Source: Escherichia coli
GTDB lineage: Bacteria; Pseudomonadota; Gammaproteobacteria; Enterobacterales; Enterobacteriaceae
Assembly: GCF_013315695.1 (NCBI RefSeq)
Contig: NZ_CP054353.1
Reading direction: 5' to 3' (one strand)
DNA: 64,000 nucleotides
Part shown: positions 1 to 64,000 of the stretch, piece after piece
Position numbering within the stretch: position 1 is the first letter of the stretch
Layout of the letters: each line of letters begins with the position of its first letter
Position numbers and translations under genes: made by a program
The notes under the pieces: model-generated
What the model was told of the DNA's origin: nothing
The model's database searches: none
Seen by the model: the letters and a program-made list of their open reading frames with translations, nothing else

Positions 1-13015: not shown

Positions 13016-14109
13016 TCCTGAGCCAGAGAAAGCAGTATTTGCGTAACGCGCCCTGCGGAAAGCGGGGTGCTGTGAGTAAATACTGCTTGTTTATGTAGCC
13101 AGTCGATAAAATGTCTGCTGGTTGCGAAAGAGAGCATTACAGCTTTGCTGTTATTTCCGCCCGTTAATGCACATACCATTTTACGATTTTTGCCCTGAAC
13201 CCAGAGTTGCCACTGATTTTTCCACCAGCCGTGATAAGTTTTTCCCTGAAAACGCCAGGGCGTATTATCGGTATAGTCAGCTATTTCCTCTTCAATAAAC
13301 CAAATTTCACCTTGCTGTTGGCGAAACAGTTCTGCCCAGGCCGTAATAATCGCACCTCTTAAAAAACACTCGTGTGAAATTACATGTGTTTTTACTGTAG
13401 GGAATAAAATATTCAGTACTCTAAAATGCCCGTGCGCTGTGATAACCGGACGCAGAATAACACCTTTAGCATTGCGTTTGAGCGCTGCGCTGCCATACTG
13501 AATTTCATCAAACTGACTGCGGCGTAGAAATTGTGCTTCGCGCATATCAACGCGTTGTACAATATTACTCTCGTGTAACTCTGGTTCTGCATTTCCTCTG
13601 TATCGATAATACAGACTTTCTCCAGCCTGATGCTGCGTGTAATTAGTAGAAAGATGAAGAATATTACCGCGAAGAGCATCAAAACTGATTAAAACATACA
13701 GTTTCTGCCCGCCGCTGGCTCCCTGAAATGGCACCAGAAGAGCAACCGTTTCGATTATTTCAGGAGGCGTTATTTCTTTCTGATATTGTTTAGGTGTCCA
13801 GACTTTTTTGCAGTTACGACATTGAATGCGTTGCGACCCCTGTGGATTGTGGCCATAACAAATCGTCTTTGTGCCATAACATACCGGGCAGAAATGACCT
13901 TTCTCAGTTGCAAAAGTAGATAAGTGAACTGACAACCAGTCACGAAATTGCTGTTCGTCAAACAACGGCGGGTAACTTCCACATGCCCGACAGTGCAGTG
14001 CCGGATAACCCAGTCGATAGTCTGGCCAGCTGTAATCTGTCGAAGTTGGCTGCCCTAAATTACGGCAACCAAACGACTTGCAGGCATTAATCGTAAACAG
14101 AGTCGACAT
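12979..14109 (-). CDS. Hypothetical cysteine-rich (multi zinc-ribbon) protein, accessory; function unknown
   Basis: 376-aa ORF in visibly AT-richer DNA; N-terminal 100 aa carry C-x4-C, C-x2-C, C-x2-C and C-x2-C pairs including CPVC...QRIQCRNCKKVW, which resembles the IS1 InsA / IS1595-type transposase zinc ribbon; no recognisable catalytic motif; 3' end overlaps metL by 37 bp. Confidence 0.55.
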   Translation of the reverse strand: MSTLFTINACKSFGCRNLGQPTSTDYSWPDYRLGYPALHCRACGSYPPLFDEQQFRDWLSVHLSTFATEKGHFCPVCYGTKTICYGHNPQGSQRIQCRNCKKVWTPKQYQKEITPPEIIETVALLVPFQGASGGQKLYVLISFDALRGNILHLSTNYTQHQAGESLYYRYRGNAEPELHESNIVQRVDMREAQFLRRSQFDEIQYGSAALKRNAKGVILRPVITAHGHFRVLNILFPTVKTHVISHECFLRGAIITAWAELFRQQQGEIWFIEEEIADYTDNTPWRFQGKTYHGWWKNQWQLWVQGKNRKMVCALTGGNNSKAVMLSFATSRHFIDWLHKQAVFTHSTPLSAGRVTQILLSLAQDYNNCARRLISD

Positions 14110-14241
14110 ATATCACCAACGATTTCACAAGGTCGTTGATTTTGTCCGGCAACGCTCCCTTGTGGATGTGATTGCTCTCACATAAATAATTCTTTCAGAA
14201 CGTAATGTAGCAATCCTTTATCTCACTGGAAGGGATTGTTT

Positions 14242-15795
14242 ATGAAAATTAAAATGCTTGCTGCGGGTATCGCATTAACACTGCCGTTTTGGGCTTGCGC
14301 CAAAGATGTCACCATCATTTATACCAACGACCTCCATGCACATGTAGAGCCTTATAAAGTGCCGTGGATTGCTGACGGTAAACGAGATATTGGCGGCTGG
14401 GCAAATATCACTACGCTTGTTAAACAAGAAAAAGCTAAAAACAAAGCGACCTGGTTTTTTGATGCGGGTGACTATTTTACCGGGCCGTATATCAGCAGCC
14501 TGACTAAAGGCAAGGCGATTATCGATATTATGAATACCATGCCATTCGATGCGGTCACTATAGGTAATCATGAATTTGATCACGGCTGGGACAATACGTT
14601 ATTACAGTTGAGTCAGGCAAAATTCCCGATTGTGCAGGGTAATGTTTTTTATCAGAACAGCAGTAAATCATTCTGGGATAAGCCCTATACCATCATTGAA
14701 AAAGACGGCGTGAAAATTGGCGTGATTGGTTTGCACGGTGTATTTGCCTTTAATGATACGGTATCTGCGGCAACGCGAGTGGGTATTGAGGCGCGTGATG
14801 AAATTAAATGGCTACAACGTTATATCGATGAACTCAAAGGCAAGGTTGATTTGACCGTTGCGCTGATTCACGAAGGTGTTCCGGCCCGCCAGTCCAGTAT
14901 GGGGGGCACAGATGTGCGCCGCGCACTGGATAAAGATATTCAGACGGCAAGTCAGGTGAAAGGGCTGGATATTTTGATCACCGGGCATGCACATGTGGGT
15001 ACGCCGGAACCGATTAAAGTCGGCAATACGCTCATCCTCTCCACTGACAGCGGTGGGATTGATGTCGGTAAACTGGTACTGGACTACAAAGAGAAGCCGC
15101 ATGATTTTACGGTGAAAAACTTCGAGCTTAAAACCATTTACGCCGACGAGTGGAAGCCCGATCCGCAAACAAAACAGGTGATCGACGGCTGGAATAAAAA
15201 GCTTGATGAAGTGGTGCAACAAACGGTCGCGCAATCGCCGGTTGAATTAAAACGTGCCTATGGTGAATCGGCTTCCCTCGGGAACCTGGCGGCTGATGCT
15301 TTACTGGTAGCGGCGGGTAAAAACACCCAATTGGCGTTAACCAACTCTGGCGGCATTCGCAATGAGATCCCCGCAGGGGCGATTACGATGGGCGGCGTCA
15401 TCAGTACCTTCCCGTTCCCCAACGAACTGGTGACGATGGAACTCACGGGTAAACAATTACGCAGTTTGATGGAACACGGCGCAAGTTTAAGTAATGGCGT
15501 TTTACAGGTATCGAAAGGCCTGGAAATGAAGTACGACAGCAGCAAACCGGTTGGTCAGCGGGTAATCACACTGACTCTGAATGGCAAACCCATTGAAGAT
15601 GCGACAGTTTATTCTATTGCCACCCAGAGTTTCCTTGCTGATGGTGGAGATGGTTTTACCGCCTTTACCGAAGGGAAAGCGCGTAACACAACGGGCGGTT
15701 ATTACGTTTATCACGCCGTGGTTGATTACTTCAAAGCGGGTAACACCATCACGGATGAACAGATCAACGGTATGCGCGTGAAAGATATCAAGTAA
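14242..15795 (+). CDS. Secreted bifunctional metallophosphatase / 5'-nucleotidase (UshA family)
   Basis: ORF 14236..15795; first ATG at 14242 with GGAAGGG RBS 6 nt upstream; signal peptide [20 protein letters not shown]; motifs [27 protein letters not shown] and a C-terminal nucleotide-binding domain ([14 protein letters not shown]). Confidence 0.8.
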
Positions 15796-16106
15796 AAGTA
15801 CGTATTGAGTTGATTCATTTGTTTGTTACCCGTTGATTTTGCAGATCCAGTATTCGGCCTACGCGAGGGCGCAGGCCGAATCAGATGCCTTAGCATCACC
15901 ATCCGGTGGCAGGACGTTGTTTTTCGAATAAGCCCAGGTGTCGCTGTGTTGTCAGAATATCAGTCAAAACGTGCGAGGTGGATTGCGCTATAGAGAAATC
16001 TTTTATCGCCTCTAATTAAGATGAGTTTTTTTCAACTTCCCTGATTTTTCCTCACCATCATTGGTCATTTTTCGGTTGACGCCCCTCGGCTTTTCCTTCA
16101 TCTTTA

Positions 16107-16138
16107 CATCTGGACGTCTAAATGGATAGATGTTCACA
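16107..16138 (+). promoter_or_regulatory. metF operator (tandem met boxes)
   Basis: acatctgg acgtctaa atggatag atgttcac: four tandem 8-bp met-box-like repeats about 40 bp upstream of metF. Confidence 0.65.
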
Positions 16139-16173
16139 ACACAACATATAACTACAAGCGATTGATGAGGTAA

Positions 16174-17067
<894 letters not shown>

Positions 17068-17294
17068 ATACTGTGACTTTTGTGAAAATCACACTGCGAT
17101 CACAAATTTTAAACAGAGCACAAAATGCTGCCTGAAATGCGAGTGAGAAAATAAGGTAGTCAGCCTCGTTTTCTCCCTCATTTCTTGAAGGATACGAATC
17201 TAAAACCCTTTTTTATAAAGTATTTGTCCGAAATCGGACATAATCAAAAAAGCTTAATTACGATCAATTTGATCTACATCTCTTTAACCAACAA

Positions 17295-19575
<2,281 letters not shown>

Positions 19576-19583
19576 TCTGACCT

Positions 19584-19623
19584 TCTTCAGCGACTGCCTT
19601 TCAGGCAGTCGCTGAAGTTTCTT
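19584..19623 (+). terminator. katG intrinsic terminator
   Basis: Long perfect stem cttcagcgactgcct / aggcagtcgctgaag with a ttc loop, followed by a T-rich tail. Confidence 0.7.
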
Positions 19624-19668
19624 TACCGGCGTATAGTGTCCACAGGAAAACTACACACTGGATCTCTC

Positions 19669-20574
19669 ATGTCTGCCGCAGGAAAGAGCAACCCACTGGC
19701 AATCAGTGGCCTGGTTGTGCTCACACTTATCTGGAGTTATAGCTGGATTTTCATGAAGCAAGTCACCAGCTACATCGGTGCCTTCGACTTTACCGCCTTA
19801 CGCTGCATTTTCGGCGCTCTCGTTTTATTCATCGTCCTTTTATTACGTGGTCGCGGAATGCGCCCGACACCGTTTAAATACACCTTAGCCATTGCCCTGT
19901 TACAAACCTGCGGGATGGTCGGCCTGGCGCAGTGGGCGCTGGTCAGCGGAGGAGCGGGGAAGGTGGCAATCCTGAGCTATACCATGCCGTTCTGGGTGGT
20001 GATTTTCGCCGCGTTGTTTCTCGGTGAACGCCTGCGACGTGGGCAATATTTCGCGATTCTGATTGCCGCTTTCGGCTTATTTTTGGTGTTGCAGCCGTGG
20101 CAACTCGATTTCTCTTCGATGAAAAGCGCCATGCTGGCAATCCTCTCCGGTGTGAGTTGGGGGGCGAGCGCGATTGTTGCTAAACGTCTGTATGCCCGCC
20201 ATCCGCGCGTGGATTTATTGTCGCTAACATCCTGGCAGATGCTGTATGCGGCGCTGGTGATGAGCGTGGTCGCTTTACTGGTGCCGCAACGTGAAATTGA
20301 CTGGCAACCCACCGTGTTCTGGGCGCTGGCCTACAGTGCGATTCTGGCGACAGCGCTGGCGTGGAGCTTATGGTTGTTTGTATTGAAAAACTTGCCTGCC
20401 AGTATTGCCAGCTTAAGCACACTGGCCGTTCCCGTTTGCGGCGTACTCTTTTCCTGGTGGCTGCTCGGTGAGAATCCGGGGGCCGTTGAAGGTAGCGGTA
20501 TTGTGCTGATTGTGCTGGCACTGGCGCTGGTGAGCCGTAAGAAAAAAGAAGCCGTCAGTGTAAAAAGGATCTGA
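19669..20574 (+). CDS. yijE: EamA/DMT-family inner membrane transporter YijE
   Basis: ORF 19636..20574 (GTG at 19636); polytopic membrane protein; start placed at ATG 19669 ([11 protein letters not shown]) giving 301 aa; start uncertain. Confidence 0.8.
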
Positions 20575-20600
20575 ATTTTTTCTTCATGTGGGGAGATCGC

Positions 20601-21218
20601 TTATTTAGCAAAATACCGATAGTGCCCCACCATCCGCCAGCTAAACAGTACATCTTCTTCCTGCGCGCCTGCGCCAATGTTATGTATCACCAGCGGCGTA
20701 CCGTCGCGGGCGAAGCCATCTGACACCACCCCAATATGTGCCAGCCCGTTATCTAATCGCCAGGAGACAATATCGCCCGATTGATAGTCACTGGGGTTCT
20801 TGCTGGTGGGGCGTGTTTTATCGTGGCGGGTAAACCAGGTTTCCAGATTAGGCACCCGACGGTGATCGATGTTGCTGTCCGGGCGCTTTAACTGCCATTT
20901 TTGCGGGTACGCAGCAAAATTCTTCGCCATATCTTCGTGCACCAGTTTCTGCAAATCGACCTTCTGGCTGCGCAATGCACGGATCACCACATCGGAACAT
21001 ACGCCGCGTTCTTGCGGGACATCACCGCCAGGATAGGTAAGCTGCACATACGCCGGATCGTAAAATAGCGTGCTGCCGATTTGCTGTCTGGCACCGTCTG
21101 CGATGGCAAGGTTGGTGTTGGCCTGGATCTGTACCACGGTTGGTGGAACGGCGGGAGATTTTAAGGAGTGGCTGGTAAATGCCGTTAGCAGGCTGACCAG
21201 CACCAGTGAAGCTTTCAT
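20601..21218 (-). CDS. yijF: DUF1287-family periplasmic protein YijF
   Basis: 205-aa ORF with signal peptide MKASLVLVSLLTAFTSHS; recognised as YijF. Confidence 0.8.
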   Translation of the reverse strand: MKASLVLVSLLTAFTSHSLKSPAVPPTVVQIQANTNLAIADGARQQIGSTLFYDPAYVQLTYPGGDVPQERGVCSDVVIRALRSQKVDLQKLVHEDMAKNFAAYPQKWQLKRPDSNIDHRRVPNLETWFTRHDKTRPTSKNPSDYQSGDIVSWRLDNGLAHIGVVSDGFARDGTPLVIHNIGAGAQEEDVLFSWRMVGHYRYFAK

Positions 21219-21367
21219 CTGGTTCGTCCGTGAAAATAAGAGTCACAGATTCGACCTTCCGGGCTAACGATTGTTCTGTAGAGAAAATGTCCAGAAGCGG
21301 ATAAAAAATTCCTGAACAACGTGGGAGTTTCAGACGGGTGATAACGTATAAAAAGTGCTCGAACAGT

Positions 21368-21548
21368 CCCCTCTCCCCTTTGGGGAGAGGGTTAGGGTGA
21401 GGGGAACAGGCCAACTCCGGGGCGAATATTTACCCTCACCCCGACCCTCTCCCTGAAAGGGCGAGGGGGAAAAACATGCCCGCAGTGACGAGTGAGCCAC
21501 TTTGCCTGCACTCTCAAACTCCCGGACAAGCCGGGAGTTTGGAGTAGG
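21368..21548. repeat. Cluster of GC-rich palindromic intergenic repeats (boxC/RIP-like)
   Basis: Perfect hairpin ccctctcccc-ttt-ggggagaggg (21369..21391); gggtgagggg (21395..21404) pairing with ccctcacccc (21433..21442); third ccctctccc copy (21445..21453); perfect palindrome aaactcccgg-acaag-ccgggagttt (21519..21543). Confidence 0.6.
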
Positions 21549-22652
21549 TTATTCCCACTCTTGCAGGAAACGCTGACCATACTGGTCGGCTACCAGCAGT
21601 GCGGCGTAAACCTGATCTGGCGTCGCGCCGCCAGGCATGTTGTGGATGGTTTCACCTTCTGCACATGCCGCTTCTGCCACAATTCGCATTTTCGCCGGGA
21701 CATCTTCTTTAATATCCAGTTGAGCGAGAGTTATTGGCAAACCTACCGCATGGCTAAGCGCAGCTACGGTTTCGATTTCCTCCACCGGCGCGTTTTCCAG
21801 CACCAGCTGCGTCAGCGTACCGAATGCTACTTTTTCACCATGATAATAGTGATGCGCGTCCGGGATAGCGGTCAGGCCGTTATGTACCGCGTGTGCCGCC
21901 GCCAGCCCGCCGCTTTCAAAACCAACACCGCTCAAATAGGTGTTCGCTTCAATCACGCGTTCCAGCGCCGGAGTCACTACATGCTGTTCGGCGGCAAGCA
22001 TCGCTTTTTCGCCTTCTTCCAGCAGAGTGTTGTAGCACAGTTCTGCCAGTGCCAGCGCCGCCTGGGTGCACTTGCCGCCCGCCATGGTGGTCGCGCCGCT
22101 ACGAGAGCAAGCACGCGCTTCAAACCAGGTTGCCAGCGCATCGCCGATACCCGCCGCTAACAGACGTGCAGGTGCGCCAGCGACGATTTTGGTGTCGACA
22201 ATGACCATATTCGGGTTATTTGGCAACATCAGATAGCGGTCAAATTCACCCTCATCGGTGTAGATAACAGACAATGCGCTGCACGGTGCGTCGGTAGAGG
22301 CGATAGTCGGTGCGATCGCTACCGGAACACCCATGAAATGTGCCAGTGCTTTGGCAGTATCGAGAGTTTTTCCGCCACCGATACCGAGAATTGCGCCACA
22401 CTGCGCAGTTTCCGCGATGCCACGCAGACGGTCGATCTCATTTTGCGAACATTCACCGCCAAACGGCGCAATTTCTACTACCAGTCCAGCATCTTTAAAG
22501 CTTTTCTCGACAGTGGATTGAGCAAAACCTAAAACAAATTTGTCACCCACCACTAACCAGCGTTCTGCCAGCGGCTTCAGGTATTCGCCCAGACGATTAA
22601 TCACATCAGCGCCCTGGATGTATTTACCCGGTGATTGAATAATGCGGTCCAT
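21549..22652 (-). CDS. gldA: Glycerol dehydrogenase (iron-containing ADH family)
   Basis: ORF 21549..22691; start trimmed to [24 protein letters not shown] giving 367 aa. Confidence 0.9.
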
Positions 22653-22662
22653 AATTGCTCCT

Positions 22663-23325
22663 TTAGAGATGAGTAGTGCCAAATGCGGCATTCCAGTCGT
22701 GTTCGAACTTCTCTATAGCTGACTCTACCGCAGGGGTGTTGAGCATTTGTTGCGCTACATCTAAGGGCAGGGTGATGGATTCACATCCTGCCAGTAAACA
22801 GTCCAGCGCCTGACGCGGCGTTTTAAAGCTGGCTGCCAGCACCATGCTTTCTGGCGCGTGCATTTCCAACAGCGCTTGCAGCTCCTGAACCGTACGAATG
22901 CCGTCACCGCCCTGGGCGTCGACGCGGTTAACATACGGAGCAACATATTTTGCCCCTGCCAGCGCGGCTAATAACCCTTGTGCGGCGCTATATACAGCGG
23001 TGCCAAGTGTAGTAATACCCTCTTTTTTCAGCATTTTAATGGCGGCAAGACCTTCGGAAGTTACCGGGATTTTCACCACAATGCCCGGAATGGCGTCGCG
23101 CAGGCGCTTCGCTTCTTCCACCATACCCTGCGCGTCACGACTCATGGTCTGAGCAAACAAAATACCCTCATCACCAATCGCTTTTTGCAGACGCGGCAGC
23201 ACTTCCCATATGGACTCCTTGCTGGCAGCGATAATGCTCGGGTTAGTTGTCACCCCGGCAATCGGGAATATGCGTGCCAGACGTTCGACTTCTGCGACGT
23301 TAGCGGTGTCCAGATACAGTTCCAT
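22663..23325 (-). CDS. fsaB: Fructose-6-phosphate aldolase 2 (transaldolase-like)
   Basis: 220-aa [36 protein letters not shown]; TalC/FsaB family. Confidence 0.9.
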
Positions 23326-23336
23326 GATGTTTCCTT

Positions 23337-25838
23337 TTACAGTTCCAGTTCATGTTGCAGCAGGCTGGCGATAGCGTCGGCAGAGGCGGCGTTAACCAGC
23401 GCGTTACGGAATTCTTCGTGCATGATGCGACGAGCGAGGCGCGAGAAAATGCGCATGTGCTGATCGCCCGCAGCATGTTTGTTCAGGGTTAACATAATGA
23501 TGAATTGCGCTTCATCATCGCCCCAGCGCACCGGCGCTGCCAGACGCGCCACGCTGATGGTGGATTGCTCAATGTGTTCTGATTTGCTGTGGGGAATGGC
23601 AAAACTAAAGCCCAGACCGGTAGAGAAAACGGCCTCGCGCGCCCACAAGTCGGCTTCCAGTTTACGCGGATAGCGACAGCGGCCCGCCAGCAGCAGGTTA
23701 TCGGTCATGCCTTTGAGCACTTCTTCTTTGCTGCGCCAGTCGCTTTCCAGTGTGATGCACTCGGCGGTGACCAGCGGTGCGTCTTGTTGGGTCATGCGGA
23801 ATTGCGCCAGCAGGTGTTCCACTTCCAGCGAAGTACGGCAGGCCATTGCCTGGTTGAGCAACTTGCGGCACTCACGGCTATCAAGTTGCGCCATCCGCGC
23901 TTTCGCCGCCGGAATTGATGGTGCGCTCATGCTGAGTTCATCCAGCCCTAAGCCGACCAGCAACGGCAGCACGGAACCTTTCGCTCCTAGTTCACCGCAC
24001 AGACCAATCCATTTGCCCTGGCGATGCACCGCCTGCACGGCGTAATCGAGCGCCCGCAGGAATGCCGGATTCAGGCTGTTATAGTGACGAGTAACCTTAG
24101 CGTTATCGCGATCCACTGCCAGCAGATATTGCGTCAGGTCATTACTACCAATACTAAAGAAATCAATCTCTTCACAGCATTGATCGATGATGAACATCAC
24201 CGACGGCACTTCCAGCATGATGCCGAGCTGGATTTTCTCATCAAACGGAATGTGTTCGTTACGCAGTTGCTGTTTTGCTTCCGCCAGTTTTTCTTTCACC
24301 CATAAGATCTCTTCCATTGAGGAGATCATCGGGATCATGATTTTCAGGCTGCCGTGAGCGGAGGCACGGAGAATCGACCGTAGTTGTGTGGTAAATAACG
24401 ACGCGTACTCTTCATAAATACGCACGGCGCGATAACCGAGGAACGGGTTTGCCTCTGCGGGAATGTTCAGATAATCAACGGGTTTGTCACCGCCAATATC
24501 CATAGTGCGCACAATAATGCTGCGTCCGTTGGCGGACTCCAGCGCCTGACAAAAAATGTTGTACAGCTCGCTTTCGCCCGGTGCACTGGTGCGATCCATA
24601 TAGAGCATTTCAGTGCGGAATAAACCAACGCCTTCCGCACCATTGCCGAATGCGGCCTGCGCTTCCACGGAGTGAGCGATGTTAGCGGCAATTTCAATGC
24701 GGATACCGTCAGCGGTACGGGCTTGTTGGGTCAGCCAGACACGCTGTTGCTCACGCAGGGCGTCCTGTACGCGGGCTTCTTGCTGATAATAACGGGCCAC
24801 GGCTTCCCCTGGCTCAACCACAATCGCCCCTGCGTTGCCGTCGATATAAATCGTTTGATGCTGCCACGGAGTAAGGGCATCAATATCCACACCTACCAGC
24901 GTCGGAATGTTGAACGAACGGGCAAGGATCACCGTATGTGAGGTGGTGCCGCCACTTTTCAGTAATAGACCTTTGAGGTGACTTTTATCCAGTTCGAGGA
25001 ACTGGCTGGGGGTCAGTTCATCAGCCATACAAATGGCGGGCTGCGTCAGTTTGCCCGGTGCCGGGAAGCGTTGCTCACCGTAGATTTGCTGGAGTAACTG
25101 GAAGCAGACGTCGCGTACGTCCAGAGCACGTTCTTGCAGGTAGCTGCTGCTGGAACGGGCGAACTCTTCGCAAAAGTGATTCGCACTGGCAACAATCGCT
25201 TCGGCGCAGCTTAATCCGGCGCTGACACCTGCCAGTAAATGTTCGCGCAGGGAAGTATCGCCAGCCAGGGATCGGTGCGCTTCCAGAATCGCGCTGGTAG
25301 CACCGTCGCTATCCAGCAGACGAAACTCTATGTTTTTCAGTACCAGCGTCAGACCGTTTTCCAGTGCGGATTGTTCGGCGTCAACGCCTTTGGCTGCGGG
25401 AAGATTACCCAGCGCATTGAGATCTAAAGAAGAGATCGGCGTCAGAATGCCGCCTGCGCTACCGCTGCACACGGTGCGGGCGCGGATAATTTGCGGATTC
25501 AGATTGGTCAGTGAAACCGGCAGTGGTTCCAGTTCGTCAGATTTAACTTCCGCCAGCGGCGCATCGCAGTGGGGGAATTCATCGCGCAGCCATTGGCTTA
25601 AACGCTGGTGCGCTTCCTGTTCGTCGGCCCCGGAAATCAGTAACTGGCAGTTATCGCCCGCCAGCGTGTCGGTGCCAATCAGCGCAAGGGCGCTTTTGGC
25701 GTTGCCCTTGCGGTCAGTGCGCAGGTTATGCCACTCAATTTGTGATGAAAAAGTATTACACAGCGTTTCAACGTGGCTTGCCGGACGCGCATGGACGCCG
25801 TTAGGTAGCTCACAAATAAATTCCACAATCAGGGCCAT
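23337..25838 (-). CDS. ptsA: Multiphosphoryl transfer protein (PTS EI-HPr-EIIA fusion, fructose-like)
   Basis: 833-aa ORF with HPr-like N-terminus, enzyme I PEP-utilising core and C-terminal EIIA-like domain. Confidence 0.88.
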
Positions 25839-26146
25839 TGCCTTTCTCCCGGTACGGTTTTCTGTTTACAGGATAAGAGCGCACGGTAACGGCCTGCCAT
25901 GTGACAAATCTGCCAAAAGCTGGACAAATGTAATGTAACCGTCAATTTGCGACGCGTCTCACAAGACGCCGTTTTGCGGCATGCTTCCGGATTATCGCAA
26001 GTTATGAGGCGGATCGCATTTTTGTACTGATATTACAAAAGTCCAGTAAATGGCCTTTTTATCCACTGTTTGCTCCGCCTGCGATTGCCTATTGTTTCTT
26101 CCATCAAAAATATGGACATGGGCTTTCGCAAGCCCGGGAGCAGCTT

Positions 26147-26992
26147 ATGAATGAGTTGGTGCAGATCCTGAAAAATACCCGTCAGCATTTAATGACGGGC
26201 GTTTCACACATGATTCCCTTCGTGGTATCGGGCGGTATTTTGCTGGCGGTTTCCGTCATGTTGTATGGCAAAGGCGCAGTGCCGGATGCCGTAGCCGATC
26301 CGAATCTGAAAAAACTGTTTGATATCGGCGTTGCAGGTTTGACGCTGATGGTGCCTTTCCTCGCCGCTTACATCGGTTATTCCATTGCAGAACGTTCTGC
26401 GCTGGCTCCATGCGCTATCGGTGCTTGGGTTGGTAACAGCTTTGGCGCGGGCTTCTTTGGTGCACTGATCGCCGGGATTATCGGCGGCATTGTGGTGCAT
26501 TACCTGAAGAAAATTCCGGTGCATAAAGTTCTGCGCTCGGTGATGCCAATCTTCATCATTCCTATCGTCGGCACACTGATTACCGCTGGCGTCATGATGT
26601 GGGGGCTGGCGACGCTGATTGGTCGTAAAAATTTCTCCGCAGAAGAGCGCGAAACCGGCAAGGCGGCACTGGTGATGGGCTGTGTTGGCGTTACTGAAGG
26701 GGCGATTCCTTTCGCCGCTGCCGATCCGCTGCGTGTTATTCCTTCCATCATGGTCGGTTCAGTTTGTGGTGCAGTAACTGCGGCGCTGGTCGGTGCGCAG
26801 TGCTATGCAGGCTGGGGTGGTCTGATTGTGCTGCCGGTGGTTGAAGGCAAGCTGGGTTATATCGCAGCAGTGGCTGTCGGAGCAGTGGTGACGGCTGTTT
26901 GTGTGAACGTGCTGAAAAGTCTGGCGCGTAAAAATGGGTCTTCGACTGATGAAAAAGAAGACGACCTGGATTTGGATTTTGAAATTAATTAA
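26147..26992 (+). CDS. frwC: PTS fructose-like EIIC component (shorter than recalled K-12 form)
   Basis: 281-aa polytopic membrane ORF MNELVQILKNTRQHLMTGVSHMIPFVVSGG; FrwC is about 359 aa in K-12 as I recall, so this copy may carry an in-frame internal deletion. Confidence 0.8.
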   Translation: MNELVQILKNTRQHLMTGVSHMIPFVVSGGILLAVSVMLYGKGAVPDAVADPNLKKLFDIGVAGLTLMVPFLAAYIGYSIAERSALAPCAIGAWVGNSFGAGFFGALIAGIIGGIVVHYLKKIPVHKVLRSVMPIFIIPIVGTLITAGVMMWGLATLIGRKNFSAEERETGKAALVMGCVGVTEGAIPFAAADPLRVIPSIMVGSVCGAVTAALVGAQCYAGWGGLIVLPVVEGKLGYIAAVAVGAVVTAVCVNVLKSLARKNGSSTDEKEDDLDLDFEIN

Positions 26993-27006
26993 TTGAGGAA
27001 CGAGCC

Positions 27007-27327
27007 ATGACGAAAATTATTGCAGTAACCGCGTGTCCATCTGGTGTTGCCCATACCTATATGGCGGCAGAGGCGCTGGAAAGTGCCGCGAAAGCGAAAG
27101 GCTGGGAAGTGAAAGTAGAAACCCAGGGCTCGATTGGTCTGGAAAATGAACTGACTGCGGAAGACGTGGCGAGCGCCGATATGGTGATTCTGACCAAAGA
27201 TATCGGCATCAAGTTTGAAGAGCGTTTTGCTGGCAAGACCATCGTGCGCGTCAACATCAGCGACGCGGTAAAACGCGCTGATGCCATTATGAGCAAAATT
27301 GAAGCTCACCTGGCACAAACCGCTTAA
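27007..27327 (+). CDS. frwB: PTS fructose-like EIIB component
   Basis: 106-aa ORF MTKIIAVTACPSGVAHTYMAAEALE with the EIIB active-site Cys motif. Confidence 0.9.
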   Translation: MTKIIAVTACPSGVAHTYMAAEALESAAKAKGWEVKVETQGSIGLENELTAEDVASADMVILTKDIGIKFEERFAGKTIVRVNISDAVKRADAIMSKIEAHLAQTA

Positions 27328-27335
27328 GTTCTTAT

Positions 27336-27360
27336 CCCGCCCGTAAGGGCGGGTTCGCTT
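27336..27360 (+). other. Stem-loop between frwB and pflD (possible intra-operon attenuator or RNA processing element)
   Basis: cccgccc-gtaa-gggcggg hairpin followed by ttcgcttt. Confidence 0.4.
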
Positions 27361-27377
27361 TCCCACAGGAGTTCCTC

Positions 27378-29675
27378 ATGACGAATCGTATCTCTCGCCT
27401 CAAAACTGCACTGTTTGCCAATACCCGTGAAATCTCGCTGGAGCGGGCGCTGCTTTATACCGCCAGCCATCGGCAAACCGAAGGCGAACCGGTGATATTG
27501 CGCCGGGCGAAAGCAACAGCGTATATCCTTGAACATGTTGAAATTTCGATTCGTGATGAAGAACTGATTGCCGGTAACCGTACGGTGAAACCGCGCGCCG
27601 GAATTATGTCGCCGGAAATGGACCCTTACTGGCTGCTGAAAGAGCTGGATCAATTCCCGACGCGTCCGCAGGACCGCTTTGCTATCAGCGAAGAAGATAA
27701 ACGTATCTACCGCGAAGAGTTGTTCCCGTACTGGGAAAAACGTTCGATGAAAGATTTCATTAACGGGCAGATGACGGATGAAGTAAAAGCCGCGACCAGC
27801 ACGCAGATTTTCAGCATCAACCAGACGGATAAAGGCCAGGGGCACATTATTATTGATTACCCGCGCCTGCTGAATCACGGGCTGGGTGAGCTGGTAGCGC
27901 AAATGCAGCAACATTGTCAGCAACAGCCGGAGAATCACTTTTATCAGGCCGCGTTGTTACTGCTGGAAGCCTCGCAGAAACACATTTTGCGTTACGCCGA
28001 ACTGGCGGAAACGATGGCGGCAAACTGCACAGATGCCCAGCGTCGCAAAGAGCTGCTGACTATTGCGGAGATCTCCCGCCATAACGCGCAACATAAGCCG
28101 CAGACGTTCTGGCAGGCGTGCCAGTTATTCTGGTACATGAACATCATTCTGCAATACGAATCCAACGCCAGTTCGCTGTCTTTAGGGCGCTTCGACCAGT
28201 ATATGTTGCCGTTCTATCAGGTATCATTAACCCAGGGCGAAGATCCGGCGTTCCTGAAAGAACTGCTCGAATCTTTATGGGTGAAATGCAACGACATCGT
28301 GCTGTTGCGCTCCACCAGTAGCGCGCGTTATTTCGCCGGTTTCCCGACCGGCTATACCGCACTGCTCGGCGGGTTAACTGAGAACGGACGTAGCGCGGTG
28401 AACGTACTTTCGTTCCTCTGTCTCGACGCCTATCAAAGTGTGCAATTACCGCAACCGAACCTGGGGGTGCGCACTAACGCCTTGATCGACACGCCGTTCC
28501 TGATGAAAACCGCCGAAACCATTCGCCTTGGCACCGGTATTCCGCAAATCTTCAACGATGAAGTGGTGGTGCCAGCGTTCCTCAACCGTGGCGTTTCGCT
28601 GGAAGATGCACGCGACTATTCCGTAGTGGGCTGTGTGGAATTATCTATTCCCGGCAGAACCTACGGCTTGCATGACATCGCGATGTTTAATCTGCTGAAA
28701 GTGATGGAAATCTGCCTGCATGAAAATGAAGGCAATGCTGCGCTGACTTATGAAGGTTTACTGGAGCAGATCCGCGCCAAGATCAGCCACTACATCACCC
28801 TGATGGTTGAGGGCAGCAATATTTGCGATATCGGTCACCGTGACTGGGCACCTGTACCGCTGCTCTCATCGTTTATCAGCGATTGTCTGGAAAAAGGCCG
28901 CGATATTACCGATGGCGGTGCGCGTTATAACTTCTCCGGCGTACAGGGGATCGGTATCGCCAACCTGAGCGATTCTCTCCATGCGTTGAAAGGTATGGTT
29001 TTTGAGCAACAGCGTTTAAGTTTTGACGAATTGCTGTCGGTATTAAAAGCCAACTTCGCAACGCCAGAAGGCGAAAAAGTCCGTGCTCGCTTAATTAACC
29101 GCTTCGAGAAATACGGTAACGATATCGACGAGGTGGATAACATCAGCGCCGAACTGTTACGCCACTACTGCAAAGAAGTGGAAAAATACCAGAACCCGCG
29201 CGGCGGCTACTTCACGCCGGGATCGTATACCGTTTCTGCTCACGTCCCGTTGGGATCGGTGGTTGGCGCGACGCCAGACGGTCGTTTTGCCGGGGAACAA
29301 CTGGCAGACGGTGGCTTGTCTCCCATGCTGGGCCAGGACGCACAAGGACCAACGGCGGTACTGAAATCAGTCAGCAAGCTCGATAACACGCTGCTTTCTA
29401 ACGGTACGTTGCTGAACGTGAAATTCACTCCGGCGACCCTGGAAGGTGAAGCGGGATTACGCAAACTGGCTGACTTCTTACGGGCATTTACCCAGCTTAA
29501 GTTACAACACATTCAGTTTAACGTGGTGAACGCCGACACGTTGCGGGAAGCGCAACAGCGCCCACAAGATTATGCCGGGCTGGTGGTGCGCGTTGCCGGA
29601 TACAGCGCCTTCTTTGTCGAACTGTCGAAGGAGATCCAGGATGACATCATCCGCCGGACAGCGCATCAGCTGTAA
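27378..29675 (+). CDS. pflD: Formate acetyltransferase 2 (glycyl-radical enzyme)
   Basis: 765-aa ORF of the PFL-like glycyl radical family, with the C-terminal glycyl-radical region (VVRVAGYSAFF). Confidence 0.9.
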   Translation: MTNRISRLKTALFANTREISLERALLYTASHRQTEGEPVILRRAKATAYILEHVEISIRDEELIAGNRTVKPRAGIMSPEMDPYWLLKELDQFPTRPQDRFAISEEDKRIYREELFPYWEKRSMKDFINGQMTDEVKAATSTQIFSINQTDKGQGHIIIDYPRLLNHGLGELVAQMQQHCQQQPENHFYQAALLLLEASQKHILRYAELAETMAANCTDAQRRKELLTIAEISRHNAQHKPQTFWQACQLFWYMNIILQYESNASSLSLGRFDQYMLPFYQVSLTQGEDPAFLKELLESLWVKCNDIVLLRSTSSARYFAGFPTGYTALLGGLTENGRSAVNVLSFLCLDAYQSVQLPQPNLGVRTNALIDTPFLMKTAETIRLGTGIPQIFNDEVVVPAFLNRGVSLEDARDYSVVGCVELSIPGRTYGLHDIAMFNLLKVMEICLHENEGNAALTYEGLLEQIRAKISHYITLMVEGSNICDIGHRDWAPVPLLSSFISDCLEKGRDITDGGARYNFSGVQGIGIANLSDSLHALKGMVFEQQRLSFDELLSVLKANFATPEGEKVRARLINRFEKYGNDIDEVDNISAELLRHYCKEVEKYQNPRGGYFTPGSYTVSAHVPLGSVVGATPDGRFAGEQLADGGLSPMLGQDAQGPTAVLKSVSKLDNTLLSNGTLLNVKFTPATLEGEAGLRKLADFLRAFTQLKLQHIQFNVVNADTLREAQQRPQDYAGLVVRVAGYSAFFVELSKEIQDDIIRRTAHQL

Positions 29676-30519
29676 CGTTGTGGAAACGCGCCGCGATGAT
29701 GTGGCGCGCATTTTCAACATTCAGCGTTATTCACTGAATGACGGCGAGGGCATTCGTACGGTGGTCTTTTTTAAAGGCTGTCCGCATCTTTGCCCGTGGT
29801 GTGCTAATCCGGAGTCGATCTCCGGCAAAATCCAGACGGTACGCAGAGAGGCGAAATGTCTGCACTGTGCGAAATGTTTGCGTGATGCGGATGAATGCCC
29901 GTCCGGGGCGTTTGAACGGATTGGTCGCGATATCAGCCTTGACGCGCTGGAACGGGAAGTGATGAAAGATGACATTTTCTTTCGCACGTCCGGCGGCGGC
30001 GTCACGCTTTCTGGCGGCGAAGTGTTAATGCAGGCGGAGTTTGCTACCCGTTTTTTACAGCGGCTTCGGTTGTGGGGTGTGTCATGCGCCATCGAAACTG
30101 CCGGAGACGCGCCGACCAGCAAGTTGTTACCGCTGGCGAAATTGTGCGATGAAGTGTTGTTCGATTTAAAAATTATGGACGCGACTCAGGCGCGGGATGT
30201 GGTGAAGATGAACCTGCCACGCGTGCTGGAGAATCTGCGTTTGCTGATTAGTGAGGGCGTCAACGTGATCCCGCGTTTACCGCTGATCCCTGGTTTCACG
30301 CTCAGCCGGGAGAATATGCAGCAGGCGCTGGACGTGCTGATCCCGCTGAATATCAGGCAGATCCATCTGTTACCGTTTCATCAGTACGGCGAACCGAAAT
30401 ACCGCCTGCTGGGGAAAACATGGTCGATGAAAGAGGTGTCTGCGCCGTCGTCAGCCGATGTGACAACGATGCGCGAAATGGCAGAACGGGCCGGATTTCA
30501 GGTTACCGTGGGAGGTTAA
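29641..30519 (+). CDS. pflC: Pyruvate formate-lyase 2 activating enzyme (radical SAM)
   Basis: ORF 29572..30519; start trimmed to MTSSAGQRISCNV giving 292 aa; CPHLCPWC radical-SAM cluster motif; overlaps pflD 3' end by 35 bp. Confidence 0.88.
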   Translation: MTSSAGQRISCNVVETRRDDVARIFNIQRYSLNDGEGIRTVVFFKGCPHLCPWCANPESISGKIQTVRREAKCLHCAKCLRDADECPSGAFERIGRDISLDALEREVMKDDIFFRTSGGGVTLSGGEVLMQAEFATRFLQRLRLWGVSCAIETAGDAPTSKLLPLAKLCDEVLFDLKIMDATQARDVVKMNLPRVLENLRLLISEGVNVIPRLPLIPGFTLSRENMQQALDVLIPLNIRQIHLLPFHQYGEPKYRLLGKTWSMKEVSAPSSADVTTMREMAERAGFQVTVGG

Positions 30520-30520
30520 A

Positions 30521-30862
30521 ATGGCATACCTGGTGGCAGTAACCGCCTGCGTAAGCGGCGTGGCGCATACTTATATGGCGGCGGAACGGCTGGAAAAGTT
30601 GTGCCTGTTAGAGAAGTGGGGCGTCAGCATTGAAACTCAGGGCGCGCTGGGAACGGAGAATCGTTTAGCGGACGAGGATATCCGTCGGGCGGATGTTGCG
30701 CTGTTAATTACGGATATCGAGCTTGCCGGTGCTGAGCGATTTGAACATTGCCGCTATGTGCAATGCAGCATCTACGCTTTCCTGCGTGAGCCGCAGCGGG
30801 TGATGAGCGCGGTGCGCAAAGTGCTTTCTGCGCCGCAGCAAACCCATCTTATTCTGGAGTAG
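30521..30862 (+). CDS. frwD: PTS fructose-like EIIB component 2
   Basis: 113-aa ORF MAYLVAVTACVSGVAHTYMAAERLE; EIIB family. Confidence 0.88.
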   Translation: MAYLVAVTACVSGVAHTYMAAERLEKLCLLEKWGVSIETQGALGTENRLADEDIRRADVALLITDIELAGAERFEHCRYVQCSIYAFLREPQRVMSAVRKVLSAPQQTHLILE

Positions 30863-31700
30863 TCGGTTTTTCTGTCAGTTGGCTGTGGTACTGCCGACGA
30901 TATTCCGACGGCGAGCGTTCGGTATTTTTACGAAACAGACGGCAGAAGTAGTTGCTGTCGACAAAGCCGCAGGCGTGCGCCACTTCTTTTACCTTCAGGT
31001 CATAGCCTTTCAATAACGTCTTAGCGTGCTCCAGTCGCGTGTGATTCAGGTATTCGTTAAAACCAATGGCCCCCGTTTTTTGAAACAGGTGCGAGAGGTA
31101 ATTTGGCGAAATATAGAATGCCTGTGCGACAGATTCGCGGGTAAGCGCGGAGGCATAGCGTTCGTCGATATAATCGCGAATAGCTTCGAATAGAGCCTGG
31201 CTACGTGAGGCGGTCTGGATTTGGCTGCCGAGCAAATCGCGGCAGTGGCTAAGCAGGCTGGCGACGATAAGCCTTGCCGTTTGCTGCTCCTGCGGCTGCA
31301 TTTGCATTTCATTGAGCGTTTGTAGCAGAAAAGAACCAATGCGCGGGCCGCGTCGGGCGACGTGTTGCTTCGCCAGATTTTGATATTGTTTGCCATCCCA
31401 TTGCACGACGCTGAAGCCGAGTTGCTGTTTGCCAAACAGCACGCTAAAGGTAGTGGCGGGGGCTTGCCATTGTGGAAAATTCCAGCCACCAGCGGCAACG
31501 TACAGCACATCGCCGGGAACTAACGTTGCTCCAGCGCCGGTATCAACAAACTCACCTTCCAGCACAATTTCCAGACGTGGAAAATCGACCTGATACGCAA
31601 GATCGGGCACCGGGCCGTTACTGCTGGCAAAGTAAATCTGGCGCAGGGACAGCGGGCCGTTGATCAGGCGGGAGAGCAGATAGCTGACGTCGTGATACAT
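30849..31700 (-). CDS. yijO: AraC-family transcriptional regulator YijO
   Basis: 283-aa ORF with cupin-like N-domain and C-terminal AraC HTH (NYFCRLFRKNTERSPSEYR). Confidence 0.85.
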   Translation of the reverse strand: MYHDVSYLLSRLINGPLSLRQIYFASSNGPVPDLAYQVDFPRLEIVLEGEFVDTGAGATLVPGDVLYVAAGGWNFPQWQAPATTFSVLFGKQQLGFSVVQWDGKQYQNLAKQHVARRGPRIGSFLLQTLNEMQMQPQEQQTARLIVASLLSHCRDLLGSQIQTASRSQALFEAIRDYIDERYASALTRESVAQAFYISPNYLSHLFQKTGAIGFNEYLNHTRLEHAKTLLKGYDLKVKEVAHACGFVDSNYFCRLFRKNTERSPSEYRRQYHSQLTEKPTTPE

Positions 31701-31848
31701 GTTATTCCCTTAGGTATGTAGACGGGAAAACAGTAACTGGCATTATTAAAAAAGGCCACCTGAAAAGTGTGGCCTGAGGGGAGTTCGATGTAAACATTGC
31801 GGCAGTATCGCATCCGGCAAATAGCGCCAGACGCGATACAAAGGTCAT

Positions 31849-33582
31849 TTACTGATTACCTACCTGGTCGCCATATGGCAGCGTGTCGTAATCGATCAGC
31901 GCGTTTTTCTTGTACGGGTTACCAATCCAGCGGGTAGTTTCTTTGAACTGCGGATTCACCACTGAACGGGTTGGATCGTAACCGTCGTAAGATAAGCCCG
32001 CCAAATCTGACCAGGTGTGGATCAGTTCCGCAAGGCTGTATTTACGATCAACATCCTGTGAGAAATCACGCGGATGAGTCGCTTGCCATTTTTCCGACGT
32101 CCACAGCAGGAACGGAATGGTGTACATGTGGCGCGTCGGGTTGTCCTCATTACGCCCCTGGGTTTTATGCGGCGGCGTGTCGTAAACCTCTTCACCGTGG
32201 TCAGAGAAGTAAACCAGGAATCCGTTCGGGTCTGCCGCTTTAAAGTCTTTAATCAGGCTGGCAACCACATGATCGTTATACAGGTTAGCGTTGTCATAAT
32301 CGTTATATGACTCCAGCTCTTCTGCGTTTAATCCCGGTGGGACATGATCGGTATTGCCATCAAACTTGCCCTGATTTTCCGGGTAGCGGTATTTGTATTT
32401 GATATGCGTACCCAGCAGATGAACGATGATCAGTTTCTTCGGCGCAGGGTCCTTCAGCACTTCCTGGAACGGCTTCAGCACGTTAGTGTCGTATTCACGC
32501 GCACTCTGCGTACGTTGCTGGTTCATGTAGTACTGCTTGTCGGTCTGGCGCGAAAATACCGTCAGCATCGTATTGCGGGCGGTCATTGTCTGCTGGTTGG
32601 TGATCCAGAAGGTTTTATAACCCGCCTGTTTCATCATGTTCATCAGCGACGGCTGCGTCAGATACAGATCCGGGTTCTTTTCATTGGCAAAGGTCAGCGC
32701 CTGTTGCAGGATTTCAATGGTGTACGGACGAGACGTAACCACGTTATTAAACACGGTCAGATTCGGATCGGTTTTATGCAGCGCATCCAGCTCCGGCGTG
32801 GTTTCACGCGGATAACCGTACAGACTCATGCGTCCACGCTGGGTCGATTCGCCAATTACCAGCACTAAGGTGCGCGGTTCGTTACCCGATTCATCTTTGA
32901 AATTAGCCAGCGGCGGCAAGGCATTATTTTCATTCAGTAGCTTTGTTAGCGAGTTTAGTTGCTGACGATACTGATAATAGCCGGTCAGGAATTGCCACGG
33001 TGCGGCAGGCTCCATACGCGATGCCAGGTTATCCAACGTTTTCTCAAACGGCTTGTTCTTGATAAACGTATTCATGGCGATCGGATGCAGAATCAAGCCA
33101 TAAAGCAGGGCAAAAGAGACAACATAACGCCACGGCTTTGGAATATAGACCGGGCGCAGGCGTGTCCACAGCAGAACTGCCACCGCCGTATAGGCCAGCG
33201 CGATAAGCACAATTTTCAGGCTGAAATACTGGCTTAAATACTCGCTGGCTTCGTTGGTGTTGGTTTCGAACATCACAAACAGAACGCTCTGCGAGAACTC
33301 CTGACCGTAGATGACGTAATAGCACAGCGCCGCCAGAGAGGCCGCCCATAGCACCACGCCGATCACTGCGGCAATAATTTTAATCCGCTTCGGAAAGAGG
33401 AATACCGGGATCAACCACAGCGAACTGAATAACAGCGAGTCGCGAATGCCGTTAGTGCCACTATAACCACTGATGTAAATAATGGCCTGTAGCAGAGTAG
33501 AGAAAAACCAAAAGTAGAGCAGTGCCCAACCCAGGGCTTTCCAGCTAAAAAGGGGTTTAGCCTGGACTTCTGTGGAATGCAT
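31849..33582 (-). CDS. eptC: Phosphoethanolamine transferase EptC (sulfatase family)
   Basis: ORF 31849..33627; start trimmed to MHSTEVQAKPLFSWKALGW giving 577 aa; N-terminal TM helices plus sulfatase domain. Confidence 0.88.
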   Translation of the reverse strand: MHSTEVQAKPLFSWKALGWALLYFWFFSTLLQAIIYISGYSGTNGIRDSLLFSSLWLIPVFLFPKRIKIIAAVIGVVLWAASLAALCYYVIYGQEFSQSVLFVMFETNTNEASEYLSQYFSLKIVLIALAYTAVAVLLWTRLRPVYIPKPWRYVVSFALLYGLILHPIAMNTFIKNKPFEKTLDNLASRMEPAAPWQFLTGYYQYRQQLNSLTKLLNENNALPPLANFKDESGNEPRTLVLVIGESTQRGRMSLYGYPRETTPELDALHKTDPNLTVFNNVVTSRPYTIEILQQALTFANEKNPDLYLTQPSLMNMMKQAGYKTFWITNQQTMTARNTMLTVFSRQTDKQYYMNQQRTQSAREYDTNVLKPFQEVLKDPAPKKLIIVHLLGTHIKYKYRYPENQGKFDGNTDHVPPGLNAEELESYNDYDNANLYNDHVVASLIKDFKAADPNGFLVYFSDHGEEVYDTPPHKTQGRNEDNPTRHMYTIPFLLWTSEKWQATHPRDFSQDVDRKYSLAELIHTWSDLAGLSYDGYDPTRSVVNPQFKETTRWIGNPYKKNALIDYDTLPYGDQVGNQ

Positions 33583-33766
33583 AGTAAGAACCTGTCTTGA
33601 AAAAAATATCGCCGAATGTAACGACAATTCCTTAAGGATATCTGAAGGGATATCCAGAATTTGAATAAAATGCAGACAGAAATATATTGAAAACGAGGGT
33701 GTTAGAACAGAAGTATTTCAGAAAACCCTCGCGCAAAAGCACGAGGGTTTGCAGGAGGGGGGAAGA

Positions 33767-36418
33767 TTAGCCGGTATTACGCATACCTGCCGCAATCCCG
33801 GCAATAGTAACCATTAACGCTTGCTCGACGCGAGGATCCGGTTCCTGGCCTTCTTTTTCTGCCTGGCGGGAGCGGTGCAGCAACTCGGCCTGCAATACGT
33901 TCAGCGGGTCGGTGTAAATATTCCGTAGCTGAATAGACTCTGCAATCCACGGCAGATCGGCCATCAAATGGGAATCGTTGGCAATCGCCAGCACCACTTT
34001 GATGTCTTCTTCTTGCAGATTGCGTAACTCTTTACCTAACGGCCACAGTGCTTTGTCTACCAGACGTTGATCATAGTATTCCGCCAGCCACAGGTCTGCT
34101 TTGGCGAAGACCATCTCCAGCATGCCGAGACGCGTCGAGAAGAATGGCCAATCGCGGCACATGGCTTCCAGTTCGCTCTGCTTGCCATCTTCGACCACTT
34201 TTTGCAGCGCCGTACCTGCACCCAGCCAGGCGGGGAGCATCAGGCGGTTTTGTGTCCAGGCAAAAATCCACGGAATGGCGCGCAGTGACTCGACGCCGCC
34301 GGTTGGGCGACGTTTCGCCGGACGTGAACCCAACGGCAGTTTGCCCAGTTCCTGTTCCGGCGTAGCGGAGCGGAAGTAAGGCACAAAATCTTTGTTTTCA
34401 CGTACGTAGCCACGGTAGAGATCGCAGGAGATGACTGACAGTTCATCCATAATGCGACGCCAGCTCTCTTTCGGCTCAGGCGGTGGCAGCAGGTTGGCTT
34501 CCAGAATCGCCCCGGTGTACAGCGACAGGCTGCTGACGGTGATTTCTGGCAGACCATATTTAAAGCGGATCATCTCGCCCTGTTCAGTCACGCGCAGGCC
34601 ACCTTTCAGGCTTCCTGGCGGTTGTGACAGCAGCGCCGCATGAGCAGGTGCGCCGCCGCGACCAATGGAACCGCCGCGACCGTGGAACAACGTCAGCTCA
34701 ATACCCGCTTTTTCGCAGGTTTTGATTAATGCATCCTGTGCCTGATATTGCGCCCAGGAAGCTGCCATCACGCCCGCATCTTTTGCTGAGTCGGAATAGC
34801 CAATCATCACCATCTGTTTGCCCTGAATCAGGCCGCGATACCAGTCGATATTCAGCAGCTGGGTCATGACATCGTTGGCGTTGTTCAGGTCATCGAGGGT
34901 TTCAAACAGCGGAGCAACCGGCATCGCAAACCCGATACCCGCTTCTTTCAGCAGCAGGTGGACAGCCAGCACGTCGGACGGCGTTTTCGCCATCGAGATC
35001 ACGTAGGCGGCAATGGAGCCTTGCGGCGCTTCGGCAATCACCTGGCAGGTATCGAGCACTTCGCGCGTTTCGGCGCTTGGTTGCCAGTTGCGCGGCAGAA
35101 GCGGACGTTTGGAGTTCAGTTCGCGGATCAGGAACGCCTGTTTGTCGGCCTCTGACCAGCTTTCGTAGTCGCCGATACCGAGGTAGCGGGTCAGCTCGCC
35201 CAGCGCTTCGGTATGGCGGGTGCTCTCCTGACGGATATCAATACGGACCAGCGGTACGCCGAAACATTTCACGCGGCGCAGGGTGTCGAGCAGATCGCCG
35301 TTGGCGATAATACCCATGCCACACGCCTGAAGTGACTGGTAGCAAGCGTAGAGCGGTTCCCACAGTTCTTCGTTTTGTGTCAGCAGGCCTTCTGGTTTTG
35401 GCAGTTCTTCGCCTTTCAGGCGCGCTTCCAGCCATGCCTGTGTCGCCATCAGGCGAGAACGCAGGTTTTTCATCAGATAGCGATACGGTTCTGCGGCACC
35501 TTCTTCGCCAACCAGCGCCAGCAGTTCAGGGGTCGCTTCAACCATCGACAGTTCAGAAACCAGCACCTGAATATCTTTCAGGAACAGATCGGTGGCTTTC
35601 CAGCGACTGAGCAGCAGGACGTGGCGGGTGATATCGGCAGTGACGTTCGGGTTGCCGTCGCGGTCACCGCCCATCCACGAGGTAAAACGGACCGGAACAA
35701 ATTCGACGGGCAGTTTGTAGCCGAGATTCTCTTCCAGTTGTTCGTTCAGTTCGCGCAGGTAATTCGGTACGCCTTGCCACAGGCTGTTTTCTACTACGGC
35801 AAAGCCCCATTTGGCTTCATCTACCGGGCTTGGACGCAGCTTACGGATTTCATCGGTATGCCATGACTGGGCGATCAACTGGCGCAGGCGGCGCATCAGC
35901 TGGTTGTGTTCGTAGTCAGCGATATCTTTGTTATCGAGCTGTTTTAAGCAGGCGTTCACTTCCACCATTTTGTGGATCAGTGTACGACGGGTAATTTCGG
36001 TTGGGTGAGCCGTGAGGACCAGTTCCAGCGACAGCGATTCCACTGCTTTTTTGATGGTGTCTTCGCTCAGTTCCGGCTGGTTTTTCAGTTTACGCAGGGT
36101 GCGGGCGATCACTTCCGGGTTGCTGGCAGCTTCGCCTTTCGGCGAAATGCTGTGGTATTGCTCGGCGGTGTTGGCCAGGTTCAGGAATTGACTAAACGCA
36201 CGCGCAACGGGCAGCAGCTCGTCGTTCGACAAATTTTGTAAGGTGGTGAGCAACTCCTGGCGGTTAGCATCATTGCCAGCGCGTGAAGATTTGGACAACT
36301 TACGGATAGTTTCTACGCGTTCAAGAATGTGTTCTCCTAACGCATCCTTGATGGTTTCTCCCAGCACTTTGCCGAGCATACTGACATTACTACGCAATGC
36401 GGAATATTGTTCGTTCAT
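33767..36418 (-). CDS. ppc: Phosphoenolpyruvate carboxylase
   Basis: 883-aa [33 protein letters not shown] ... C-terminal QNTG; PEPC family. Confidence 0.95.
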
Positions 36419-36665
36419 ATTACCCCAGACACCCCATCTTATCGTTTGATAGCCCTGTATCCTTCACGTCGCATTGGCGCGAATATGCTCGGGCTTTGCT
36501 TTTCGTCGTCTTTTATAAAGCCACGTAAAAGCGGTGACGTCAAATGCTGCGAAATCGCTTCAGCAAACGAATAAATAGCAGGAATTTACGCCATTAAATT
36601 CACGACGCTTTAAATAAGCGTAACTTATGGGAATGTTAAAAAATCGCCTCGAGTAACACCAAAGG

Positions 36666-36716
36666 TGTAGGTCGGATAAGATGCGCAAGCATCGCATCCG
36701 ACATTGTTTGGCCTAC
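36666..36716. repeat. REP-like palindromic element downstream of argE
   Basis: tgtaggtcggataagatgcgcaagcatcgcatccgacattgtttggcctac: inverted repeat with REP-like features. Confidence 0.5.
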
Positions 36717-36719
36717 GTT

Positions 36720-37871
36720 TTAATGCCAGCAAAAATGGTGAATCACCTGGGTGATCAGTTCGCGGGTGGGCTTGATAAACCGTGTTTCCAGATATTCATC
36801 AGGTTGATGAGCCTGATTAATTGAGCCAGGGCCCAGAACCAGCGTCGGGCATAACGTTTGAATAAACGGCGCTTCGGTACAGTAATTCACCACTTCGGTC
36901 TTTGCTCCTAGCAATTTCTCAACTACTTCAACCAGTTGATGATTTGGCGGGCATTCATAGCCAGGGATCGGCGGATGCAGCTCGTCGACCGTCAGACGAC
37001 CCGGCCAGCGTTCGCTCACCGGAGCCAGCGCATCGTTGAGTAGGCCATTAAGTTCATTGAGTGTCATGCCCGGCAGCGGACGAATATCCATATGCAACTC
37101 ACAGCAAGCACAAATACGGTTAGAAGCGTCGCCACCGTGAATATGCCCGAGGTTGAGCGTGGGGTATGGCACGGTAAACGCTTCATAGTGATAGCGTTCT
37201 TTCAGGTTATCGCGCAATTGCAAAATATGCCCGATGGCGTCGTGCATCAGTTCGATAGCGTTAACTCCGCGTGCTGGATCGCTGGAGTGGCCCGACTGGC
37301 CCATAATTCGAATGGCATTTGAGATGTGACCTTTATGCGCGCGTACCGGTTGCAGCGACGTTGGCTCGCCAATGATGGCGCAATCCGGGCGCAGGGCGGT
37401 AGTTTCGGCAAAATAACGCGCTCCGGCCATACTGGTTTCTTCATCGGCAGTCGCCAGAATGTAGAGCGGTTTTGCAAGCTTCGTGACGTCGACATCGCGT
37501 AGCGCATCAAGGATAAACGCAAAAAAGCCTTTCATGTCGGCGGTGCCTAAGCCGTAAAGCTTGCCGTCATGCTCCGTCAGTGTAAACGGATCGCGCGTCC
37601 AGCGTCCGTCATCAAATGGCACCGTATCGGTATGCCCCGCCAGCAACAAACCGCCAGCCCCCTGTCCGGTACTTGCCAGCATATTAAATTTGTTGCGAGT
37701 TCCTGGCACAGGCTGCACTTCCACATTGAAGCCTAAATCTTTAAACCAGTCCGCCAGCAGAGTGATTAAATCTGCATTGCTTTGATCGAGTGCCTCTTCC
37801 GTGGCGCTTATTGAAGGTGTGGCAATCAGAGCACGGTAAATCTCGATAAATGGCGGTAATTTGTTTTTCAT
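36720..37871 (-). CDS. argE: Acetylornithine deacetylase
   Basis: ORF 36720..37910; start trimmed to [22 protein letters not shown] giving 383 aa; M20 peptidase family. Confidence 0.92.
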
Positions 37872-37894
37872 TGTTGACACACCTCTGGTCATGA

Positions 37895-37936
37895 TAGTAT
37901 CAATATTCATGCAGTATTTATGAATAAAAATACACT
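37895..37936. promoter_or_regulatory. ARG boxes (ArgR operator) in the argE / argCBH divergent control region
   Basis: gtatcaatattcatgcag and tatttatgaataaaaatacac match the ARG-box consensus (TNTGAATWWWWATTCANW). Confidence 0.7.
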
Positions 37937-38024
37937 AACGTTGAGCGTAATAAAACCCACCAGCCGTAAGGTGAATGTTTTACGTTTAACCTGGCAACCA
38001 GACATAAGAAGGTGAATAGCCCCG

Positions 38025-39029
38025 ATGTTGAATACGCTGATTGTGGGTGCCAGCGGCTACGCTGGCGCAGAGCTAGTGACCTATGTAAATCGCCATCCGC
38101 ATATGAACATAACCGCTTTGACTGTTTCAGCGCAAAGCAATGATGCGGGAAAGTTAATCTCCGATTTGCATCCGCAGCTAAAAGGCATCGTTGATCTGCC
38201 GTTGCAGCCGATGTCGGATATCAGCGAGTTTAGCCCAGGGGTGGACGTGGTGTTTCTCGCCACCGCCCATGAAGTTAGCCACGATTTAGCGCCGCAATTT
38301 CTTGAAGCCGGCTGCGTGGTGTTCGACCTTTCCGGCGCGTTTCGTGTTAACGACGCCGCCTTCTATGAAAAATATTACGGCTTTACCCATCAATACCCGG
38401 AACTGCTGGAACAGGCAGCCTACGGTCTGGCGGAGTGGTGCGGTAATAAATTAAAAGAAGCGAACTTGATTGCGGTGCCAGGCTGTTATCCGACGGCAGC
38501 ACAGCTGGCGCTGAAACCGTTGATTGATGCCGATCTTCTTGACCTCATTCAGTGGCCGGTGATCAACGCTACCAGCGGCGTGAGCGGTGCAGGACGTAAA
38601 GCAGCGATTTCAAATAGTTTTTGTGAAGTTAGCCTGCAACCGTATGGCGTCTTTACCCATCGCCATCAACCAGAGATCGCCACACACCTCGGTGCTGACG
38701 TTATCTTCACCCCGCATCTGGGCAATTTCCCGCGCGGCATTCTCGAAACCATTACCTGCCGCCTGAAATCGGGTGTGACCCAGGCGCAAGTCGCGCAAGT
38801 GTTACAGCAGGCGTATGCCCATAAACCGCTGGTGCGGCTGTATGACAAAGGCGTTCCGGCGCTGAAAAATGTCGTTGGGCTGCCATTTTGCGATATCGGG
38901 TTTGCCGTTCAGGGCGAGCATCTGATTATTGTGGCGACCGAAGACAACTTACTGAAAGGCGCGGCGGCACAAGCGGTACAGTGCGCCAATATTCGTTTCG
39001 GCTATGCGGAAACGCAGTCTCTTATTTAA
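38025..39029 (+). CDS. argC: N-acetyl-gamma-glutamyl-phosphate reductase
   Basis: 334-aa [36 protein letters not shown]; ArgC family. Confidence 0.93.
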
Positions 39030-39036
39030 GGGTGCA

Positions 39037-39813
39037 ATGATGAATCCATTAATTATCAAACTGGGCGGCGTACTGCTGGATAGTGAAGAGGCGCTGGAAC
39101 GTCTGTTTAGCGCCCTGGTGAATTATCGTGAGTCACATCAGCGTCCGCTGGTGATTGTCCACGGTGGCGGCTGCGTAGTGGATGAGTTGATGAAAGGGCT
39201 GAATCTGCCGGTGAAAAAGAAAAATGGCCTGCGGGTGACGCCAGCGGATCAGATAAACATTATCACCGGAGCACTGGCGGGAACGGCAAATAAAACCCTG
39301 CTGGCATGGGCGAAGAAACATCAGATTGCGTCCGTAGGTTTGTTTCTCGGTGACGGCGACAGCGTCAAAGTGACCCAGCTTGATGAAGAGTTAGGCCATG
39401 TTGGACTGGCGCAGCCAGGTTCGCCTAAGCTTATCAACTCCTTGCTGGAGAACGGTTATCTGCCGGTGGTCAGCTCCATTGGCGTAACAGACGAAGGGCA
39501 ACTGATGAACGTCAATGCCGATCAGGCGGCAACGGCGCTGGCGGCAACGCTGGGCGCGGATCTGATTTTGCTCTCCGACGTCAGCGGCATTCTCGACGGC
39601 AAAGGGCAACGTATTGCCGAAATGACCGCCGCGAAAGCAGAACAACTGATTGAGCAGGGCATTATTACTGACGGCATGATAGTGAAAGTGAACGCGGCGC
39701 TGGATGCTGCGCGCACGCTGGGCCGTCCGGTAGATATCGCCTCCTGGCGTCATGCGGAACAGCTTCCGGCACTGTTTAACGGTATGCCGATGGGTACGCG
39801 GATTTTAGCTTAA
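39037..39813 (+). CDS. argB: Acetylglutamate kinase
   Basis: ORF 39004..39813; start trimmed to [23 protein letters not shown] giving 258 aa. Confidence 0.92.
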
Positions 39814-39873
39814 GTTTTGTTAGCCGGAGGCGCAGCTTTCCGGCATTGAATTTCAAAATAAGGAAACAGAGTT

Positions 39874-41247
39874 ATGGCACTTTGGGGCGGGCGTTTTACC
39901 CAGGCAGCAGATCAACGGTTCAAACAATTCAACGACTCACTGCGCTTTGATTACCGTCTGGCGGAGCAGGATATTGTTGGCTCTGTGGCCTGGTCCAAAG
40001 CCCTGGTAACGGTCGGCGTGTTAACCGCAGAAGAGCAGGCGCAACTGGAAGAGGCGCTGAACGTGCTGCTGGAAGATGTTCGCGCCAGGCCACAACAAAT
40101 CCTTGAAAGCGACGCCGAAGATATCCATAGCTGGGTGGAAAGCAAACTGATCGACAAAGTGGGTCAGTTAGGCAAAAAGCTGCATACCGGGCGTAGCCGT
40201 AATGATCAGGTAGCGACTGACCTGAAACTGTGGTGCAAAGATACCGTTAGCGAGTTGCTGACGGCTAACCGGCAGTTACAATCCGCTCTGGTCGAGACCG
40301 CGCAGAACAATCAGGACGCGGTAATGCCAGGTTACACCCACCTGCAACGTGCTCAACCGGTGACGTTCGCGCACTGGTGCCTGGCTTACGTGGAGATGCT
40401 GGCGCGTGATGAAAGCCGCTTGCAGGATGCGCTTAAGCGTCTGGATGTCAGTCCGTTAGGCTGTGGCGCGCTGGCGGGAACGGCTTATGAAATCGACCGT
40501 GAACAGTTAGCTGGCTGGCTGGGCTTTGCTTCAGCGACCCGTAACAGTCTCGACAGCGTTTCTGACCGTGACCACGTGCTGGAACTGCTTTCTGCTGCCG
40601 CTATCGGCATGGTGCATCTGTCGCGTTTTGCTGAAGATCTGATTTTCTTTAACACCGGCGAAGCGGGGTTTGTGGAGCTTTCTGACCGTGTGACTTCCGG
40701 TTCATCATTAATGCCGCAGAAGAAAAACCCGGATGCGCTGGAGCTGATTCGCGGTAAATGCGGCCGGGTGCAGGGTGCGTTAACCGGCATGATGATGACG
40801 CTGAAAGGTTTGCCGCTGGCTTACAACAAAGATATGCAGGAAGACAAAGAAGGTCTGTTCGACGCGCTCGATACCTGGCTGGACTGCCTGCATATGGCGG
40901 CGCTGGTGCTGGATGGCATTCAGGTGAAACGTCCGCGTTGCCAGGAAGCGGCTCAGCAGGGTTACGCCAACGCCACTGAACTGGCGGATTACCTGGTGGC
41001 GAAAGGCGTACCGTTCCGCGAGGCGCACCATATTGTGGGTGAAGCGGTGGTGGAAGCCATTCGTCAGGGCAAACCGCTGGAAGATCTGCCGCTCAGTGAG
41101 TTGCAGAAATTCAGCCAGGTGATTGGCGAAGATGTCTATCCGATTCTGTCGCTACAATCGTGCCTCGACAAGCGTGCGGCAAAAGGCGGCGTCTCACCGC
41201 AGCAGGTGGCGCAGGCGATTGCTTTTGCGCAGGCTCGGTTAGAGTAA
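39874..41247 (+). CDS. argH: Argininosuccinate lyase
   Basis: 457-aa [26 protein letters not shown]; fumarate-lyase family. Confidence 0.95.
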
Positions 41248-41259
41248 TTGGTTTATATT

Positions 41260-41280
41260 GCTCCCCTGAAAATGGGGAGC
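41260..41280 (+). terminator. Stem-loop after argH (weak terminator candidate)
   Basis: gctcccc-tgaaaat-ggggagc hairpin directly after the argH stop; no strong T-run. Confidence 0.35.
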
Positions 41281-41732
41281 TTACCACGCCTATAAAGTAG
41301 CGACACTACGTAGGCGGACTGCCTCAGGCAGAAATTTGTCAGCATTCTGGTGACCTTAAATTTAACGCCCAACCAGAACTATTATTTGTCATATTCCTTT
41401 TTATTCTTGCATCTTCTTTACCTTCACTCTCCCCATGAAAATCATATTTTCAATACATCAATCAATACATATTTTAATTAATTGAATATAATTAATTTCT
41501 ATTGCTGTGCTCATTTTTAATGATTAATGGAGTTTGTTATGTGATTATTTAACGTGTTGTTTTAACGATGATGGTTAATTATTCAGGTGGTTTTTGAGGG
41601 TGTTTTTTCTCCTCGGCGGAAATTTTTATTTTTAATGTGATCACGGTTGAATAATCGCTCCTTCTCTCTTGTATGGTAGTAGGCGTAAAATTAAGTTTGA
41701 AGCGTCTATTTACAACACAGGAGATTGCAATA

Positions 41733-42947
41733 ATGAAAATTATTGCTGCAGATGTTTTTGTTACTTGCCCAGGACGTAATTTCGTTACGCTTAAAATAAC
41801 CACTGCAAGCGGACTTTGTGGATTGGGAGATGCCACATTAAATGGTCGCGAATTGTCGGTCGCTTCTTATCTGAAAGATCATCTTTGTCCACAATTAATT
41901 GGCCGCGATGCCAGCCGTATCGAAGATATCTGGCAATTCTTTTATAAAGGTGCTTACTGGCGACGTGGCCCCGTCACGATGTCGGCCATTTCTGCCATTG
42001 ATATGGCGTTGTGGGATATCAAAGCCAAAGCGGCAAATATGCCATTGTATCAACTGCTTGGTGGTGCTTCTCGTGAAGGCGTGATGGTTTATTGCCACAC
42101 CACCGGGCGCACGATTGATGAAGTCCTTGAAGACTATGCAAAGCACCAGCAGATGGGCTTTAAGGCGATTCGTGTGCAGTGCGGTGTACCGGGTATGCAA
42201 ACCACTTATGGCCTGGCGAAGGGCAAAGGACTGGCGTATGAACCGGCAACCAAAGGCCTGTGGCCGGAAGAGCAGTTGTGGTCTTCAGAAAAGTATCTCG
42301 ATTTTACACCGAAGTTATTTGAAGCGGTGCGTAATAAGTTCGGTTTTAACGAACATCTGTTGCATGACATGCACCATCGCCTGACTCCTATCGAAGCGGC
42401 GCGCTTTGGGAAGAGCATTGAGGATTACCGCCTGTTCTGGATGGAAGATCCGACGCCTGCTGAGAACCAGGAATGTTTTCGTCTGATTCGCCAGCATACT
42501 GTGACGCCGATTGCGGTCGGTGAAGTGTTTAACAGTATCTGGGACTGCAAGCAGTTAATCGAAGAGCAGCTGATTGACTATATTCGCACGACGATTACCC
42601 ATGCAGGCGGCATAACCGGGATGCGACGGATTGCCGATTTTGCATCGCTTTATCAGGTACGTACCGGTTCGCATGGCCCTTCAGATTTATCGCCTGTTTG
42701 TCATGCGGCGGCGCTGCATTTTGACCTCTGGGTGCCAAACTTTGGCGTTCAGGAGTACATGGGCTATTCCGAACAAATGCTTGAAGTCTTCCCGCATAGC
42801 TGGCGCTTCGATGAAGGTTATATGCACCCAGGCGATGAACCGGGGCTGGGTATTTCTTTCGATGAGAAACTGGCGGCGAAATATCCGTATGACCCGGCGT
42901 ATCTCCCCGTCGCACGACTGGAAGATGGCACATTGTGGAACTGGTAA
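41733..42947 (+). CDS. Enolase-superfamily sugar-acid dehydratase, RspA/ManD-like (D-mannonate/altronate dehydratase family), accessory
   Basis: ORF 41673..42947; start at ATG 41733 with AGGAG RBS 9 nt upstream; 404 aa [24 protein letters not shown]... closely resembles RspA as I recall it. Confidence 0.8.
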
Positions 42948-43013
42948 TAACAGTTCGCTTAATTATTTTCTGAATAGTCATCAAATCGATTAATTCCGCT
43001 CAAGGAGCTAAAA

Positions 43014-44297
43014 ATGGACGTTGATGTGTCAACCAGTGTTGCGGGTAATAAACCGCAACGGATTCGTCGTATTCAGACAGTAACGCTGGTTTTATTATTT
43101 ATGGCGGGGATCGTTAATTTCCTCGACCGTTCGTCATTGAGCGTGGCAGGCGAAGCGATTCGTGGCGAGTTAGGATTATCGGCGACAGAATTTGGCGTTT
43201 TGCTTTCTGCATTTTCTCTGTCTTATGGTTTTTCACAACTCCCTTCCGGTATTTTGCTAGACCGCTTTGGCCCACGAATAGTTTTAGGCGCAGGCTTAAT
43301 ATTCTGGTCATTAATGCAGGCATTAACAGGAATGGTTAATTCTTTTAGCCACTTTATTTTAATGCGTATCGGTCTGGGTATTGGCGAAGCGCCATTTATG
43401 CCTGCGGGAGTAAAATCGATCACCGACTGGTATGCGCAAAAAGAACGCGGCACGGCGCTGGGGATTTTTAACTCATCTACCGTTATCGGTCAGGCTATTG
43501 CGCCTCCTGCTCTTGTATTGATGCAGCTGGCATGGGGCTGGCGGGCAATGTTCGTCATCATCGGCGTGGCGGGGATTCTGGTTGGGATCTGTTGGTACGC
43601 GTGGTATCGCAACCGGGCGCAGTTTGTCCTGACCGACGAAGAACGGACCTATCTCTCCGCGCCGGTTAAACCGCGTCCACAATTACAATTTAGCGAGTGG
43701 CTGGCGCTGTTTAAGCATCGGACAACCTGGGGGATGATTTTAGGTTTCTCTGGCGTCAATTATACCGGTTGGCTCTACATCGCGTGGTTACCCGGTTATT
43801 TACAAGCCGAGCAAGGCTTCAGTCTGGCGAAAACCGGTTGGGTGGCGGCGATTCCTTTCCTCGCGGCGGCGGTCGGGATGTGGGTTAACGGTATTGTTGT
43901 CGATCGGCTGGCGAAAAAAGGCTACGACCTGGCGAAGACGCGTAAAACGGCTATTGTCTGCGGTTTGATGATGTCGGCATTAGGCACGTTGCTGGTCGTG
44001 CAATCCTCCTCGCCAGCCCAGGCTGTAGCGTTTATCTCAATGGCGCTGTTCTGCGTGCATTTCGCGGGAACATCTGCATGGGGACTGGTGCAGGTGATGG
44101 TGTCAGAAACAAAAGTGGCTTCCATCGCCGGGATTCAAAACTTTGGCAGTTTTGTTTTTGCTTCCTTTGCTCCGATCGTAACCGGTTGGGTAGTGGATAC
44201 CACGCACTCGTTTAATATGGCGCTGGTTATCGCGGCCTGTGTGACGTTCACCGGGGCGCTGTGTTACTTCTTTATTGTCAAAGATCGGATTGAGTAA
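43014..44297 (+). CDS. MFS transporter, probable hexuronate/aldonate (anion:cation symporter-like) permease, accessory
   Basis: 427-aa ORF with AGGAG RBS; about 12 predicted TM segments; MFS signature region GLGIGEAPFMPAGVKSITDW; 66 bp downstream of the dehydratase. Confidence 0.75.
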   Translation: MDVDVSTSVAGNKPQRIRRIQTVTLVLLFMAGIVNFLDRSSLSVAGEAIRGELGLSATEFGVLLSAFSLSYGFSQLPSGILLDRFGPRIVLGAGLIFWSLMQALTGMVNSFSHFILMRIGLGIGEAPFMPAGVKSITDWYAQKERGTALGIFNSSTVIGQAIAPPALVLMQLAWGWRAMFVIIGVAGILVGICWYAWYRNRAQFVLTDEERTYLSAPVKPRPQLQFSEWLALFKHRTTWGMILGFSGVNYTGWLYIAWLPGYLQAEQGFSLAKTGWVAAIPFLAAAVGMWVNGIVVDRLAKKGYDLAKTRKTAIVCGLMMSALGTLLVVQSSSPAQAVAFISMALFCVHFAGTSAWGLVQVMVSETKVASIAGIQNFGSFVFASFAPIVTGWVVDTTHSFNMALVIAACVTFTGALCYFFIVKDRIE

Positions 44298-44336
44298 CTG
44301 TTACTATCAGGCTCTCTTGCTGTGGGCCTGTAGAAT

Positions 44337-44453
44337 AAAAAAAAGCGGATCCTGGAGATCCGCAAAAGTTCACGTTGGCTTTAGTTATTCGAGTTGAGAA
44401 ACTCTCGAAACGGGCAGTGACTTCAAGGGTTAAAAGAGGTGCCGCTCCGTTTC
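44337..44453 (-). ncRNA. oxyS: OxyS small regulatory RNA
   Basis: Minus strand reads GAAACGGAGCGGCACCUCUUUUAACCCUUGAAGUCACUGCCCGUUUCGAGAGUUUCUCAACUCGAAUAACUAAAGCCAACGUGAACUUUUGCGGAUCUCCAGGAUCCGCUUUUUUUU, matching the OxyS sequence I recall, divergent from oxyR and ending in a terminator hairpin plus U-run. Confidence 0.85.
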
Positions 44454-44548
44454 TGTGAGCAATTATCAGTCAGAATGCTTGATAGGGATAATCGTTCGTT
44501 GCTATGCTACCTATCGCCGCGAACTATCGTGGCAATGGAGGATGGATA

Positions 44549-45466
44549 ATGAATATTCGTGATCTTGAGTACCTGGTGGCATTGGCTGAACACCGCCATT
44601 TTCGGCGTGCGGCAGACTCCTGCCACGTTAGCCAGCCGACGCTTAGCGGGCAAATTCGTAAGCTGGAAGATGAGCTGGGCGTGATGTTACTGGAGCGGAC
44701 CAGCCGTAAAGTGTTGTTCACCCAGGCGGGAATGCTGCTGGTGGATCAGGCACGTACCGTGCTGCGTGAAGTGAAAGTTCTTAAAGAGATGGCAAGCCAG
44801 CAGGGCGAGACCATGTCCGGGCCGCTGCATATTGGTTTGATTCCCACGGTCGGGCCGTACCTGCTACCGCATATTATCCCGATGCTGCACCAGACCTTTC
44901 CAAAGCTGGAAATGTATCTGCATGAAGCACAGACCCACCAGTTACTGGCGCAACTGGACAGCGGCAAGCTCGATTGCGTGATCCTCGCGCTGGTGAAAGA
45001 GAGCGAAGCATTCATTGAAGTGCCGTTGTTTGATGAGCCAATGTTGCTGGCTATCTATGAAGATCACCCGTGGGCGAACCGCGAATGCGTACCGATGGCC
45101 GATCTGGCAGGAGAAAAACTGCTGATGCTGGAAGATGGTCACTGTTTGCGCGATCAGGCAATGGGGTTCTGTTTTGAAGCCGGGGCGGATGAAGATACAC
45201 ACTTCCGCGCGACCAGCCTGGAGACGCTGCGCAACATGGTGGCGGCAGGTAGCGGAATCACTTTACTGCCTGCGCTGGCTGTGCCGCCGGAACGCAAACG
45301 CGATGGGGTTGTTTATCTGCCGTGCATTAAGCCGGAACCACGCCGCACTATTGGCCTGGTTTATCGTCCTGGCTCACCACTGCGCAGCCGCTATGAGCAG
45401 CTGGCAGAGGCCATCCGCGCAAGAATGGATGGCCATTTCGATAAAGTGTTAAAACAGGCGGTTTAA
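44549..45466 (+). CDS. oxyR: LysR-family oxidative-stress regulator OxyR
   Basis: ORF 44504..45466; start trimmed to [40 protein letters not shown] giving 305 aa. Confidence 0.95.
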
Positions 45467-46849
45467 GCCATTTAGCGCAGCTACCCGATAGGCTTCCGCC
45501 ATCGTCGGGTAGTTAAAGGTGGTGTTGACGAAGTACTCAATAGTGTTGCCGCCACCTTTCTGTTCCATAATCGCCTGACCGATATGAATAATTTCGGCAG
45601 CGCGCTCGCCAAAGCAGTGAATACCCAGAATCTCTTTTGTTTCCCGATGGAACAAAATTTTCAGCGTGCCCACGTTCATGCCGACGATTTGTGCACGTGC
45701 CAGATGTTTAAACTGGGCACGGCCCACTTCATATGGTACTTTCATCGCGGTCAGCTGCTGTTCGGTTTTGCCCACAGAGCTGATTTCCGGGATGGTGTAA
45801 ATACCGGTAGGGATATCTTCAATCAGATGAGCGGTGGCTTCACCTTTCACCAGCGCCTGCGCAGCAATGCGCCCCTGGTCATAGGCCGCTGATGCCAGGC
45901 TCGGATAACCAATCACGTCGCCCACCGCGTAAACGTGCGGCTGTGCGGTCTGATACATGCTGTTGACCTTCAGCTGTCCGCGACTGTCAGTTTCCAGCCC
46001 AATGTTCTGTAACGCCAGCGAATCAGTATTACCGGTGCGACCGTTGGCATAGAGCAGGCAGTCAGCTTTCAGTTTTTTACCCGACTTCAGATGCATGATC
46101 ACACCGTCGTCACAGCCTTCGATCTTCTCGTACTCTTCGTTGTGGCGAATCACTACGCCACTGTTCCAGAAGTGATAGGAGAGAGAATCTGACATCTCTT
46201 GATCGAGAAATGCCAGCAGCCGATCGCGGGTGTTGATCAGATCCACTTTTACATCCATACCGCGGAAGATCGACGCATATTCACAGCCGATCACTCCAGC
46301 ACCATAGATAAGTACATGGCGCGGTTCGTGGTGCATGCTAAGAATTGAGTCGCTGTCGTAAATGCGTGGATGGGTGAAATCAACATCTGTTGGATGATAT
46401 GGACGAGAGCCGCAGGCAATAACAAATTTTTCAGCGGTTAGTGTTTCAACGCTGCCGTCCGGGCAATCTAGCGCCAACGTATGCTCGTCAACAAAGCGAG
46501 CGTTTCCCTGCAATATTTCACAGTGATTACGTTCGTAAAATCCCTGACGCATGCGCGTTTGTTGATTAATCACGTTATCGGCATGGTTAAGGATATCGGC
46601 AAAAGAAGAGCGGAGCAGTCGCGAATGGTCGCTGTAAAGTGGGTTTTGATTAAATTCTATAATGCGGCTGACGGCGTGACGGAGAGCTTTCGACGGGATG
46701 GTGCCCCAGTGGGTGCAACCGCCGCCAACATTTTGATAACGCTCGATAACTGCGACGCGCGCACCTTGCTTAACCAGGCCCATTGCAGCGCCTTCGCCGC
46801 CGGGGCCGGAACCTATTACTATGGCATCGTAATCGTAGGAATGTGGCAT
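45449..46849 (-). CDS. sthA: Soluble pyridine nucleotide transhydrogenase
   Basis: 466-aa [28 protein letters not shown]; FAD/NAD disulfide oxidoreductase family; 3' end overlaps oxyR 3' end (convergent). Confidence 0.93.
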
Positions 46850-47183
46850 GGTAGGGCTTACCTGTTCTTATACATAAAAGCAACAGAATGGTAACATTTT
46901 ATCGCGGGTAAGCCAATTGATCCCCGTCATTTATCTGGCTATATCGTGAGCGGCCTTTGCTTTGTCTGTTTCTTACTTTTGACCTGAACGTTTTATTGGA
47001 TTTTTATCGACGATACTCTCCGTTTAAGCGGCAGGTTTCCGTTGTACGTAAAAGAACCGGCCAAAGAATTGCAGTAAATATGTTTTATTGCGTTACCGTT
47101 CATTCACAACACTGGAGCAATCCAGTATGTTCATTCTCTGGTATAGTGCCAGCAGTACTTTTGGCAAGGATTCAGACATCGTG

Positions 47184-47831
47184 ATGGGCGTAAGAGCGCA
47201 ACAAAAAGAAAAAACCCGCCGTTCGCTGGTGGAAGCCGCATTTAGCCAATTAAGTGCTGAACGCAGCTTCGCCAGCCTGAGTTTGCGTGAAGTGGCGCGT
47301 GAAGCGGGCATTGCTCCCACCTCTTTTTATCGGCATTTCCGCGACGTAGACGAACTGGGTCTGACCATGGTTGATGAGAGCGGTTTAATGCTACGCCAAC
47401 TCATGCGCCAGGCGCGTCAGCGTATCGCCAAAGGCGGGAGTGTGATCCGCACCTCGGTCTCCACATTTATGGAGTTCATCGGTAATAATCCTAACGCCTT
47501 CCGGTTATTATTGCGGGAACGCTCCGGCACCTCCGCTGCGTTTCGTGCCGCCGTTGCGCGTGAAATTCAGCACTTCATTGCGGAACTTGCGGACTATCTG
47601 GAACTCGAAAACCATATGCCGCGTGCGTTTACTGAAGCGCAAGCCGAAGCCATGGTGACGATTGTCTTCAGTGCGGGTGCCGAGGCGTTGGACGTCGGCG
47701 TTGAACAACGTCGGCAATTAGAAGAGCGACTGGTACTGCAACTGCGAATGATTTCGAAAGGGGCTTATTACTGGTATCGCCGTGAACAAGAGAAAACCGC
47801 AATTATTCCGGGAAATGTGAAGGACGAGTAA
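47184..47831 (+). CDS. fabR: TetR-family fatty-acid biosynthesis repressor FabR
   Basis: ORF 47088..47831; start placed at [23 protein letters not shown] giving 215 aa; an upstream ATG would give a longer N-terminus. Confidence 0.85.
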
Positions 47832-48190
47832 TGAAACAAGCAAATCAAGATAGAGGTACGCTGCTGCTGGCGCTGGTGGCTGGCTTATCGATTAATGGTA
47901 CTTTCGCAGCGCTGTTTAGCTCCATTGTGCCATTTTCTGTATTCCCGATTATTTCCCTGGTGCTGACAGTTTACTGCCTGCATCAACGTTATCTTAATCG
48001 CACTATGCCGGTAGGCTTGCCGGGGCTGGCTGCTGCTTGTTTTATTCTCGGCGTACTGCTGTACAGCACGGTAGTTCGTGCGGAATATCCGGATATCGGC
48101 TCTAACTTCTTCCCGGCAGTACTGTCCGTCATTATGGTGTTCTGGATTGGCGCGAAGATGCGTAACCGTAAGCAGGAAGTTGCTGAGTAA
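47831..48190 (+). CDS. yijD: Inner membrane protein YijD (DUF1422)
   Basis: 119-aa hydrophobic ORF whose ATG overlaps the fabR stop (taATG). Confidence 0.85.
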
Positions 48191-48229
48191 TCGGTATCAT
48201 GCCGGATGCTGGCGCATCCGGCATAGGTT

Positions 48230-49330
48230 TTACTTCGCGGTCAGTAATACGCCGCACTCCATATGGTGCGTGTAGGGGAACTGATCAAACAGAGCCAGAC
48301 GTTCAACCTTGTGCGTCTGGCTTAATGTTTCCAGATTCTTGCATAACGTTTCCGGATTGCAGGAGATATACAGAATACGTGGATACGCCTGCACCATTTT
48401 CTCGGTTTCACTGTCCAGACCGCTGCGCGGTGGGTCGACAAAAATGGTTTCGCACTGATAACTCTTCAAGTCGATCCCTTGCAGGCGATGAAACTCGCGC
48501 ACACCATTCATCGCCTGAGTAAATTCTTCTGCCGCCATACGAATAATTTGGACGTTATCAATATGGTTAGCGGCAATGTTGTATTGCGCGGCAGCGACCG
48601 AAGGCTTGGCGATTTCGGTGGCTAATACCCGATCAAAATTGCGCGCCAGGGCTAATGAGAAGTTACCGTTGCCGCAGTACAGCTCCAGTAAATCGCCTTT
48701 TGAGCCTTTGGTGACGTCCAGCGCCCATTCCAGCATCTGAATATTCATCGCCGCGTTCGGTTGGGTAAAGCTGTTTTCTACCTGACGGTAGATCATCTCT
48801 TTCCCTGCGACCGGCAGACGTTCATCGATGTAATCTTGGTCCAGCTCGATTTTGGTTTTCGTTGCCCGACCAATCAGATGCACATTCAGATTCTGCGCGC
48901 GCAGTGCATCGCGCAGGGCTTCCGCTTCCTGACGCCACTCATCATCCAGCTTCTTATGGTACAGCAGGGAAACCACCGCCTGATTACTCAGCGTGGTGAG
49001 GTAATCAATCTGGAACAACTTGTGGCGCAGAACGGGATTATTACGCACACCCGCAATCATCGCCGTCATCAACTGGTTGATAAGTTCACTGGCGGCGGGG
49101 AAGCTATCCACGCGGATGCGGCTTTTGGTTTGTTGATCGAAAATGATGTGGTACAGGTCATCGCCATCGTGCCAGATGCGGAACTCCGCACGCATCCGGT
49201 AATGACTGACCGGCGAGCGAAACACTTCCGGAACCAGGTCAGAAAACGGTGCCATCATACTTTGCAAACGTACCACTTTTTCGGCTAACTGCGCTTCATA
49301 CTGTTCTGTTGGAAGGTGTTCGGGGGTCAT
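48230..49330 (-). CDS. trmA: tRNA (uracil54-C5)-methyltransferase
   Basis: 366-aa [32 protein letters not shown]; RNA m5U methyltransferase family. Confidence 0.93.
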
Positions 49331-49454
49331 GATGTATCCTGAAAAATTAAAGTACGCGGCGATTGTAGGGATTGCTCATCAGATGTCCAGATCTTGATGA
49401 ATTCCTATTTGTGAGCTACGTCTGGACAGTAACTTGTTACAACCTGTAGCATCC

Positions 49455-49698
49455 ACTTGCCGGTCCTGTGAGTTAATAGGGAATCCAGTGCGAATCTGGA
49501 GCTGACGCGCAGCGGTAAGGAAAGGTGCGATGATTGCGTTATGCGGACACTGCCATCCGGTGGGAAGTCATCATCTCTTAGTATCTTAGATACCCCTCCA
49601 AGCCCGAAGACCTGCCGGCTAACGTCGCATCTGGTTCTCATCATCGCGTAATATTGATGAAACCTGCGGCATCCTTCTTCTATTGTGGATGCTTTACA
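49455..49698 (+). ncRNA. Cobalamin (B12) riboswitch in the btuB leader
   Basis: btuB 5' UTR contains gccggtcctgtgagttaatagggaatccagtgcgaatctggagctgacgcgcagcggtaaggaaaggtgcgatgattgcgttatgcggacactgccatccggtgggaagtcatcatctc, recognised as the btuB B12 element; 5' boundary approximate. Confidence 0.85.
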
Positions 49699-51543
49699 AT
49701 GATTAAAAAAGCTTCGCTGCTGACGGCGTGTTCTGTCACAGCCTTTTCTGCTTGGGCACAGGATACCAGCCCGGATACTCTCGTCGTTACTGCTAACCGT
49801 TTTGAACAGCCGCGCAGCACTGTGCTTGCACCAACCACCGTTGTGACCCGTCAGGATATTGACCGCTGGCAGTCGACCTCGGTCAATGATGTGCTGCGCC
49901 GTCTTCCGGGTGTCGATATCACCCAAAACGGCGGTTCAGGTCAGCTCTCATCTATTTTTATTCGCGGTACAAATGCCAGTCATGTGCTGGTGTTAATTGA
50001 TGGCGTCCGCCTGAATCTGGCGGGAGTGAGTGGTTCTGCCGACCTTAGCCAGTTCCCTATTGCGCTTGTCCAGCGTATTGAATATATCCGTGGACCGCGC
50101 TCCGCTGTTTATGGTTCCGATGCAATAGGCGGGGTGGTGAATATCATCACGACGCGCGATGAACCCGGAACGGAAATTTCAGCAGGGTGGGGAAGCAATA
50201 GTTATCAGAACTATGATGTCTCCACGCAGCAACAACTGGGGGATAAGACACGGGTAACGCTGTTGGGCGATTATGCCCATACTCATGGTTATGATGTTGT
50301 TGCCTATGGTAATACCGGAACGCAAGCGCAGACAGATAACGATGGTTTTTTAAGTAAAACGCTTTATGGCGCGCTGGAGCATAACTTTACTGATGCCTGG
50401 AGCGGCTTTGTGCGCGGCTATGGCTATGATAACCGTACCAATTATGACGCGTATTATTCTCCCGGCTCACCGTTGCTCGATACCCGTAAACTCTATAGCC
50501 AAAGTTGGGACGCCGGGCTGCGCTATAACGGCGAACTGATTAAATCACAACTCATTACCAGCTATAGCCATAGCAAAGATTACAACTACGATCCCCATTA
50601 TGGTCGTTATGATTCGTCCGCGACGCTGGATGAGATGAAGCAATACACCGTCCAGTGGGCAAACAATGTCATCGTTGGTCACGGTAGTATTGGTGCGGGT
50701 GTCGACTGGCAGAAACAGACTACGACGCCGGGTACAGGTTATGTTGAGGATGGATATGATCAACGTAATACCGGCATCTATCTGACCGGGCTGCAACAAG
50801 TCGGCGATTTTACCTTTGAAGGCGCAGCACGCAGCGACGATAACTCACAGTTTGGTCGTCATGGAACCTGGCAAACGAGTGCCGGTTGGGAATTCATCGA
50901 AGGCTATCGTTTTATCGCTTCTTATGGCACGTCGTACAAGGCACCTAATCTTGGGCAACTGTATGGTTTCTACGGAAATCCGAATCTGAATCCTGAGAAA
51001 AGCAAACAGTGGGAAGGCGCGTTTGAAGGCTTAACCGCTGGGGTGAACTGGCGTATTTCCGGATATCGTAACGATGTCAGTGATTTGATCGATTATGATG
51101 ATCACACCCTGAAATATTACAACGAAGGGAAAGCGCGGATTAAGGGGGGCGAGGCGACCGCCAATTTTGATACCGGACCACTGACGCATACTGTGAGTTA
51201 TGATTATGTCGATGCGCGTAATGCGATTACCGACGTGCCGTTGTTACGCCGTGCTAAACAGCAGGTGAAATACCAGCTCGACTGGCAATTGTATGACTTC
51301 GACTGGGGTATTACTTATCAGTATTTAGGCACTCGCTATGATAAGGATTACTCATCTTATCCTTATCAAACCGTTAAAATGGGCGGTGTGAGCTTGTGGG
51401 ATCTTGCGGTTGCGTATCCGGTCACCTCTCATCTGACAGTTCGTGGTAAAATAGCCAACCTGTTCGACAAAGATTATGAGACAGTCTATGGCTACCAAAC
51501 TGCAGGACGGGAATACACCTTGTCTGGCAGCTACACCTTCTGA
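49699..51543 (+). CDS. btuB: TonB-dependent vitamin B12 outer membrane transporter
   Basis: ORF 49654..51543; start trimmed to [20 protein letters not shown] (signal peptide) giving 614 aa; TonB box DTLVVTANR; C-terminal Phe. Confidence 0.95.
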
Positions 51544-52345
51544 ACCACGTCCCACCGTGCTGGTGTTTGACTCCGGCGTCGGTGGGTTGTCGGTCTATGA
51601 CGAGATCCGGCATCTCTTACCGGATCTCCATTACATTTATGCTTTCGATAACGTCGCTTTCCCGTATGGCGAAAAAAGCGAAGCGTTTATTGTTGAGCGA
51701 GTGGTGGCAATTGTCACCGCAGTGCAAAAACGTTATCCCCTTGCGCTGGCTGTGGTCGCTTGCAACACTGCCAGTACCGTTTCACTTCCTGCATTACGCG
51801 AAAAGTTCGACTTCCCGGTTGTTGGTGTCGTGCCGGCGATTAAACCTGCTGCACGTCTGACGGCAAATGGCATTGTCGGATTACTGGCAACCCGCGGAAC
51901 AGTTAAACGTTCTTATACTCATGAGCTGATCGCGCGTTTCGCTAATGAATGCCAGATAGAAATGCTGGGCTCGGCAGAGATGGTTGAGTTGGCTGAAGCG
52001 AAGCTGCATGGCGAAGATGTTTCTCTGGATGCGCTAAAACGTATCTTGCGTCCGTGGTTAAGAATGAAAGAGCCGCCAGATACCGTTGTACTGGGGTGTA
52101 CCCATTTCCCTCTACTACAAGAAGAACTGTTACAGGTGCTGCCAGAGGGAACCCGGCTGGTGGATTCTGGCGCAGCGATTGCTCGCCGAACGGCCTGGCT
52201 GTTAGAACATGAAGCCCCGGATGCAAAATCTGCCGATGCGAATATTGCCTTTTGTATGGCAATGACGCCAGAAGCTGAACAATTATTGCCCGTTTTACAG
52301 CGTTACGGCTTCGAAACGCTCGAAAAACTGGCAGTTTTAGGCTGA
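51488..52345 (+). CDS. murI: Glutamate racemase
   Basis: ORF 51476..52345; start placed at [20 protein letters not shown] giving 285 aa; overlaps btuB 3' end by 56 bp. Confidence 0.9.
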
Positions 52346-52390
52346 TTTGGTTGAATGTTGCGCGGTCAGAAAATTATTTTAAATTTCCTC

Positions 52391-52537
52391 TTGTCAGGCC
52401 GGAATAACTCCCTATAATGCGCCACCACTGACACGGAACAACGGCAAACACGCCGCCGGGTCAGCGGGGTTCTCCTGAGAATTCCGGCAGAGAAAGCAAA
52501 AATAAATGCTTGACTCTGTAGCGGGAAAGCGTATTAT
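52391..52537 (+). promoter_or_regulatory. rrnB-type tandem promoters P1 and P2
   Basis: P1 -35 ttgtca (52391..52396) and -10 tataat (52413..52418) with 16-bp spacer; P2 -35 ttgact (52510..52515) and -10 tattat (52532..52537). Confidence 0.85.
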
Positions 52538-52574
52538 GCACACCCCGCGCCGCTGAGAAAAAGCGAAGCGGCAC

Positions 52575-52594
52575 TGCTCTTTAACAATTTATCA
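52575..52594 (+). promoter_or_regulatory. rrn leader boxA antitermination element
   Basis: tgctctttaacaatttatca in the rRNA leader matches the boxA consensus. Confidence 0.8.
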
Positions 52595-52718
52595 GACAAT
52601 CTGTGTGGGCACTCGAAGATACGGATTCTTAACGTCGCAAGACGAAAAATGAATACCAAGTCTCAAGAGTGAACACGTAATTCATTACGAAGTTTAATTC
52701 TTTGAGCATCAAACTTTT

Positions 52719-54260
<1,542 letters not shown>

Positions 54261-54345
54261 CCTTAAAGAAGCGTACTTTGAAGTGCTCACACAGATTGTC
54301 TGATAGAAAGTGAAAAGCAAGGCGTCTTGCGAAGCAGACTGATAC

Positions 54346-54421
54346 GTCCCCTTCGTCTAGAGGCCCAGGACACCGCCCTTTCACGGCGGTAACAGGGGTT
54401 CGAATCCCCTAGGGGACGCCA
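54346..54421 (+). tRNA. gltT: tRNA-Glu (anticodon UUC) in the 16S–23S spacer
   Basis: gtccccttcgtctagaggcccaggacaccgccctttcacggcggtaacaggggttcgaatcccctaggggacgcca; cloverleaf with TTC anticodon. Confidence 0.95.
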
Positions 54422-54615
54422 CTTGCTGGTTTGTGAGTGAAAGTCACCGACCTTAATATCGTTAAAGATGACTTACGAGTCATGTTTAAGATATTTGCTC
54501 TTTAAAAATCTGGATCAAGCTGAAAATTGAAACACTGAACAACGAAAGTTGTTCGTGAGTCTCTCAAATTTTCGCAACACGATGATGAGTCGAAAGAAAC
54601 ATCTTCGGGTTGTGA

Positions 54616-57519
<2,904 letters not shown>

Positions 57520-57613
57520 ACAACGCCGAAGATGTTTTGGCGGAAGAGACATCGATAAGTAAGCTTGATAACAGATTAAATCAGAACGCAGAAGTGGTCT
57601 GATAAACAGAATT

Positions 57614-57733
57614 TGCCTGGCGGCCTTAGCGCGGTGGTCCCACCTGACCCCATGCCGAACTCAGAAGTGAAACGCCGTAGCGCCGATGGTAGTGTGGGGT
57701 CTCCCCATGCGAGAGTAGGGAACTGCCAGGCAT
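57614..57733 (+). rRNA. rrfB: 5S ribosomal RNA
   Basis: tgcctggcggcc...gggaactgccaggcat; 120 nt. Confidence 0.97.
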
Positions 57734-57744
57734 CAAATTAAGCG

Positions 57745-57776
57745 AAAGGCCCAGTCGGAAGACTGGGCTTTTTTGC
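57745..57776 (+). terminator. rrn operon terminator (T1-like)
   Basis: aaaggcccagtc-ggaa-gactgggc hairpin followed by tttttt immediately after 5S. Confidence 0.8.
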
Positions 57777-57867
57777 GTTTCTATAAACTCTTCCTGTCAT
57801 CATATCTACAAGCCATCCCCCCACAGATACGGTAAACTAGCCTCGTTTTTGCATCAGGAAAGCAGCT

Positions 57868-58896
57868 ATGAACCACTCCTTAAAACCCTGGAACACATTT
57901 GGCATTGATCATAATGCTCAGCACATTGTATGTGCCGAAGACGAACAACAATTACTCAATGCCTGGCAGCATGCAACCGCAGAAGGACAACCCGTTCTTA
58001 TTCTGGGTGAAGGAAGTAATGTACTTTTTCTGGAGGACTATCGCGGCACGGTGATCATCAACCGGATCAAAGGTATCGAAATTCATGATGAACCTGATGC
58101 GTGGTATTTACATGTAGGAGCCGGAGAAAACTGGCATCGCCTGGTAAAATACACTTTGCAGGAAGGTATGCCTGGTCTGGAAAATCTGGCATTAATTCCT
58201 GGTTGTGTCGGCTCATCACCTATCCAGAATATTGGTGCTTATGGCGTAGAATTACAGCGAGTTTGCGCTTATGTTGATTGTGTTGAACTGGCGACAGGCA
58301 AGCAAGTACGCTTAACTGCCAAAGAGTGCCGTTTTGGCTATCGCGACAGTATTTTTAAACATGAATACCAGGATCGCTTCGCCATTGTAGCCGTAGGTCT
58401 GCGTCTGCCAAAAGAGTGGCAACCTGTACTAACGTATGGTGACTTAACTCGTCTGGATCCTACAACAGTAACGCCACAGCAAGTATTTGATGCGGTGTGT
58501 CATATGCGCACCACCAAACTCCCTGATCCAAAAGTGAACGGTAATGCGGGTAGTTTCTTCAAAAATCCTGTTGTTTCTGCCGAAACTGCTAACGCGTTGT
58601 TGGCGCAATTTCCAACAGCCCCACATTACCCCCAGGTGGATGGTTCAGTAAAACTGGCCGCGGGTTGGCTGATTGATCAGTGCCAGCTTAAAGGGACGCA
58701 AATTGGTGGGGCTGCGGTACACCGTCAACAGGCGCTGGTTCTCATAAATGAGCACGATGCAAAAAGCGAAGATGTTGTACAGCTGGCGCATCATGTAAGA
58801 CAAAAAGTGGGTGAAAAATTTAATGTCTGGCTTGAGCCTGAAGTCCGCTTTATTGGTGCATCAGGTGAAGTGAGCGCAGTGGAGACAATTTCATGA
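57868..58896 (+). CDS. murB: UDP-N-acetylenolpyruvoylglucosamine reductase
   Basis: 342-aa [24 protein letters not shown]; FAD-binding MurB family. Confidence 0.93.
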
Positions 58897-59858
58897 AGGA
58901 TAACACCGTGCCACTGAAATTGATCGCCCTGTTAGCGAACGGTGAATTTCACTCTGGCGAGCAGTTGGGTGAAACGCTGGGAATGAGCCGGGCGGCTATT
59001 AATAAACACATTCAGACACTGCGTGACTGGGGCGTTGATGTATTTACTGTTCCGGGTAAAGGATACAGCTTGCCCGAGCCAATCCAGTTACTTAATGCCG
59101 AAAAGATATTGAGTCAGCTGGATGACGGCAGTGTAGCCGTGCTGCCAGTTATTGACTCCACGAATCAGTATCTCCTGGACCGCATCGGAGAGCTTAAATC
59201 TGGCGATGCCTGTGTTGCAGAATACCAGCATGCTGGCCGTGGTCGTCGTGGTCGGAAATGGTTTTCGCCTTTTGGCGCGAACTTATATTTGTCGATGTTC
59301 TGGCGTCTGGAACAGGGCCCGGCGGCGGCGATTGGTTTAAGTCTGGTTATCGGTATCGTGATGGCGGAAGTATTACGCAAGCTGGGTGCAGATAAAGTTC
59401 GTGTTAAATGGCCTAATGACCTCTATCTGCAGGATCGTAAGCTGGCAGGCATTCTTGTGGAGCTGACTGGCAAAACCGGCGATGCGGCGCAAATAGTCAT
59501 TGGTGCAGGGATCAACATGGCAATGCGTCGTGTTGAAGAGAGTGTCGTTAATCAAGGGTGGATCACGCTGCAGGAAGCCGGGATCAATCTCGATCGTAAT
59601 ACTCTTGCGGCCATGCTGATACGTGAATTACGCGCGGCGCTGGAACTCTTCGAGCAAGAAGGATTGGCACCTTATCTTTCGCGCTGGGAAAAGTTGGATA
59701 ATTTTATTAATCGCCCAGTGAAACTTATCATTGGTGATAAAGAAATATTTGGCATTTCACGCGGAATAGACAAACAGGGTGCTTTATTACTTGAGCAGGA
59801 TGGAATAATAAAACCCTGGATGGGCGGTGAAATATCCCTGCGTAGTGCAGAAAAATAA
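58893..59858 (+). CDS. birA: Biotin--[acetyl-CoA-carboxylase] ligase / bio operon repressor
   Basis: 321-aa ORF with N-terminal HTH and biotin ligase motif GRGRRGRKW; ATG overlaps the murB stop. Confidence 0.93.
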
Positions 59859-59887
59859 GAAAGGGGAGCATTAGCTCCCCTGAAAAA

Positions 59888-60838
59888 TTATTTGCGTAGT
59901 CTGACCTCTTCTACTGCATGATTAGCACTTTTCGTCAGGATTAAACTGGCACGCTCGCGAGTAGGTAGAATATTTTGCTTTAAGTTCAGCCAGTTGATCT
60001 CTTTCCACAATGTCATGGCAGTCTTAATAGCTTCTTCTTTAGTTAATTTCGCGTAGTTATGAAAATAGGAATCCGGGTCTGTAAAAGCCCCTTCGCGGAA
60101 TTTCAGAAAACGGTTGATATACCATGTCTGAAGTAAGTCTTCCGGAGCATCAACATATATCGAAAAATCGACAAAATCAGAAACAAATACATGATGTGGA
60201 TCGTGTGGATAATCCATCCCGCTCTGTAAGACATTTAACCCTTCAAGAATTAAAATATCAGGCTGAACAACCGTTTTATCTCCATCCGGGATCACATCAT
60301 AAATAAGATGCGAGTAAACAGGGGCTGTAACGTTTGGCACGCCGGACTTGAGATCGGAAACAAACTTCACCAGGCGATGCATATCATACGATTCCGGGAA
60401 GCCTTTCTTCTTCATCAGACCTCGTTCTTTCAGAACCTGATTAGGGTGAAGGAAGCCATCTGTAGTGATCAGTTCAACACGACGATGTTCCGGCCAACGG
60501 CTTAATAGCGCCTGCAATACACGGGCGGTTGTACTTTTCCCCACCGCGACACTACCAGCAATACTGATAATGTAAGGAATACGTTGCCCGTTGGTACCAA
60601 GAAACTGTTCCAGAACTGCCTGACGGCGCAGATTCGAGCTTATATAGAAGTTCAGCAAACGTGACAGAGGTAAATAGATCTCGGCAACTTCTTCTAACGA
60701 GAGATCTTCATTAATACCTTTGAGACGGGCGATCTCATCTTCCGATAACGTCATAGGTACGGAATCACGCAGAGCTGCCCACTGGTTGCGGTCAAACTGT
60801 AGGTAAGGCGTCATTAACGTTTGCTCTTTTATACTCAT
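59888..60838 (-). CDS. coaA: Pantothenate kinase (type I)
   Basis: ORF 59888..60994; start trimmed to [20 protein letters not shown] giving 316 aa; P-loop [14 protein letters not shown]. Confidence 0.9.
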
Positions 60839-61156
60839 AAGCATGTTTCTGGCGGTCATAGCTCTATCGGCAAAGCGATATTTGCCATGGCGCGTCACAG
60901 TTCTGTTGAATGGGTTAATGGGCAGGAGGGTAACACCAGATGGGGAGGAATAATAAGAAAAAATCTCTCCCAGGAAGCTATCGTTGAAAAGCAATGTGAC
61001 AGATATTCCATCTGATAAAAAGAATTATGGTTTAGCAGGAGCGCATTGTTGAGCACAATGATGTTGAAAAAGTGTGCTAATCTGCCCTCCATTCGGCTGT
61101 TTCTTCATCGTGTCGCATAAAATGTGACCAATAAAACAAATTATGCAATTTTTTAG

Positions 61157-61185
61157 TTGCATGAACTCGCATGTCTCCATAGAAT
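61157..61185 (+). promoter_or_regulatory. Promoter of the thrU-tyrU-glyT-thrT-tufB operon
   Basis: -35 ttgcat (61157..61162) and -10 tagaat (61180..61185) with 17-bp spacer, about 15 bp upstream of the first tRNA. Confidence 0.7.
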
Positions 61186-61199
61186 GCGCGCTACTTGAT

Positions 61200-61275
<76 letters not shown>

Positions 61276-61283
61276 TCAAGTCC

Positions 61284-61368
<85 letters not shown>

Positions 61369-61484
61369 ATTTCGGCCACGCGATGGCGTAGCCCGAGACG
61401 ATAAGTTCGCTTACCGGCTCGAATAAAGAGAGCTTCTCTCGATATTCAGTGCAGAATGAAAATCAGGTAGCCGAGTTCCAGGAT

Positions 61485-61559
<75 letters not shown>

Positions 61560-61565
61560 AGATGT

Positions 61566-61641
61566 GCTGATATAGCTCAGTTGGTAGAGCGCACCCTTGG
61601 TAAGGGTGAGGTCGGCAGTTCGAATCTGCCTATCAGCACCA
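61566..61641 (+). tRNA. thrT: tRNA-Thr (anticodon GGU)
   Basis: gctgatatagctcagttggtagagcgcacccttggtaagggtgaggtcggcagttcgaatctgcctatcagcacca. Confidence 0.95.
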
Positions 61642-61719
61642 CTTCTTTTCTCCTCCCTGTTTTTTCCTTCTGTTTATTGCATTCAACAAGTCGGGCATGT
61701 TGCCTGGTTGATGTGGTGA

Positions 61720-62940
<1,221 letters not shown>

Positions 62941-62971
62941 TTGCCGATAACATTTGACGCAATGCGCACTA

Positions 62972-62998
62972 AAAGGGCATCATTTGATGCCCTTTTTG
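62972..62998 (+). terminator. tufB intrinsic terminator
   Basis: aagggcatca-tttg-atgccctt hairpin followed by a T-run. Confidence 0.75.
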
Positions 62999-63169
62999 CA
63001 CGCTTTCGTACCAGAACCTGGCTCATCAGTGATTTTCTTTGTCATAATCATTGCTGAGACAGGCTCTGTTGAGGGCGTATAATCCGAAAAGCTAATACGC
63101 GTTTCGATTTGGTTTGCCTCGCGATCGCGGGGTGAAAATGTTTGTAGAAAACTTCTGACAGGTTGGTTT

Positions 63170-63553
63170 ATGAGTGCGAATACCGAAGCTCAAGGAAGCG
63201 GGCGCGGCCTGGAAGCGATGAAGTGGGTCGTTGTGGTGGCATTGCTCCTGGTGGCGATTGTCGGCAACTATCTTTATCGCGACATTATGCTGCCGCTGCG
63301 TGCGCTGGCCGTAGTAATTCTGATTGCTGCAGCGGGTGGTGTCGCGCTGTTAACGACAAAAGGTAAAGCTACCGTTGCTTTTGCCCGTGAAGCGCGTACC
63401 GAAGTCCGTAAGGTCATTTGGCCGACTCGCCAGGAAACATTGCACACCACGCTGATTGTGGCTGCGGTTACCGCAGTAATGTCACTGATCCTGTGGGGAC
63501 TGGATGGTATTCTGGTTCGCCTGGTATCCTTTATCACTGGCCTGAGGTTCTGA
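63170..63553 (+). CDS. secE: Protein translocase subunit SecE
   Basis: 127-aa [39 protein letters not shown]; three TM helices. Confidence 0.93.
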
Positions 63554-63554
63554 G

Positions 63555-64000
63555 ATGTCTGAAGCTCCTAAAAAGCGCTGGTACGTCGTTCAGGCGTTTT
63601 CCGGTTTTGAAGGCCGCGTAGCAACGTCGCTGCGTGAGCATATCAAATTACACAACATGGAAGATTTGTTTGGTGAAGTCATGGTACCAACCGAAGAAGT
63701 GGTTGAAATCCGTGGCGGTCAGCGTCGCAAAAGCGAACGTAAATTCTTCCCTGGCTACGTCCTCGTTCAGATGGTGATGAACGACGCGAGCTGGCACCTG
63801 GTGCGCAGCGTACCGCGTGTGATGGGCTTCATCGGCGGTACTTCCGATCGTCCTGCACCAATCAGCGATAAAGAAGTCGATGCGATTATGAACCGCCTGC
63901 AGCAGGTTGGTGATAAGCCGCGTCCGAAAACGCTGTTTGAACCGGGTGAAATGGTCCGTGTTAATGATGGTCCGTTCGCTGACTTCAACGGTGTTGTTGA
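63555..64000 (+). CDS. nusG: Transcription termination/antitermination factor NusG (5' portion; gene continues beyond window end)
   Basis: ATG at 63555 followed by [42 protein letters not shown]...; open to the window end. Confidence 0.9.

Follow-up and report, generated by a model that had tools for sequence, protein, structure and literature searches.

The locus studied here raises the question of which factor controls two accessory genes that are transcribed outward from one short intergenic region, and in particular whether the product of one gene acts on the other. In the window, i.e. the 64,000-nt stretch of Escherichia coli DNA that was analysed, a spacer of 132 bp (14110..14241, without assigned strand) is bounded by the minus-strand ATG at 14109 and the plus-strand ATG at 14242. 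The leftward gene (12979..14109, minus strand) codes for a Zn-ribbon/RNase H-like, transposase-derived protein of 376 aa, and the rightward gene (14242..15795, plus strand) for an UshA-like periplasmic 5′-nucleotidase of 517 aa. An earlier note on this DNA had described the spacer as an AT-rich divergent control region from which the Zn-ribbon protein may regulate the nucleotidase, and had found no clear operator palindrome. The outward arrangement and the base composition were as described, the spacer having a GC content of 40.2% versus 45-48% for both genes and 52% for the 64-kb window, and the string quoted as part of the spacer, cacataaataattctttcagaacgtaatgtagcaatcc, was located at 14179-14216. 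On the palindromes the earlier note was mistaken, for the spacer contains two of them: TGTGA-N6-TCACA at 14167-14182 and CAACGA-N10-TCGTTG at 14117-14138. The first of these leads us to predict that the main regulator of the spacer is the global factor CRP, rather than the neighbouring protein. As to small ORFs, the spacer has just mechanical ones of 21-35 aa, which overlap the gene starts.

Both genes are carried by a 3-kb islet (13017..16026) between the end of metL (13015) and the start of metF (16177). Alignment to an islet-free strain, which defines the boundaries, confirmed the islet status, as the segment 13017..~16026 stands in place of ~197 bp of islet-free E. coli. The islet region is identical (100% over 3.3 kb) to that of NZ_OZ547117.1, and the spacer is present in a single copy in each of 1841 of the 5426 complete E. 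coli genomes (~34%). Other strains harbour a 7.8-kb version between metL and metF, with two further nucleotidases and a Tsx-like channel. That is, the tsx-like gene and the two nucleotidase genes lie on the same strand as the Zn-ribbon gene and downstream of it, and are followed on the map by the spacer and the rightward nucleotidase; in this form the 232-bp gap after the Zn-ribbon gene has a CRP-like site of its own (14.5 bits). The islet in the window is a deleted version of the 7.8-kb island, which accounts for the antisense overlap between the 3′ end of metL and the final ~12 codons of the Zn-ribbon ORF. The nucleotidase matches the Pfam families Metallophos (2.4e-12) and 5_nucleotid_C (1.9e-39), has an N-terminal signal peptide and is 87-98% identical across genera; it falls under every NCBIfam equivalog cut-off, reaching for instance 151 bits with the UshA model versus a cut-off of 600 bits.

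The core of the predicted CRP site, TGTGAttgctcTCACA (14167..14182, centre 14174.5), is a perfect TGTGA-N6-TCACA and the only such match in 64 kb, where 0.05 are expected. With a position weight matrix made from 107 ChIP-seq sites of E. coli H10407 (PMC4287617, Table 1), the core scores 15.8 bits, which makes it the best 16-mer in the 64 kb (runner-up, 12.6 bits) and places it at the 83rd percentile of the ChIP-seq CRP sites, while all other 16-mers of the window spacer stay below 9 bits. Relatives of the Zn-ribbon protein, sought in one genome per species, were found at 37 loci. The conservation check that had been proposed for the spacer came out in favour of the divergent arrangement, since the pair with a spacer of 131-140 bp was found in 33 of 36 enterobacterial loci, from more than 10 genera that include Escherichia, Citrobacter, Klebsiella, Kosakonia, Phytobacter, Enterobacter, Kluyvera, Pluralibacter, Silvania, Superficieibacter and Rahnella, as well as Salmonella arizonae. 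The placement of the pair between metL and metF recurs in many genera, so this position looks ancestral and the pair appears to have been lost from K-12-like E. coli. The CRP core is the top CRP-like 16-mer in every orthologous spacer and is perfect in 24 of 34, with at least 10 different N6 sequences; most of the non-perfect cores are one base off in the right half (TCGCA or GCACA), the right half-site is weaker in a subgroup of paralogous copies (10-13 bits), and the site of a single locus (L033) scores just 5.7 bits. Over 23 non-redundant spacers, TGTGA carries 1.95 bits of information and TCACA 1.60 bits, versus 0.76 bits for the N6 between them, and in nearly all loci the centre of the site lies 65-66 bp from the start of the Zn-ribbon gene and 66-68 bp from that of the nucleotidase gene. 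Conserved half-sites, a free centre and a rigid spacing are together the signature of a functional CRP site held at a fixed distance from promoter elements. A chance origin of the site was considered and is excluded by the expectation of 0.05, the 15.8-bit score and the conservation footprint. The text of the H10407 ChIP study (PMC4287617) contains none of the three variants of the site that were sought in it, and the literature searched for the site sequence, for the locus itself and for transcriptomes of crp mutants held no data on it; data sets from K-12 and H10407 are unable to cover this locus. Because the islet is absent from K-12, its regulation figures in no regulon database.

The notion of a shared control region also gained support from the alignment of the 23 non-redundant spacers, in which footprint blocks of 1.4-1.95 bits stand between segments of 0.4-0.8 bits. 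From left to right, and in addition to the CRP half-sites, these are ACCAACGATTT at 14115-14125 (block A, 1.91 bits), the loop of the inverted repeat (0.73 bits), GGTCGTTGATTTTG at 14131-14144 (block B, 1.58 bits), a 21-bp variable segment adjoining the CRP site (0.60 bits, the least conserved part of the spacer), the TAAAAAA tract (1.56 bits), CTTTCAGAACGT at 14192-14203 (1.74 bits), positions 14204-14209, which comprise the last five bases of a predicted -10 element plus one (1.40 bits), and the ribosome-binding region (1.63 bits). The alignment has no indels from the CRP site to either of the two -10 elements described below.

For the nucleotidase gene, the predicted -10 element is TAATGT (14203..14208, plus strand), with a predicted start at ~14215 that would put CRP at ~-40.5; T1, A2, A3 and T6 of this hexamer are kept in at least 90% of the 23 spacers. 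The corresponding -35 position is occupied by ACATAA/CATAAA, with 1-2 of 6 matches. For the Zn-ribbon gene, the predicted -10 element is CAAAAT (14139..14144, minus strand), with a predicted start at ~14132 and CRP at ~-42.5; its A2 and T6 never change, and CAGAAT and TAACAT occur as variants. Here the -35 position has 1 of 6 matches at 17-bp spacing, and a -35-like TCCACA (4 of 6 matches, 16-bp spacer) seen in this strain is not conserved elsewhere. According to the spacer alignment, a conserved -35 hexamer is thus absent from both promoters. A simple sigma-70 scan gave no stand-alone promoter within the spacer, as would fit activator dependence. The predicted starts lie ~83 bp apart, with the CRP site nearly equidistant from them, so that both promoters would be class II. 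Adjacent to the CRP site is the A/T tract TAAATAA (14183..14189, no strand; TAAAAAA in most genera), located at ~-32 to -26 of the rightward promoter and at ~-51 to -57 of the leftward one, where it might play an alpha-CTD/UP-like role. The nucleotidase gene has a Shine-Dalgarno sequence, AAGGG (14230..14234, plus strand), 7 nt ahead of the ATG at 14242. In published E. coli data, CRP sites peak ~40.5 bp upstream of mapped starts (PMC4287617), one CRP site serves divergent promoters in 11 K-12 gene pairs, and cdd, cpdB, deoC, nupC, nupG, tsx and udp are established CRP targets (both PMC3105977).

Conserved -10 elements, missing -35 elements, the spacing of the CRP site and these CRP precedents together suggest a class II-type, bidirectional arrangement, and on the strength of these sequence features we consider it likely that the spacer serves as a compact, CRP-dependent promoter region that works in both directions. 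The near-consensus site at 14167-14182, which has a back-to-back promoter without a -35 element at almost equal distance on either side, would be bound by one cAMP-CRP dimer, and at high cAMP this dimer would recruit RNA polymerase both ways from class II-type positions. To the right, transcription would start near 14215 from the -10 element TAATGT, with CRP at ~-40.5, and yield the periplasmic 5′-nucleotidase. To the left, it would start near 14132 from CAAAAT, with CRP at ~-42.5, and yield the Zn-ribbon protein; in the full-length island of other strains, the leftward promoter may also drive the nucleotidase-nucleotidase-tsx-like genes. In this manner the scavenging module would join the catabolite-controlled regulon of tsx, nupC, nupG, cdd, udp, deo and cpdB, and its nucleotide-scavenging genes would probably be switched on once good carbon sources run out. 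Catabolite control fits the function expected of the whole module, that is, the conversion of periplasmic nucleotides to nucleosides combined with nucleoside entry. We infer that CRP occupies the site, that transcription starts at the two predicted positions and that it is activated in both directions. A point against the proposal is that the distances of -40.5 and -42.5 both rest on predicted -10 elements. Since the two values differ by 2 bp, at most one of them can be at the optimum, and the leftward promoter may be less CRP-dependent than the rightward one, or independent of CRP.

The conservation of 14183-14211 goes beyond what a class II promoter needs, which argues that something else is encoded there too. 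Within this stretch lies the conserved box CTTTCAGAACG (14192..14202, plus strand), at ~-23 to -13 of the predicted nucleotidase promoter, which is near-invariant except in the most distant locus. The other palindrome of the spacer, the inverted repeat CAACGA-N10-TCGTTG (14117..14138, no strand; 6+6 bp), lies over the predicted leftward start and leader, and its promoter-distal arm is invariant in 23 sequences. Both are candidate operators. We infer for them a role in specific extra control, probably by another DNA-binding protein, for which the Zn-ribbon protein would be the first candidate. Compared with consensus sequences as they are generally known, i.e. without curated matrices, CTTTCAGAACG showed half-site likeness at most, both to the sites of DeoR, PurR, Cra, PhoB, CpxR, TyrR, ArcA and FNR and to the sigma-E, sigma-32 and sigma-54 promoter elements. 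A terminator at 14117-14138 was considered and rejected, as the stem has just 3 G-C pairs and sits between divergent gene starts, where nothing ends; terminator-like matches occur in the region at chance rate (4 found versus 4.0 expected from shuffles).

The conserved blocks outside the CRP site might alternatively act at the RNA level, CAACGA/UCGUUG as a hairpin in the leader of the Zn-ribbon gene and 14209-14240 as a hairpin that sequesters the Shine-Dalgarno sequence. In the minus-strand sense, the 6-bp helix of the inverted repeat is indeed pairable in 95.7% of the alignment cells when G-U is counted, and the 14209-14240 hairpin, which covers the Shine-Dalgarno sequence of the nucleotidase gene, reaches -11.9 kcal/mol (z = -2.1). 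However, the helix shows no compensatory changes and one of its arms is invariant, so that covariation lends it no support, and transcription from the predicted promoters would leave out the left arm of each hairpin, as this arm is situated at the predicted start or upstream of it. With energies of -1.5 to -2.6 kcal/mol, the leaders that begin at the predicted starts are folded no more stably than shuffled sequences; such unstructured leaders would leave the ribosome-binding sites free. An Rfam scan of 12800-16400 (E<=1), which includes the spacer region, gave no match to any family, and hence no known riboswitch or sRNA. An RNA-level role of the blocks is therefore unlikely in our judgement.

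The part of the spacer to the left of the CRP site raises the possibility of a second protein of the classical nucleoside regulon. CytR anti-activates at deoP2, tsx-p2, cdd, udp and nupG; it recognizes the octamer GTTGCATT, and classical CytR promoters have two CRP sites, one on either side of a CytR operator made of paired octamers of this kind. By analogy, CytR could sit beside CRP in the variable segment and act as anti-activator in the islet spacer too. The function of the islet is analogous to that of the CytR regulon, and at the position of 14149-14162 the spacers of Phytobacter and Kosakonia have TGCAA-N3-TTGCA/TTGCG palindromes, while that of Klebsiella has GTTGCATA; all of these resemble the octamer as commonly given. 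In the window, however, 14149-14162 reads GGCAACGCTCCCTTG and contains no repeat, the segment shows the lowest conservation in the spacer, as noted above (0.60 bits), and the spacer has a single CRP site and no pair of octamers similar to the common consensus. Control of this type is thus very unlikely here.

Whether the Zn-ribbon protein could be the additional factor depends first on what kind of protein it is. It has two Cys4 ribbons, of which the second is weakly IS1/IS1595-like, and scores 21.3 bits with NF050000, below the cut-off of 28. None of the Pfam or NCBIfam transposase models is reached by the window protein, and a PDB sequence search returned only compositional matches to poly-zinc-finger proteins. 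The family is small, with 142 representatives at 50% identity among 1.8 billion proteins. AlphaFold predicted an RNase H-like, DDE-type core fold with a pLDDT of 94.5 from a 57-sequence alignment, whereas a shallow alignment gave an unusable model (pLDDT 38). The acidic positions 144, 201 and 247 are D/E in 74%, 84% and 100% of the members, respectively, and given this partial conservation of the triad, catalytic competence is uncertain. PADLOC found no defence-system match for either islet protein, so the likeness to PIWI/short-Argonaute proteins seen with Foldseek is attributed to the shared RNase H fold. The single copy, the conserved synteny and the lack of flanking repeats point to a domesticated, immobile relative of transposases.

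One might then ask whether there is any dedicated regulation at all, that is, whether the gene is a decaying IS1-like transposase and the boxes are relics of terminal repeats or promoters. Against this, the Zn-ribbon ORF is intact, with more than 100 invariant residues across more than 10 genera, and the gene is kept as a single copy in syntenic position between metL and metF in many of them. No second copy of the inverted repeat flanks the gene or occurs anywhere in the 8-kb island region. Moreover, the tiny size of the family and the link of its context to nucleoside genes are unlike what a mobile element would show. We regard the relic explanation, which conservation and synteny contradict, as very improbable.

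A role of the Zn-ribbon protein as a specific local regulator, added to CRP and responding to a nucleoside or nucleotide signal, would place it at the inverted repeat (autoregulation), at CTTTCAGAACG, or at both. The family has an InsA-type zinc ribbon, Pfam Zn_ribbon_InsA (PF03811) being matched by 16 of 57 members (best E-value, 4e-8), and InsA represses its own expression by binding to the ends of IS1 (PMC12428005). The two conserved boxes occupy usual operator places, one over a start site and the other between the -35 and -10 positions, and the repeat is conserved in sequence without covariation, as protein sites are, which in itself proves nothing. On the other hand, the two boxes are dissimilar to each other, and an HTH-like segment of ~55 residues at the junction of zinc ribbon and core, which all other members of the family have, is missing in the enterobacterial members including the window protein (12-13 residues in this region versus 53-96). 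End binding by the IS1 transposase requires both zinc finger and HTH (Ohta et al. 2004, as referenced in PMC12428005), and the loss of the segment weakens the case for sequence-specific DNA binding by the window protein.

Further evidence on this point comes from distant relatives of 20-30% identity. In 9 of 10 contexts they are neighbours of genes for nucleoside or nucleotide scavenging, mostly in divergent orientation. In Motilimonas, deoD-tal-deoB is divergent from the gene, with tsx-like and add genes downstream. Other divergent neighbours are deoB with genes for a PNP and a nupG-like protein (L040), genes for a nupC-type transporter and a PNP (L041/L042), tal, add, deoC and deoA, with a Bmp/ABC nucleoside transporter downstream (L052/L053), and genes for a porin, an AphA-like acid phosphatase and a class II phosphodiesterase (L050/L051). 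In three contexts (L045/L046, L047/L048 and L054), the gene lies directly downstream of a 5′-nucleotidase gene in the same orientation, and a mere operon partner would fit these equally well. The upstream regions of distant gamma-proteobacterial members contain strong CRP-like sites in 8 of 11 cases (P<=0.015 versus shuffles), and for two of these sites the distance to the gene start, 66-70 nt, is like that in E. coli. When 7-mers of the E. coli spacer were compared with 10 distant family loci, none survived multiple-test control and hence none is significantly common to them; the best shared 7-mer, AACGATT, occurs in 3 loci with a nominal P of 0.037 before that control. The recurrent proximity to scavenging genes lends good support to a functional link, and in this sense the spirit of the proposal made in the earlier note, i.e. 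that the Zn-ribbon protein has a part in regulation, is supported. On balance, we regard local regulation by the Zn-ribbon protein as a tentative possibility in addition to CRP. Equally speculative is the broader idea that the family consists of domesticated IS1-like transposases that gamma-proteobacteria recruited as dedicated regulators or obligate partners of scavenging genes, with a CytR-like role at CRP-dependent promoters, which would here be exerted through the repeat and/or CTTTCAGAACG.

The islet, with its 7.8-kb form included, is present in one third of E. coli, including many human-infection isolates, and in many Enterobacteriaceae. Under catabolite control, the genes are predicted to be expressed on poor carbon sources at high cAMP, extracellular nucleotides would be the likely substrate, and the islet would be tied to the classical nucleoside regulon. 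What could matter more is that a rare family with a transposase fold and an InsA-type ribbon is consistently tied to nucleoside catabolism genes across distant gamma-proteobacteria. Should this family turn out to act in regulation, it would offer a clear example from bacteria of how a transposase can be domesticated into a transcription factor for metabolism.

Among known proteins, the islet nucleotidase resembles UshA and other periplasmic 5′-nucleotidases in its combination of Metallophos and 5_nucleotid_C domains with a signal peptide; its identity to B. subtilis YfkN is ~27% (PMC12928451). The Zn-ribbon gene and its product compare with the InsA/InsAB′ system of IS1, which combines zinc finger, HTH and DDE transposase, in an InsA-type ribbon (at family level), a predicted RNase H-like, DDE-type core fold and a repeat over the gene's own predicted start, a geometry like that by which InsA autorepresses the IS1 promoter. 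Unlike IS1 InsA, it is immobile, has an extra N-terminal Cys4 ribbon, lacks the HTH-like segment in enterobacterial members and has an acidic triad that is conserved only in part.

With regard to the promoters, the closest likeness is to deoP2, tsx-p2, nupG, cdd and udp, which are class II promoters with CRP near -40.5/-41.5. As in these, a near-consensus CRP site lies over the -35 position, a -35 element is missing, the -10 element is modest and the genes served are scavenging genes. In contrast to promoters of the deoP2 type, the islet spacer has one CRP site and, in this strain, no recognisable CytR operator, and its starts are predicted ones; the gene set is moreover accessory (34% of E. 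coli), unlike the classical nucleoside regulon. The arrangement as such has counterparts among the divergent K-12 pairs that share a single CRP site, for example araBAD-araC, xylAB-xylFGHR, glpEGR-glpD and prpR-prpBCDE (PMC3105977), and one CRP site for divergent promoters was the subject of a model study by El-Robh and Busby (2002, as cited in PMC3105977). Like such pairs, the islet has one CRP site in a short spacer, and one of its genes may code for the local regulator of the other; whereas most K-12 pairs combine differing promoter classes or have extra sites, the islet site is nearly equidistant from both predicted starts. Judged by its sequence, the region is thus a previously undescribed, putative CRP-dependent divergent promoter region of a well-known kind, which carries two extra conserved boxes.

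The islet between metL and metF also exists in a long form, a 7.8-kb variant in E. coli FDAARGOS_1302 (locus L049, 1717-9505) that is the counterpart of window 13017-16026. Its gene order is metL, a tsx-like gene (-), two 5'-nucleotidase genes (-), the Zn-ribbon gene (-), the 132-bp spacer, the nucleotidase gene (+) and metF, and the spacer is the same as that of the window. Past the Zn-ribbon gene of the long form lies an AT-rich gap of 232 bp. A separate CRP-like site scoring 14.5 bits, TGTTActaagaTCACA, occurs in this gap, and the sequence after it, CTTTTCTGAAC, is similar to the conserved CTTTCAGAAC box of the spacer (window 14192-14202). In the window itself, the 3' end of the Zn-ribbon ORF (about 12 final codons plus the stop) is antisense within the 3' end of metL (12979-13015), the two genes forming a convergent overlap of 37 bp. 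As the islet edge is at 13017, the C-terminus of the Zn-ribbon ORF is encoded by metL antisense sequence. The overlap has the appearance of a deletion scar, left when the nucleotidase-nucleotidase-tsx portion of the longer island was lost.

A second, paralogous Zn-ribbon/nucleotidase pair was found outside metL-metF (L008-L013, L029-L033), and E. coli SCPM-O-B-8794 has both copies in one genome (L005 and L012). The Zn protein of this pair is about 70-77% identical, and at several of the loci an extra nucleotidase gene (about 54% identical) adjoins the pair. In the paralogous group the right half-site of the CRP site is in most cases degenerate, reading TCGCA or GCACA. Several members have ATA in place of the Zn-gene ATG, and the next codon is a TTG start.

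On the minus strand of the window spacer, TCCACA (14161-14166), a 4/6 match to a -35 hexamer, directly abuts the CRP site and is separated by 16 bp from the leftward -10 downstream of it. It is present in the window strain only, not being conserved across other genera, and could render the leftward promoter of this strain partly CRP-independent. On the plus strand, a potential hairpin, GCAAUCCUUU...AAGGGAUUGU (14209-14240; -11.9 kcal/mol, z -2.1), would mask the Shine-Dalgarno sequence of the nucleotidase gene, but could form only in transcripts initiating upstream of the predicted start at about 14215. Elsewhere in the window, CRP-like 16-mers scoring 11-12.6 bits on the ChIP-derived matrix occur at 163, 25948, 28824, 25799 and 17268, the last (TTTGATCTACATCTCT) between metF and katG.

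The Zn-ribbon family is small (142 representatives at 50% identity), and its core has no Pfam model. Across genera the Zn-ribbon protein is less conserved (58-92% identity) than the nucleotidase (87-98%). All non-enterobacterial members carry, after the second zinc ribbon and before the RNase H-like core, a helix-turn-helix-like segment of about 55 residues that is missing in all enterobacterial members (residues ~106-119 of the window protein). Distant relatives (L038-L054), 20-30% identical to the window protein, adjoin nucleoside/nucleotide-type genes in 9 of 10 contexts, namely deoD, deoB, deoA, deoC, add, nupC- or nupG-type transporters, tsx-like channels, an AphA-like phosphatase or a 5'-nucleotidase.

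Directly left of the CRP site, at the equivalent of window 14149-14162, where the window strain has neither motif, TGCAA-N3-TTGCA/TTGCG palindromes occur in Kosakonia/Phytobacter (L015, L016, L027) and GTTGCATA in Klebsiella (L021, L024, L028). Both resemble the CytR operator consensus.

What the first reader, a model, noticed from the sequence alone, without database searches (positions are those of the whole stretch)
21368..21548. Dense cluster of GC-rich palindromes between gldA and yijF
Within about 180 bp there are at least four hairpin-forming elements: the perfect 10-bp stem ccctctcccc/ggggagaggg, a gggtgagggg/ccctcacccc pair separated by about 30 nt, a third ccctctccc copy, and the perfect palindrome aaactcccgg-acaag-ccgggagttt ending 6 bp from the gldA stop. 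The motif family resembles E. coli boxC/RIP-type repeats as I recall them. Such elements act as mRNA stabilisers, terminators or recombination substrates.
Basis: partly seen in the sequence, partly recalled or inferred. Interest (0 to 1): 0.3.

Follow-up and report, generated by a model that had tools for sequence, protein, structure and literature searches.

The report
Inverted BoxC repeat pair after gldA
The GC-rich palindromes are two copies, in opposite orientation, of a known dispersed E. coli repeat (BoxC, also called PIT or TMECO). In about 12% of E. coli genomes this pair replaces the REP repeat cluster (a BIME) that other strains carry downstream of gldA. A separate, conserved gldA 3' hairpin lies next to it, so the finding is real but ordinary.

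Summary
It holds two unrelated things.

1. **BoxC pair, window 21369-21467.** This is an inverted pair of BoxC/PIT/TMECO repeats. Both units match the published consensus CCCTCNCCC-N3-6-GGGNGAGGG-N3-GGGNGAGGG exactly: type A on the + strand, type B on the - strand.
   - The pair sits inside a 179-bp composite (21335-21513). That composite is 89% identical over 154 bp to the K-12 gcvP-ygfF BoxC pair.
   - In K-12, most other E. coli and all five outgroup Escherichia lineages examined, the same slot holds a REP/BIME. The BoxC pair is therefore a derived replacement.
   - It is present in 630 of 5426 complete E. coli genomes. Holder et al. 2015 already catalogued it at this locus in strain 042.

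2. **Hairpin h1, window 21515-21541.** This is a locus-specific 11-bp stem-loop starting 7 nt after the gldA stop.
   - It is conserved across Escherichia, with one compensatory base-pair change.
   - It is a direct repeat of a second hairpin (h2, 21306-21330). h2 is an intact intrinsic terminator in three outgroup lineages but has decayed in E. coli.

Published assays found no promoter or terminator activity for these elements; what is documented is local genomic instability. Verdict: already known, low interest.

The parts
21335..21513 (.). 179-bp BoxC-pair composite. This is the segment that replaces the K-12 REP/BIME between otherwise identical flanks.
   Evidence: Pairwise alignment with MG1655. 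A paralogue at K-12 gcvP-ygfF is 89% identical over window 21351-21504.
21335..21368 (+). A-side flank of the composite (cgGGTGATAACgtatAAAAAGTGCTCGaaCAGTC). It is conserved upstream of type-A BoxC units at other loci.
   Evidence: Comparison of 22 units, two from the window and twenty from 13 K-12 loci, and the alignment of five pairs.
21369..21404 (+). BoxC/PIT/TMECO unit, type A (second loop TTA), with a perfect Watson-Crick hairpin: CCCTCTCCC-CTTTG-GGGAGAGGG-TTA-GGGTGAGGG-G.
   Evidence: Regex of the published consensus. Identical to TMECO no. 514 of E. coli 042 in Holder et al. Suppl. Table S8.
21405..21431 (.). Spacer between the two units (AACAGGCCAACTCCGGGGCGAATATTT). It is conserved among four of the five pairs compared.
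21432..21467 (-). BoxC/PIT/TMECO unit, type B (second loop TCG), with one mismatch in the hairpin: CCCTCGCCC-TTTCA-GGGAGAGGG-TCG-GGGTGAGGG-T.
   Evidence: It differs by 1 nt from MG1655 TMECO no. 10.
21468..21513 (-). B-side flank of the composite. It is shared with the gcvP-ygfF paralogue but is not complementary to the A-side flank.
21515..21541 (-). h1: perfect 11-bp stem with a 5-nt loop, starting 7 nt after the gldA stop, with no U-run. It is conserved in both E. coli alleles and in four of the five outgroup Escherichia loci, with a G-C to C-G compensatory change in two of them; the fifth outgroup contig begins inside the intergenic region, so h1 is not covered there.
   Evidence: Not called as a terminator.
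21303..21330 (-). h2: decayed direct-repeat copy of h1 (76% identical) followed by a U6 run. It is an intact intrinsic terminator in three outgroup lineages (E. whittamii, Escherichia sp. E1V33, SCPM-O-B-8794).
   Evidence: Direct repeat D1; outgroup alignment; folds (-11.5 to -18.9 kcal/mol in those outgroups, -3.7 kcal/mol here).
21549..22691 (-). gldA, the upstream gene of the tandem pair. The annotated CDS is 1104 nt, shorter than the mechanical ORF.
20601..21218 (-). yijF (DUF1287), the downstream gene of the tandem pair.

Best explanation
**What it is.** The cluster at 21369-21467 is an inverted pair of BoxC repeats, also published as PIT elements and as TMECO triplex motifs. A type-A unit lies on the + strand and a type-B unit on the - strand. 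They are embedded in a 179-bp composite repeat (21335-21513) that recurs elsewhere in E. coli genomes.

**History at this locus.** The pair is a derived allele. In one part of the E. coli population (about 12% of complete genomes, including strain 042) it replaced the ancestral REP/BIME. That REP/BIME sat between two direct-repeat hairpins, h1 and h2, in the gldA-yijF spacer.

**How it probably behaves (inferred, not shown).**
- It is a structure-forming, probably selfish or neutral repeat.
- If transcription reads through h1, the gldA 3' region folds into a roughly 40-bp imperfect hairpin of about -70 kcal/mol. That could block 3' exonucleases or attract RNase III, much as the REPs it replaced are thought to do.
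- In single-stranded DNA each unit can fold into the purine-motif intrastrand triplex shown in vitro for this family, and the pair could extrude as a cruciform.
- Such structures, together with the internal 9-bp direct repeats, make the site prone to deletion and replacement.

**The fourth palindrome.** h1 (21515-21541) is not part of the repeat. It is a conserved gldA 3' stem-loop.
For: **Identity.**
- Both units match the published consensus exactly, and there are only these two matches in 64 kb (consensus from PMC4666352).
- The A+B inverted arrangement is the one reported for all five MG1655 pairs.
- The A unit is identical to TMECO no. 514 of E. coli 042. That copy maps between yijF and gldA in a 330-bp spacer differing at 3 positions from the window.

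**Repeat family.**
- 5424 of 5426 genomes have matches, with a median of 16 places per genome.
- The K-12 gcvP-ygfF paralogue is 89% identical over 154 bp.
- Flank and spacer are conserved across copies.

**Derived replacement.**
- K-12 has two REPs in the same slot between identical flanks.
- 630 of 5426 genomes carry the BoxC allele.
- Genomes without the BoxC allele carry the BIME or, in about 200 genomes, the BIME with an IS621 insertion.
- E. albertii, E. whittamii, Escherichia sp. E1V33, Escherichia sp. MOD1-EC7003 and the divergent SCPM-O-B-8794 all carry REPs there.

**Structure.** The pair folds at -70.6 kcal/mol on the - strand RNA (z = -6.2) and -72.3 kcal/mol on the + strand.

**Instability.**
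- A 75-bp deletion between the CCCTCTCCC direct repeats at alx-sstT.
- A roughly 1-kb indel ending at the composite's edge at gcvP.
- The published association with genomic instability.

**h1.** It is conserved with a compensatory pair change and folds at -25.5 kcal/mol here and -21.4 kcal/mol in E. whittamii.
Against: - No function has been shown for BoxC. Published assays found no promoter or terminator activity, no effect on RNA polymerase, and no in vivo triplex footprint (PMC4666352).
- Whether the pair is transcribed here is unknown. h1 lacks a U-run and h2 has decayed, so the gldA 3' end cannot be placed from sequence.
- The route by which the composite replaced the BIME is not established.
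- Only part of the outgroup diversity was sampled: five lineages.
Confidence: 0.85

Rival explanations
1. It is a REP/BIME element of the RIP type (REP sequences plus an IHF site), as the first reader partly suggested.
For: K-12 and all five outgroup Escherichia lineages carry REP sequences in exactly this slot. The location is therefore a REP site in most strains.
Against: - The window allele contains no REP sequence.
- The K-12 BIME segment has no match in the 64-kb window beyond 12-13-nt chance hits.
- A REP regex finds nothing.
- The aligned K-12 REPs are replaced wholesale.
Confidence: 0.02
2. It is a selected cis-regulatory RNA element of the gldA-yijF tandem pair. The roughly 40-bp hairpin would stabilise gldA mRNA and/or attenuate read-through into yijF, functionally replacing the REP pair.
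For: - It sits between the gldA stop/h1 and the ancestral terminator h2, in what was the gldA 3' UTR in the outgroups.
- The RNA structure is very stable.
- REPs between tandem genes act as partial terminators and stabilisers in a recent study (bioRxiv 10.64898/2026.03.23.713779), and this element took the place of REPs.
Against: - Published tests found no terminator or promoter activity and no effect on RNA polymerase for this family.
- Only about 12% of E. coli genomes have it here.
- No Rfam family matches. The only hits are sub-threshold miRNA-hairpin look-alikes.
- The same repeat occurs in every gene context.
Confidence: 0.15
3. The 179-bp composite is a non-autonomous mobile element (MITE-like). 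It inserted next to a terminator hairpin and displaced the BIME.
For: - A discrete composite with conserved flank and spacer recurs at several loci.
- The allele boundaries coincide with the composite's ends and overlap them by 5 nt on each side: TCAGA and TCAAA.
- The A-side end abuts a stem-loop at four loci.
- There are presence/absence polymorphisms.
Against: - The outer flanks are not complementary beyond chance, so there is no clear terminal inverted repeat.
- The 25-nt direct repeats h1/h2 pre-exist in the BIME allele and in outgroups, so they are not a target-site duplication made by this insertion.
- No empty site was found.
- The element is nearly absent from phages (3 of 50,697 records) and rare on plasmids (291 of 72,556, some of them mislabelled chromosomes).
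- No associated transposase is known, and Holder et al. found no link to mobile elements.
Confidence: 0.2
4. It is a chance cluster of GC-rich palindromes with no family relationship.
For: None beyond the local GC-richness.
Against: - Fold z-scores of -6 to -8, with 0 of 200 shuffles as good.
- An exact consensus match twice.
- Thousands of paralogous copies across E. coli genomes.
Confidence: 0.01

Closest known systems
BoxC repeats = PIT (potential intrastrand triplex) elements = TMECO triplex motifs of E. coli (Bergler/Bachellier 1990s; Hoyne & Maher 2000-2002; Holder et al. 2015, PMC4666352)
   Same: - Exact consensus match for both units.
- Type A and type B second loops.
- The A+B inverted-pair arrangement with a spacer of about 27 nt.
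- Intergenic position and multi-copy dispersal.
- Strain-to-strain variability of the locus.
- This very locus is listed for E. coli 042 (TMECO no. 514).
   Different: Nothing essential differs. Three points go slightly beyond the published description.
- The A unit here has a perfect hairpin (CCCTCTCCC), whereas most K-12 type-A copies carry the CCCTCGCCC mismatch.
- At this locus the pair is allelic to a BIME rather than to an empty site.
- I find conserved flank and spacer sequence, so the repeated unit is about 180 bp, longer than the 36-nt motif or the 56-bp BoxC.
REP / BIME (including RIP) elements of E. coli
   Same: - The same genomic slot in other strains.
- Both are GC-rich extragenic palindromes downstream of a gene, able to form stable RNA hairpins.
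- Both are variable between strains, and both often lie in the same intergenic regions.
   Different: - There is no sequence relationship: no REP consensus here.
- No IHF-site linker.
- REPs have an associated RAYT transposase and documented terminator and stabiliser effects. BoxC has neither.
Rho-independent terminators (compared with hairpins h1 and h2)
   Same: h1 is a GC-rich perfect stem-loop just after a stop codon. In three outgroup lineages h2 is a stem followed by U6.
   Different: h1 has no U-run (GUUUGAGAG follows the stem) and was not called by the terminator scan. In E. coli the h2 stem has decayed to -3.7 kcal/mol.

Membership tests
BoxC / PIT / TMECO | Consensus 5'-CCCTCNCCC N3-6 GGGNGAGGG N3 GGGNGAGGG [G/T/C/-]-3' (Holder et al. 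2015) | tested here: met
   A regex of the consensus finds exactly two matches in the 64-kb window: 21369-21403 (+) and 21433-21467 (-).
BoxC / PIT / TMECO | Multi-copy, dispersed in the E. coli chromosome | tested here: met
   5424 of 5426 genomes have matches, with a median of 16 places per genome. MG1655 has 23 strict copies. Thirteen K-12 loci were fetched and confirmed.
BoxC / PIT / TMECO | Strictly intergenic location | tested here: met
   The pair lies between yijF (20601-21218) and gldA (21549-22691), as annotated in the 100%-identical record.
BoxC / PIT / TMECO | Second loop defines type A (TTA) or type B (CCG/TCG); inverted pairs combine one A with one B | tested here: met
   The window has A (TTA) on the + strand and B (TCG) on the - strand. 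The paper's Table 1 types TCG copies as B, and all five K-12 pairs are A+B.
BoxC / PIT / TMECO | Isolated strand folds into a purine-motif intrastrand triplex in vitro | not testable with these tools
   No triplex energy model is available. CD and NMR evidence exists for oligonucleotides of types A and B, with and without the mismatch (PMC4666352). Those differ from the window units only in loop or mismatch positions.
REP / BIME / RIP | Presence of REP (PU) palindromes such as GCCGGATGCGGCGTGAACGCCTTATCCGGCCTAC | tested here: not met
   The K-12 BIME segment has no significant match in the window, the REP regex finds nothing, and the alignment shows the REPs replaced.
REP / BIME / RIP | IHF-binding linker between two inverted REPs (RIP/BIME-1) | not tested
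   Not applicable once REPs are absent. The K-12 allele has an AT-rich linker (AAATTCAATATATTG) that I recall as IHF-like, but I did not test this.
Intrinsic terminator (hairpin h1, 21515-21541) | GC-rich stem-loop immediately followed by a U-run | tested here: not met
   The stem-loop is present at -25.5 kcal/mol, but the tail is GAGAGUGC. It was not called by the scan.
MITE-like mobile element (179-bp composite) | Terminal inverted repeats | tested here: not met
   The outer flanks 21335-21367 and 21471-21513 align no better than shuffles: score -5 against a mean of -1.8, sd 4.8. Only a weak 'SAGAnTG..CAAAG' resemblance is seen at the extreme ends.
MITE-like mobile element (179-bp composite) | Target-site duplication created on insertion | tested here: not met
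   The flanking direct repeats h1/h2 are already present around the BIME in K-12 and in outgroups.
Any Rfam RNA family | Match reaching the family's gathering score | tested here: not met
   Only sub-threshold miRNA-precursor look-alikes were found (best 31.6 bits against a gathering score of 83). These reflect a generic long hairpin.

The most novel reading that the evidence does not exclude
The roughly 180-bp BoxC-pair composite, rather than the 36-nt motif, may be the true unit of spread. It may share its landing sites with REP/BIMEs, directly after terminator-type stem-loops. It may swap with them as a cassette by a copy-and-paste route such as template switching or microhomology-mediated conversion.

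Hints for this reading:
- 5-nt junction overlaps (TCAGA and TCAAA) at both ends of the replaced segment.
- The recurrent end motif CAGAcTGATGACAA next to stem-loops at four loci.
- A near-identical motif beside the REP in two outgroup lineages that have no BoxC.

If true, this would give the first mechanistic handle on how BoxC elements spread, and would link them to the BIME 'mosaic' system.
Probability: 0.15. Interest if true: 0.45.

Novelty: already known. Interest (0 to 1): 0.15.

Why it matters
It matters little beyond good annotation. The element belongs to a repeat family described in the 1990s and studied again in 2000-2002 and 2015. The copy at this locus is already listed for E. coli 042.

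Three points may be useful:
- The gldA-yijF spacer is a clean natural three-allele series: BIME, BIME with IS621 inserted, and BoxC pair. The flanks are otherwise conserved. This is a ready-made system for comparing what REPs and BoxC pairs do to a tandem gene pair.
- The repeated unit appears to be a composite of about 180 bp, not just the 36-nt triplex motif.
- Automated gene callers should not call the spurious ORFs that run through it, for example the 56-aa ORF at 21330-21500 on the - strand.

Tried and rejected
- **Rfam scan** with permissive thresholds. It returned only sub-threshold miRNA-hairpin look-alikes, so I rejected them as generic long-hairpin matches.
- **Promoter/terminator scan**. 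It found no promoter-like site. The single terminator-like site (21492-21479, - strand) is within chance expectation (0.6 expected) and is not conserved in the gcvP-ygfF paralogue, so I rejected it.
- **Terminal inverted repeats** of the composite. They are not better than shuffles.
- **The flanking 25-nt direct repeat as a target-site duplication.** I rejected this because the repeat predates the BoxC allele.
- **TGATGACAA as a window-wide signal**. The single other occurrence is inside a coding region and is consistent with chance. A genome-wide test was not possible with the tools.
- **An 'empty site' allele at gldA-yijF.** I did not see one in 60-row spread samples of 5426 genomes, nor in five outgroup lineages.
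- **Later literature on BoxC/PIT function**. I found nothing beyond citations of Holder et al. 2015.
- **Automatic alignment of h1 across species**. It is shifted by the 4-nt versus 5-nt loop, so I read the compensatory change directly from the sequences and the folds rather than from pair counts.

Full report
**Setting.** The window is E. coli chromosome. ORFs and a 100%-identical public record (NZ_OZ547117.1) place katG, yijE, yijF (20601-21218, - strand), gldA (21549-22691, - strand), fsa and ptsP around the finding. The finding lies in the 330-bp spacer between the tandem genes gldA and yijF.

**Observation.**
- CCCTCTCCCC/GGGGAGAGGG at 21369-21378 / 21382-21391, perfect, with a 3-nt loop.
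- GGGTGAGGGG at 21395-21404 and CCCTCACCCC at 21433-21442.
- A further CCCTCTCCC at 21445-21453, paired with GGGCGAGGG.
- The perfect palindrome CAAACTCCCGG-acaag-CCGGGAGTTTG at 21515-21541, ending 7 nt from the gldA stop codon.

The region folds far better than shuffles (-117.7 against -78.9 +/- 5.0 kcal/mol, z = -7.8). The first three 'hairpins' are really the parts of two 36-nt units in inverted orientation. Together they form a 101-bp imperfect palindrome with 39-nt arms, 82% complementary.

**Identity of the units.** A literature search led to Holder et al. 2015 (PMC4666352). That paper equates BoxC (1990s), PIT elements (Hoyne and Maher 2000-2002) and its own 'TMECO' motif. It gives the consensus 5'-CCCTCNCCC N3-6 GGGNGAGGG N3 GGGNGAGGG[GTC-].
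- A regex of that consensus finds exactly two matches in the 64-kb window, at 21369-21403 (+) and 21433-21467 (-).
- The + unit has the TTA second loop, so it is type A.
- The - unit has TCG, which the paper's Table 1 types as B.
- The paper reports 23 copies in MG1655, always intergenic. Five are inverted pairs, and every pair combines one A with one B. That is the arrangement seen here.
- An independent survey lists BoxC as a known E. coli stem-loop family of 56 bp and 32 copies (PMC2267715).
- Rfam has no matching family.

**The repeated unit is larger than the motif.** Searching the 179-bp allele-specific segment (21335-21513) against 5426 complete E. coli genomes gives matches in 5424, with a median of 16 places per genome.
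- K-12-type genomes lack this allele. Even so, their best match covers window 21351-21504 at 89% identity. It is the gcvP-ygfF pair, TMECO 10+11.
- Aligning five pairs shows two conserved stretches: the spacer (GAACAGGCCnGCAnnGGnGCGAATATTTA) and about 35 nt upstream of the A unit (..GATGACAAnnnnnAAAAAGTGCTCGnnCAGTC).
- The same A-side flank and the start of the spacer also accompany solo type-A units in K-12.
- The hrpB-mrcB pair and the ilvC-ppiC solo B unit form a second sub-type with a shorter spacer.
- The two outer flanks are not complementary to each other beyond chance. The composite is therefore not a full-length palindrome and has no clear terminal inverted repeats.

**Alleles at this locus.** MG1655 has a 274-bp spacer with identical flanks, but two inverted REP sequences (a BIME) lie where the window has the composite.
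- 630 of 5426 genomes (11.6%) carry the BoxC allele.
- Genomes without the BoxC allele carry the BIME.
- In about 200 genomes the match breaks off exactly at the left boundary; the one I examined has IS621 inserted in the second REP.
- E. coli 042 carries the BoxC allele with 3 differences in 330 bp. Its A unit is TMECO no. 514 in Holder et al.'s Supplementary Table S8. One of the three differences breaks the strict consensus in its B unit, which explains why only one unit is listed there. The copy at this locus is therefore already in the literature.

**Ancestral state.** A scan of one genome per species with YijF returned five non-window Escherichia lineages: E. albertii, E. whittamii, Escherichia sp. 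E1V33, Escherichia sp. MOD1-EC7003 and a divergent 'E. coli' SCPM-O-B-8794. All have REP sequences in the spacer and none has a BoxC unit. By parsimony the BIME is ancestral and the BoxC pair is a derived replacement within E. coli.

**The two flanking hairpins.** The palindrome next to gldA (h1, 21515-21541) is present in both E. coli alleles and in four of the five outgroup loci; the MOD1-EC7003 contig begins inside the intergenic region, so its h1 side is not covered.
- In E. whittamii and SCPM the apical pair is changed on both sides (CCCGG/CCGGG to CCCGC/GCGGG) and the stem is kept. It folds at -21.4 kcal/mol there against -25.5 kcal/mol here.
- h1 has no U-run and was not called by the terminator scan.
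- On the yijF side of the cassette lies a 76%-identical direct repeat of h1 (h2, 21306-21330; D1), followed on the - strand by U6.
- In three outgroup lineages (E. whittamii, Escherichia sp. E1V33, SCPM-O-B-8794) h2 is a clean stem plus U6, at -11.5 to -18.9 kcal/mol. In K-12 and in the window it has decayed to -3.7 kcal/mol.
- So the repeat slot, BIME or BoxC pair, lies between the gldA stop/h1 and what was originally the gldA intrinsic terminator. That places it in an ancestral 3' UTR. This last step is my inference from sequence; no transcript data were available.

**How it probably works.**

Shown:
- Family membership, the inverted-pair anatomy, the allelic replacement and the stable predicted folds (-70.6 kcal/mol on the - strand RNA, -72.3 kcal/mol on the + strand).

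From the literature:
- Isolated strands form an intrastrand triplex in vitro.
- No in vivo triplex footprint was found.
- No promoter or terminator activity was found, and no effect on RNA polymerase.
- TMECO loci are more rearranged between strains than control sites.
- Pairs tend to suffer partial deletions that leave a single hairpin.

My comparisons agree:
- At alx-sstT, strain CD306 has a 75-bp deletion exactly between the two CCCTCTCCC direct repeats.
- At gcvP, the pair lies at the edge of a roughly 1-kb indel that includes ygfF.

Inferred:
- If read through from gldA, the pair would form a roughly 40-bp imperfect RNA duplex. It could act like the REPs it replaced. REPs were recently shown to be context-dependent partial terminators and stabilisers between tandem genes.
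- In DNA, the pair and its internal direct repeats (21369-21391 and 21445-21467) make the site prone to slippage and replacement.
- I consider a dedicated, selected function unlikely.

**How the replacement happened is unresolved.**
- The segment that differs from K-12 coincides with the composite as defined by the paralogue. It overlaps the composite's ends by 5 nt on each side: TCAGA and TCAAA.
- The A-side end motif CAGAcTGATGACAA abuts a stem-loop at four loci.
- A near-identical GAGACTGATGACAAG lies between h1 and the REP in two outgroup lineages without BoxC.
- These hints could point to a cassette-like exchange between BoxC composites and BIMEs. However, there is no terminal inverted repeat, no target-site duplication and no empty site.
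- The element is almost absent from phages and rare on plasmids.

**Verdict.** The finding is real and is not a chance cluster. It is an already described repeat family in an already catalogued position, next to an ordinary conserved 3' hairpin.

Noticed in passing
L009:6610-7590 (E. coli 2014C-3061; equivalent to the window spacer 21335-21513): In about 200 of 5426 E. coli genomes the match breaks off at the left cassette boundary. The one examined carries IS621 (IS110 family) inserted in the second REP of the BIME allele between yijF and gldA. The same spacer therefore exists in three forms: BIME, BIME with IS621, and BoxC pair.
   Followed up: partly
window 20601-21218 (yijF); loci L012-L082: Close relatives of YijF (DUF1287), at 92% identity or more, were found only in Escherichia. 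The next best hits, at 61% or less, are in Acidobacteria, Chryseobacterium, Acinetobacter and Verrucomicrobia. This patchy distribution suggests horizontal acquisition by the Escherichia lineage.
   Followed up: no
window 21303-21330 (- strand); L012-L014 equivalents: The hairpin h2 is an intact stem plus U6 intrinsic terminator in E. whittamii, Escherichia sp. E1V33 and SCPM-O-B-8794. It has decayed in E. coli, both in K-12 and in the window (-3.7 kcal/mol). The true 3' end of gldA mRNA in E. coli is therefore unclear from sequence.
   Followed up: partly
L013:2216-2262 and L014 equivalent (between h1 and the REP): E. whittamii and 'E. coli' SCPM-O-B-8794 carry GAGAC(T/C)GA(T/A)GACAA(G/A) next to h1. 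It closely resembles the A-side end motif of BoxC composites (CAGACTGATGACAA), although these genomes have no BoxC at the locus. This remains unexplained.
   Followed up: partly
L003/L006 (K-12 gcvP-ygfF) against L010 and L011 (ATCC 25922, O157:H7): ygfF and the adjacent BoxC pair are absent as one block of about 1 kb in ATCC 25922 and O157:H7, which have a REP between gcvP and bglA instead. Homology with K-12 ends directly after the gcvP terminator U-run, at the composite's A-side end.
   Followed up: yes
L007 (K-12 alx-sstT) against L084 (CD306) and L085 (Z1323CEC0013): CD306 has a 75-bp deletion exactly between the two CCCTCTCCC direct repeats of the BoxC pair, leaving one hairpin. Z1323CEC0013 has an unrelated GC-rich segment of about 430 bp in place of the whole composite.
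   Followed up: partly
L088, L089, L091 (K-12 frlR-yhfS, pstB-pstA, fimH-gntP): Three of the eight solo BoxC loci fetched from K-12 have a REP sequence within about 70 bp of the unit. This suggests that the two repeat families favour the same intergenic sites.
   Followed up: no
phage records MG065686.1 and MG065691.1 (hits H206, H207): Two Campylobacter phage records contain a BoxC-pair-like stretch at 88% identity to the window composite. This is odd for that host and may reflect contamination or chimeric assembly.
   Followed up: no
window 1-64000: Neither a REP regex nor a blastn-short search with the K-12 BIME found any REP-like sequence elsewhere in the 64-kb window. That seems sparse for E. 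coli, but the search used only two REP variants.
   Followed up: no
window 21330-21500, 21392-21580 and 21022-21414 (- strand): Mechanical ORFs of 56, 62 and 130 aa run through the repeat and give 'PLSPKGRG'-type translations. They are almost certainly spurious and are the kind of ORF that gets mis-annotated as a hypothetical protein.
   Followed up: no

Follow-up and report, generated by a model that had tools for sequence, protein, structure and literature searches.

Does the frwC gene of this Escherichia coli genome carry an internal deletion, and if so, what would be left of the membrane transporter that it encodes? The locus lies in a stretch of 64,000 nt (contig NZ_CP054353.1), which was analysed as a whole and is called the window here. 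The original prediction had described an uninterrupted reading frame of 281 codons, flanked by ptsA and frwB, that seemed too short for a K-12 FrwC of about 359 residues. We found this ATG-initiated, uninterrupted reading frame at exactly 26147..26992 on the plus strand, and its product is listed in RefSeq as WP_021569748.1, 'PTS EIIC component'. The length given for K-12 was correct as well. K-12 MG1655 frwC is annotated with 1080 bp, corresponding to 359 aa, and the reading frame in the window is short by exactly 78 codons, or 234 bp.

Identity of the gene and anatomy of the deletion

By profile score, synteny and near-identity outside the gap, the gene in the window is identified as frwC. 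The protein scored 538.9 bits against the NCBIfam FrwC equivalog model NF007787 (cut-off 426) and 194.4 against TIGR01427 (cut-off 157.55). The 359 positions of NF007787 were covered in two stretches, the first spanning positions 1-155, rather than in one collinear match over the full length. Pfam assigned no family to either the short or the intact FrwC. K-12 FrwC (b3949; NF007787 / PRK10478, 'PTS fructose transporter subunit EIIC'), a member of the fructose family of PTS permeases, is encoded at the same locus and in the same gene order. An alignment with this protein had been proposed as a check, and it revealed a gap instead of full collinearity: residues 1-154 and 231-359 of K-12 FrwC were aligned by BLASTP. 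Outside the gap, the only difference was V149 in the window protein compared to I149 in K-12, and the C-terminal piece was identical at 129 of 129 positions. Residues 153-230 of the K-12 protein (78 aa), which include the motif FDMGGPxNK, have no counterpart in the window protein.

At the nucleotide level, the gene was compared with K-12 and with the two closest intact alleles, from isolate AF3 (NZ_OZ547117.1), which carries the nearest one, and from MS 21-1. The alignments showed just one gap, of 234 nt, which can be placed at gene positions 456-689 or just as well at 464-697, and removing either block from the AF3 allele reproduced the gene in the window exactly. The common prefix of 463 nt and the common suffix of 391 nt add up to 854 nt, which is the 846 nt of the short gene plus 8 nt. 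The prediction had also suggested a check for short direct repeats at the deletion site, and both borders were indeed marked by the 8-bp sequence GGGGCTGG in intact alleles of the same lineage. This octamer occurred exactly twice in the AF3 and MS 21-1 gene, at nt 456 and nt 690, 234 nt apart; the pair was established by a direct string search and was absent from the output of a general repeat search. The sole remaining copy in the window is located at 26602..26609 on the plus strand (gene nt 456), and the next 234 bp of the intact alleles are missing. In K-12 the 5′ site reads GGGCTTGG, and the perfect in-frame repeat was found only on the allele background of the window's lineage.

The junction was seamless, with no filler DNA, mobile element or additional rearrangement, and around the gene there were 0 mismatches between AF3 and the window at 4501 shared positions, the 234 bp aside. 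Because the two repeats are 234 nt (3 x 78) apart, the reading frame was kept and no new residues were introduced, so that MMWGL is followed directly by ATLIGRK in the protein. The proposed in-frame internal deletion of roughly 234 bp is thus confirmed as a real deletion of one 78-codon block, by a direct sequence comparison in which chance is not an issue.

These features point to a simple origin of the allele. In an ancestor with an AF3-type allele, 234 bp would have been lost between the two copies of GGGGCTGG, leaving one copy behind, and the resulting footprint is that of replication slippage or microhomology-mediated illegitimate recombination, either of which may have been at work. With the frame kept, the downstream genes frwB-pflD-pflC-frwD would still be translated normally. 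Deletions between short direct repeats are classical in E. coli lacI, where they are ascribed to replication slippage or RecA-independent illegitimate recombination. As in the lacI deletions, a perfect short direct repeat bounds the block in the parental allele and one copy is retained, and compared with these classical cases nothing in frwC is unusual. About 32 repeated 8-mers were counted in the frwC gene; since such repeats are common there, the GGGGCTGG pair explains the location of the break and not its cause. The hairpin potential of the deleted DNA was not above that of shuffled sequences (z = 0.39), and the sole inverted repeat found, 8 nt with a 165-nt spacer, was unremarkable. The mutational mechanism is a textbook one, and the finding is real but ordinary.

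Distribution of the allele among strains

The frwC locus was present in 5405 of 5426 complete E. coli genomes and the 234-bp segment in 5396 of them, which makes frwC a near-universal and usually intact gene and the 234-bp lesion a rare one. The interval 25900-27400 of the window measures 1501 bp, compared to 1735 bp, matched in two BLAST pieces, in nearly all complete genomes. The 1501-bp form in a single piece was seen in only one of the 5426, that of MSB1_4I (NZ_LR898874.1), a hospital-associated rectal-swab isolate in which ISEcp1 is present. The closest relatives, with 99.8-99.9% identity, were intact; AF3, OZ546925, OZ546911 and MS 21-1 are the nearest ones known to carry the intact allele. 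The exact 281-aa protein was also found in 607 contig-index blocks, five of them with contigs longer than 1 Mb, and a gut-metagenome scaffold (L005) matched 6846 bp of the window at 100% identity. A literature search on the 281-aa allele or strain MSB1_4I found nothing relevant.

MSB1_4I was identical to the window over 19659-34659. Elsewhere it differed by three SNPs outside the rRNA genes and by an ISEcp1 insertion in menA, so the two are different strains that have the deletion in common. AF3, with the intact allele, differed from the window at about nine non-rRNA SNPs over the 64 kb. These comparisons bear directly on whether the 234-bp gap could be an assembly or sequencing artefact, for which the probability is next to nil. 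At least 280 public contigs encode the same protein, which has several NCBI accessions, and they come from independent isolate and metagenome assemblies and one finished hybrid genome. In addition, there is no long repeat that could have collapsed, just 8 bp, and two distinct strains share the deletion. An assembly artefact is effectively refuted by the independent assemblies.

It is equally hard to conceive that the 359-aa form arose by an insertion into a short form that was either ancestral or acquired from another species. Such a history is at odds with the presence of the segment in all distant homologs that were aligned, in addition to nearly all of the E. coli genomes, and with flanks that are identical to those of the intact-allele sister strain AF3. 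An ancestral or foreign short form is excluded by the distribution of the segment together with the identical flanks. The pattern instead fits a deletion that arose in a single, fairly recent event and was inherited clonally in one sublineage, with AF3-like strains as the intact sister group. A 90%-identity cluster built around the short protein held only one member sequence, which fits a young allele. Judging from the genomes compared, the frwC deletion is clone-specific.

Several differences outside the frw locus were observed in the same comparisons. Within window positions 1-1221, menA (about 295-1221, minus strand) is intact and 100% identical to AF3. In MSB1_4I, menA is annotated as truncated, with its C-terminus missing and an ISEcp1-family transposase alongside (record 5016438-5018505), and window positions 1-623 have no match in that genome. 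From these alignments, the ISEcp1 insertion is private to MSB1_4I, and the window comes from a different strain of the same clone. At 52483-52503, four substitutions and two single-base indels distinguish the window from both AF3 and MSB1_4I. This cluster lies in the intergenic region between murI and the 16S gene of an rrn operon, just upstream of a promoter-like sequence (TTGACT...TATTAT), and more scattered differences were found inside the 16S and 23S genes (52901, 55785-55842 and 56096). The rrn differences look like gene conversion between rrn operons or a difference in assembly.

Two gene pairs elsewhere in the window were also recorded. A D-mannonate dehydratase gene, manD (41733-42947), and an MFS transporter gene (43014-44297), both on the plus strand, lie between argH and oxyR, which we take to be adjacent in K-12, and the pair would then be a small accessory insert. 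Between metL and metF, a hypothetical protein of 377 aa is encoded on the minus strand (12979-14109), and the 3′ ends of its gene and metL overlap by 37 bp. It adjoins a gene on the plus strand (14242-15795) for a secreted-looking bifunctional metallophosphatase/5′-nucleotidase. This pair is presumably absent at the metL-metF position in K-12.

The lost segment and its predicted effect on transport

The prediction had held that the deletion removes part of the EIIC membrane domain and probably inactivates the transporter. To judge what was lost, the conservation of the segment was determined in an alignment of 42 stand-alone fructose-type EIICs together with the intact allele. Three of the 11 invariant family residues (D191, G193 and K198) and five of the 14 near-invariant columns (P157, G185, G194, P195 and N197) fall inside the deleted residues 153-230. 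Over this span the gap fraction was 0.002, and conservation was a little higher than in the remainder of the protein. No homolog without the region was found among the 42. A wider search gave 2376 relatives at E <= 0.001 among 1.8 billion representative proteins, and for the near-full-length ones the alignment with the intact protein ran through the deleted region without a break. The part of the membrane domain that is missing includes FDMGGPxNK, the most conserved motif of the family, which the invariant and near-invariant residues listed above together make up. The motif GVTEGAIPF is kept, and the invariant residues E262 and P266 in the numbering of the intact protein are E184 and P188 in the window protein.

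The AF2 model of intact FrwC (pLDDT 91.2) shows helices at 133-175, 177-190, 195-209 and 213-236 that span the deleted part. Hydropathy likewise indicated the loss of two hydrophobic blocks, at 171-196 and at 198-237. In a Foldseek search, the intact model matched the IIC domain of E. coli PtsG (8qsr_A; E 4.5e-5, TMq 0.68, probability 1.00), a IIC domain from V. cholerae (9lgt_A; TMq 0.66) and MalT (6bvg_A; TMq 0.62). Sequence and profile searches of the PDB returned no EIIC, and the four weak matches were attributed to chance. The glucose-superfamily EIICs of known structure (PtsG IIC, 8qsr; V. cholerae, 9lgt; B. cereus MalT, 5iws/6bvg) are elevator-type dimers, and the intact FrwC model has the same fold at 13-16% identity, with no match at the sequence level. 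The order of elements is also the same as in the solved EIICs: scaffold helices, a long TM helix with an amphipathic helix, hairpin 1, a TM helix, hairpin 2 with the G-[IV]-T-E motif, and two TM helices.

In PtsG, the scaffold domain consists of TM1-5. Beyond a proline hinge, TM5 continues as an amphipathic helix that connects this domain with the transport domain, and HP1 and then TM6 come next (PMC11393339). The sugar site of PtsG is formed by HP1a, HP1b, HP2b, TM6 and the TM7-alpha3 loop (PMC11393339). Our mapping of FrwC onto PtsG is based on fold similarity and helix order, not on a residue-level structural alignment, and by this mapping the deletion would remove the amphipathic extension including P157, HP1a, HP1b and most of the next TM helix. 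HP1a and HP1b would be the two arms of a re-entrant hairpin with the invariant FDMGGPxNK at its tip. The elements that the allele in the window would thus lack, namely the linker helix, HP1 and the greater part of the TM helix after it, have a share in the sugar site of PtsG. Instead of a complete transport domain (HP1, TM6, HP2, TM7 and TM8, named by the order of elements), the protein has lost helices 177-190 and 195-209 and most of 213-236. By element order, the protein appears to have lost one passage through the membrane and about half of its sugar-binding site. The RKNFSAEERETGK loop, which normally lies in the cytoplasm, should then end up on the wrong side of the membrane together with all that follows it. 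With about half of the sugar site and one crossing removed, the protein most likely no longer works as a transporter. Conservation and structure modelling together make it very likely that transport function is lost, and the gene in the window, which has neither the full-length match nor the motif FDMGGPxNK, is best regarded as a deletion allele, and a probable pseudogene, of a known gene.

Could the short protein nevertheless be functional, either as an altered transporter or with a new task, such as dimerising as a scaffold domain with paralogous EIICs, and have been selected for it? In favour of this, the deletion is in frame and leaves the N-terminal scaffold helices and the HP2 motif GVTEGAIPF in place, the protein passes the FrwC equivalog cut-off, and the allele is widespread within its clone. 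Furthermore, the identical MSB1_4I gene is annotated in RefSeq as 'PTS EIIC component' with no pseudogene flag from PGAP, which we also counted against a loss of function. The AF2 model of the short allele was confident outside the junction and dropped below a pLDDT of 50 only at residues 153-162. AF2 is insensitive to deletions of this kind and a poor judge of them, and the model was given little weight. The preserved frame is expected by chance for one deletion in three. The three invariant residues and hairpin HP1 are gone, the region is present in all 42 aligned homologs and in the near-full-length representatives listed, and the removal of one membrane-spanning helix should invert or strand the downstream half. 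A residual or new function of the 281-aa protein is unlikely, and that of a selected functional protein is a clearly improbable reading of the allele.

Operon context, possible selection and probable dispensability

The order of genes around the deletion is gldA-fsaB-ptsA, then divergently frwC-frwB-pflD-pflC-frwD. The gene ptsA (ptsP in PGAP; 23337..25838, minus strand) is intact and encodes an EI/HPr/EIIA-like protein of 833 aa, the K-12 length. This multidomain protein of the Frw system has the Pfam domains PTS-HPr, PEP-utilisers and PTS_EIIA_2. The divergent intergenic (promoter) region between ptsA and frwC (25839..26146) is unchanged compared to AF3. Downstream of frwC, and on the same plus strand, frwB (27007..27327) encodes an intact PTS fructose-like EIIB of 106 aa with the K-12 accession WP_000161265.1, and pflD (27378..29675) encodes an intact glycyl-radical formate C-acetyltransferase homolog of 765 aa. 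These are followed by pflC (29641..30519, coordinates converted from MSB1_4I), an intact gene for a glycyl-radical activating enzyme with 879 bp as in K-12, and by frwD (30521..30862), which encodes an intact second EIIB with the K-12 accession WP_000323846.1. All of gldA, fsaB, ptsA, frwB, pflD, pflC and frwD have their K-12 lengths, and FrwB and FrwD are identical to the K-12 proteins. The mechanically called gldA reading frame (21549-22691, minus strand) starts 13 codons upstream of the annotated start (380 compared to 367 aa), which is no difference from K-12. The expectation that the deletion preserves the reading of the operon was borne out: with the downstream genes at K-12 lengths and the frame kept, there is no polar effect and no further decay of the operon.

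The substrate of the Frw system is listed merely as 'fructose-like' (PMC10305011). Deletion of frwC in Salmonella caused no loss of fitness in LB or in competition in the mouse gut (PMC11974825), and overexpression of frwBC gave a mild and variable rise in aminoglycoside susceptibility (PMC12412646). The literature search found no phenotype beyond this overexpression effect. The allele is probably tolerated, as the Frw system would be dispensable under most conditions. Many isolates have kept the allele and show no further decay of the operon, which is in keeping with a neutral change in a young clone but is no proof of it.

An alternative is that the loss of FrwC was positively selected, for example if the permease is an entry route for aminoglycosides, a toxin or a phage. 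The carriers do include hospital-associated isolates such as MSB1_4I, with its rectal-swab origin and ISEcp1. However, the reported aminoglycoside effect is weak and was obtained with overexpression only, and the segment is missing from just a handful of the 5405 complete genomes with the locus, so that frwC is no recurrent target. The deletion is found on a single haplotype, with no sign of parallel events, and positive selection has only a very small probability. A broader form has a smaller probability still. In this form the deletion was selected in a hospital-associated clone because FrwC lets such agents across the inner membrane, or else the scaffold half that is left pairs dominantly with paralogous EIICs of the fructose type. 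The selective reading is speculative, and nothing here favours it over neutrality. We consider it highly probable that the gene is a natural frwC deletion allele that arose via the GGGGCTGG repeats, that its product is most likely a non-functional transporter, and that the allele is clonal and probably tolerated.

A separate observation concerns strain T28R from a dog (NZ_CP142708.1). Its similarity to the window ends at query position 539, at approximately frwC codon 97, and the next annotated feature after the break is an AraC-family regulator (yijO). This suggests an independent and larger deletion that would have taken out frwB-pflD-pflC-frwD as well as the 3′ part of frwC, and it would be further evidence that the frw operon is dispensable.

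The importance of the frwC allele beyond bookkeeping is little, and it would be an ordinary loss-of-function allele. It is at the same time a clear-cut natural case of an in-frame deletion flanked by microhomology, in which an elevator-type EIIC has lost its core and the operon can still be read. Annotation pipelines name the product 'PTS EIIC component' and do not flag the probable loss of function. The deletion can be used as a lineage marker of the sub-clone that includes MSB1_4I and the strain of the window, and it is one more indication that E. coli can do without the cryptic Frw PTS. If the Frw substrate is found, this clone would be a natural knockout in which it could be tested.

What the first reader, a model, noticed from the sequence alone, without database searches (positions are those of the whole stretch)
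29641..29675. pflD–pflC 35-bp coding overlap inside the frwCB–pflDC–frwD cluster
The radical-SAM activase gene starts 35 bp before the end of the glycyl-radical enzyme gene, implying translational coupling of enzyme and activase. The frw PTS genes are interleaved with the pfl pair (frwC, frwB, pflD, pflC, frwD). This is the known arrangement but is worth recording because frwC in this strain looks altered.
Basis: partly seen in the sequence, partly recalled or inferred. Interest (0 to 1): 0.15.

Follow-up and report, generated by a model that had tools for sequence, protein, structure and literature searches.

The report
Conserved 35-base pflD–pflC gene overlap
The activating-enzyme gene pflC really does start 35 bases inside the end of its partner enzyme gene pflD, an arrangement already annotated in E. 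coli K-12 and kept across gammaproteobacteria, so it is genuine but ordinary.

Summary
pflD (27378..29675, 765 aa) and pflC (29641..30519, 292 aa) share 35 bases on the + strand, exactly as RefSeq annotates K-12 and the source strain (E. coli MSB1_4I, 100% identical).

In 51 distinct gammaproteobacterial loci:
- The ATG is present in 50 of 51. It needs Asp codon GAT rather than GAC in pflD; 31 were expected from codon usage.
- The GGAG Shine-Dalgarno upstream is held at synonymous sites of pflD (Lys AAG 42/45, expected 15; Glu GAG 46/51, expected 22.5).
- The pflD-stop to Cys-motif distance takes ten values, all 1 mod 3.
- 22 species have no other in-frame start before the conserved core.

Firmicute orthologues have no overlap. 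PflC residues 2-21 are hypervariable, so the overlap places the start rather than encoding function.

Translational coupling is plausible but not shown. The SD and AUG sit in predicted hairpins, which favours unfolding by ribosomes translating pflD over termination-reinitiation.

Gene order is as in K-12. frwC does carry a 234-bp in-frame deletion, found in 1 of 5,426 complete genomes. PflD is now known as a 1,5-anhydromannitol-6-phosphate-cleaving glycyl radical enzyme.

Verdict: already known, low interest.

The parts
27378..29675 (+). pflD, a glycyl radical enzyme of 765 aa. The glycyl-radical motif RVAGY lies near the C-terminus, with tail ...SKEIQDDIIRRTAHQL*.
   Evidence: ORF. NCBIfam NF007437 scores 1725 bits against a cutoff of 1109. 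PDB 8yjo 'Probable dehydratase PflD' matches residues 1-765. Tail sequence.
29641..30519 (+). pflC, a radical-SAM glycyl-radical-enzyme activase of 292 aa. CxxxCxxC lies at residues 47-54. The conserved core starts near residue 22 (ARIFNIQRYS).
   Evidence: NF007483 627 bits against cutoff 326, profile positions 1-292. PflA residue 3 aligns to PflC residue 21. N-termini across species.
29641..29675 (+). The 35-base overlap. It encodes PflD residues D-D-I-I-R-R-T-A-H-Q-L-stop and, in the +1 frame, PflC M-T-S-S-A-G-Q-R-I-S-C.
   Evidence: An identical 35-base overlap occurs in 50 of 51 gammaproteobacterial loci.
29628..29633 (+). Shine-Dalgarno AAGGAG of pflC, encoded by pflD codons Lys AAG and Glu GAG, 7 nt before the ATG.
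   Evidence: AAG is used in 42/45 species (expected 15.4) and GAG in 46/51 (expected 22.5). Where Lys is replaced (CGG, CAG) the third-position G is kept.
29609..29633 (+). Predicted hairpin pairing CUUCUUUG (Phe-Phe codons) with CGAAGGAG (the SD), -7.0 kcal/mol.
   Evidence: 91% of cells are paired across 51 species, but mostly through amino-acid conservation and with little covariation.
29639..29652 (+). Predicted hairpin GGAUG/CAUCC enclosing the pflC AUG, -4.8 kcal/mol. P(unpaired) of the AUG is 0.01.
   Evidence: 96.5% of cells are paired across 51 species.
29680..29682 (+). In-frame GTG (PflC codon 14), 4 nt after the pflD stop. It is the alternative start used by some database annotations (279-aa form). 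It has no SD and is not conserved.
   Evidence: The 279-aa cluster member P0004 appears.
26147..26992 (+). frwC with an in-frame 234-bp internal deletion, giving 281 aa instead of 359. The junction lies in the G-run at about 26599-26605.
   Evidence: The NCBIfam EIIC profile is matched in two stretches, the best being protein residues 1-155 on profile positions 1-155 of 359.
27007..27327 (+). frwB, PTS EIIB, 106 aa.
30521..30862 (+). frwD, PTS EIIB, 113 aa. Its ATG lies 1 nt after the pflC stop, with GGAGG at 30511-30515 inside pflC.

Best explanation
pflC is translated from the AUG at 29641, inside the last 12 codons of pflD (11 sense codons and the stop), using the AAGGAG at 29628-29633 that is written into pflD's Lys-Glu codons. 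The 35-base overlap is an ancestral, selectively maintained feature of the gammaproteobacterial pflDC pair. Firmicute orthologues start the activase just after the enzyme's stop codon, which suggests (inference) that the gamma lineage moved the start upstream and turned the former spacer into a variable, functionally unimportant N-terminal leader (PflC residues 2-21). That the start site is real and conserved is shown here. That PflC synthesis depends on pflD translation is inferred. In the free mRNA the SD and AUG are predicted to be locked in two small hairpins. Ribosomes finishing pflD would open these hairpins and so tie activase output to enzyme output (RNA-unfolding coupling), rather than by back-scanning reinitiation over 35 nt. 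The operon as a whole is the frw/pfl 1,5-anhydromannitol pathway. According to the literature, PflD is a glycyl radical enzyme that cleaves 1,5-anhydromannitol-6-phosphate.
For: - Same overlap annotated by RefSeq in the identical strain and in K-12.
- Across 51 distinct gammaproteobacterial loci (Enterobacterales, Orbales, Pasteurellales, Vibrio), the first Asp codon is GAT in 50/51 against 31.2 expected. Lys is AAG in 42/45 against 15.4 expected, and Glu is GAG in 46/51 against 22.5 expected. Neighbouring synonymous sites (Ile ATC/ATT, Arg, Thr, Ala, Ser, Leu) vary freely.
- The distance from the pflD stop to the CxxxCxxC motif takes ten values (100, 103, 109, 112, 118, 121, 127, 130, 151, 154 nt), all 1 mod 3. 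No stop occurs in the pflC frame.
- 22 of 51 species have no in-frame ATG/GTG/TTG between the pflD stop and the conserved core.
- The E. coli alternatives (ATG 29572, GTG 29680, GTG 29701) have no SD. The ATG 29572 equivalent is closed off by an upstream stop in E. albertii.
- Firmicute orthologues start 28-31 codons before the Cys motif, mostly 2-21 nt after the GRE stop (one, L063, overlaps it by 1-4 nt), with variable frame.
- P(unpaired) is 0.17 for the SD and 0.01 for the AUG, against 0.38-0.55 for frwB, pflD and frwD. The MFE z-score is -2.19.
- Review PMC12548453 reports that reinitiation coupling is lost by -25 nt, and that long overlaps such as MS2 coat-lysis (-50) use unfolding.
- PflD function comes from Ma et al. 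2024 as cited in PMC12441222, and from PDB 8yjo.
Against: - No direct evidence on the PflC N-terminus was available, neither initiation-site ribosome profiling nor N-terminal proteomics.
- The hairpins are modest (-7.0 and -4.8 kcal/mol). Their conservation is largely explained by the conserved PflD amino-acid sequence, and covariation is weak, so selection for structure is unproven.
- A strong SD could permit independent initiation.
- The second Asp codon (GAC 46/51 against 19.8 expected) and Gln CAG (47/51 against 37.1 expected) are also unusually fixed. Some of the synonymous constraint may therefore have another cause.
- In E. coli itself both downstream GTGs would still give a protein with an intact core. 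Some database entries use the 279-aa form.
Confidence: 0.8

Rival explanations
1. The overlap is an annotation artefact. On this view PflC really starts at the in-frame GTG at 29680 (279 aa) or 29701, downstream of the pflD stop, as in Firmicute orthologues.
For: GTG 29680 lies 4 nt after the pflD stop, 33 codons before the Cys motif, close to where Firmicute orthologues start at 28-31 codons. The conserved core and the PflA alignment begin only at residue 21-22. A 279-aa form is present in public annotations on 41 contigs.
Against: Neither GTG has an SD. A start codon at this position is missing in many species, and 22/51 have no candidate there at all. Linker indels are always multiples of 3, which is unexpected for an untranslated spacer. 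The ATG and SD are fixed at pflD synonymous sites well above expectation.
Confidence: 0.05
2. Two isoforms are made in E. coli. A 292-aa protein arises from SD-driven initiation at AUG 29641, and a 279-aa protein arises when ribosomes terminating at the pflD stop reinitiate at the nearest start, GUG 29680 (+4 nt).
For: Post-termination ribosomes favour the closest start codon (review PMC12548453). GUG 29680 is more accessible than AUG 29641 in the predicted ensemble: P(unpaired) 0.35 against 0.01 for the start codon, and 0.50 against 0.17 for the region upstream. A GTG or ATG at codon 13/14 is present in about 20 of 51 species, including Escherichia, most of the Citrobacter loci and several Enterobacter.
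Against: The position is not conserved as a start outside that subset, where it is simply a Val, Ile or Met position. No experimental data exist. Both products would be functionally equivalent, so there is no evident selection.
Confidence: 0.12
3. The overlap is real, but pflC is initiated independently of pflD translation and there is no positive coupling. The conserved ATG and SD simply mark an ordinary ribosome-binding site that happens to lie in coding sequence.
For: AAGGAG with 7-nt spacing is a near-consensus SD. The hairpins are weak and lack clear covariation. Coupling was lost at -25 nt in synthetic constructs.
Against: Every ribosome translating pflD must pass through the pflC initiation region, so the two cannot be fully independent. 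The SD and AUG are the most sequestered start site in the operon. Pairing potential is retained in 91-96% of cells across 51 species.
Confidence: 0.3

Closest known systems
E. coli K-12 pflD (b3951) / pflC (b3952) as annotated in RefSeq
   Same: Same genes, same order frwC-frwB-pflD-pflC-frwD, identical 35-base overlap and identical PflC N-terminus. PflC is 98% identical to the K-12 protein.
   Different: Only strain-level differences: five PflC substitutions, and the frwC gene upstream carries a 234-bp in-frame deletion.
Firmicute orthologues of the same glycyl radical enzyme/activase pair (Clostridium, Streptococcus, Enterococcus loci L054-L079)
   Same: The same GRE tail (RVAGYSA...IQDDII..) is followed directly by the activase gene.
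   Different: There is no long overlap. The activase starts mostly 2-21 nt after the stop (one locus, L063, overlaps it by 1-4 nt), with its own SD in the spacer, 28-31 codons before the Cys motif. The frame relative to the GRE varies.
Phage MS2 coat-lysis gene pair (-50 nt spacing), the textbook RNA-unfolding type of translational coupling (review PMC12548453)
   Same: The downstream start lies tens of nucleotides inside the upstream ORF, and the start region is predicted to be structured. A terminating ribosome would not occlude it (for MS2; here).
   Different: Coupling has not been tested for pflDC. The pflC site has a strong SD. The hairpins here are small and lack covariation support.
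ATGA / TGATG (-4 / -1) overlapping pairs coupled by termination-reinitiation (Huber et al. 2019, PMC6728339)
   Same: Co-directional neighbouring genes in one operon whose products act together (the enzyme and its activating enzyme), a kind of pair for which coupled translation is often proposed.
   Different: The spacing here is -35 rather than -4 or -1. Reinitiation by back-scanning over that distance is not supported by the synthetic-construct data summarised.

Membership tests
Glycyl-radical-enzyme activating enzyme (radical SAM; NCBIfam NF007483 equivalog / TIGR02494 PFLE_PFLC) | Full-length profile match above the curated cutoff | tested here: met
   NF007483 scores 627 bits against cutoff 326 over residues 1-292 of a 292-position profile. 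TIGR02494 scores 261 bits against 174.
Glycyl-radical-enzyme activating enzyme (radical SAM; NCBIfam NF007483 equivalog / TIGR02494 PFLE_PFLC) | CxxxCxxC radical-SAM cluster motif near the N-terminus | tested here: met
   C47-PHL-C51-PW-C54. It is conserved in all 51 gamma loci and aligns to the PflA motif.
Glycyl-radical-enzyme activating enzyme (radical SAM; NCBIfam NF007483 equivalog / TIGR02494 PFLE_PFLC) | Activates its cognate GRE by generating the glycyl radical | not testable with these tools
   Biochemical property. Only adjacency to pflD is shown here.
PFL2/glycerol-dehydratase-type glycyl radical enzyme (PflD) | Full-length profile match and C-terminal RVxG glycyl-radical motif | tested here: met
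   NF007437 scores 1725 bits against cutoff 1109 and TIGR01774 scores 1347 bits. RVAGY is in the tail. PDB 8yjo PflD matches residues 1-765.
PFL2/glycerol-dehydratase-type glycyl radical enzyme (PflD) | Formate C-acetyltransferase (pyruvate formate-lyase) activity, as the RefSeq product name says | not testable with these tools
   The true PFL model TIGR01255 scores only 121 bits against cutoff 994. The literature assigns cleavage of 1,5-anhydromannitol-6-phosphate to 1-deoxyfructose-6-phosphate instead (Ma et al. 2024, cited in PMC12441222).
Translationally coupled overlapping gene pair | Co-directional genes with the downstream start codon and SD inside the upstream ORF, conserved across species | tested here: met
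Translationally coupled overlapping gene pair | Translation of the downstream gene depends on translation of the upstream gene | not testable with these tools
   Only predicted sequestration of the SD and AUG is available. No reporter or profiling data exist.
Termination-reinitiation coupling (-4/-1 class) | Stop and start codons overlap or lie within a few nucleotides | tested here: not met
   The spacing is -35 nt. pflC-frwD (+1 nt) would fit this class, but pflD-pflC does not.
Full-length PTS fructose-type EIIC (FrwC, NF007787) | Continuous match to the 359-position profile | tested here: not met
   The protein is 281 aa and the match is split into two stretches, the best being protein residues 1-155 on profile positions 1-155 of 359. 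78 codons are missing relative to K-12.

The most novel reading that the evidence does not exclude
The -35 overlap could be a conserved RNA-unfolding coupling device that fixes the activase-to-enzyme ratio. On this reading, E. coli additionally makes a second, 279-aa PflC isoform by reinitiation at GUG 29680 just after the pflD stop. That would make pflDC a natural cellular counterpart of the MS2 coat-lysis arrangement, testable with one pflD-silent point mutation (GAT to GAC).
Probability: 0.12. Interest if true: 0.3.

Novelty: already known. Interest (0 to 1): 0.1.

Why it matters
It matters little beyond annotation confidence. The analysis shows that a relatively long (35-base) same-strand overlap, of a kind often suspected to be a start-codon miscall, is genuine and selectively maintained across gammaproteobacteria. 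It also settles which of the competing database starts (292 aa or 279 aa) is best supported. It offers a clean experimental handle: the pflD-silent change GAT to GAC removes the pflC start, which is useful for anyone studying expression of the recently characterised 1,5-anhydromannitol glycyl-radical pathway. The frwC deletion suggests that this strain's lineage may have lost uptake of the pathway's substrate while keeping the enzyme and activase intact.

Tried and rejected
- Upstream ATG 29572 (the longest ORF, 315 aa) was rejected. It has no SD and its equivalent is closed off by a stop in E. albertii and other species.
- Downstream GTG 29680 and GTG 29701 were rejected as the main start. 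They have no SD and are not conserved. 22 of 51 species have no candidate start in that interval.
- The covariation test of the SD/AUG hairpins and an outer helix was inconclusive. Pairing potential is retained, but it is explained mostly by amino-acid conservation. The outer helix is poorly kept (75%). I therefore do not claim a selected RNA structure.
- I tried to read Ma et al. 2024 (pmid 39283600) directly, but it is not held. PflD function is therefore cited second-hand from PMC12441222.
- No paper found by the two literature searches that named pflD/pflC concerns the pflC translation start.
- I considered that the frwC deletion might be an assembly artefact and rejected it. The exact 281-aa protein is on record from 280 contigs and several independent NCBI accessions.
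- Structure prediction of PflC was considered and skipped. The hypervariable length and sequence of residues 2-21 already argue against a structured N-terminal extension.
Full report
**What is there.**
The window is Escherichia coli. The 5.2-kb stretch around the finding is 100% identical to strain MSB1_4I (NZ_LR898874.1) and about 97-98% identical to other E. coli.

The ORF table gives pflD at 27378..29675 (765 aa) and a pflC-frame ORF open from 29572 to 30519. Reading the sequence gives these features:
- AAGGAG at 29628-29633.
- ATG at 29641-29643.
- The pflD stop TAA at 29673-29675.

Starting at 29641, pflC encodes 292 aa. The shared stretch is therefore 29641..29675, which is 35 bases, with pflC in the +1 frame of pflD. 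RefSeq annotates exactly this in MSB1_4I and in K-12 MG1655.

**Identity of the genes.**
PflC matches the NCBIfam equivalog for this activase over its whole length (627 bits against cutoff 326). It carries the radical-SAM motif C47-x3-C51-x2-C54.

PflD matches NF007437 (1725 bits) and the solved structure 8yjo, 'Probable dehydratase PflD'. It scores far below the cutoff of the true pyruvate formate-lyase model (121 bits against 994). So the RefSeq product name 'formate C-acetyltransferase' is a family label, not a demonstrated function.

A 2025 review (PMC12441222) cites Ma et al., J Am Chem Soc 2024, 146:26187. According to that review:
- PflD cleaves 1,5-anhydromannitol-6-phosphate to 1-deoxyfructose-6-phosphate.
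- YbiW does the same for 1,5-anhydroglucitol-6-phosphate.
- A PTS performs the initial phosphorylation.

I could not read the primary paper.

The neighbourhood fits this pathway. frwC, frwB, pflD, pflC and frwD lie on one strand. The divergent ptsA(ptsP-like)-fsaB-gldA unit lies upstream, and the AraC-type regulator yijO lies downstream.

**Is the overlapping start real?**
I fetched 80 loci encoding PflC relatives from one genome per species. I then analysed the 51 distinct gammaproteobacterial junctions (Escherichia, Citrobacter, Enterobacter, Klebsiella, Yersinia, Edwardsiella, Serratia, Hafnia, Rahnella, Gilliamella, Zophobihabitans, Necropsobacter, Vibrio). Four independent lines agree.

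1. *Start codon.* The ATG needs the first of two Asp codons in pflD to be GAT rather than GAC.
   - It is GAT in 50 of 51 species, against 31.2 expected from each gene's own Asp codon usage.
2. *Shine-Dalgarno.* It needs Lys AAG and Glu GAG.
   - AAG is used in 42 of 45 species (expected 15.4) and GAG in 46 of 51 (expected 22.5).
   - Where Lys is replaced by Arg or Gln, the codon still ends in G, which keeps GGAG.
   - Neighbouring synonymous sites (Ile ATC/ATT 19:32, 24:27 and 34:17; Ser, Leu, Arg, Thr, Ala) vary freely in the same alignment, so the set is not simply too closely related.
3. *Reading frame.* The distance from the pflD stop to the Cys motif takes ten different values from 100 to 154 nt.
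   - Every value is 1 mod 3, and the pflC frame is never interrupted.
   - That is expected if the variable linker is translated from a start inside pflD. It is not expected for an untranslated spacer.
   - In the Firmicute orthologues, where the activase starts after the stop, the frame relation varies.
4. *Absence of alternatives.* In 22 of 51 species there is no in-frame ATG, GTG or TTG between the pflD stop and the conserved core.

The E. coli alternatives also look poor:
- ATG 29572, GTG 29680 and GTG 29701 have no purine-rich SD upstream.
- The ATG 29572 equivalent is closed off by a stop in E. albertii.

The refutation therefore fails, and the annotated start is the best supported.

Public databases do contain a 279-aa version of the protein, which corresponds to a start at GTG 29680. 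The ambiguity is therefore real in practice.

**What the overlap encodes.**
pflC's second codon position coincides with pflD's wobble position. Silent changes in pflD therefore rewrite the PflC N-terminus, for example MTSSAGQRISC, MTLFAGPHINC and MISSAELLINC.

Residues 12-21, and up to about 40 in Orbales, Pasteurellales and some Vibrio, vary in both sequence and length. Conservation begins at ARIFNIQRYS (residue 22). E. coli PflA residue 3 aligns with PflC residue 21.

The N-terminal leader of about 20 residues is thus unconstrained as protein. The overlap seems to exist to place the initiation site, not to encode a function.

Firmicute orthologues start 28-31 codons before the Cys motif. Most start 2-21 nt after the enzyme's stop codon and have their own SD; one (L063) overlaps the stop by 1-4 nt. 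I infer that the gamma lineage shifted the start upstream and absorbed the old spacer into the ORF.

The Vibrio loci vary on this pattern:
- Three Vibrio loci (L049, L050, L053) have lost the SD (AAA GAA), and V. hannami (L046) has lost the ATG (GAC).
- All four have an in-frame ATG that overlaps pflD by 11 nt.
- That ATG is preceded by CGA AGA (GAAGA).
- The start may have moved there while still overlapping.

**How it probably works.**
This part is inferred, not shown. Folding 121 nt around the start puts the SD in a hairpin with the Phe-Phe codons upstream (CUUCUUUG/CGAAGGAG, -7.0 kcal/mol). It puts the AUG in a second hairpin (GGAUG/CAUCC, -4.8 kcal/mol). The z-score against shuffles is -2.19.

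In the ensemble, P(unpaired) is 0.17 for the SD and 0.01 for the AUG. The other start sites in the cluster are more open:

| Start site | P(unpaired), SD | P(unpaired), start codon |
|---|---|---|
| pflC (29641) | 0.17 | 0.01 |
| frwB | 0.44 | 0.51 |
| pflD | 0.54 | 0.50 |
| frwD | 0.38 | 0.55 |
| frwC | 0.31 | 0.11 |

pflC's start is the most sequestered in the cluster, with frwC the next closest.

Across the 51 species the two hairpins keep 91% and 96.5% of cells paired. This follows largely from the conserved PflD peptide (FF...KE, DDII). Covariation is weak and the outer helix is poorly kept. I do not claim a selected RNA structure.

A recent review (PMC12548453) reports two relevant points:
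- In synthetic constructs, coupling decayed with increasing overlap and was absent at -25 nt.
- Long overlaps such as MS2 coat-lysis (-50) work by RNA unfolding.

At -35, a ribosome sitting on the pflD stop would not occlude the pflC initiation region. The most likely mechanism is therefore SD-driven de novo initiation that is helped, and thereby tied to pflD translation, by ribosomes melting these hairpins.

Independent initiation without positive coupling remains a serious rival (about 0.3). A second isoform arising by reinitiation at GUG 29680 cannot be excluded in E. coli (about 0.12).

**The frwC remark.**
Against K-12 it lacks 234 bp in frame, which is 78 codons, giving 281 aa against 359. 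The start and stop are unchanged.

The deletion lies between two imperfect direct repeats, ATG(T)GGGGCT(T)GG, and its junction falls in the G-run at about 26599-26605.

Other evidence on the deletion:
- *Profile match.* The EIIC profile is matched in two separate stretches rather than continuously. The best stretch is protein residues 1-155 on profile positions 1-155 of 359.
- *Frequency.* Only MSB1_4I showed the junction as a single uninterrupted match among the records listed from the 5,426 complete E. coli genomes. Every other listed record had it split into two pieces 234 bp apart, and 5,396 genomes retain the deleted segment.
- *Reality of the allele.* The exact 281-aa protein is on record from 280 contigs under several independent accessions. 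It is a real allele of a circulating lineage, not an assembly error.
- *State of the neighbours.* pflD, pflC, frwB and frwD are intact.

A 78-residue loss from a membrane EIIC domain probably abolishes transport, but that was not tested.

**Comparison with what is known, and verdict.**
The overlap, the gene order and the protein identities are all already in the K-12 annotation. This analysis adds comparative evidence that the long overlap is genuine and maintained, and a mechanistic preference for unfolding over reinitiation.

It is an ordinary, already known feature and of low interest (0.1).

Noticed in passing
window 26147..26992 (junction about 26599-26605): frwC carries an in-frame 234-bp (78-codon) deletion between imperfect direct repeats ATG(T)GGGGCT(T)GG. 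Only MSB1_4I showed the uninterrupted junction among the records listed from 5,426 complete E. coli genomes. The exact 281-aa protein is nevertheless on record from 280 contigs, so it is a real lineage allele. RefSeq calls it 'PTS EIIC component', not a pseudogene.
   Followed up: yes
window 27378..29675: The RefSeq product name 'formate C-acetyltransferase' for PflD is outdated. The true PFL model scores 121 bits against a cutoff of 994. The literature (Ma et al. 2024, via PMC12441222) assigns cleavage of 1,5-anhydromannitol-6-phosphate, which fits the neighbouring frw PTS, fsaB and gldA genes.
   Followed up: partly
window 29680..29682; protein P0004: Public databases hold a 279-aa PflC annotation (41 contigs) that starts at the in-frame GTG 4 nt after the pflD stop. 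Annotation pipelines therefore disagree on this start.
   Followed up: partly
L046, L049, L050, L053 (Vibrio), and L023 (Edwardsiella hoshinae): The Vibrio loci have lost the SD (AAA GAA) or, in L046, the -35 ATG (GAC). They have an in-frame ATG that overlaps pflD by 11 nt, preceded by CGA AGA. The start may have shifted while remaining inside pflD. E. hoshinae has both ATGs.
   Followed up: partly
window 30511..30523 and 30849..30862: frwD's ATG (30521) lies 1 nt after the pflC stop, with GGAGG (30511-30515) inside pflC. That is a classic close-spacing junction. frwD and the convergent yijO overlap by 14 nt at their 3' ends.
   Followed up: no
window 31701..31848 (yijO-eptC intergenic): This spacer is 148 nt here and 214 nt in K-12 MG1655, a 66-nt difference whose nature was not examined.
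   Followed up: no
L060 (Kluyvera genomosp. 3 CP022114.1): A PflC relative is present, but no intact GRE C-terminal tail (RVAGYSA...) was found directly upstream, and the tblastn E-value is weaker than its identity would suggest. It may be a disrupted pflD/pflC locus.
   Followed up: no

What the first reader, a model, noticed from the sequence alone, without database searches (positions are those of the whole stretch)
41248..44336. About 3 kb accessory insertion between argH and oxyS: RspA-like dehydratase plus MFS sugar-acid permease
From memory, argH and oxyR in K-12 are separated by under 300 bp, containing only oxyS and the promoters. Here an extra two-gene operon sits between the argH stop and the oxyS terminator: a 404-aa enolase-superfamily dehydratase of the RspA / D-mannonate dehydratase family and a 427-aa MFS transporter. 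This looks like a compact sugar-acid (hexuronate/aldonate) uptake and dehydration module, a second copy of an rspA-like gene in addition to the canonical locus elsewhere. It is probably strain-variable rather than novel, but the substrate is unknown and the position next to the oxidative-stress oxyS/oxyR control region is notable.
Basis: partly seen in the sequence, partly recalled or inferred. Interest (0 to 1): 0.5.

Follow-up and report, generated by a model that had tools for sequence, protein, structure and literature searches.

The report
Strain-variable manD–transporter operon beside oxyS
Between argH and oxyS this E. coli strain carries an ordinary, already-annotated two-gene sugar-acid module (a mannonate-dehydratase paralogue of RspA plus a transporter) that a third of E. 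coli genomes have and K-12 lacks, and it looks like an old resident of this site that K-12-type strains lack, not a recent insertion.

Summary
Compared with K-12-type strains, 3089 bp (41248-44336) replace a 56-bp spacer between the argH stop and the oxyS terminator. The segment holds a 404-aa ManD-subgroup dehydratase and a 427-aa MFS transporter. RefSeq already annotates it as "manD" plus "MFS transporter" in 1868 of 5426 complete E. coli genomes, including CFT073. 3553 genomes carry one uniform empty allele.

"Insertion" is not supported. The segment has no mobility signature. Its divergence and dS track the flanking argH and oxyR, with dN/dS of 0.01-0.04. It sits at the same site in three other Escherichia species and in a Citrobacter, where manD is decayed.

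In other enterobacterial genera the transporter's orthologue lies inside the rspA-rspB-ydfJ-ydfI cluster. In Rouxiella it is paired with uxuA. The island promoter is a paralogue of the rspA promoter: same CRP half-site, same spacing, and an invariant TTGTATGGTAGT block overlapping the published RspR box, whose left half is degenerate here.

The most likely function is CRP- and possibly RspR-controlled uptake of D-mannonate or a close aldonate, followed by dehydration to KDG. The substrate is not shown. The position next to oxyS/oxyR appears incidental. This is an ordinary, low-novelty finding.

The parts
39874..41247 (+). argH (left flank). Homology with K-12-type strains ends at its stop codon.
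41260..41280 (+). Hairpin GCTCCCC-TGAAAAT-GGGGAGC just after argH. No U-tract follows, so it is not a canonical intrinsic terminator.
   Evidence: conserved in other carriers
41287..41331 (.). REP/BIME-like palindromic unit at the left end of the segment. The window's copy has a 12-bp deletion relative to most carriers.
   Evidence: identification as REP is from my knowledge of the REP consensus
41332..41635 (+). AT-rich (about 30% GC) upstream leader. It contains a block, TAACGTGTTGTTTTAACGAT (41550-41569), that is conserved with Citrobacter. Function unknown.
41636..41644 (+). TGTGATCAC, a CRP-type half-site. It lies 20 nt upstream of the box at 41665-41682 (29 nt from the T of TGTGA to the first base of the box), the same spacing as in the E. 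coli rspA promoter.
   Evidence: a CRP site at rspAp is stated in bioRxiv 10.1101/2025.05.13.653802
41665..41682 (+). TCTCTTGTATGGTAGTAG, the equivalent of the RspR box region of rspAp (ATACTTGTATGGTAGTAG). The left half-site is degenerate. TTGTAT (41669-41674) is the -35-like hexamer.
   Evidence: RspR box ATACnnGTAT from PMC8249747
41692..41703 (+). -10-like TAAGTT (41692-41697) and predicted transcription start at C41703. This is 30 nt before the ATG, as mapped for rspA.
   Evidence: Inference by alignment to rspAp and PMC8249747. Not measured.
41733..42947 (+). manD: a 404-aa enolase-superfamily dehydratase of the ManD subgroup, a paralogue of RspA.
43014..44297 (+). A 427-aa MFS transporter of the organic-anion (DgoT-like) type.
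44299..44337 (+). Conserved hairpin after the MFS stop, followed by an A-run rather than a U-tract. There is no canonical + strand terminator before oxyS.
44344..44453 (-). oxyS sRNA with its terminator (right flank, unaltered).
44549..45466 (+). oxyR (right flank).

Best explanation
The segment is a chromosomal two-gene operon, manD followed by an MFS gene. It is an old, vertically evolving but frequently lost part of the Escherichia argH-oxyS intergenic region, not a mobile insertion.

It is a satellite of the rspA/ydf sugar-acid cluster. Its dehydratase is an ancient paralogue of RspA. Its transporter is the orthologue of an MFS that sits inside the rspA-rspB-ydfJ-ydfI cluster in other enterobacterial genera.

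Its promoter is a paralogue of the rspA promoter. It has a CRP half-site about 61 nt upstream of the predicted start, and the conserved TTGTATGGTAGT block that overlaps the -35 region and the RspR operator.

The proposed mechanism is inferred. When glucose is absent and the repressor is relieved, the transporter imports D-mannonate or a closely related aldonate by proton symport. ManD dehydrates it to 2-keto-3-deoxy-D-gluconate (KDG), which enters the KdgK/Eda route.

Shown here: anatomy, population frequency, orthology, purifying selection, catalytic residues and promoter homology. Inferred: substrate, direction of transport, and regulation by CRP and RspR.
For: Distribution and age:
- Junctions are exact, and the segment is in 1868 of 5426 genomes. 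3553 genomes share one uniform empty allele.
- The same site is occupied in E. whittamii, Escherichia sp. E1V33 and sp. MOD1-EC7003. In Citrobacter sp. R56 the site is occupied too, with manD reduced to joined 5' and 3' remnants.
- Divergence matches the flanks. Against E. coli lineages, manD is 97.6-98.3% and the MFS 97.1-97.4% identical, versus argH 96.7-97.0%. Against the two other Escherichia species compared, the values are 93-96.5% versus 93-94%.
- dS of manD and the MFS (0.07-0.37) is comparable to dS of argH (0.13-0.32). dN/dS is 0.012-0.043, like argH at 0.023-0.036.
- There are no terminal repeats and no tRNA, and no integrase or transposase among the ORFs or annotated features.

Gene identities:
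- ManD scores 731 bits against NCBIfam NF043051, whose cutoff is 550. It is 91.6% identical to E. coli RspA, and PDB 4IL2 is the top hit.
- R147, Y159, D212, H214, E238 and E264 are all present.
- manD versus rspA has dS of 1.87, so this is an ancient paralogy. The island copies form their own clade.
- The MFS's best solved relative is DgoT. The residues aligned with DgoT D46, R47 and E133 are conserved.

Functional coupling:
- MFS orthologues (82-89% aa) lie next to rspA, rspB, ydfJ and a fructuronate-reductase-like ydfI in Enterobacter, Raoultella, Lelliottia, Siccibacter and others.
- In Rouxiella the 70% orthologue is followed by uxuA (TIGR00695, 644 bits).

Promoter:
- TGTGATC-N26-TTGTATGGTAGT occurs once in the 64-kb window and in none of 100 shuffles.
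- The 12-mer is invariant in front of rspA, MFS and ydfI units in all genera examined.
- The distance from the box to the ATG is 64 nt, versus 65 nt in rspA.
- The RspR box, its footprint and the rspA start site are published in PMC8249747. A CRP site at rspAp is stated.
- rspR is present in 5417 of 5426 E. coli genomes.
Against: - No experiment on this paralogue was found in the searchable literature.
- From my memory of Wichelecki et al. 2014 (Biochemistry 53:2722 and 53:5692; not readable here), the 91.6%-identical RspA of CFT073 is a low-efficiency ManD. No physiological role could be assigned to it, and E. coli already has UxuA. D-mannonate may therefore not be the true substrate.
- The published RspR palindrome ATACnnGTAT is only half present (TCTCTTGTAT), so RspR control is uncertain.
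- The MFS scores below the TIGR00893 cutoff (275 versus 395).
- Signs of dispensability: about 65% of E. coli lack the segment; the MFS has an internal stop in BEN2908; it has a 276-bp in-frame deletion in strain 4973; and manD is decayed in Citrobacter R56.
- Polarity is not proven. The empty site could not be examined in outgroup species, and the species representatives of E. albertii, E. fergusonii and Salmonella gave no hit.
Confidence: 0.6

Rival explanations
1. One reading: a recently acquired accessory genomic islet was inserted between argH and oxyS in this lineage.
For: The segment is absent from K-12 and from 3553 of 5426 genomes. It has an AT-rich (about 30% GC) 5' part. The same intergenic site holds a 12-kb haplotype with 8 extra sugar genes in 147 genomes, so the site tolerates gene gain. 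The distribution among species representatives is patchy.
Against: There are no integrase, transposase, tRNA or flanking repeats. Coding GC is about 50%, like the flanks. Divergence and dS match the flanks across E. coli lineages and two other Escherichia species. An orthologous, decayed copy sits at the same site in Citrobacter, with 78% nt identity for the MFS against 84-85% for the flanks.
Confidence: 0.1
2. The operon is an evolutionary relic. It is a cryptic, low-efficiency pathway with no present physiological role, on its way to being lost.
For: It is lost in about 65% of genomes. Examples of decay are the MFS internal stop in BEN2908, the 276-bp MFS deletion in strain 4973, and the manD remnant in Citrobacter R56. 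From memory, Wichelecki et al. 2014 concluded that low-efficiency ManDs, including CFT073 RspA, may be relics or starting points for new functions. UxuA already provides mannonate dehydratase activity.
Against: dN/dS is 0.012-0.043 for both genes, as low as housekeeping argH, over divergences up to dS 0.37. The promoter elements are perfectly conserved across Escherichia. All catalytic and proton-coupling residues are intact.
Confidence: 0.15
3. The module acts on a different sugar acid, such as D-gluconate, L-gulonate, L-idonate or another aldonate. Alternatively, like RspA in the older literature, it modulates a starvation or stationary-phase signal rather than feeding catabolism.
For: From memory of Wichelecki 2014, the ManD subgroup includes members that act on D-gluconate or have no known activity. 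There are ten island-specific substitutions, two of which (Q156, L161) flank the catalytic Y159 in the 150-180s loop. The rsp cluster context links to L-gulonate/fructuronate enzymes. rspAB has reported stationary-phase effects (PMC13034041; PMC8249747).
Against: The module contains no oxidoreductase, so the imported compound must itself be the dehydratase substrate. The transporter is paired with the unrelated mannonate dehydratase UxuA in Rouxiella, which points to mannonate specifically. The substitutions are few and conservative.
Confidence: 0.15

Closest known systems
RspA of E. coli (starvation-sensing protein; ManD subgroup of the enolase superfamily; PDB 4IL2 from CFT073)
   Same: Both are 404 aa with 91.6% aa identity. 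The metal ligands and the Tyr/Arg and His catalytic residues are identical. The promoter architecture is the same: CRP half-site, spacing, TTGTATGGTAGT block, and distance to the ATG.
   Different: It is a separate, ancient paralogue (dS 1.87; own clade). It lies at 89 min next to oxyS rather than at the ynfA-rspA locus. It is followed by an MFS gene instead of rspB. The left half of the RspR palindrome is lost. It is present in only about a third of strains.
The rspA-rspB-ydfJ-ydfI (RspR regulon) cluster, linked to cryptic L-gulonate catabolism in CFT073 (Wichelecki et al. 2014, from memory)
   Same: In other enterobacterial genera the orthologous MFS is a member of this cluster and carries the same promoter box.
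   Different: The E. coli segment holds only the dehydratase and this transporter. It has no dehydrogenase or reductase, so it cannot convert L-gulonate by itself.
DgoT, the E. coli D-galactonate:H+ symporter (PDB 6E9N/6E9O; SLC17-related organic anion transporters)
   Same: It is the best solved relative, aligned over residues 13-424. The residues aligned with DgoT D46, R47 and E133 are conserved.
   Different: The similarity is distant: 198 bits against DgoT, and below the TIGR00893 cutoff. It is paired with a mannonate dehydratase, not with galactonate enzymes.
UxuA-based mannonate dehydration (the uxuAB hexuronate pathway)
   Same: The reaction product is the same (KDG). In Rouxiella the orthologous transporter is paired with uxuA and a UxuR/ExuR-like GntR regulator.
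   Different: UxuA is an unrelated fold. The E. coli uxu operon has no dedicated mannonate importer.

Membership tests
ManD subgroup, enolase superfamily | Three carboxylate Mg2+ ligands on the barrel (D210/E236/E262 in N. aromaticivorans numbering, recalled from Rakus et al. 2007) | tested here: met
   D212, E238 and E264 lie in the LLHDMHH, WMEDP and AVGEVF motifs, and are identical in the alignment with 4IL2.
ManD subgroup, enolase superfamily | Tyr-Arg dyad general base in the 150-180s loop, plus the His general acid | tested here: met
   R147, Y159 and H214 are present. Their roles are from memory of the literature.
ManD subgroup, enolase superfamily | Score above the curated cutoff of the ManD equivalog model | tested here: met
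   NF043051 scores 731.5 bits against a cutoff of 550, over the full length.
ManD subgroup, enolase superfamily | Dehydration of D-mannonate to KDG in vitro | not testable with these tools
   This needs an enzyme assay. The closest characterised relative, RspA, is low-efficiency (from memory).
DgoT-like organic-anion:H+ MFS symporters (ACS family / TIGR00893) | Score above the TIGR00893 subfamily cutoff | tested here: not met
   275.6 bits against a cutoff of 395. It is still the best-scoring family.
DgoT-like organic-anion:H+ MFS symporters (ACS family / TIGR00893) | Conserved proton-coupling acidic residues and the carboxylate-binding arginine (DgoT D46, R47, E133; roles from memory of Leano et al. 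2019) | tested here: met
   D38, R39 and E125 align with them. There is a Pfam MFS_1 hit on the identical-length product.
RspR (YdfH) regulon | RspR box palindrome ATACnnGTAT at the promoter (PMC8249747) | tested here: not met
   The island has TCTCTTGTAT. The right half is intact and only 1 of 4 bases of the left half matches.
RspR (YdfH) regulon | Homology with the footprinted rspA promoter region and its geometry | tested here: met
   CTTGTATGGTAGTAG is identical. TGTGATCAC is at the same spacing. The box-to-ATG distance is 64 versus 65 nt. The match is unique in the window.
RspR (YdfH) regulon | Binding and repression by RspR | not testable with these tools
   K-12, where gSELEX found a single RspR target, lacks this segment.
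Mobile genomic island | Integrase or transposase, a tRNA or att site, flanking direct repeats, and atypical composition of the genes | tested here: not met
   None was found. Divergence is congruent with the flanks.

The most novel reading that the evidence does not exclude
In the roughly one third of E. coli that carry it, including CFT073, this operon is a second and so far unrecognised member of the RspR/CRP-controlled rsp regulon. It supplies the missing importer, plus a redundant dehydratase, for D-mannonate or a related aldonate. It would give carriers a growth substrate K-12 cannot use. It could also help explain why deleting rspA alone in CFT073 gave no phenotype.
Probability: 0.3. Interest if true: 0.4.

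Novelty: already known. Interest (0 to 1): 0.25.

Why it matters
The main value is as a correction and a pointer. The segment is a known, annotated, strain-variable metabolic module, so it is not a discovery.

Three points are useful to people working on E. coli sugar-acid metabolism and the rsp genes:

- K-12 work on RspR as a "single-target regulator" could not have seen this promoter, because K-12 lacks it.
- CFT073, the strain I recall being used to probe RspA function, carries this second ManD-subgroup paralogue.
- The transporter's pairing with either ManD or UxuA across genera gives a concrete substrate hypothesis, D-mannonate uptake, that a simple growth test can check.

The locus is also a clean example of an old presence/absence polymorphism maintained across E. 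coli lineages.

Tried and rejected
- The Wichelecki et al. 2014 papers on ManD/RspA function could not be read by DOI or PMC id. What I say about them is from memory.
- Full-text searches for this locus (argH/oxyR/manD; L-gulonate/CFT073; manD/accessory) found no paper that describes it.
- The consensus promoter scan did not flag the island promoter. It found only the oxyR/oxyS-side sites. The promoter was instead found by comparison with rspA-cluster upstream regions.
- Distant MFS relatives (42-43% identity) in Allorhizobium and a Bryobacteraceae MAG have different neighbours and gave no usable functional hint.
- I looked up OxyR-encoding contigs hoping for outgroup species with an empty site. 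The 10 places returned repeated the island and empty arrangements already seen in E. coli and did not show an outgroup empty site. Polarity could therefore not be settled with outgroup spacers.
- I compared the K-12 56-bp spacer by eye with the island ends. They share 'TTTATAT' after the stop and a 'GCTTATC' REP-like motif. This is too weak to call the spacer a deletion scar.
- I considered a functional link with oxyS/oxyR and rejected it. oxyS, its terminator and the control region are unchanged. The only difference is that the converging upstream transcription unit lacks a canonical terminator.
Full report
**1. What is in the sequence**

The ORF list shows argC, argB and argH (39874-41247). 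A 485-bp non-coding stretch follows, then a dehydratase ORF, an MFS ORF (43014-44297), oxyR (44549-45466) and sthA on the minus strand. The mechanical dehydratase ORF starts at 41673, but the RefSeq start is the ATG at 41733, which gives 404 aa ending at 42947. Rfam finds a full-length OxyS at 44344-44453 on the minus strand (139.5 bits). GC content drops to 31-37% in 41200-41800 and is about 50% over the two genes, like the flanks.

I compared the window base by base with a K-12-type strain. Identity runs up to the argH stop codon and resumes at 44337, the A-run in front of the oxyS terminator hairpin. In between, K-12-type strains have 56 bp that include a canonical argH terminator (GCCTGGCTTATCGCCGGGC followed by T6). 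The window has 3089 bp there. In MG1655 itself the argH-oxyR gap is 266 bp and holds only oxyS. The observation and its coordinates are therefore exact.

**2. How common it is**

Megablast against 5426 complete E. coli genomes finds the segment at over 95% identity in 1868 of them, always on the chromosome. RefSeq annotates it as "manD: D-mannonate dehydratase ManD" plus "MFS transporter". The window is 100% identical to isolate AF3 (NZ_OZ547117.1; blood culture, UK).

The K-12-type junction is found, nearly invariant, in 3553 genomes. Together the two alleles account for 5421 of the 5426 genomes.

The reference uropathogen CFT073 carries the segment (C_RS23255 and C_RS23260), as does the avian strain BEN2908.

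A third haplotype exists in 147 genomes. There an araD-like gene, a DeoR regulator, a four-gene sugar ABC transporter, an L-ribulose-5-P 3-epimerase and an FGGY kinase lie between argH and manD. They replace the first 281 bp of the segment.

**3. Insertion or old resident?**

Nothing marks a mobile element. There is no integrase or transposase, no tRNA and no direct or inverted repeats at the ends.

A scan of one genome per bacterial species with the MFS protein found the same argH-manD-MFS-oxyR arrangement in Escherichia sp. E1V33 and E. whittamii. Escherichia sp. MOD1-EC7003 shows manD-MFS-oxyR-sthA, but its contig ends inside manD. Citrobacter sp. R56 has argH-[manD remnant]-MFS-oxyR. In that Citrobacter the first ~100 and last ~80 nt of manD are joined by an internal deletion. 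The promoter-proximal leader is still recognisably homologous.

Divergence of the segment tracks its flanks:

| Comparison with the window | manD nt identity | MFS nt identity | argH nt identity |
|---|---|---|---|
| E. coli lineages BEN2908, CUPS TF, A1_136 | 97.6-98.3% | 97.1-97.4% | 96.7-97.0% (not available for A1_136) |
| Escherichia sp. E1V33 and E. whittamii | 93-96.5% | ~94% | 93-94% |
| Citrobacter sp. R56 | remnant only | 78% | 84.6% (oxyR 83.9%) |

Synonymous divergence of manD and the MFS (0.07-0.37) is of the same order as that of argH (0.13-0.32). dN/dS is 0.012-0.043 for both genes, the same as argH at 0.023-0.036.

The segment has therefore been evolving in place, under purifying selection, since before E. 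coli split from these other Escherichia species, and probably longer. Calling it an insertion into a K-12-like ancestor is not supported. The K-12 state is more simply a loss, or an alternative old allele spread by recombination.

I could not settle polarity fully, because I could not retrieve the empty-site spacer of outgroup species. The representatives of E. albertii, E. fergusonii and Salmonella gave no hit.

Decay does occur:
- The MFS has an internal stop in BEN2908.
- The MFS has a 276-bp in-frame deletion in strain 4973.
- manD is destroyed in Citrobacter R56.

**4. The two proteins**

The dehydratase scores 731 bits against the NCBIfam ManD equivalog, whose cutoff is 550. Its best solved relatives are RspA of CFT073 (4IL2) and 4E4F. 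It is 91.6% identical in protein and 80.3% in DNA to E. coli RspA, and 91-94% identical to the RspA proteins of other genera. Those are 93-95% identical to E. coli RspA.

dS against rspA is saturated at 1.87, and the island copies form their own clade. It is therefore an old paralogue, not a recent duplicate.

The catalytic set is complete: R147, Y159, D212, H214, E238 and E264 (the roles of these residues are from my memory of Rakus et al. 2007). Only ten positions are island-specific and most changes are conservative. Two of them (Q156 and L161) flank Y159.

The MFS is most similar to the D-galactonate:H+ symporter DgoT (6E9N; 198 bits). The residues aligned with DgoT D46, R47 and E133 are conserved. 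It falls below the TIGR00893 cutoff, so it is a relative of that subfamily, not a member by the curated threshold.

**5. Context in other genera gives the functional lead**

In Enterobacter, Raoultella, Lelliottia, Siccibacter, Pluralibacter, Atlantibacter and a Klebsiella MAG, the orthologous MFS (82-89% aa) lies inside the canonical rspA cluster next to speG and ynfB. The order is either MFS-rspA-rspB-ydfJ-ydfI or rspA-MFS-rspB-ydfJ-ydfI, with the rspR (ydfH) regulator nearby.

NCBIfam identifies the neighbours as the RspB-type Zn-dependent oxidoreductase, a metabolite/H+ symporter and a fructuronate-reductase-family enzyme. The canonical E. coli locus has rspA-rspB but not this MFS.

In Rouxiella badensis the 70% orthologue is followed directly by uxuA, the unrelated classical mannonate dehydratase (TIGR00695, 644 bits). 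A UxuR/ExuR-like regulator is transcribed divergently.

The same transporter is thus paired with either of two analogous mannonate dehydratases, with no oxidoreductase in the operon. This is the best available argument that the imported compound is D-mannonate itself or something very close to it.

**6. The promoter**

I compared upstream regions. The island leader carries TGTGATCAC (41636-41644) and, 20 nt further on, TCTCTTGTATGGTAGTAG (41665-41682). The E. coli rspA promoter has TGTGATCAC, the same 20-nt spacing, and ATACTTGTATGGTAGTAG.

The 12-mer TTGTATGGTAGT is invariant in 28 distinct promoter sequences. These lie in front of rspA, the MFS and ydfI units in all genera examined, in front of a solitary MFS in Shimwellia, and in the Citrobacter island. 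The combined pattern occurs once in the 64-kb window and in none of 100 shuffles.

Shimada et al. (PMC8249747) footprinted RspR on 31 bp of the rspA promoter centred on ATACnnGTAT. They mapped the start 30 bp before the ATG and showed repression by RspR. [quoted passage not shown]

By alignment, the island promoter has these predicted elements:
- a -35-like TTGTAT at 41669-41674;
- a -10-like TAAGTT at 41692-41697;
- a start at C41703, 30 nt before the ATG.

The distance from the box to the ATG is 64 nt, against 65 nt in rspA.

The left half of the RspR palindrome is not conserved. The island has TCTC, MFS and ydfI units have CTTC or ATTC, and rspA units have ATAC. RspR control is therefore plausible but not established. 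rspR itself is present in 5417 of 5426 E. coli genomes. K-12, in which RspR was classed as a single-target regulator, lacks this promoter.

**7. Relation to oxyS/oxyR**

oxyS, its terminator and the oxyS-oxyR control region are intact and 97.6-100% identical to other strains. I see no functional link.

There is one structural difference. The K-12 haplotype ends the converging argH transcript with a canonical terminator. In the island haplotype, the hairpin after argH (41260-41280) and the conserved hairpin after the MFS (44299-44337) are not followed by U-tracts. Read-through antisense to oxyS is therefore possible, but untested.

**8. Verdict**

This is a real, precisely delimited, strain-variable segment that public annotation already names.

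It is an old resident, frequently lost. Its affinities are with the rsp regulon, not with oxidative stress.

The best mechanistic reading is CRP- and possibly RspR-controlled import of D-mannonate or a close aldonate, followed by dehydration to KDG. The substrate remains unproven.

The nearest characterised relative, RspA, is a low-efficiency enzyme without an assigned physiological role. This is from my memory of Wichelecki et al. 2014, which could not be read here.

Novelty is low. Interest is modest and lies in the testable regulon and substrate hypotheses.

Noticed in passing
L030 (NZ_CP040390.1 4996000-5016000), between argH and manD; also L028: There is a third haplotype of the argH-oxyS gap. 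About 9 kb hold an araD-like gene, a DeoR regulator, a four-gene sugar ABC transporter, an L-ribulose-5-P 3-epimerase and an FGGY kinase, inserted upstream of manD. They replace the first 281 bp of the segment. It is present in 147 of 5426 genomes and nearly identical among them.
   Followed up: partly
Between sthA and fabR, window ~46850-47180; compare L026 9944-11101 and L035/L037/L040/L041 7131-9656: A second presence/absence polymorphism lies 3 kb away. Some E. coli carry an M20 aminoacylase gene plus an MFS sugar-transporter gene between sthA and fabR; the window does not. All four combinations with the manD segment occur (L032, L033, L035, L041), so the two polymorphisms assort independently.
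   Followed up: no
window 41287-41331: A REP/BIME-like palindromic unit sits at the left end of the segment. The window's copy has a 12-bp deletion relative to most E. coli carriers. E. whittamii and Escherichia sp. E1V33 have an extra REP copy there.
   Followed up: partly
window 41550-41569, within the AT-rich leader 41332-41635: The block TAACGTGTTGTTTTAACGAT contains a TTTAACG direct repeat and is conserved between Escherichia and Citrobacter, about 100 nt upstream of the promoter. Its function is unknown. The preprint read reports an unidentified repressor site near -100 at the rspA promoter.
   Followed up: no
L026 5779-7062 (BEN2908); L029 5767-6774 (strain 4973); L019 6700-6900 (Citrobacter sp. 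R56): Independent decay events: an internal stop in the MFS of BEN2908, a 276-bp in-frame deletion in the MFS of strain 4973 and relatives, and an internal deletion that leaves only the ends of manD in Citrobacter sp. R56.
   Followed up: partly
L013 10820; L014 12193; L015 6901: The TTGTATGGTAGT promoter block also precedes ydfI (fructuronate-reductase-like) in Lelliottia and Raoultella, and a solitary copy of the MFS in Shimwellia that has no dehydratase nearby. This suggests a multi-promoter regulon in those genera.
   Followed up: partly
L009 (CACSKA010000003.1): The record is labelled Chryseobacterium sp. 18061, yet it carries an enterobacterial rsp cluster nearly identical to that of Citrobacter sp. 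18056 (L021). This is probably a mislabelled or contaminated assembly.
   Followed up: no
window 41248-41290 and 44298-44343: In the island haplotype neither argH nor the MFS gene is followed by a canonical intrinsic terminator. The K-12 haplotype has a strong one after argH. Transcription converging on oxyS may therefore differ between haplotypes.
   Followed up: partly
H128 (NZ_CP133919.1, strain M21170): This genome matches the K-12-type junction only up to query base 113 and has a second place. This suggests yet another insertion or rearrangement at the same junction.
   Followed up: no

Follow-up and report, generated by a model that had tools for sequence, protein, structure and literature searches.

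A probable rspA-type promoter and RspR operator in the AT-rich spacer upstream of an accessory manD operon of Escherichia coli

The argH-manD spacer studied here is ordinary non-coding DNA. It separates argH from an accessory operon for sugar acids, which consists of manD and a transporter gene. We consider it likely that the spacer contains a copy of the rspA-type promoter, at which RspR, acting in trans, would repress the operon and an activator, probably CRP, would be needed. The new point is that an accessory operon with an rspA-type promoter/operator is probably governed by a core regulator, RspR, together with an activator. Sequence comparison indicates that the 485-bp spacer is most likely a composite intergenic region rather than a long transcribed leader. 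Its left 135 bp are made up of the hairpin that follows argH, the remains of a REP element and junction sequence. Behind them come ~146 bp (23 % GC) that are free to change in sequence between alleles while the composition stays AT-rich, and then ~200 bp of conserved regulatory DNA. If this reading is true, an accessory sugar-acid operon brings its own copy of a core-genome operator and falls under existing host regulators, which would illustrate in a simple way how accessory genes can join a regulon that is already in place. It would also mean that a 'single-target' regulator can have a strain-dependent regulon size, with a second RspR target in about one third of E. coli strains.

Locus and gene content of the insert

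All positions refer to the window, that is, the whole stretch of 64,000 nucleotides that was analyzed. The 601 bases used as query (41200-41800) were 100 % identical to E. coli strain MS 21-1 (NZ_CP146670.1), and the genome-wide comparisons below were made in the DNA of that strain, which was taken as the same genome. The gene order is ppc, argE, argCBH, manD, MFS transporter, OxyS, oxyR and sthA. When the region was compared with K-12 using BLAST, homology ended at the argH stop codon (41247) and restarted at 44337, the OxyS terminator; in K-12, just 54 bp, including a canonical argH terminator, lie between argH and OxyS. The following features define the insert and its right edge.

41733-42947, + strand: manD, D-mannonate dehydratase of the enolase superfamily (RefSeq annotation, start at 41733)
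43014-44297, + strand: MFS transporter gene (RefSeq annotation; best match, the D-galactonate transporter family)
44344-44453, - strand: OxyS sRNA, right edge of the insert (Rfam RF00035, 139.5 bits)

The manD product matches the ManD equivalog of NCBIfam with 731 bits, where the cut-off is 550, and the score of the MFS gene was below the D-galactonate transporter family's own cut-off. ManD and RspA of MS 21-1 are paralogues with 91.3 % amino acid and 80 % nucleotide identity. An earlier note, made from the sequence of this DNA, had claimed that no regulator gene is encoded in the insert and that control must come from elsewhere. Indeed, manD and the MFS gene are the only two CDS of the insert, so control must act in trans. 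A candidate source is present, as rspR, rspA and rspB are all intact elsewhere in the MS 21-1 genome, with rspR ~2.3 Mb away on the same chromosome.

Base composition of the spacer

The GC content was 33.7 % for 41285-41732 and 34.4 % for the full argH-manD spacer (41248-41732). The window as a whole has 52.1 %, manD 50.0 % and the MFS gene 51.2 %. The tract 41285-41732 was the GC minimum of the 64 kb whether 448, 300, 200 or 100 bp were averaged, and the 200-bp minimum (24.5 %) starts at about 41380-41384. The earlier description of this tract as strongly AT-rich was borne out in this respect, and both AT-rich runs quoted in support of it were found (41464-41504 and 41624-41658). In the case of its extent, the description applies to about 41383-41663 (28.5 % GC, with a core of 23.3 % at 41383-41528) but not to the left 65-100 bp, where the REP remnant (41285-41335) and the junction (41336-41382) have GC contents of 52.9 % and 40.4 %, respectively.

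The spacer was also ranked among 47 intergenic regions that are 200 bp or longer, drawn from 264 kb of MS 21-1, including four annotated 50-kb stretches. It was 11th by overall GC and third by 200-bp minimum; when the AT-rich ETT2 island was omitted, it was second of 37, with z = -1.5 (core mean 41.9 %, sd 5.0). Windows of 200 bp with a GC content of 24.5 % or lower made up 0.04 % of the positions and fell into four separate regions in the 264 kb, and comparably AT-rich regions occurred about once per 50-70 kb. The claim that the tract is unusual thus held in part: it is far richer in AT than coding sequence and lies in the low tail of the distribution but is neither an outlier nor unique among long spacers, and its AT-richness is otherwise as expected for a long bacterial promoter region.

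Conserved blocks in the spacer

A conservation map was drawn from 15 distinct haplotypes, which came from E. coli genomes, from metagenome contigs and from E. whittamii. Invariant runs were observed at 41533-41553, 41556-41566, 41593-41599, 41610-41616, 41621-41627, 41629-41643, 41645-41656, 41664-41701, 41704-41715 and 41717-41734. The 38-bp run 41664-41701 was invariant even in E. whittamii and in a second E. coli allele (L106/L093), which is 30-50 % diverged further upstream. Across the promoter and 5' UTR, 2 of 103 sites differ from E. whittamii, compared with 20-25 % of four-fold synonymous sites. Two further conserved elements lie upstream of the 38-bp run.

41533-41566: far-upstream conserved block TTTGTTATGTGATTATTTAAC-GT-GTTGTTTTAAC (invariant runs 41533-41553 and 41556-41566, 15 haplotypes)
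41593-41616: conserved inverted repeat TTTGAGG / TCCTCGG, with invariant arms and a variable 10-nt spacer

In the L106/L093 allele the sequence on either side of 41533-41566 has diverged, which marks this block as a true footprint rather than the edge of a recombined segment; consensus scans matched no factor to it. Scans of the spacer with the KdgR, UxuR/ExuR, IHF, Lrp and RspR box consensus sequences gave chance-level results, and Fis-like and H-NS-like matches were ~2.3-2.4 sd over shuffles. The invariant 11-mers GATTATTTAAC (41543-41553) and GTTGAATAATC (41646-41656) are inverted repeats of each other at 10 of 11 positions and stand 103 bp apart; each adjoins a TGTGAT.

The rspA-type promoter and the candidate RspR operator

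YdfH, a regulator of the GntR family, was renamed RspR by Shimada et al. (2021). In K-12 it binds at a single place, the rspA promoter, and is described as a single-target regulator; it protects 31 bp centred on ATACnnGTAT and represses rspAB, and rspA transcription starts ~30 nt upstream of the ATG (PMC8249747). In a comparison of the DNA upstream of the ManD/RspA gene at 80 Enterobacterales loci, a TTGTATGGTA core, inside the invariant CTTGTATGGTAGT, was found at 78 of them. At rspA, CTTGTATGGTAGT is the core of the footprint published for RspR (YdfH; PMC8249747), and the published box lies within the conserved motif aTaCTTGTATGGTAGT as ATAC-TT-GTAT. The corresponding elements of the manD spacer are as follows.

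41636-41651, + strand: CRP-like site TGTGAtcacggTTGAA, left half perfect and right half weak, centred at about -60.5 from the predicted start
41668-41680, + strand: RspR-type operator core CTTGTATGGTAGT, a 13-mer (exact match), inside the 38-bp invariant block 41664-41701
41692-41697, + strand: predicted -10 hexamer TAAGTT, 17 bp after TTGTAT, fitting the conserved ta..Tt columns with a 1-bp shift
41704-41732, + strand: predicted short 5' UTR (~29 nt) with the Shine-Dalgarno sequence AGGAG at 41719-41723 (invariant runs 41704-41715 and 41717-41734)

The operator core is rare. An 11-mer inside it, TTGTATGGTAG, occurs at only two sites in 340 kb of MS 21-1, at rspA and in the manD spacer, and a PWM built from the sites of other species, with the manD-spacer site left out, exceeded 5 bits only at rspA (68.7) and in the manD spacer (25.7). 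Its placement is conserved as well. From the TTGTATGGTA core to the start codon there are 64 bp at manD (41669, ATG at 41733) and 65 bp at rspA (L043: 5936, ATG at 6001). In 81 of 92 orthologous promoter sites, TGTGA stands 33 or 34 bp upstream of the operator core; at manD the distance is 33 bp, equal to that at rspA of MS 21-1. The upstream regions of manD and rspA have little in common beyond TGTGATCAC and CTTGTATGGTAGTAG, despite the 80 % nucleotide identity of the genes, and we read these two elements as footprints conserved between the paralogues.

The manD spacer therefore resembles the rspA promoter/RspR operator of K-12 (PMC8249747) in the invariant core CTTGTATGGTAGT(AG), in the TGTGATCAC element at a 33-bp offset, in the distance from motif to start codon and in having a 91 % identical paralogue downstream. 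It differs in a 1-bp shift of the -10 hexamer and in an unrelated UTR sequence, and the rspA promoter is without the ~290 bp of AT-rich upstream DNA and the extra conserved blocks seen at manD. The main difference concerns the RspR box ATACnnGTAT, as the equivalent position (41665-41674) reads TCTCttGTAT and keeps the right half only; the pattern ATACNNGTAT had no match in the spacer with up to one mismatch allowed. As the left half of the palindrome is absent, binding may be weak or lost. However, a TCTC-type (T/C-rich) left half is also found at promoters before the orthologous MFS gene and at other second sites of rsp/ydf clusters in other genera, and this half-palindrome variant may form a class of real but weaker operators.

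The operator variant TCTTGTATGGTAGT also stands, as an additional copy, before other rsp/ydf cluster genes in several genera (L055 11568, Klebsiella spallanzanii; L022 8701; L026 11054; L069 9789). In the Klebsiella spallanzanii sequence, an ORF ~110 bp downstream of the variant resembles a periplasmic binding protein. These copies suggest a larger RspR regulon outside K-12.

The operator core overlaps the predicted -35 hexamer TTGTAT (41669-41674). With the offset transferred from the mapped rspA start, we infer a transcription start at ~41704. A sigma-70 consensus promoter scan of the spacer found nothing; both hexamers are weak, which explains this result and fits an activator-dependent promoter. 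A class II CRP promoter with TATGGT as the -10 hexamer was also considered and was dropped, because the mapped rspA start puts the homologous promoter 1.5 turns downstream.

The identity of the activator is less firm. The right half of the CRP-like site, TTGAA, matches that of the 22-bp CRP site TGTGA-N6-TCACA at two of five positions; by consensus matching alone the site is not above chance, while the position of its TGTGA is conserved across genera. The predicted centre at -60.5 compares with a class I centre near -61.5. Neither rspA nor ynfA is in the CRP ChIP-seq table of ETEC H10407, and the TGTGA element could belong to a factor other than CRP. Sugar-acid operons such as uxuAB and kdgT are commonly under catabolite control. 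The UxuR/ExuR- and KdgR-controlled hexuronate promoters of uxuAB and kdgT share the metabolic step from D-mannonate to 2-keto-3-deoxygluconate with manD, but the manD spacer is without their consensus sequences above chance.

Taken as a copy of the rspA-type promoter, the conserved core of the spacer would comprise a CRP-like TGTGA, an RspR operator over a weak -35 hexamer and a weak -10 hexamer. The accessory manD-MFS operon would in this way be wired into the host's existing rspAB circuit, with RspR as the putative repressor in trans and with a predicted requirement for an activator, probably cAMP-CRP, because both hexamers are poor. The binding of RspR and of CRP is deduced here from motif and spacing.

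These results bear on two claims of the earlier note. It had placed the promoter and regulatory sites of a dehydratase-transporter unit in the tract directly upstream, and this agrees with the 38-bp block invariant in 15 haplotypes and with the rspA-type operator/promoter. It had also called the tract a 450-bp leader, which it probably is not: by homology to the rspA start the 5' UTR would be ~29 nt long and most of the tract would be untranscribed from that promoter.

The argH 3' end and the distal AT-rich tract

The part of the spacer to the left of the conserved blocks contains the following features.

41260-41281, + strand: argH 3' hairpin GCTCCCC-TGAAAAT-GGGGAGC (from the sequence; no U-tract after it)
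41287-41331: REP remnant of normal GC content, 13 bp of which are deleted when it is aligned with the E. coli haplotypes of four other strains
41383-41528: distal AT-rich tract of variable sequence (23.3 % GC), including the C-rich, G-poor 41392-41469

The hairpin has no U-tract and is therefore not a canonical intrinsic terminator; a terminator consensus scan found no terminator in the spacer, and at the same position K-12 has a canonical hairpin plus U6. The predicted fold of 41248-41345 has an energy of -36.2 kcal/mol (z = -3.65). In island-bearing strains, the canonical K-12 argH terminator was lost and a U-tract-less hairpin and REP were found instead (41248-41345 compared with L002 2549-2610). 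The sequence 41287-41331, which we take to be a REP from its resemblance to the known REP consensus, reads GTAGGCGGA/CTGCCTCAGGCA here and GTAGGCGGATAAGGCGTTTACGCCGCATCAGGCA in the other strains. As with REP/BIME elements at operon 3' ends, it matches the REP of the other haplotypes and folds into stable hairpins after argH; it differs in being truncated by 13 bp, and it explains only the part of the spacer that is not AT-rich. The haplotype with the 13-bp deletion was observed in about 140 genomes.

The distal tract has 50-67 % identity to the second E. coli allele (L106/L093), and this homology is real (z = 10.9). The entire 355-bp spacer upstream of manD in that allele is AT-rich too (30.4 % GC). 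On the + strand of the tract, 41392-41469 holds 21 C and 2 G in 78 nt, ~145 nt past the argH stop codon. A repeat search returned only short AT-rich pairs, as by chance.

Any role of this tract has to be weighed against none. We give a little less than an even chance to the view that 41383-41528 is a weakly constrained spacer that drifted AT-rich and has no specific function, with only the proximal ~200 bp being of importance. The low identity between the two alleles agrees with this view when set against the 2.6-4.2 % divergence of manD at four-fold sites, as do the rate of the larger bin 41350-41629 (conserved blocks included), which evolves at ~0.55-0.6 of the synonymous rate in argH-adjacent haplotypes, and the result that no RNA family match, conserved ORF, repeat family or paralogous copy was found. 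In addition, the orthologous promoters of other genera work with spacers of 110-205 bp and 39-51 % GC. It is harder to reconcile with a GC content of 23 %, which falls under nearly all sampled spacers, and with a composition kept in both alleles, which may point to composition-dependent selection. In the reading suggested by the earlier note, the tract would be a xenogeneic AT-rich promoter region that is coated by H-NS/StpA, silencing the accessory operon and perhaps adding to control by RspR and CRP. We regard H-NS binding as plausible, though less likely than not, and as compatible with the main model. Like H-NS/StpA-silenced promoters, the spacer stands before an accessory operon (1865 of 5426 genomes), is AT-rich within the range of the ETT2-island spacers of MS 21-1 (25-32 % GC) and has frequent TpA steps (twice the window average). 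It contains nine matches to TCGWTWAATT with up to two mismatches, compared with 3.9 ± 2.2 in shuffles (z ~2.3), two of them with just one mismatch, and the spacer of the second allele is AT-rich as well even though its distal sequence is 30-50 % diverged. On the other hand, the AT-rich part is short (~280 bp), is confined to the spacer between genes of 50-56 % GC and shows no A-tract phasing (AA/TT helical phasing as a curvature proxy, p = 0.1-0.3), and comparable core spacers are present in MS 21-1. The genes of the operon are not themselves AT-rich and lie without mobility features, and their divergence, which is like that of the neighbouring core gene argH, argues against recent acquisition. 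The literature on H-NS with mannonate dehydratase and that on ManD/CFT073 and L-gulonate yielded nothing on the manD locus, and H10407, the strain with H-NS/CRP ChIP-seq, is without the island.

The distal tract could instead serve argH as an untranslated 3' region in which Rho stops read-through from argCBH and the hairpin and REP stabilise the argH 3' end, a proposal that we find doubtful. It would account for the loss of the canonical terminator in island-bearing strains, for the stable U-tract-less hairpins at 41248-41331 and for the C-rich, G-poor stretch 41392-41469, which is rut-like and resembles Rho loading sites. However, the proposal rests on composition only, and it cannot describe the original role of the tract, as the tract of the second allele follows an OxyS-like element and not argH. 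It is very improbable that the tract encodes a small protein, a small RNA, or a long structured leader such as a riboswitch. For 41500-41760 the predicted RNA fold reaches z = -2.55 and contains a long-range helix in which the invariant 11-mers (41543-41553 and 41646-41656) pair; in addition, there is a 43-aa ORF at 41350-41481 and an antisense ORF of 85 aa at 41579-41836. Against this, the spacer alone had no Rfam match at E-values up to 10 and a scan of the locus found only the true OxyS; the 43-aa frame is broken by indels in other haplotypes and the small ORFs are not conserved. In the case of the helix, a rough estimate for equally long AT-rich DNA gives about 2.5 inverted repeats of this 10-of-11 quality by chance, both arms are invariant and leave no covariation to test, and the predicted start site lies downstream of it.

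Control by an rspA-type promoter with RspR and an activator remains the preferred reading for the proximal part. A broader version, which is speculative and which we would not expect to hold as a whole, combines it with the remaining features of the spacer: the half-palindrome operator would make manD-MFS a second, strain-variable RspR target, a further factor would act at 41533-41566 and 41593-41616, and the AT-rich tract would bring about H-NS-type silencing, giving a duplicated pathway gene a three-layer switch.

Distribution and history of the insert

The AT-rich tract is single-copy and was found in 1865 of 5426 complete E. coli genomes (~34 %), never on plasmids; when other copies were sought, one locus per genome was obtained. 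The island thus has an accessory distribution, and K-12 and H10407 are without it. In 146 of the 1865 genomes, a larger island lies between argH and manD, with genes for a DeoR regulator, a sugar ABC transporter, an epimerase and an FGGY kinase. In strain GF43 (L108 2350-11406), the larger island also has an araD pseudogene before manD, its epimerase is an L-ribulose-5-P 3-epimerase and manD is split by IS1. At least three states of the argH-oxyS locus were therefore observed in E. coli: empty, manD-MFS and the large island. Homology between the two island arrangements begins at 41383.

A degenerate second OxyS-like element, divergent from manD, lies directly upstream of the manD spacer in 146 complete genomes (L106 1716-1838, minus strand; L108 about 11415-11540; also L093 and L103); the window is without it. 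It scored 41 bits against RF00035 (gathering score 75) and has 82.7 % identity to the true OxyS over 98 nt. Several of its stem pairs are broken, and the true OxyS is still present beside oxyR. No similarity was found between the leader and the oxyS-oxyR spacer.

The suggestion of the earlier note that the tract was acquired horizontally found weak backing: the genes have a core-like GC content, no mobility genes are present among the two CDS of the insert, no direct or inverted repeat of 7 nt or longer is shared by its borders, and its divergence follows that of argH. At synonymous sites, manD and the MFS gene have diverged as argH has, by ~0.09-0.11 within E. coli and by 0.20-0.25 relative to E. 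whittamii. From these comparisons, the manD-MFS insert looks like an old polymorphism of Escherichia rather than DNA that arrived recently. In other genera, the MFS orthologue is found upstream of or next to rspA-rspB; since the spacers there are short (110-205 bp) and of 39-51 % GC, the long AT-rich extension is a peculiarity of the Escherichia locus.

Across 39874-44297 of the window, argH, manD and the MFS gene are ~9-11 % apart at four-fold sites from other E. coli haplotypes (L003-L006), whereas manD is only 2.6-4.2 % apart from the allele of the large-island arrangement. Recombination has therefore made this region a mosaic.

Two minor observations were made outside the insert. Two ORFs of lower GC content at 12979-15795 of the window, one of 376 aa (minus strand, 44.9 % GC) and one of 517 aa (plus strand, 47.8 %), resemble another accessory insert in a core neighbourhood; of the flanking ORFs, we take that of 810 aa to be metL by its position and the other to be metF. 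In E. whittamii (L007 366-951), five tandem matches to the REP-derived Rfam family naRNA4 were found downstream of the convergent genes ppc and argE.

What the first reader, a model, noticed from the sequence alone, without database searches (positions are those of the whole stretch)
44298..44548. oxyS–oxyR control region preserved immediately beside the accessory insert
The MFS transporter stop (44297) lies only about 40 bp from the oxyS terminator A-run (44337..44344), so the insert abuts the 3' end of the divergent oxyS sRNA gene. The oxyS sequence and the oxyR start look intact, but convergent transcription from the accessory operon could read into oxyS antisense unless terminated within those 40 bp (the oxyS terminator hairpin gcggatcctggagatccgc could act bidirectionally).
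Basis: partly seen in the sequence, partly recalled or inferred. Interest (0 to 1): 0.3.

Follow-up and report, generated by a model that had tools for sequence, protein, structure and literature searches.

The report
Intact oxyS–oxyR region beside common insert
This is the ordinary, fully intact E. coli peroxide-stress control region (OxyS small RNA and oxyR), lying next to a two-gene sugar-acid module that about a third of E. coli strains carry; the module removed the neighbouring gene's terminator, but nothing suggests the stress circuit is harmed.

Summary
oxyS lies at 44344..44453 on the minus strand (Rfam OxyS, 139.5 bits, full length). It is identical to K-12 from the A8 run at 44337 through 44497. 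The MFS stop codon ends at 44297, 39 nt before the A run. oxyR starts at 44549.

The manD–MFS insert (41248..44336) replaces the ancestral 54-bp argH–oxyS spacer, including argH's own intrinsic terminator. That terminator sits back-to-back with the oxyS terminator in K-12, Citrobacter and Klebsiella. The right junction falls exactly at the outer edge of the oxyS terminator T-tract.

The arrangement is common: about 1,860 of 5,426 complete E. coli genomes carry it, as do E. whittamii and two unnamed Escherichia species.

On the plus strand the hairpin is followed by AAAAGUUC (T-tail score 0.15, against 5.68 on the minus strand). No other plus-strand intrinsic terminator and no C-rich Rho-loading stretch lies before oxyR. 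Some read-through, antisense to oxyS and sense into oxyR, is therefore plausible whenever manD–MFS is transcribed. This is untested and evidently tolerated.

The feature is ordinary and already known, with one small testable hypothesis. Interest is low.

The parts
41248..44336 (+). Accessory insert (manD plus an MFS transporter with 5' and 3' non-coding DNA). It replaces the ancestral 54-bp argH-oxyS spacer.
   Evidence: Alignments to K-12 and other insert-free strains. The left junction is directly after the argH TAA at 41247. The right junction is at 44337. About 1,860 of 5,426 genomes carry it.
41733..42947 (+). manD, a D-mannonate dehydratase of the enolase superfamily and a paralogue of rspA.
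   Evidence: NCBIfam ManD equivalog, 731.5 bits against a cutoff of 550. Pfam MR_MLE_N and MR_MLE_C. RefSeq annotation. 81% DNA identity to rspA.
41624..41732 (+). rspA-type promoter region of manD: a TGTGATC box and the invariant TTGTATGGTAGT (41669-41680). Only half of the published RspR box is kept.
   Evidence: Alignment with the E. coli rspA and the Kluyvera, Raoultella and Cedecea manD upstream regions. The RspR-box ATACnnGTAT comes from PMC8249747. Function here is inferred.
43014..44297 (+). MFS transporter gene (anion:cation symporter-like). Its stop codon is at 44295-44297.
   Evidence: Pfam MFS_1, E = 2.9e-56. Best NCBIfam match is the D-galactonate transporter subfamily, below its cutoff. 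Orthologues at 87-89% aa identity sit in the rsp locus of Kluyvera, Cedecea and Raoultella.
44299..44337 (+). Hairpin in the 39-nt MFS 3' spacer (core stem 44308-44330). It has no U-tract.
   Evidence: -14.2 kcal/mol with T-tail score 0; the core is -11.0 kcal/mol. Kept in E. coli, E. whittamii and Escherichia sp. E1V33, but largely lost in Escherichia sp. MOD1-EC7003.
44337..44344 (-). T8 tract of the oxyS intrinsic terminator (A8 on the plus strand). This is the exact right-hand junction of the insert.
   Evidence: Its length varies from 7 to 9 among carriers.
44345..44363 (-). oxyS terminator hairpin.
   Evidence: On the minus strand: 8 pairs, -11.2 kcal/mol, T-tail score 5.68. On the plus strand: 7 pairs, -10.3 kcal/mol, T-tail score 0.15.
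44344..44453 (-). oxyS gene (OxyS small RNA). The transcription start is at 44453.
   Evidence: Rfam RF00035, 139.5 bits, model positions 1-110 of 110. Identical to K-12.
44462..44467 (-). Probable oxyS -10 hexamer (GATAAT on the minus strand).
   Evidence: Read directly from the sequence and identical to K-12. The assignment is inferred.
44491..44527 (.). 37-bp OxyR-binding site: ATCG-N7-CTAT-N7-ATCG-N7-CTAT.
   Evidence: The four contact tetranucleotides are identical to K-12. Four SNPs fall at degenerate positions. PMC8825220 describes a ~37-bp palindromic OxyR site in this intergenic region. The motif consensus is from my own knowledge (Toledano et al. 1994).
44479..44508 (+). Probable oxyR promoter: TTGATA, 18-nt spacer, TATGCT (TATTCT in K-12).
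   Evidence: Promoter scan. The SNP at 44506 lies in the -10 hexamer. The assignment is inferred.
44549..45466 (+). oxyR coding sequence (305 aa).
   Evidence: RefSeq annotation of the identical genome; protein WP_001025939.1, the same as in K-12. Pfam HTH_1 and LysR_substrate.

Best explanation
The region 44298-44548 is the standard divergent oxyS-oxyR control region, unchanged in every functional element. It sits beside a derived but common allele of the argH-oxyS spacer.

In an ancestor within Escherichia, a manD-MFS module was inserted. The module is a copy of two genes that in related enterobacteria belong to the rsp (rspA/ydfH) sugar-acid locus, and it carries an rspA-type promoter. It replaced the 54 bp between the argH stop codon and the T-tract of the oxyS terminator. 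That deleted argH's own intrinsic terminator, which ancestrally stands back-to-back with the oxyS terminator.

OxyS still terminates at its own hairpin plus U8, a terminator that works in one direction only. The accessory operon has no dedicated terminator. The plus strand offers two U-tract-less hairpins that could at most cause pausing, and a G-rich untranslated stretch that is poor for Rho. Whenever manD-MFS is transcribed, some polymerases therefore probably run antisense through oxyS and on into oxyR.

I judge this leak to be low and harmless, for three reasons. The operon promoter is weak or regulated. The peroxide-induced oxyS promoter would be expected to win head-on encounters. And the allele has persisted across species with oxyS invariant.

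Shown: the anatomy, the junctions, the ancestry, the distribution, and the absence of plus-strand terminator signals. Inferred: read-through, its size and its consequences.
For: - OxyS is full-length and identical to K-12.
- The junction lies at 44337 in all 26 insert-free genomes sampled evenly from 5,425 and in the eight-strain alignment.
- K-12, other insert-free E. coli, Citrobacter sedlakii and Klebsiella spallanzanii keep a homologous argH terminator abutting the oxyS terminator. The insert-free state is therefore ancestral.
- That terminator sequence is absent from the whole window.
- The insert is present in 1,860-1,868 of 5,426 complete E. coli genomes and in E. whittamii, Escherichia sp. 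MOD1-EC7003 and Escherichia sp. E1V33.
- Terminator scans find only the minus-strand oxyS terminator.
- Plus-strand hairpins have T-tail scores of 0-1.0. The best plus-strand candidate is the imperfect anti-OxyS stem (score 3.06, 11-nt loop). The overall C/G ratio is 0.73 and ranges from 0.5 to 1.06 in 78-nt windows.
- MFS orthologues lie in the rsp locus next to manD/rspA in Kluyvera, Cedecea and Raoultella.
- The manD promoter is homologous to the rspA promoter.
- RspR represses rspA through an ATACnnGTAT box overlapping that promoter (PMC8249747).
- The consensus scan finds no strong sigma-70 promoter upstream of manD.
Against: - No transcript data were available, so read-through is a prediction from missing signals, not an observation.
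- Hairpins without U-tracts can pause polymerase, and such 'bidirectional terminator' elements are reported to act through polymerase collisions (bioRxiv 10.1101/2022.10.23.513370). Termination at or near the oxyS hairpin cannot be excluded.
- Rho can act on poor sites, and one 78-nt window reaches C/G 1.06.
- The RspR box is only half conserved in the insert, so the operon could be more active than I assume.
- The MFS-proximal hairpin is conserved in most carriers, which could reflect a function I have not identified, such as 3'-end stabilisation.
Confidence: 0.75

Rival explanations
1. The oxyS terminator hairpin acts as a bidirectional terminator, so manD-MFS transcription stops cleanly within or at the 39-nt spacer and hairpin, and oxyS is fully insulated.
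For: - A stable near-palindromic hairpin sits between two convergent units.
- A second hairpin (-14.2 kcal/mol) precedes it on the plus strand.
- Many E. coli convergent gene pairs are reported to share hairpin elements that do not resemble intrinsic terminators and work through head-on polymerase collisions.
- The allele is tolerated in a third of genomes.
Against: - On the plus strand the hairpin is followed by AAAAGUUCAC, with a T-tail score of 0.15 against 5.68 on the minus strand.
- The consensus scan reports no plus-strand terminator here.
- Collision-driven termination needs active convergent transcription, but oxyS is essentially silent without peroxide (established knowledge of the OxyR regulon).
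- In the cited work the hairpin element alone does not terminate.
- In the ancestral layout a separate argH terminator is conserved across genera right next to the oxyS hairpin. That would be unnecessary if the oxyS hairpin sufficed.
Confidence: 0.12
2. Rho-dependent or other factor-dependent termination, or polymerase blockage by OxyR bound at 44491-44527, ends accessory-operon transcripts somewhere in the 251-nt untranslated stretch before oxyR. Antisense-oxyS RNA is then made, but oxyR is not co-transcribed.
For: - 251 nt of untranslated RNA follow the MFS stop codon, which is the condition under which Rho can load.
- One 78-nt window reaches C/G 1.06.
- OxyR binds this intergenic region (PMC8825220). 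That it does so in both redox states, and could therefore act as a standing roadblock, is from my own knowledge and by inference.
Against: - The stretch is G-rich overall: 26.7% G, 19.5% C, C/G 0.73.
- It is highly structured, being the complement of the OxyS stem-loops. Both properties disfavour Rho loading.
- No evidence bears directly on a roadblock.
Confidence: 0.1
3. Read-through is functionally meaningful. Induction of manD-MFS produces an antisense RNA that lowers OxyS, or interferes with its transcription, and supplies OxyR-independent oxyR mRNA. That would couple sugar-acid catabolism to the peroxide response in carrier strains.
For: - No plus-strand terminator or rut-like signal lies between the MFS stop codon and the oxyR ATG.
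- The ancestral shielding terminator has been deleted.
- The geometry places oxyR downstream in sense orientation.
Against: - No expression data exist.
- No conserved sequence feature suggests that this coupling has been selected for. The spacer diverges freely in MOD1-EC7003.
- The MFS gene is decaying in some strains, with a 276-nt internal deletion in DSM 101139 and shorter E. coli variants.
- The oxyS-oxyR haplotypes assort independently of the insert.
Confidence: 0.05

Closest known systems
E. coli K-12 oxyS-oxyR divergent locus (OxyS sRNA, Rfam RF00035; OxyR LysR-type regulator)
   Same: - The 110-nt oxyS gene, its terminator hairpin and U8 tract, and the oxyS promoter are identical base for base.
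- The OxyR protein is the same.
- The spacing is the same: 96 bp from the oxyS transcription start to the oxyR ATG.
- The four OxyR contact elements are the same.
   Different: - Five linked SNPs lie in the OxyR-site/oxyR-promoter/leader stretch. They form a second natural haplotype, present in about 745 of 5,425 genomes at >=99% identity, in strains with and without the insert.
- DNA distal to the U-tract is the MFS 3' spacer rather than the argH terminator.
Back-to-back convergent terminators of argH and oxyS in insert-free Enterobacteriaceae (K-12, Citrobacter sedlakii, Klebsiella spallanzanii)
   Same: A plus-strand gene converges on oxyS, and the oxyS terminator is identical or nearly so.
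   Different: In those genomes the incoming gene (argH) has its own hairpin plus T6-7 terminator ending 3-4 nt before the A-run. Here that element is deleted and the incoming gene (MFS) has only a hairpin without a U-tract.
Bidirectional terminators between convergent E. coli genes (SEnd-seq class; collision model, bioRxiv 10.1101/2022.10.23.513370)
   Same: A single hairpin element lies between two convergent transcription units.
   Different: - For the canonical sequence-defined type (A-tract, hairpin, U-tract), the plus-strand U-tract is missing.
- For the collision type, one partner (oxyS) is silent except under peroxide stress, so collisions cannot be the routine mechanism. This last point is inference.
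rspA-rspB / rsp locus (RspR = YdfH regulon) of E. coli and relatives
   Same: - manD is an rspA paralogue with 81% DNA identity.
- Its promoter shares the invariant TTGTATGGTAGT and TGTGATC boxes with rspA.
- MFS orthologues lie in the rsp locus of Kluyvera, Cedecea and Raoultella, and in Kluyvera in the same manD-then-MFS order.
   Different: - The module sits at a different chromosomal site.
- It has no rspB and no adjacent GntR regulator.
- The left half of the RspR box is changed from ATAC to TCTC in all Escherichia carriers examined.

Membership tests
OxyS sRNA (Rfam RF00035) | Covariance-model match at or above the gathering score, over the full length | tested here: met
   139.5 bits against a gathering score of 75, model positions 1-110 of 110, E = 4.6e-29. 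Identical to the K-12 gene.
OxyS sRNA (Rfam RF00035) | Encoded divergently from oxyR, with an OxyR-binding site in the shared intergenic region | tested here: met
   oxyS is on the minus strand with its start at 44453. The oxyR ATG is at 44549 on the plus strand. The 37-bp site at 44491-44527 keeps the four contact tetranucleotides as in K-12. The locus description is in PMC8825220.
OxyS sRNA (Rfam RF00035) | Rho-independent terminator with a long U-tract (needed for 3'-end formation and Hfq binding) | tested here: met
   8-pair hairpin, -11.2 kcal/mol, followed by T8; T-tail score 5.68.
OxyS sRNA (Rfam RF00035) | OxyR-dependent induction by hydrogen peroxide | not testable with these tools
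   Requires a Northern blot or RNA-seq in this strain.
Bidirectional intrinsic terminator (A-tract, hairpin, U-tract) | Stable GC-rich hairpin between convergent genes | tested here: met
   44345-44363: -10.3 kcal/mol on the plus strand and -11.2 kcal/mol on the minus strand.
Bidirectional intrinsic terminator (A-tract, hairpin, U-tract) | A U-rich tract directly 3' of the hairpin on both strands | tested here: not met
   The minus-strand tail is TTTTTTTTATTCTAC (score 5.68). The plus-strand tail is AAAAGTTCACGTTGG (score 0.15). No plus-strand terminator appears in the consensus scan.
Bidirectional intrinsic terminator (A-tract, hairpin, U-tract) | Mapped overlapping RNA 3' ends from both strands | not testable with these tools
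   Needs Term-seq or SEnd-seq on a strain carrying the insert.
OxyR binding site (four ATAG-type elements at 10-bp spacing) | Four tetranucleotide elements with N7 spacers, as in the K-12 oxyR-oxyS site | tested here: met
   ATCG-N7-CTAT-N7-ATCG-N7-CTAT at 44491-44527. All four SNPs within the site fall at spacer positions. The consensus is from my own knowledge (Toledano et al. 1994); the ~37-bp palindrome is noted in PMC8825220.
D-mannonate dehydratase ManD (NCBIfam NF043051) | Equivalog HMM score above the curated cutoff | tested here: met
   731.5 bits against a cutoff of 550.
RspR (YdfH)-repressed promoter | RspR-box palindrome ATACnnGTAT at the promoter | tested here: inconclusive
   The window has TCTCTTGTAT. 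The right half and the flanking GGTAGT are invariant, while the left half is changed in all Escherichia carriers. One Raoultella MFS promoter has ATTC. The box definition comes from PMC8249747.

The most novel reading that the evidence does not exclude
In the roughly one-third of E. coli that carry the manD-MFS module, loss of the ancestral argH terminator leaves oxyS and oxyR exposed to incoming plus-strand transcription. Induction of the sugar-acid operon, or strong argCBH read-through, would then generate an anti-OxyS RNA and OxyR-independent oxyR transcripts. The result would be a strain-specific rewiring of the peroxide response by carbon source.
Probability: 0.07. Interest if true: 0.45.

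Novelty: already known. Interest (0 to 1): 0.17.

Why it matters
OxyS and OxyR are a textbook stress circuit studied almost entirely in K-12. This analysis shows that the K-12 layout, with the argH terminator back-to-back with the oxyS terminator, is the ancestral one. It also shows that a third of sequenced E. coli, including extraintestinal pathogens such as S88, have a different 3' neighbourhood lacking that shielding terminator. If read-through occurred at meaningful levels it would be a simple natural example of an accessory-gene insertion changing the transcriptional insulation of a core small-RNA gene. More probably it matters only as an annotation note: oxyS and oxyR are intact here, and nothing needs explaining.

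Tried and rejected
- I searched the whole window for a relocated copy of the K-12 argH terminator, allowing up to 3 mismatches. There were none.
- I looked for any other RNA family in 41200-44600 at E <= 1. Only OxyS matched.
- I looked for a plus-strand intrinsic terminator using the consensus scan and my own hairpin plus T-tail scan. None is credible. The best candidate is the imperfect anti-OxyS stem, with a T-tail score of 3.06 and an 11-nt loop.
- I looked for a Rho-loading C-rich region and did not find one: C/G is 0.5-1.06.
- I tested whether the MFS 3' spacer came with the genes from a donor context that carried a full terminator. DNA similarity to the Kluyvera, Raoultella and Cedecea loci stops at the coding sequences. 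Their downstream sequences are unrelated, so the origin of the spacer is unresolved.
- I considered whether the five SNPs are linked to the insert. They are not: both haplotypes occur with and without it.
- I considered whether the insert-bearing state could be ancestral and K-12 a deletion. I rejected this, because outgroup genera share the homologous argH terminator with K-12.
- Literature searches for a description of this argH-oxyS island, or for transcript data across it, found nothing relevant.
- I did not check individual model pathogens other than S88 for carriage of the insert.

Full report
**1. What is at the coordinates**

The window is an E. coli chromosome segment running ppc–argECBH … oxyS–oxyR–sthA–fabR … btuB … rrn. 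Reading 43900–44900 directly gives these positions:

| Feature | Coordinates |
|---|---|
| MFS transporter stop codon TAA | 44295–44297 |
| Spacer | 44298–44336 (39 nt) |
| A8 run | 44337–44344 |
| Hairpin GCGGATCCTGGAGATCCGC | 44345–44363 |
| oxyR ATG | 44549 |

The oxyR start agrees with the RefSeq annotation of a genome 100% identical over 41100–44560 (isolate AF3). Rfam places a complete OxyS (RF00035) at 44344..44453 on the minus strand: 139.5 bits against a gathering score of 75, E = 4.6e-29. No other RNA family matches 41200–44600 even at E ≤ 1.

**2. How intact is it**

Aligned to a K-12 derivative, every base from 44337 to 44497 is identical. That span covers the A run, all of oxyS and the oxyS promoter. 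OxyR has the same protein accession in the identical genome as in the K-12 derivative.

It occurs with the insert (S88, GTEN_23) and without it (O166:H15 JNE21-009). The K-12 haplotype likewise occurs with the insert (WP2-S18, CKJ_1000) and without it.

About 745 of 5,425 genomes are ≥99% identical to the window across this stretch. The 37-bp OxyR site, ATCG-N7-CTAT-N7-ATCG-N7-CTAT at 44491–44527, keeps all four contact elements. The four SNPs inside it lie at spacer positions. The motif is from my own knowledge (Toledano et al. 1994); PMC8825220 notes a ~37-bp palindrome in this region. The SNP at 44506 changes the probable oxyR −10 hexamer from TATTCT to TATGCT. None of this suggests loss of function.

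**3. The insert and its junctions**

K-12 has 54 bp between the argH stop codon and the A8 run: gaacatttatatgtataaatttGAGCCTGGCTTATCGCCGGGCTTTTTTATggc. This is a classical intrinsic terminator for argH (−17.2 kcal/mol with a T6 tail) ending 4 nt before the A-run of the oxyS terminator.

In the window those 54 bp are replaced by 3,089 bp (41248–44336), made up as follows:
- two hairpins just after argH;
- about 400 bp of AT-rich DNA at 27–35% GC;
- manD at 41733–42947, matching the ManD equivalog at 731 bits;
- the MFS gene at 43014–44297;
- the 39-nt spacer.

The left junction is directly after the argH TAA. The right junction is the first A of the A8 run. In every one of 26 insert-free genomes sampled evenly from the ranking, the match to the window begins at query position 98, which is window position 44337. 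The K-12 argH terminator sequence is nowhere in the window, even allowing 3 mismatches.

**4. Distribution and polarity**

The insert is present in 1,860 (whole insert) to 1,868 (junction) of 5,426 complete E. coli genomes. A scan of one genome per species with a conserved OxyS segment returned seven loci.
- Carrying manD–MFS with the same junction: E. whittamii, Escherichia sp. MOD1-EC7003 and Escherichia sp. E1V33.
- Lacking it: an E. coli representative, E. albertii, Citrobacter sedlakii and Klebsiella spallanzanii.

Citrobacter and Klebsiella keep a recognisably homologous argH terminator abutting the oxyS terminator; in E. albertii the spacer is shorter and looks degenerate. The insert-free layout is therefore ancestral. 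The insert is a derived allele, an insertion with deletion of the spacer. It is old, or has spread by recombination, within Escherichia.

PMC8825220 independently describes the argH–oxyR interval as variable across Enterobacterales. It reports that oxyS derives from the 3′ end and terminator of an ancestral peroxidase mRNA.

**5. Where the insert came from**

The closest non-Escherichia MFS orthologues (87–89% aa identity) are in Cedecea, Raoultella, Kluyvera and Klebsiella aerogenes. In three of these (Raoultella, Cedecea, Kluyvera) I read the genomic context, and the gene lies in the rsp locus: ynfA – manD/rspA – (rspB) – MFS – ydfI – ydfH(GntR) – ydfG – dcp. In Kluyvera the order is manD then MFS, as in the window. 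DNA similarity to the window is confined to the coding sequences (73–81%), and the 3′ spacers are unrelated.

The roughly 110 bp upstream of manD is homologous to the E. coli rspA promoter. It has an invariant TTGTATGGTAGT (41669–41680) and an upstream TGTGATC. RspR (YdfH) represses rspA through an ATACnnGTAT box at that position (PMC8249747). All Escherichia carriers have TCTCTTGTAT, which keeps only half of the box. Whether RspR still controls the accessory operon is open. The consensus scan finds no strong sigma-70 promoter there.

**6. Can plus-strand transcription stop before oxyS?**

The consensus scan over 41000–44800 finds one good terminator near the junction, the minus-strand oxyS terminator. 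It finds none on the plus strand after the MFS gene or after argH. My own hairpin and T-tail scan gives:

| Element | Strand | ΔG (kcal/mol) | T-tail score | Tail |
|---|---|---|---|---|
| oxyS hairpin | minus | −11.2 | 5.68 | TTTTTTTTATTCTAC |
| oxyS hairpin | plus | −10.3 | 0.15 | AAAAGTTCACGTTGG |
| MFS-proximal hairpin, 44299–44337 | plus | −14.2 | 0 | — |
| MFS-proximal hairpin core, 44308–44330 | plus | −11.0 | 1.0 | — |
| anti-OxyS stem a, 44411–44449 (11-nt loop) | plus | −10.0 | 3.06 | — |

The anti-OxyS stem is the best plus-strand candidate and is imperfect.

The 251-nt untranslated plus-strand stretch is G-rich: 26.7% G and 19.5% C, giving C/G 0.73. In 78-nt windows C/G ranges from 0.5 to 1.06. 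The stretch is also strongly structured, so it is a poor Rho substrate. By sequence criteria the oxyS terminator works in one direction only, and the accessory operon has no terminator of its own.

The MFS-proximal hairpin is kept in E. coli, E. whittamii and E1V33, including a C-G to U-G change. It is largely lost in MOD1-EC7003. It does not look indispensable.

**7. Most likely behaviour**

What is shown: OxyS has everything it needs and is unchanged.

What is inferred: when manD–MFS is transcribed, or argCBH reads through 3 kb, some polymerases cross oxyS in antisense and continue into oxyR in sense. I expect the effect to be small for four reasons:
- the operon promoter is weak or regulated;
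- under peroxide the very strong oxyS promoter should win head-on encounters, and hairpins are reported to position such collisions (bioRxiv 10.1101/2022.10.23.513370);
- OxyR bound at 44491–44527 may impede passage, though this is speculative;
- the allele has persisted in a third of E. coli and in sister species, with oxyS unchanged in all eight Escherichia carriers read across the junction.

Signs of decay in the MFS gene in some strains argue against a selected regulatory coupling. DSM 101139 has a 276-nt internal deletion, and shorter E. coli variants exist.

**8. Comparison with the known and verdict**

This is the known OxyS/OxyR locus, a member by every testable criterion, beside an accessory module that RefSeq already annotates. 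It is not a bidirectional intrinsic terminator, because the defining plus-strand U-tract was tested and is absent.

The only new points are descriptive:
- the insertion removed the conserved argH terminator;
- its junction coincides with the edge of the oxyS T-tract;
- the module is a transplanted piece of the rsp locus.

Novelty is 'already known' and interest is low. The residual hypothesis, read-through affecting OxyS or oxyR, can be tested with strand-specific 3′-end mapping in a carrier strain.

Noticed in passing
window 44498, 44506, 44519, 44520, 44534: Five linked SNPs relative to K-12 form a second common haplotype of the OxyR-site/oxyR-promoter/leader stretch, while the adjacent 161 bp (oxyS and its promoter) are invariant. 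The haplotype occurs both with and without the insert. The SNP at 44506 creates an in-frame ATG at 44504, which is why the mechanical ORF list gives a 320-aa 'OxyR'. K-12 instead has an out-of-frame ATG at the position equivalent to 44518.
   Followed up: partly
window 44510-44538 (oxyR leader): The right half of the OxyR site folds as a hairpin in the oxyR leader in both haplotypes: -21.7 kcal/mol in K-12 and -17.1 here. The SNPs at 44519 and 44520 keep pairing (A-U to G-U, U-G to C-G). The SNP at 44534 introduces a C·A mismatch.
   Followed up: partly
L007 (E. coli strain 98200, NZ_CP173567.1), inside oxyS: A 16-bp insertion (TTAAGCGCAGTGACCA) lies within OxyS stem-loop a in an insert-free clinical isolate. 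It is the only oxyS length variant seen and may disrupt the sRNA.
   Followed up: no
window 44337-44344 and the same site in L003, L005, L014: The oxyS terminator T/A run varies among carriers: 7 (CKJ_1000, MOD1-EC7003), 8 (most) and 9 (GTEN_23). This may be real homopolymer polymorphism or assembly error. U-tract length matters for Hfq-dependent sRNAs.
   Followed up: no
window 41624-41732; L020 2380-2485; L016 4890-5000 and 6320-6426: The manD promoter of the insert is homologous to the rspA promoter (invariant TTGTATGGTAGT plus an upstream TGTGATC). It keeps only half of the published RspR box (TCTCTTGTAT against ATACTTGTAT). In Raoultella the same cassette precedes both the MFS gene and manD.
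   Followed up: partly
window 41300-41700: About 400 bp of very AT-rich DNA (27-35% GC) of unknown origin lies between argH and the manD promoter. It has no convincing ORF, no Rfam hit and no counterpart in the Kluyvera, Raoultella or Cedecea loci. It may be an H-NS target.
   Followed up: partly
window 41260-41312: In carriers argH is followed by a 7-bp hairpin (GCTCCCC-TGAAAAT-GGGGAGC, no T-tract) and a second inverted repeat (CGCCTA…TAGGCG). E. whittamii has a REP-like element (GCCTGATGCGC…) at this place. argH therefore also lacks its ancestral terminator in carriers.
   Followed up: partly
L021 (E. coli DSM 101139, 99.6% identical to the window): The MFS gene is 1,008 nt instead of 1,284, a 276-nt internal deletion. 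The protein database also holds 399-aa and 388-aa E. coli variants. This suggests the transporter is decaying in some lineages.
   Followed up: no
L009 (E. albertii NBRC 107761): The argH-oxyS spacer is shorter and the argH terminator looks degenerate. The oxyS terminator loop is one base shorter (GCGGATCCTGGGATCCGC) and is preceded by A7 plus T.
   Followed up: no
window 41245: The last sense codon of argH is GAG (Glu) here and in the closest relatives. It is GGG (Gly) in K-12, S88 and the other strains examined.
   Followed up: no
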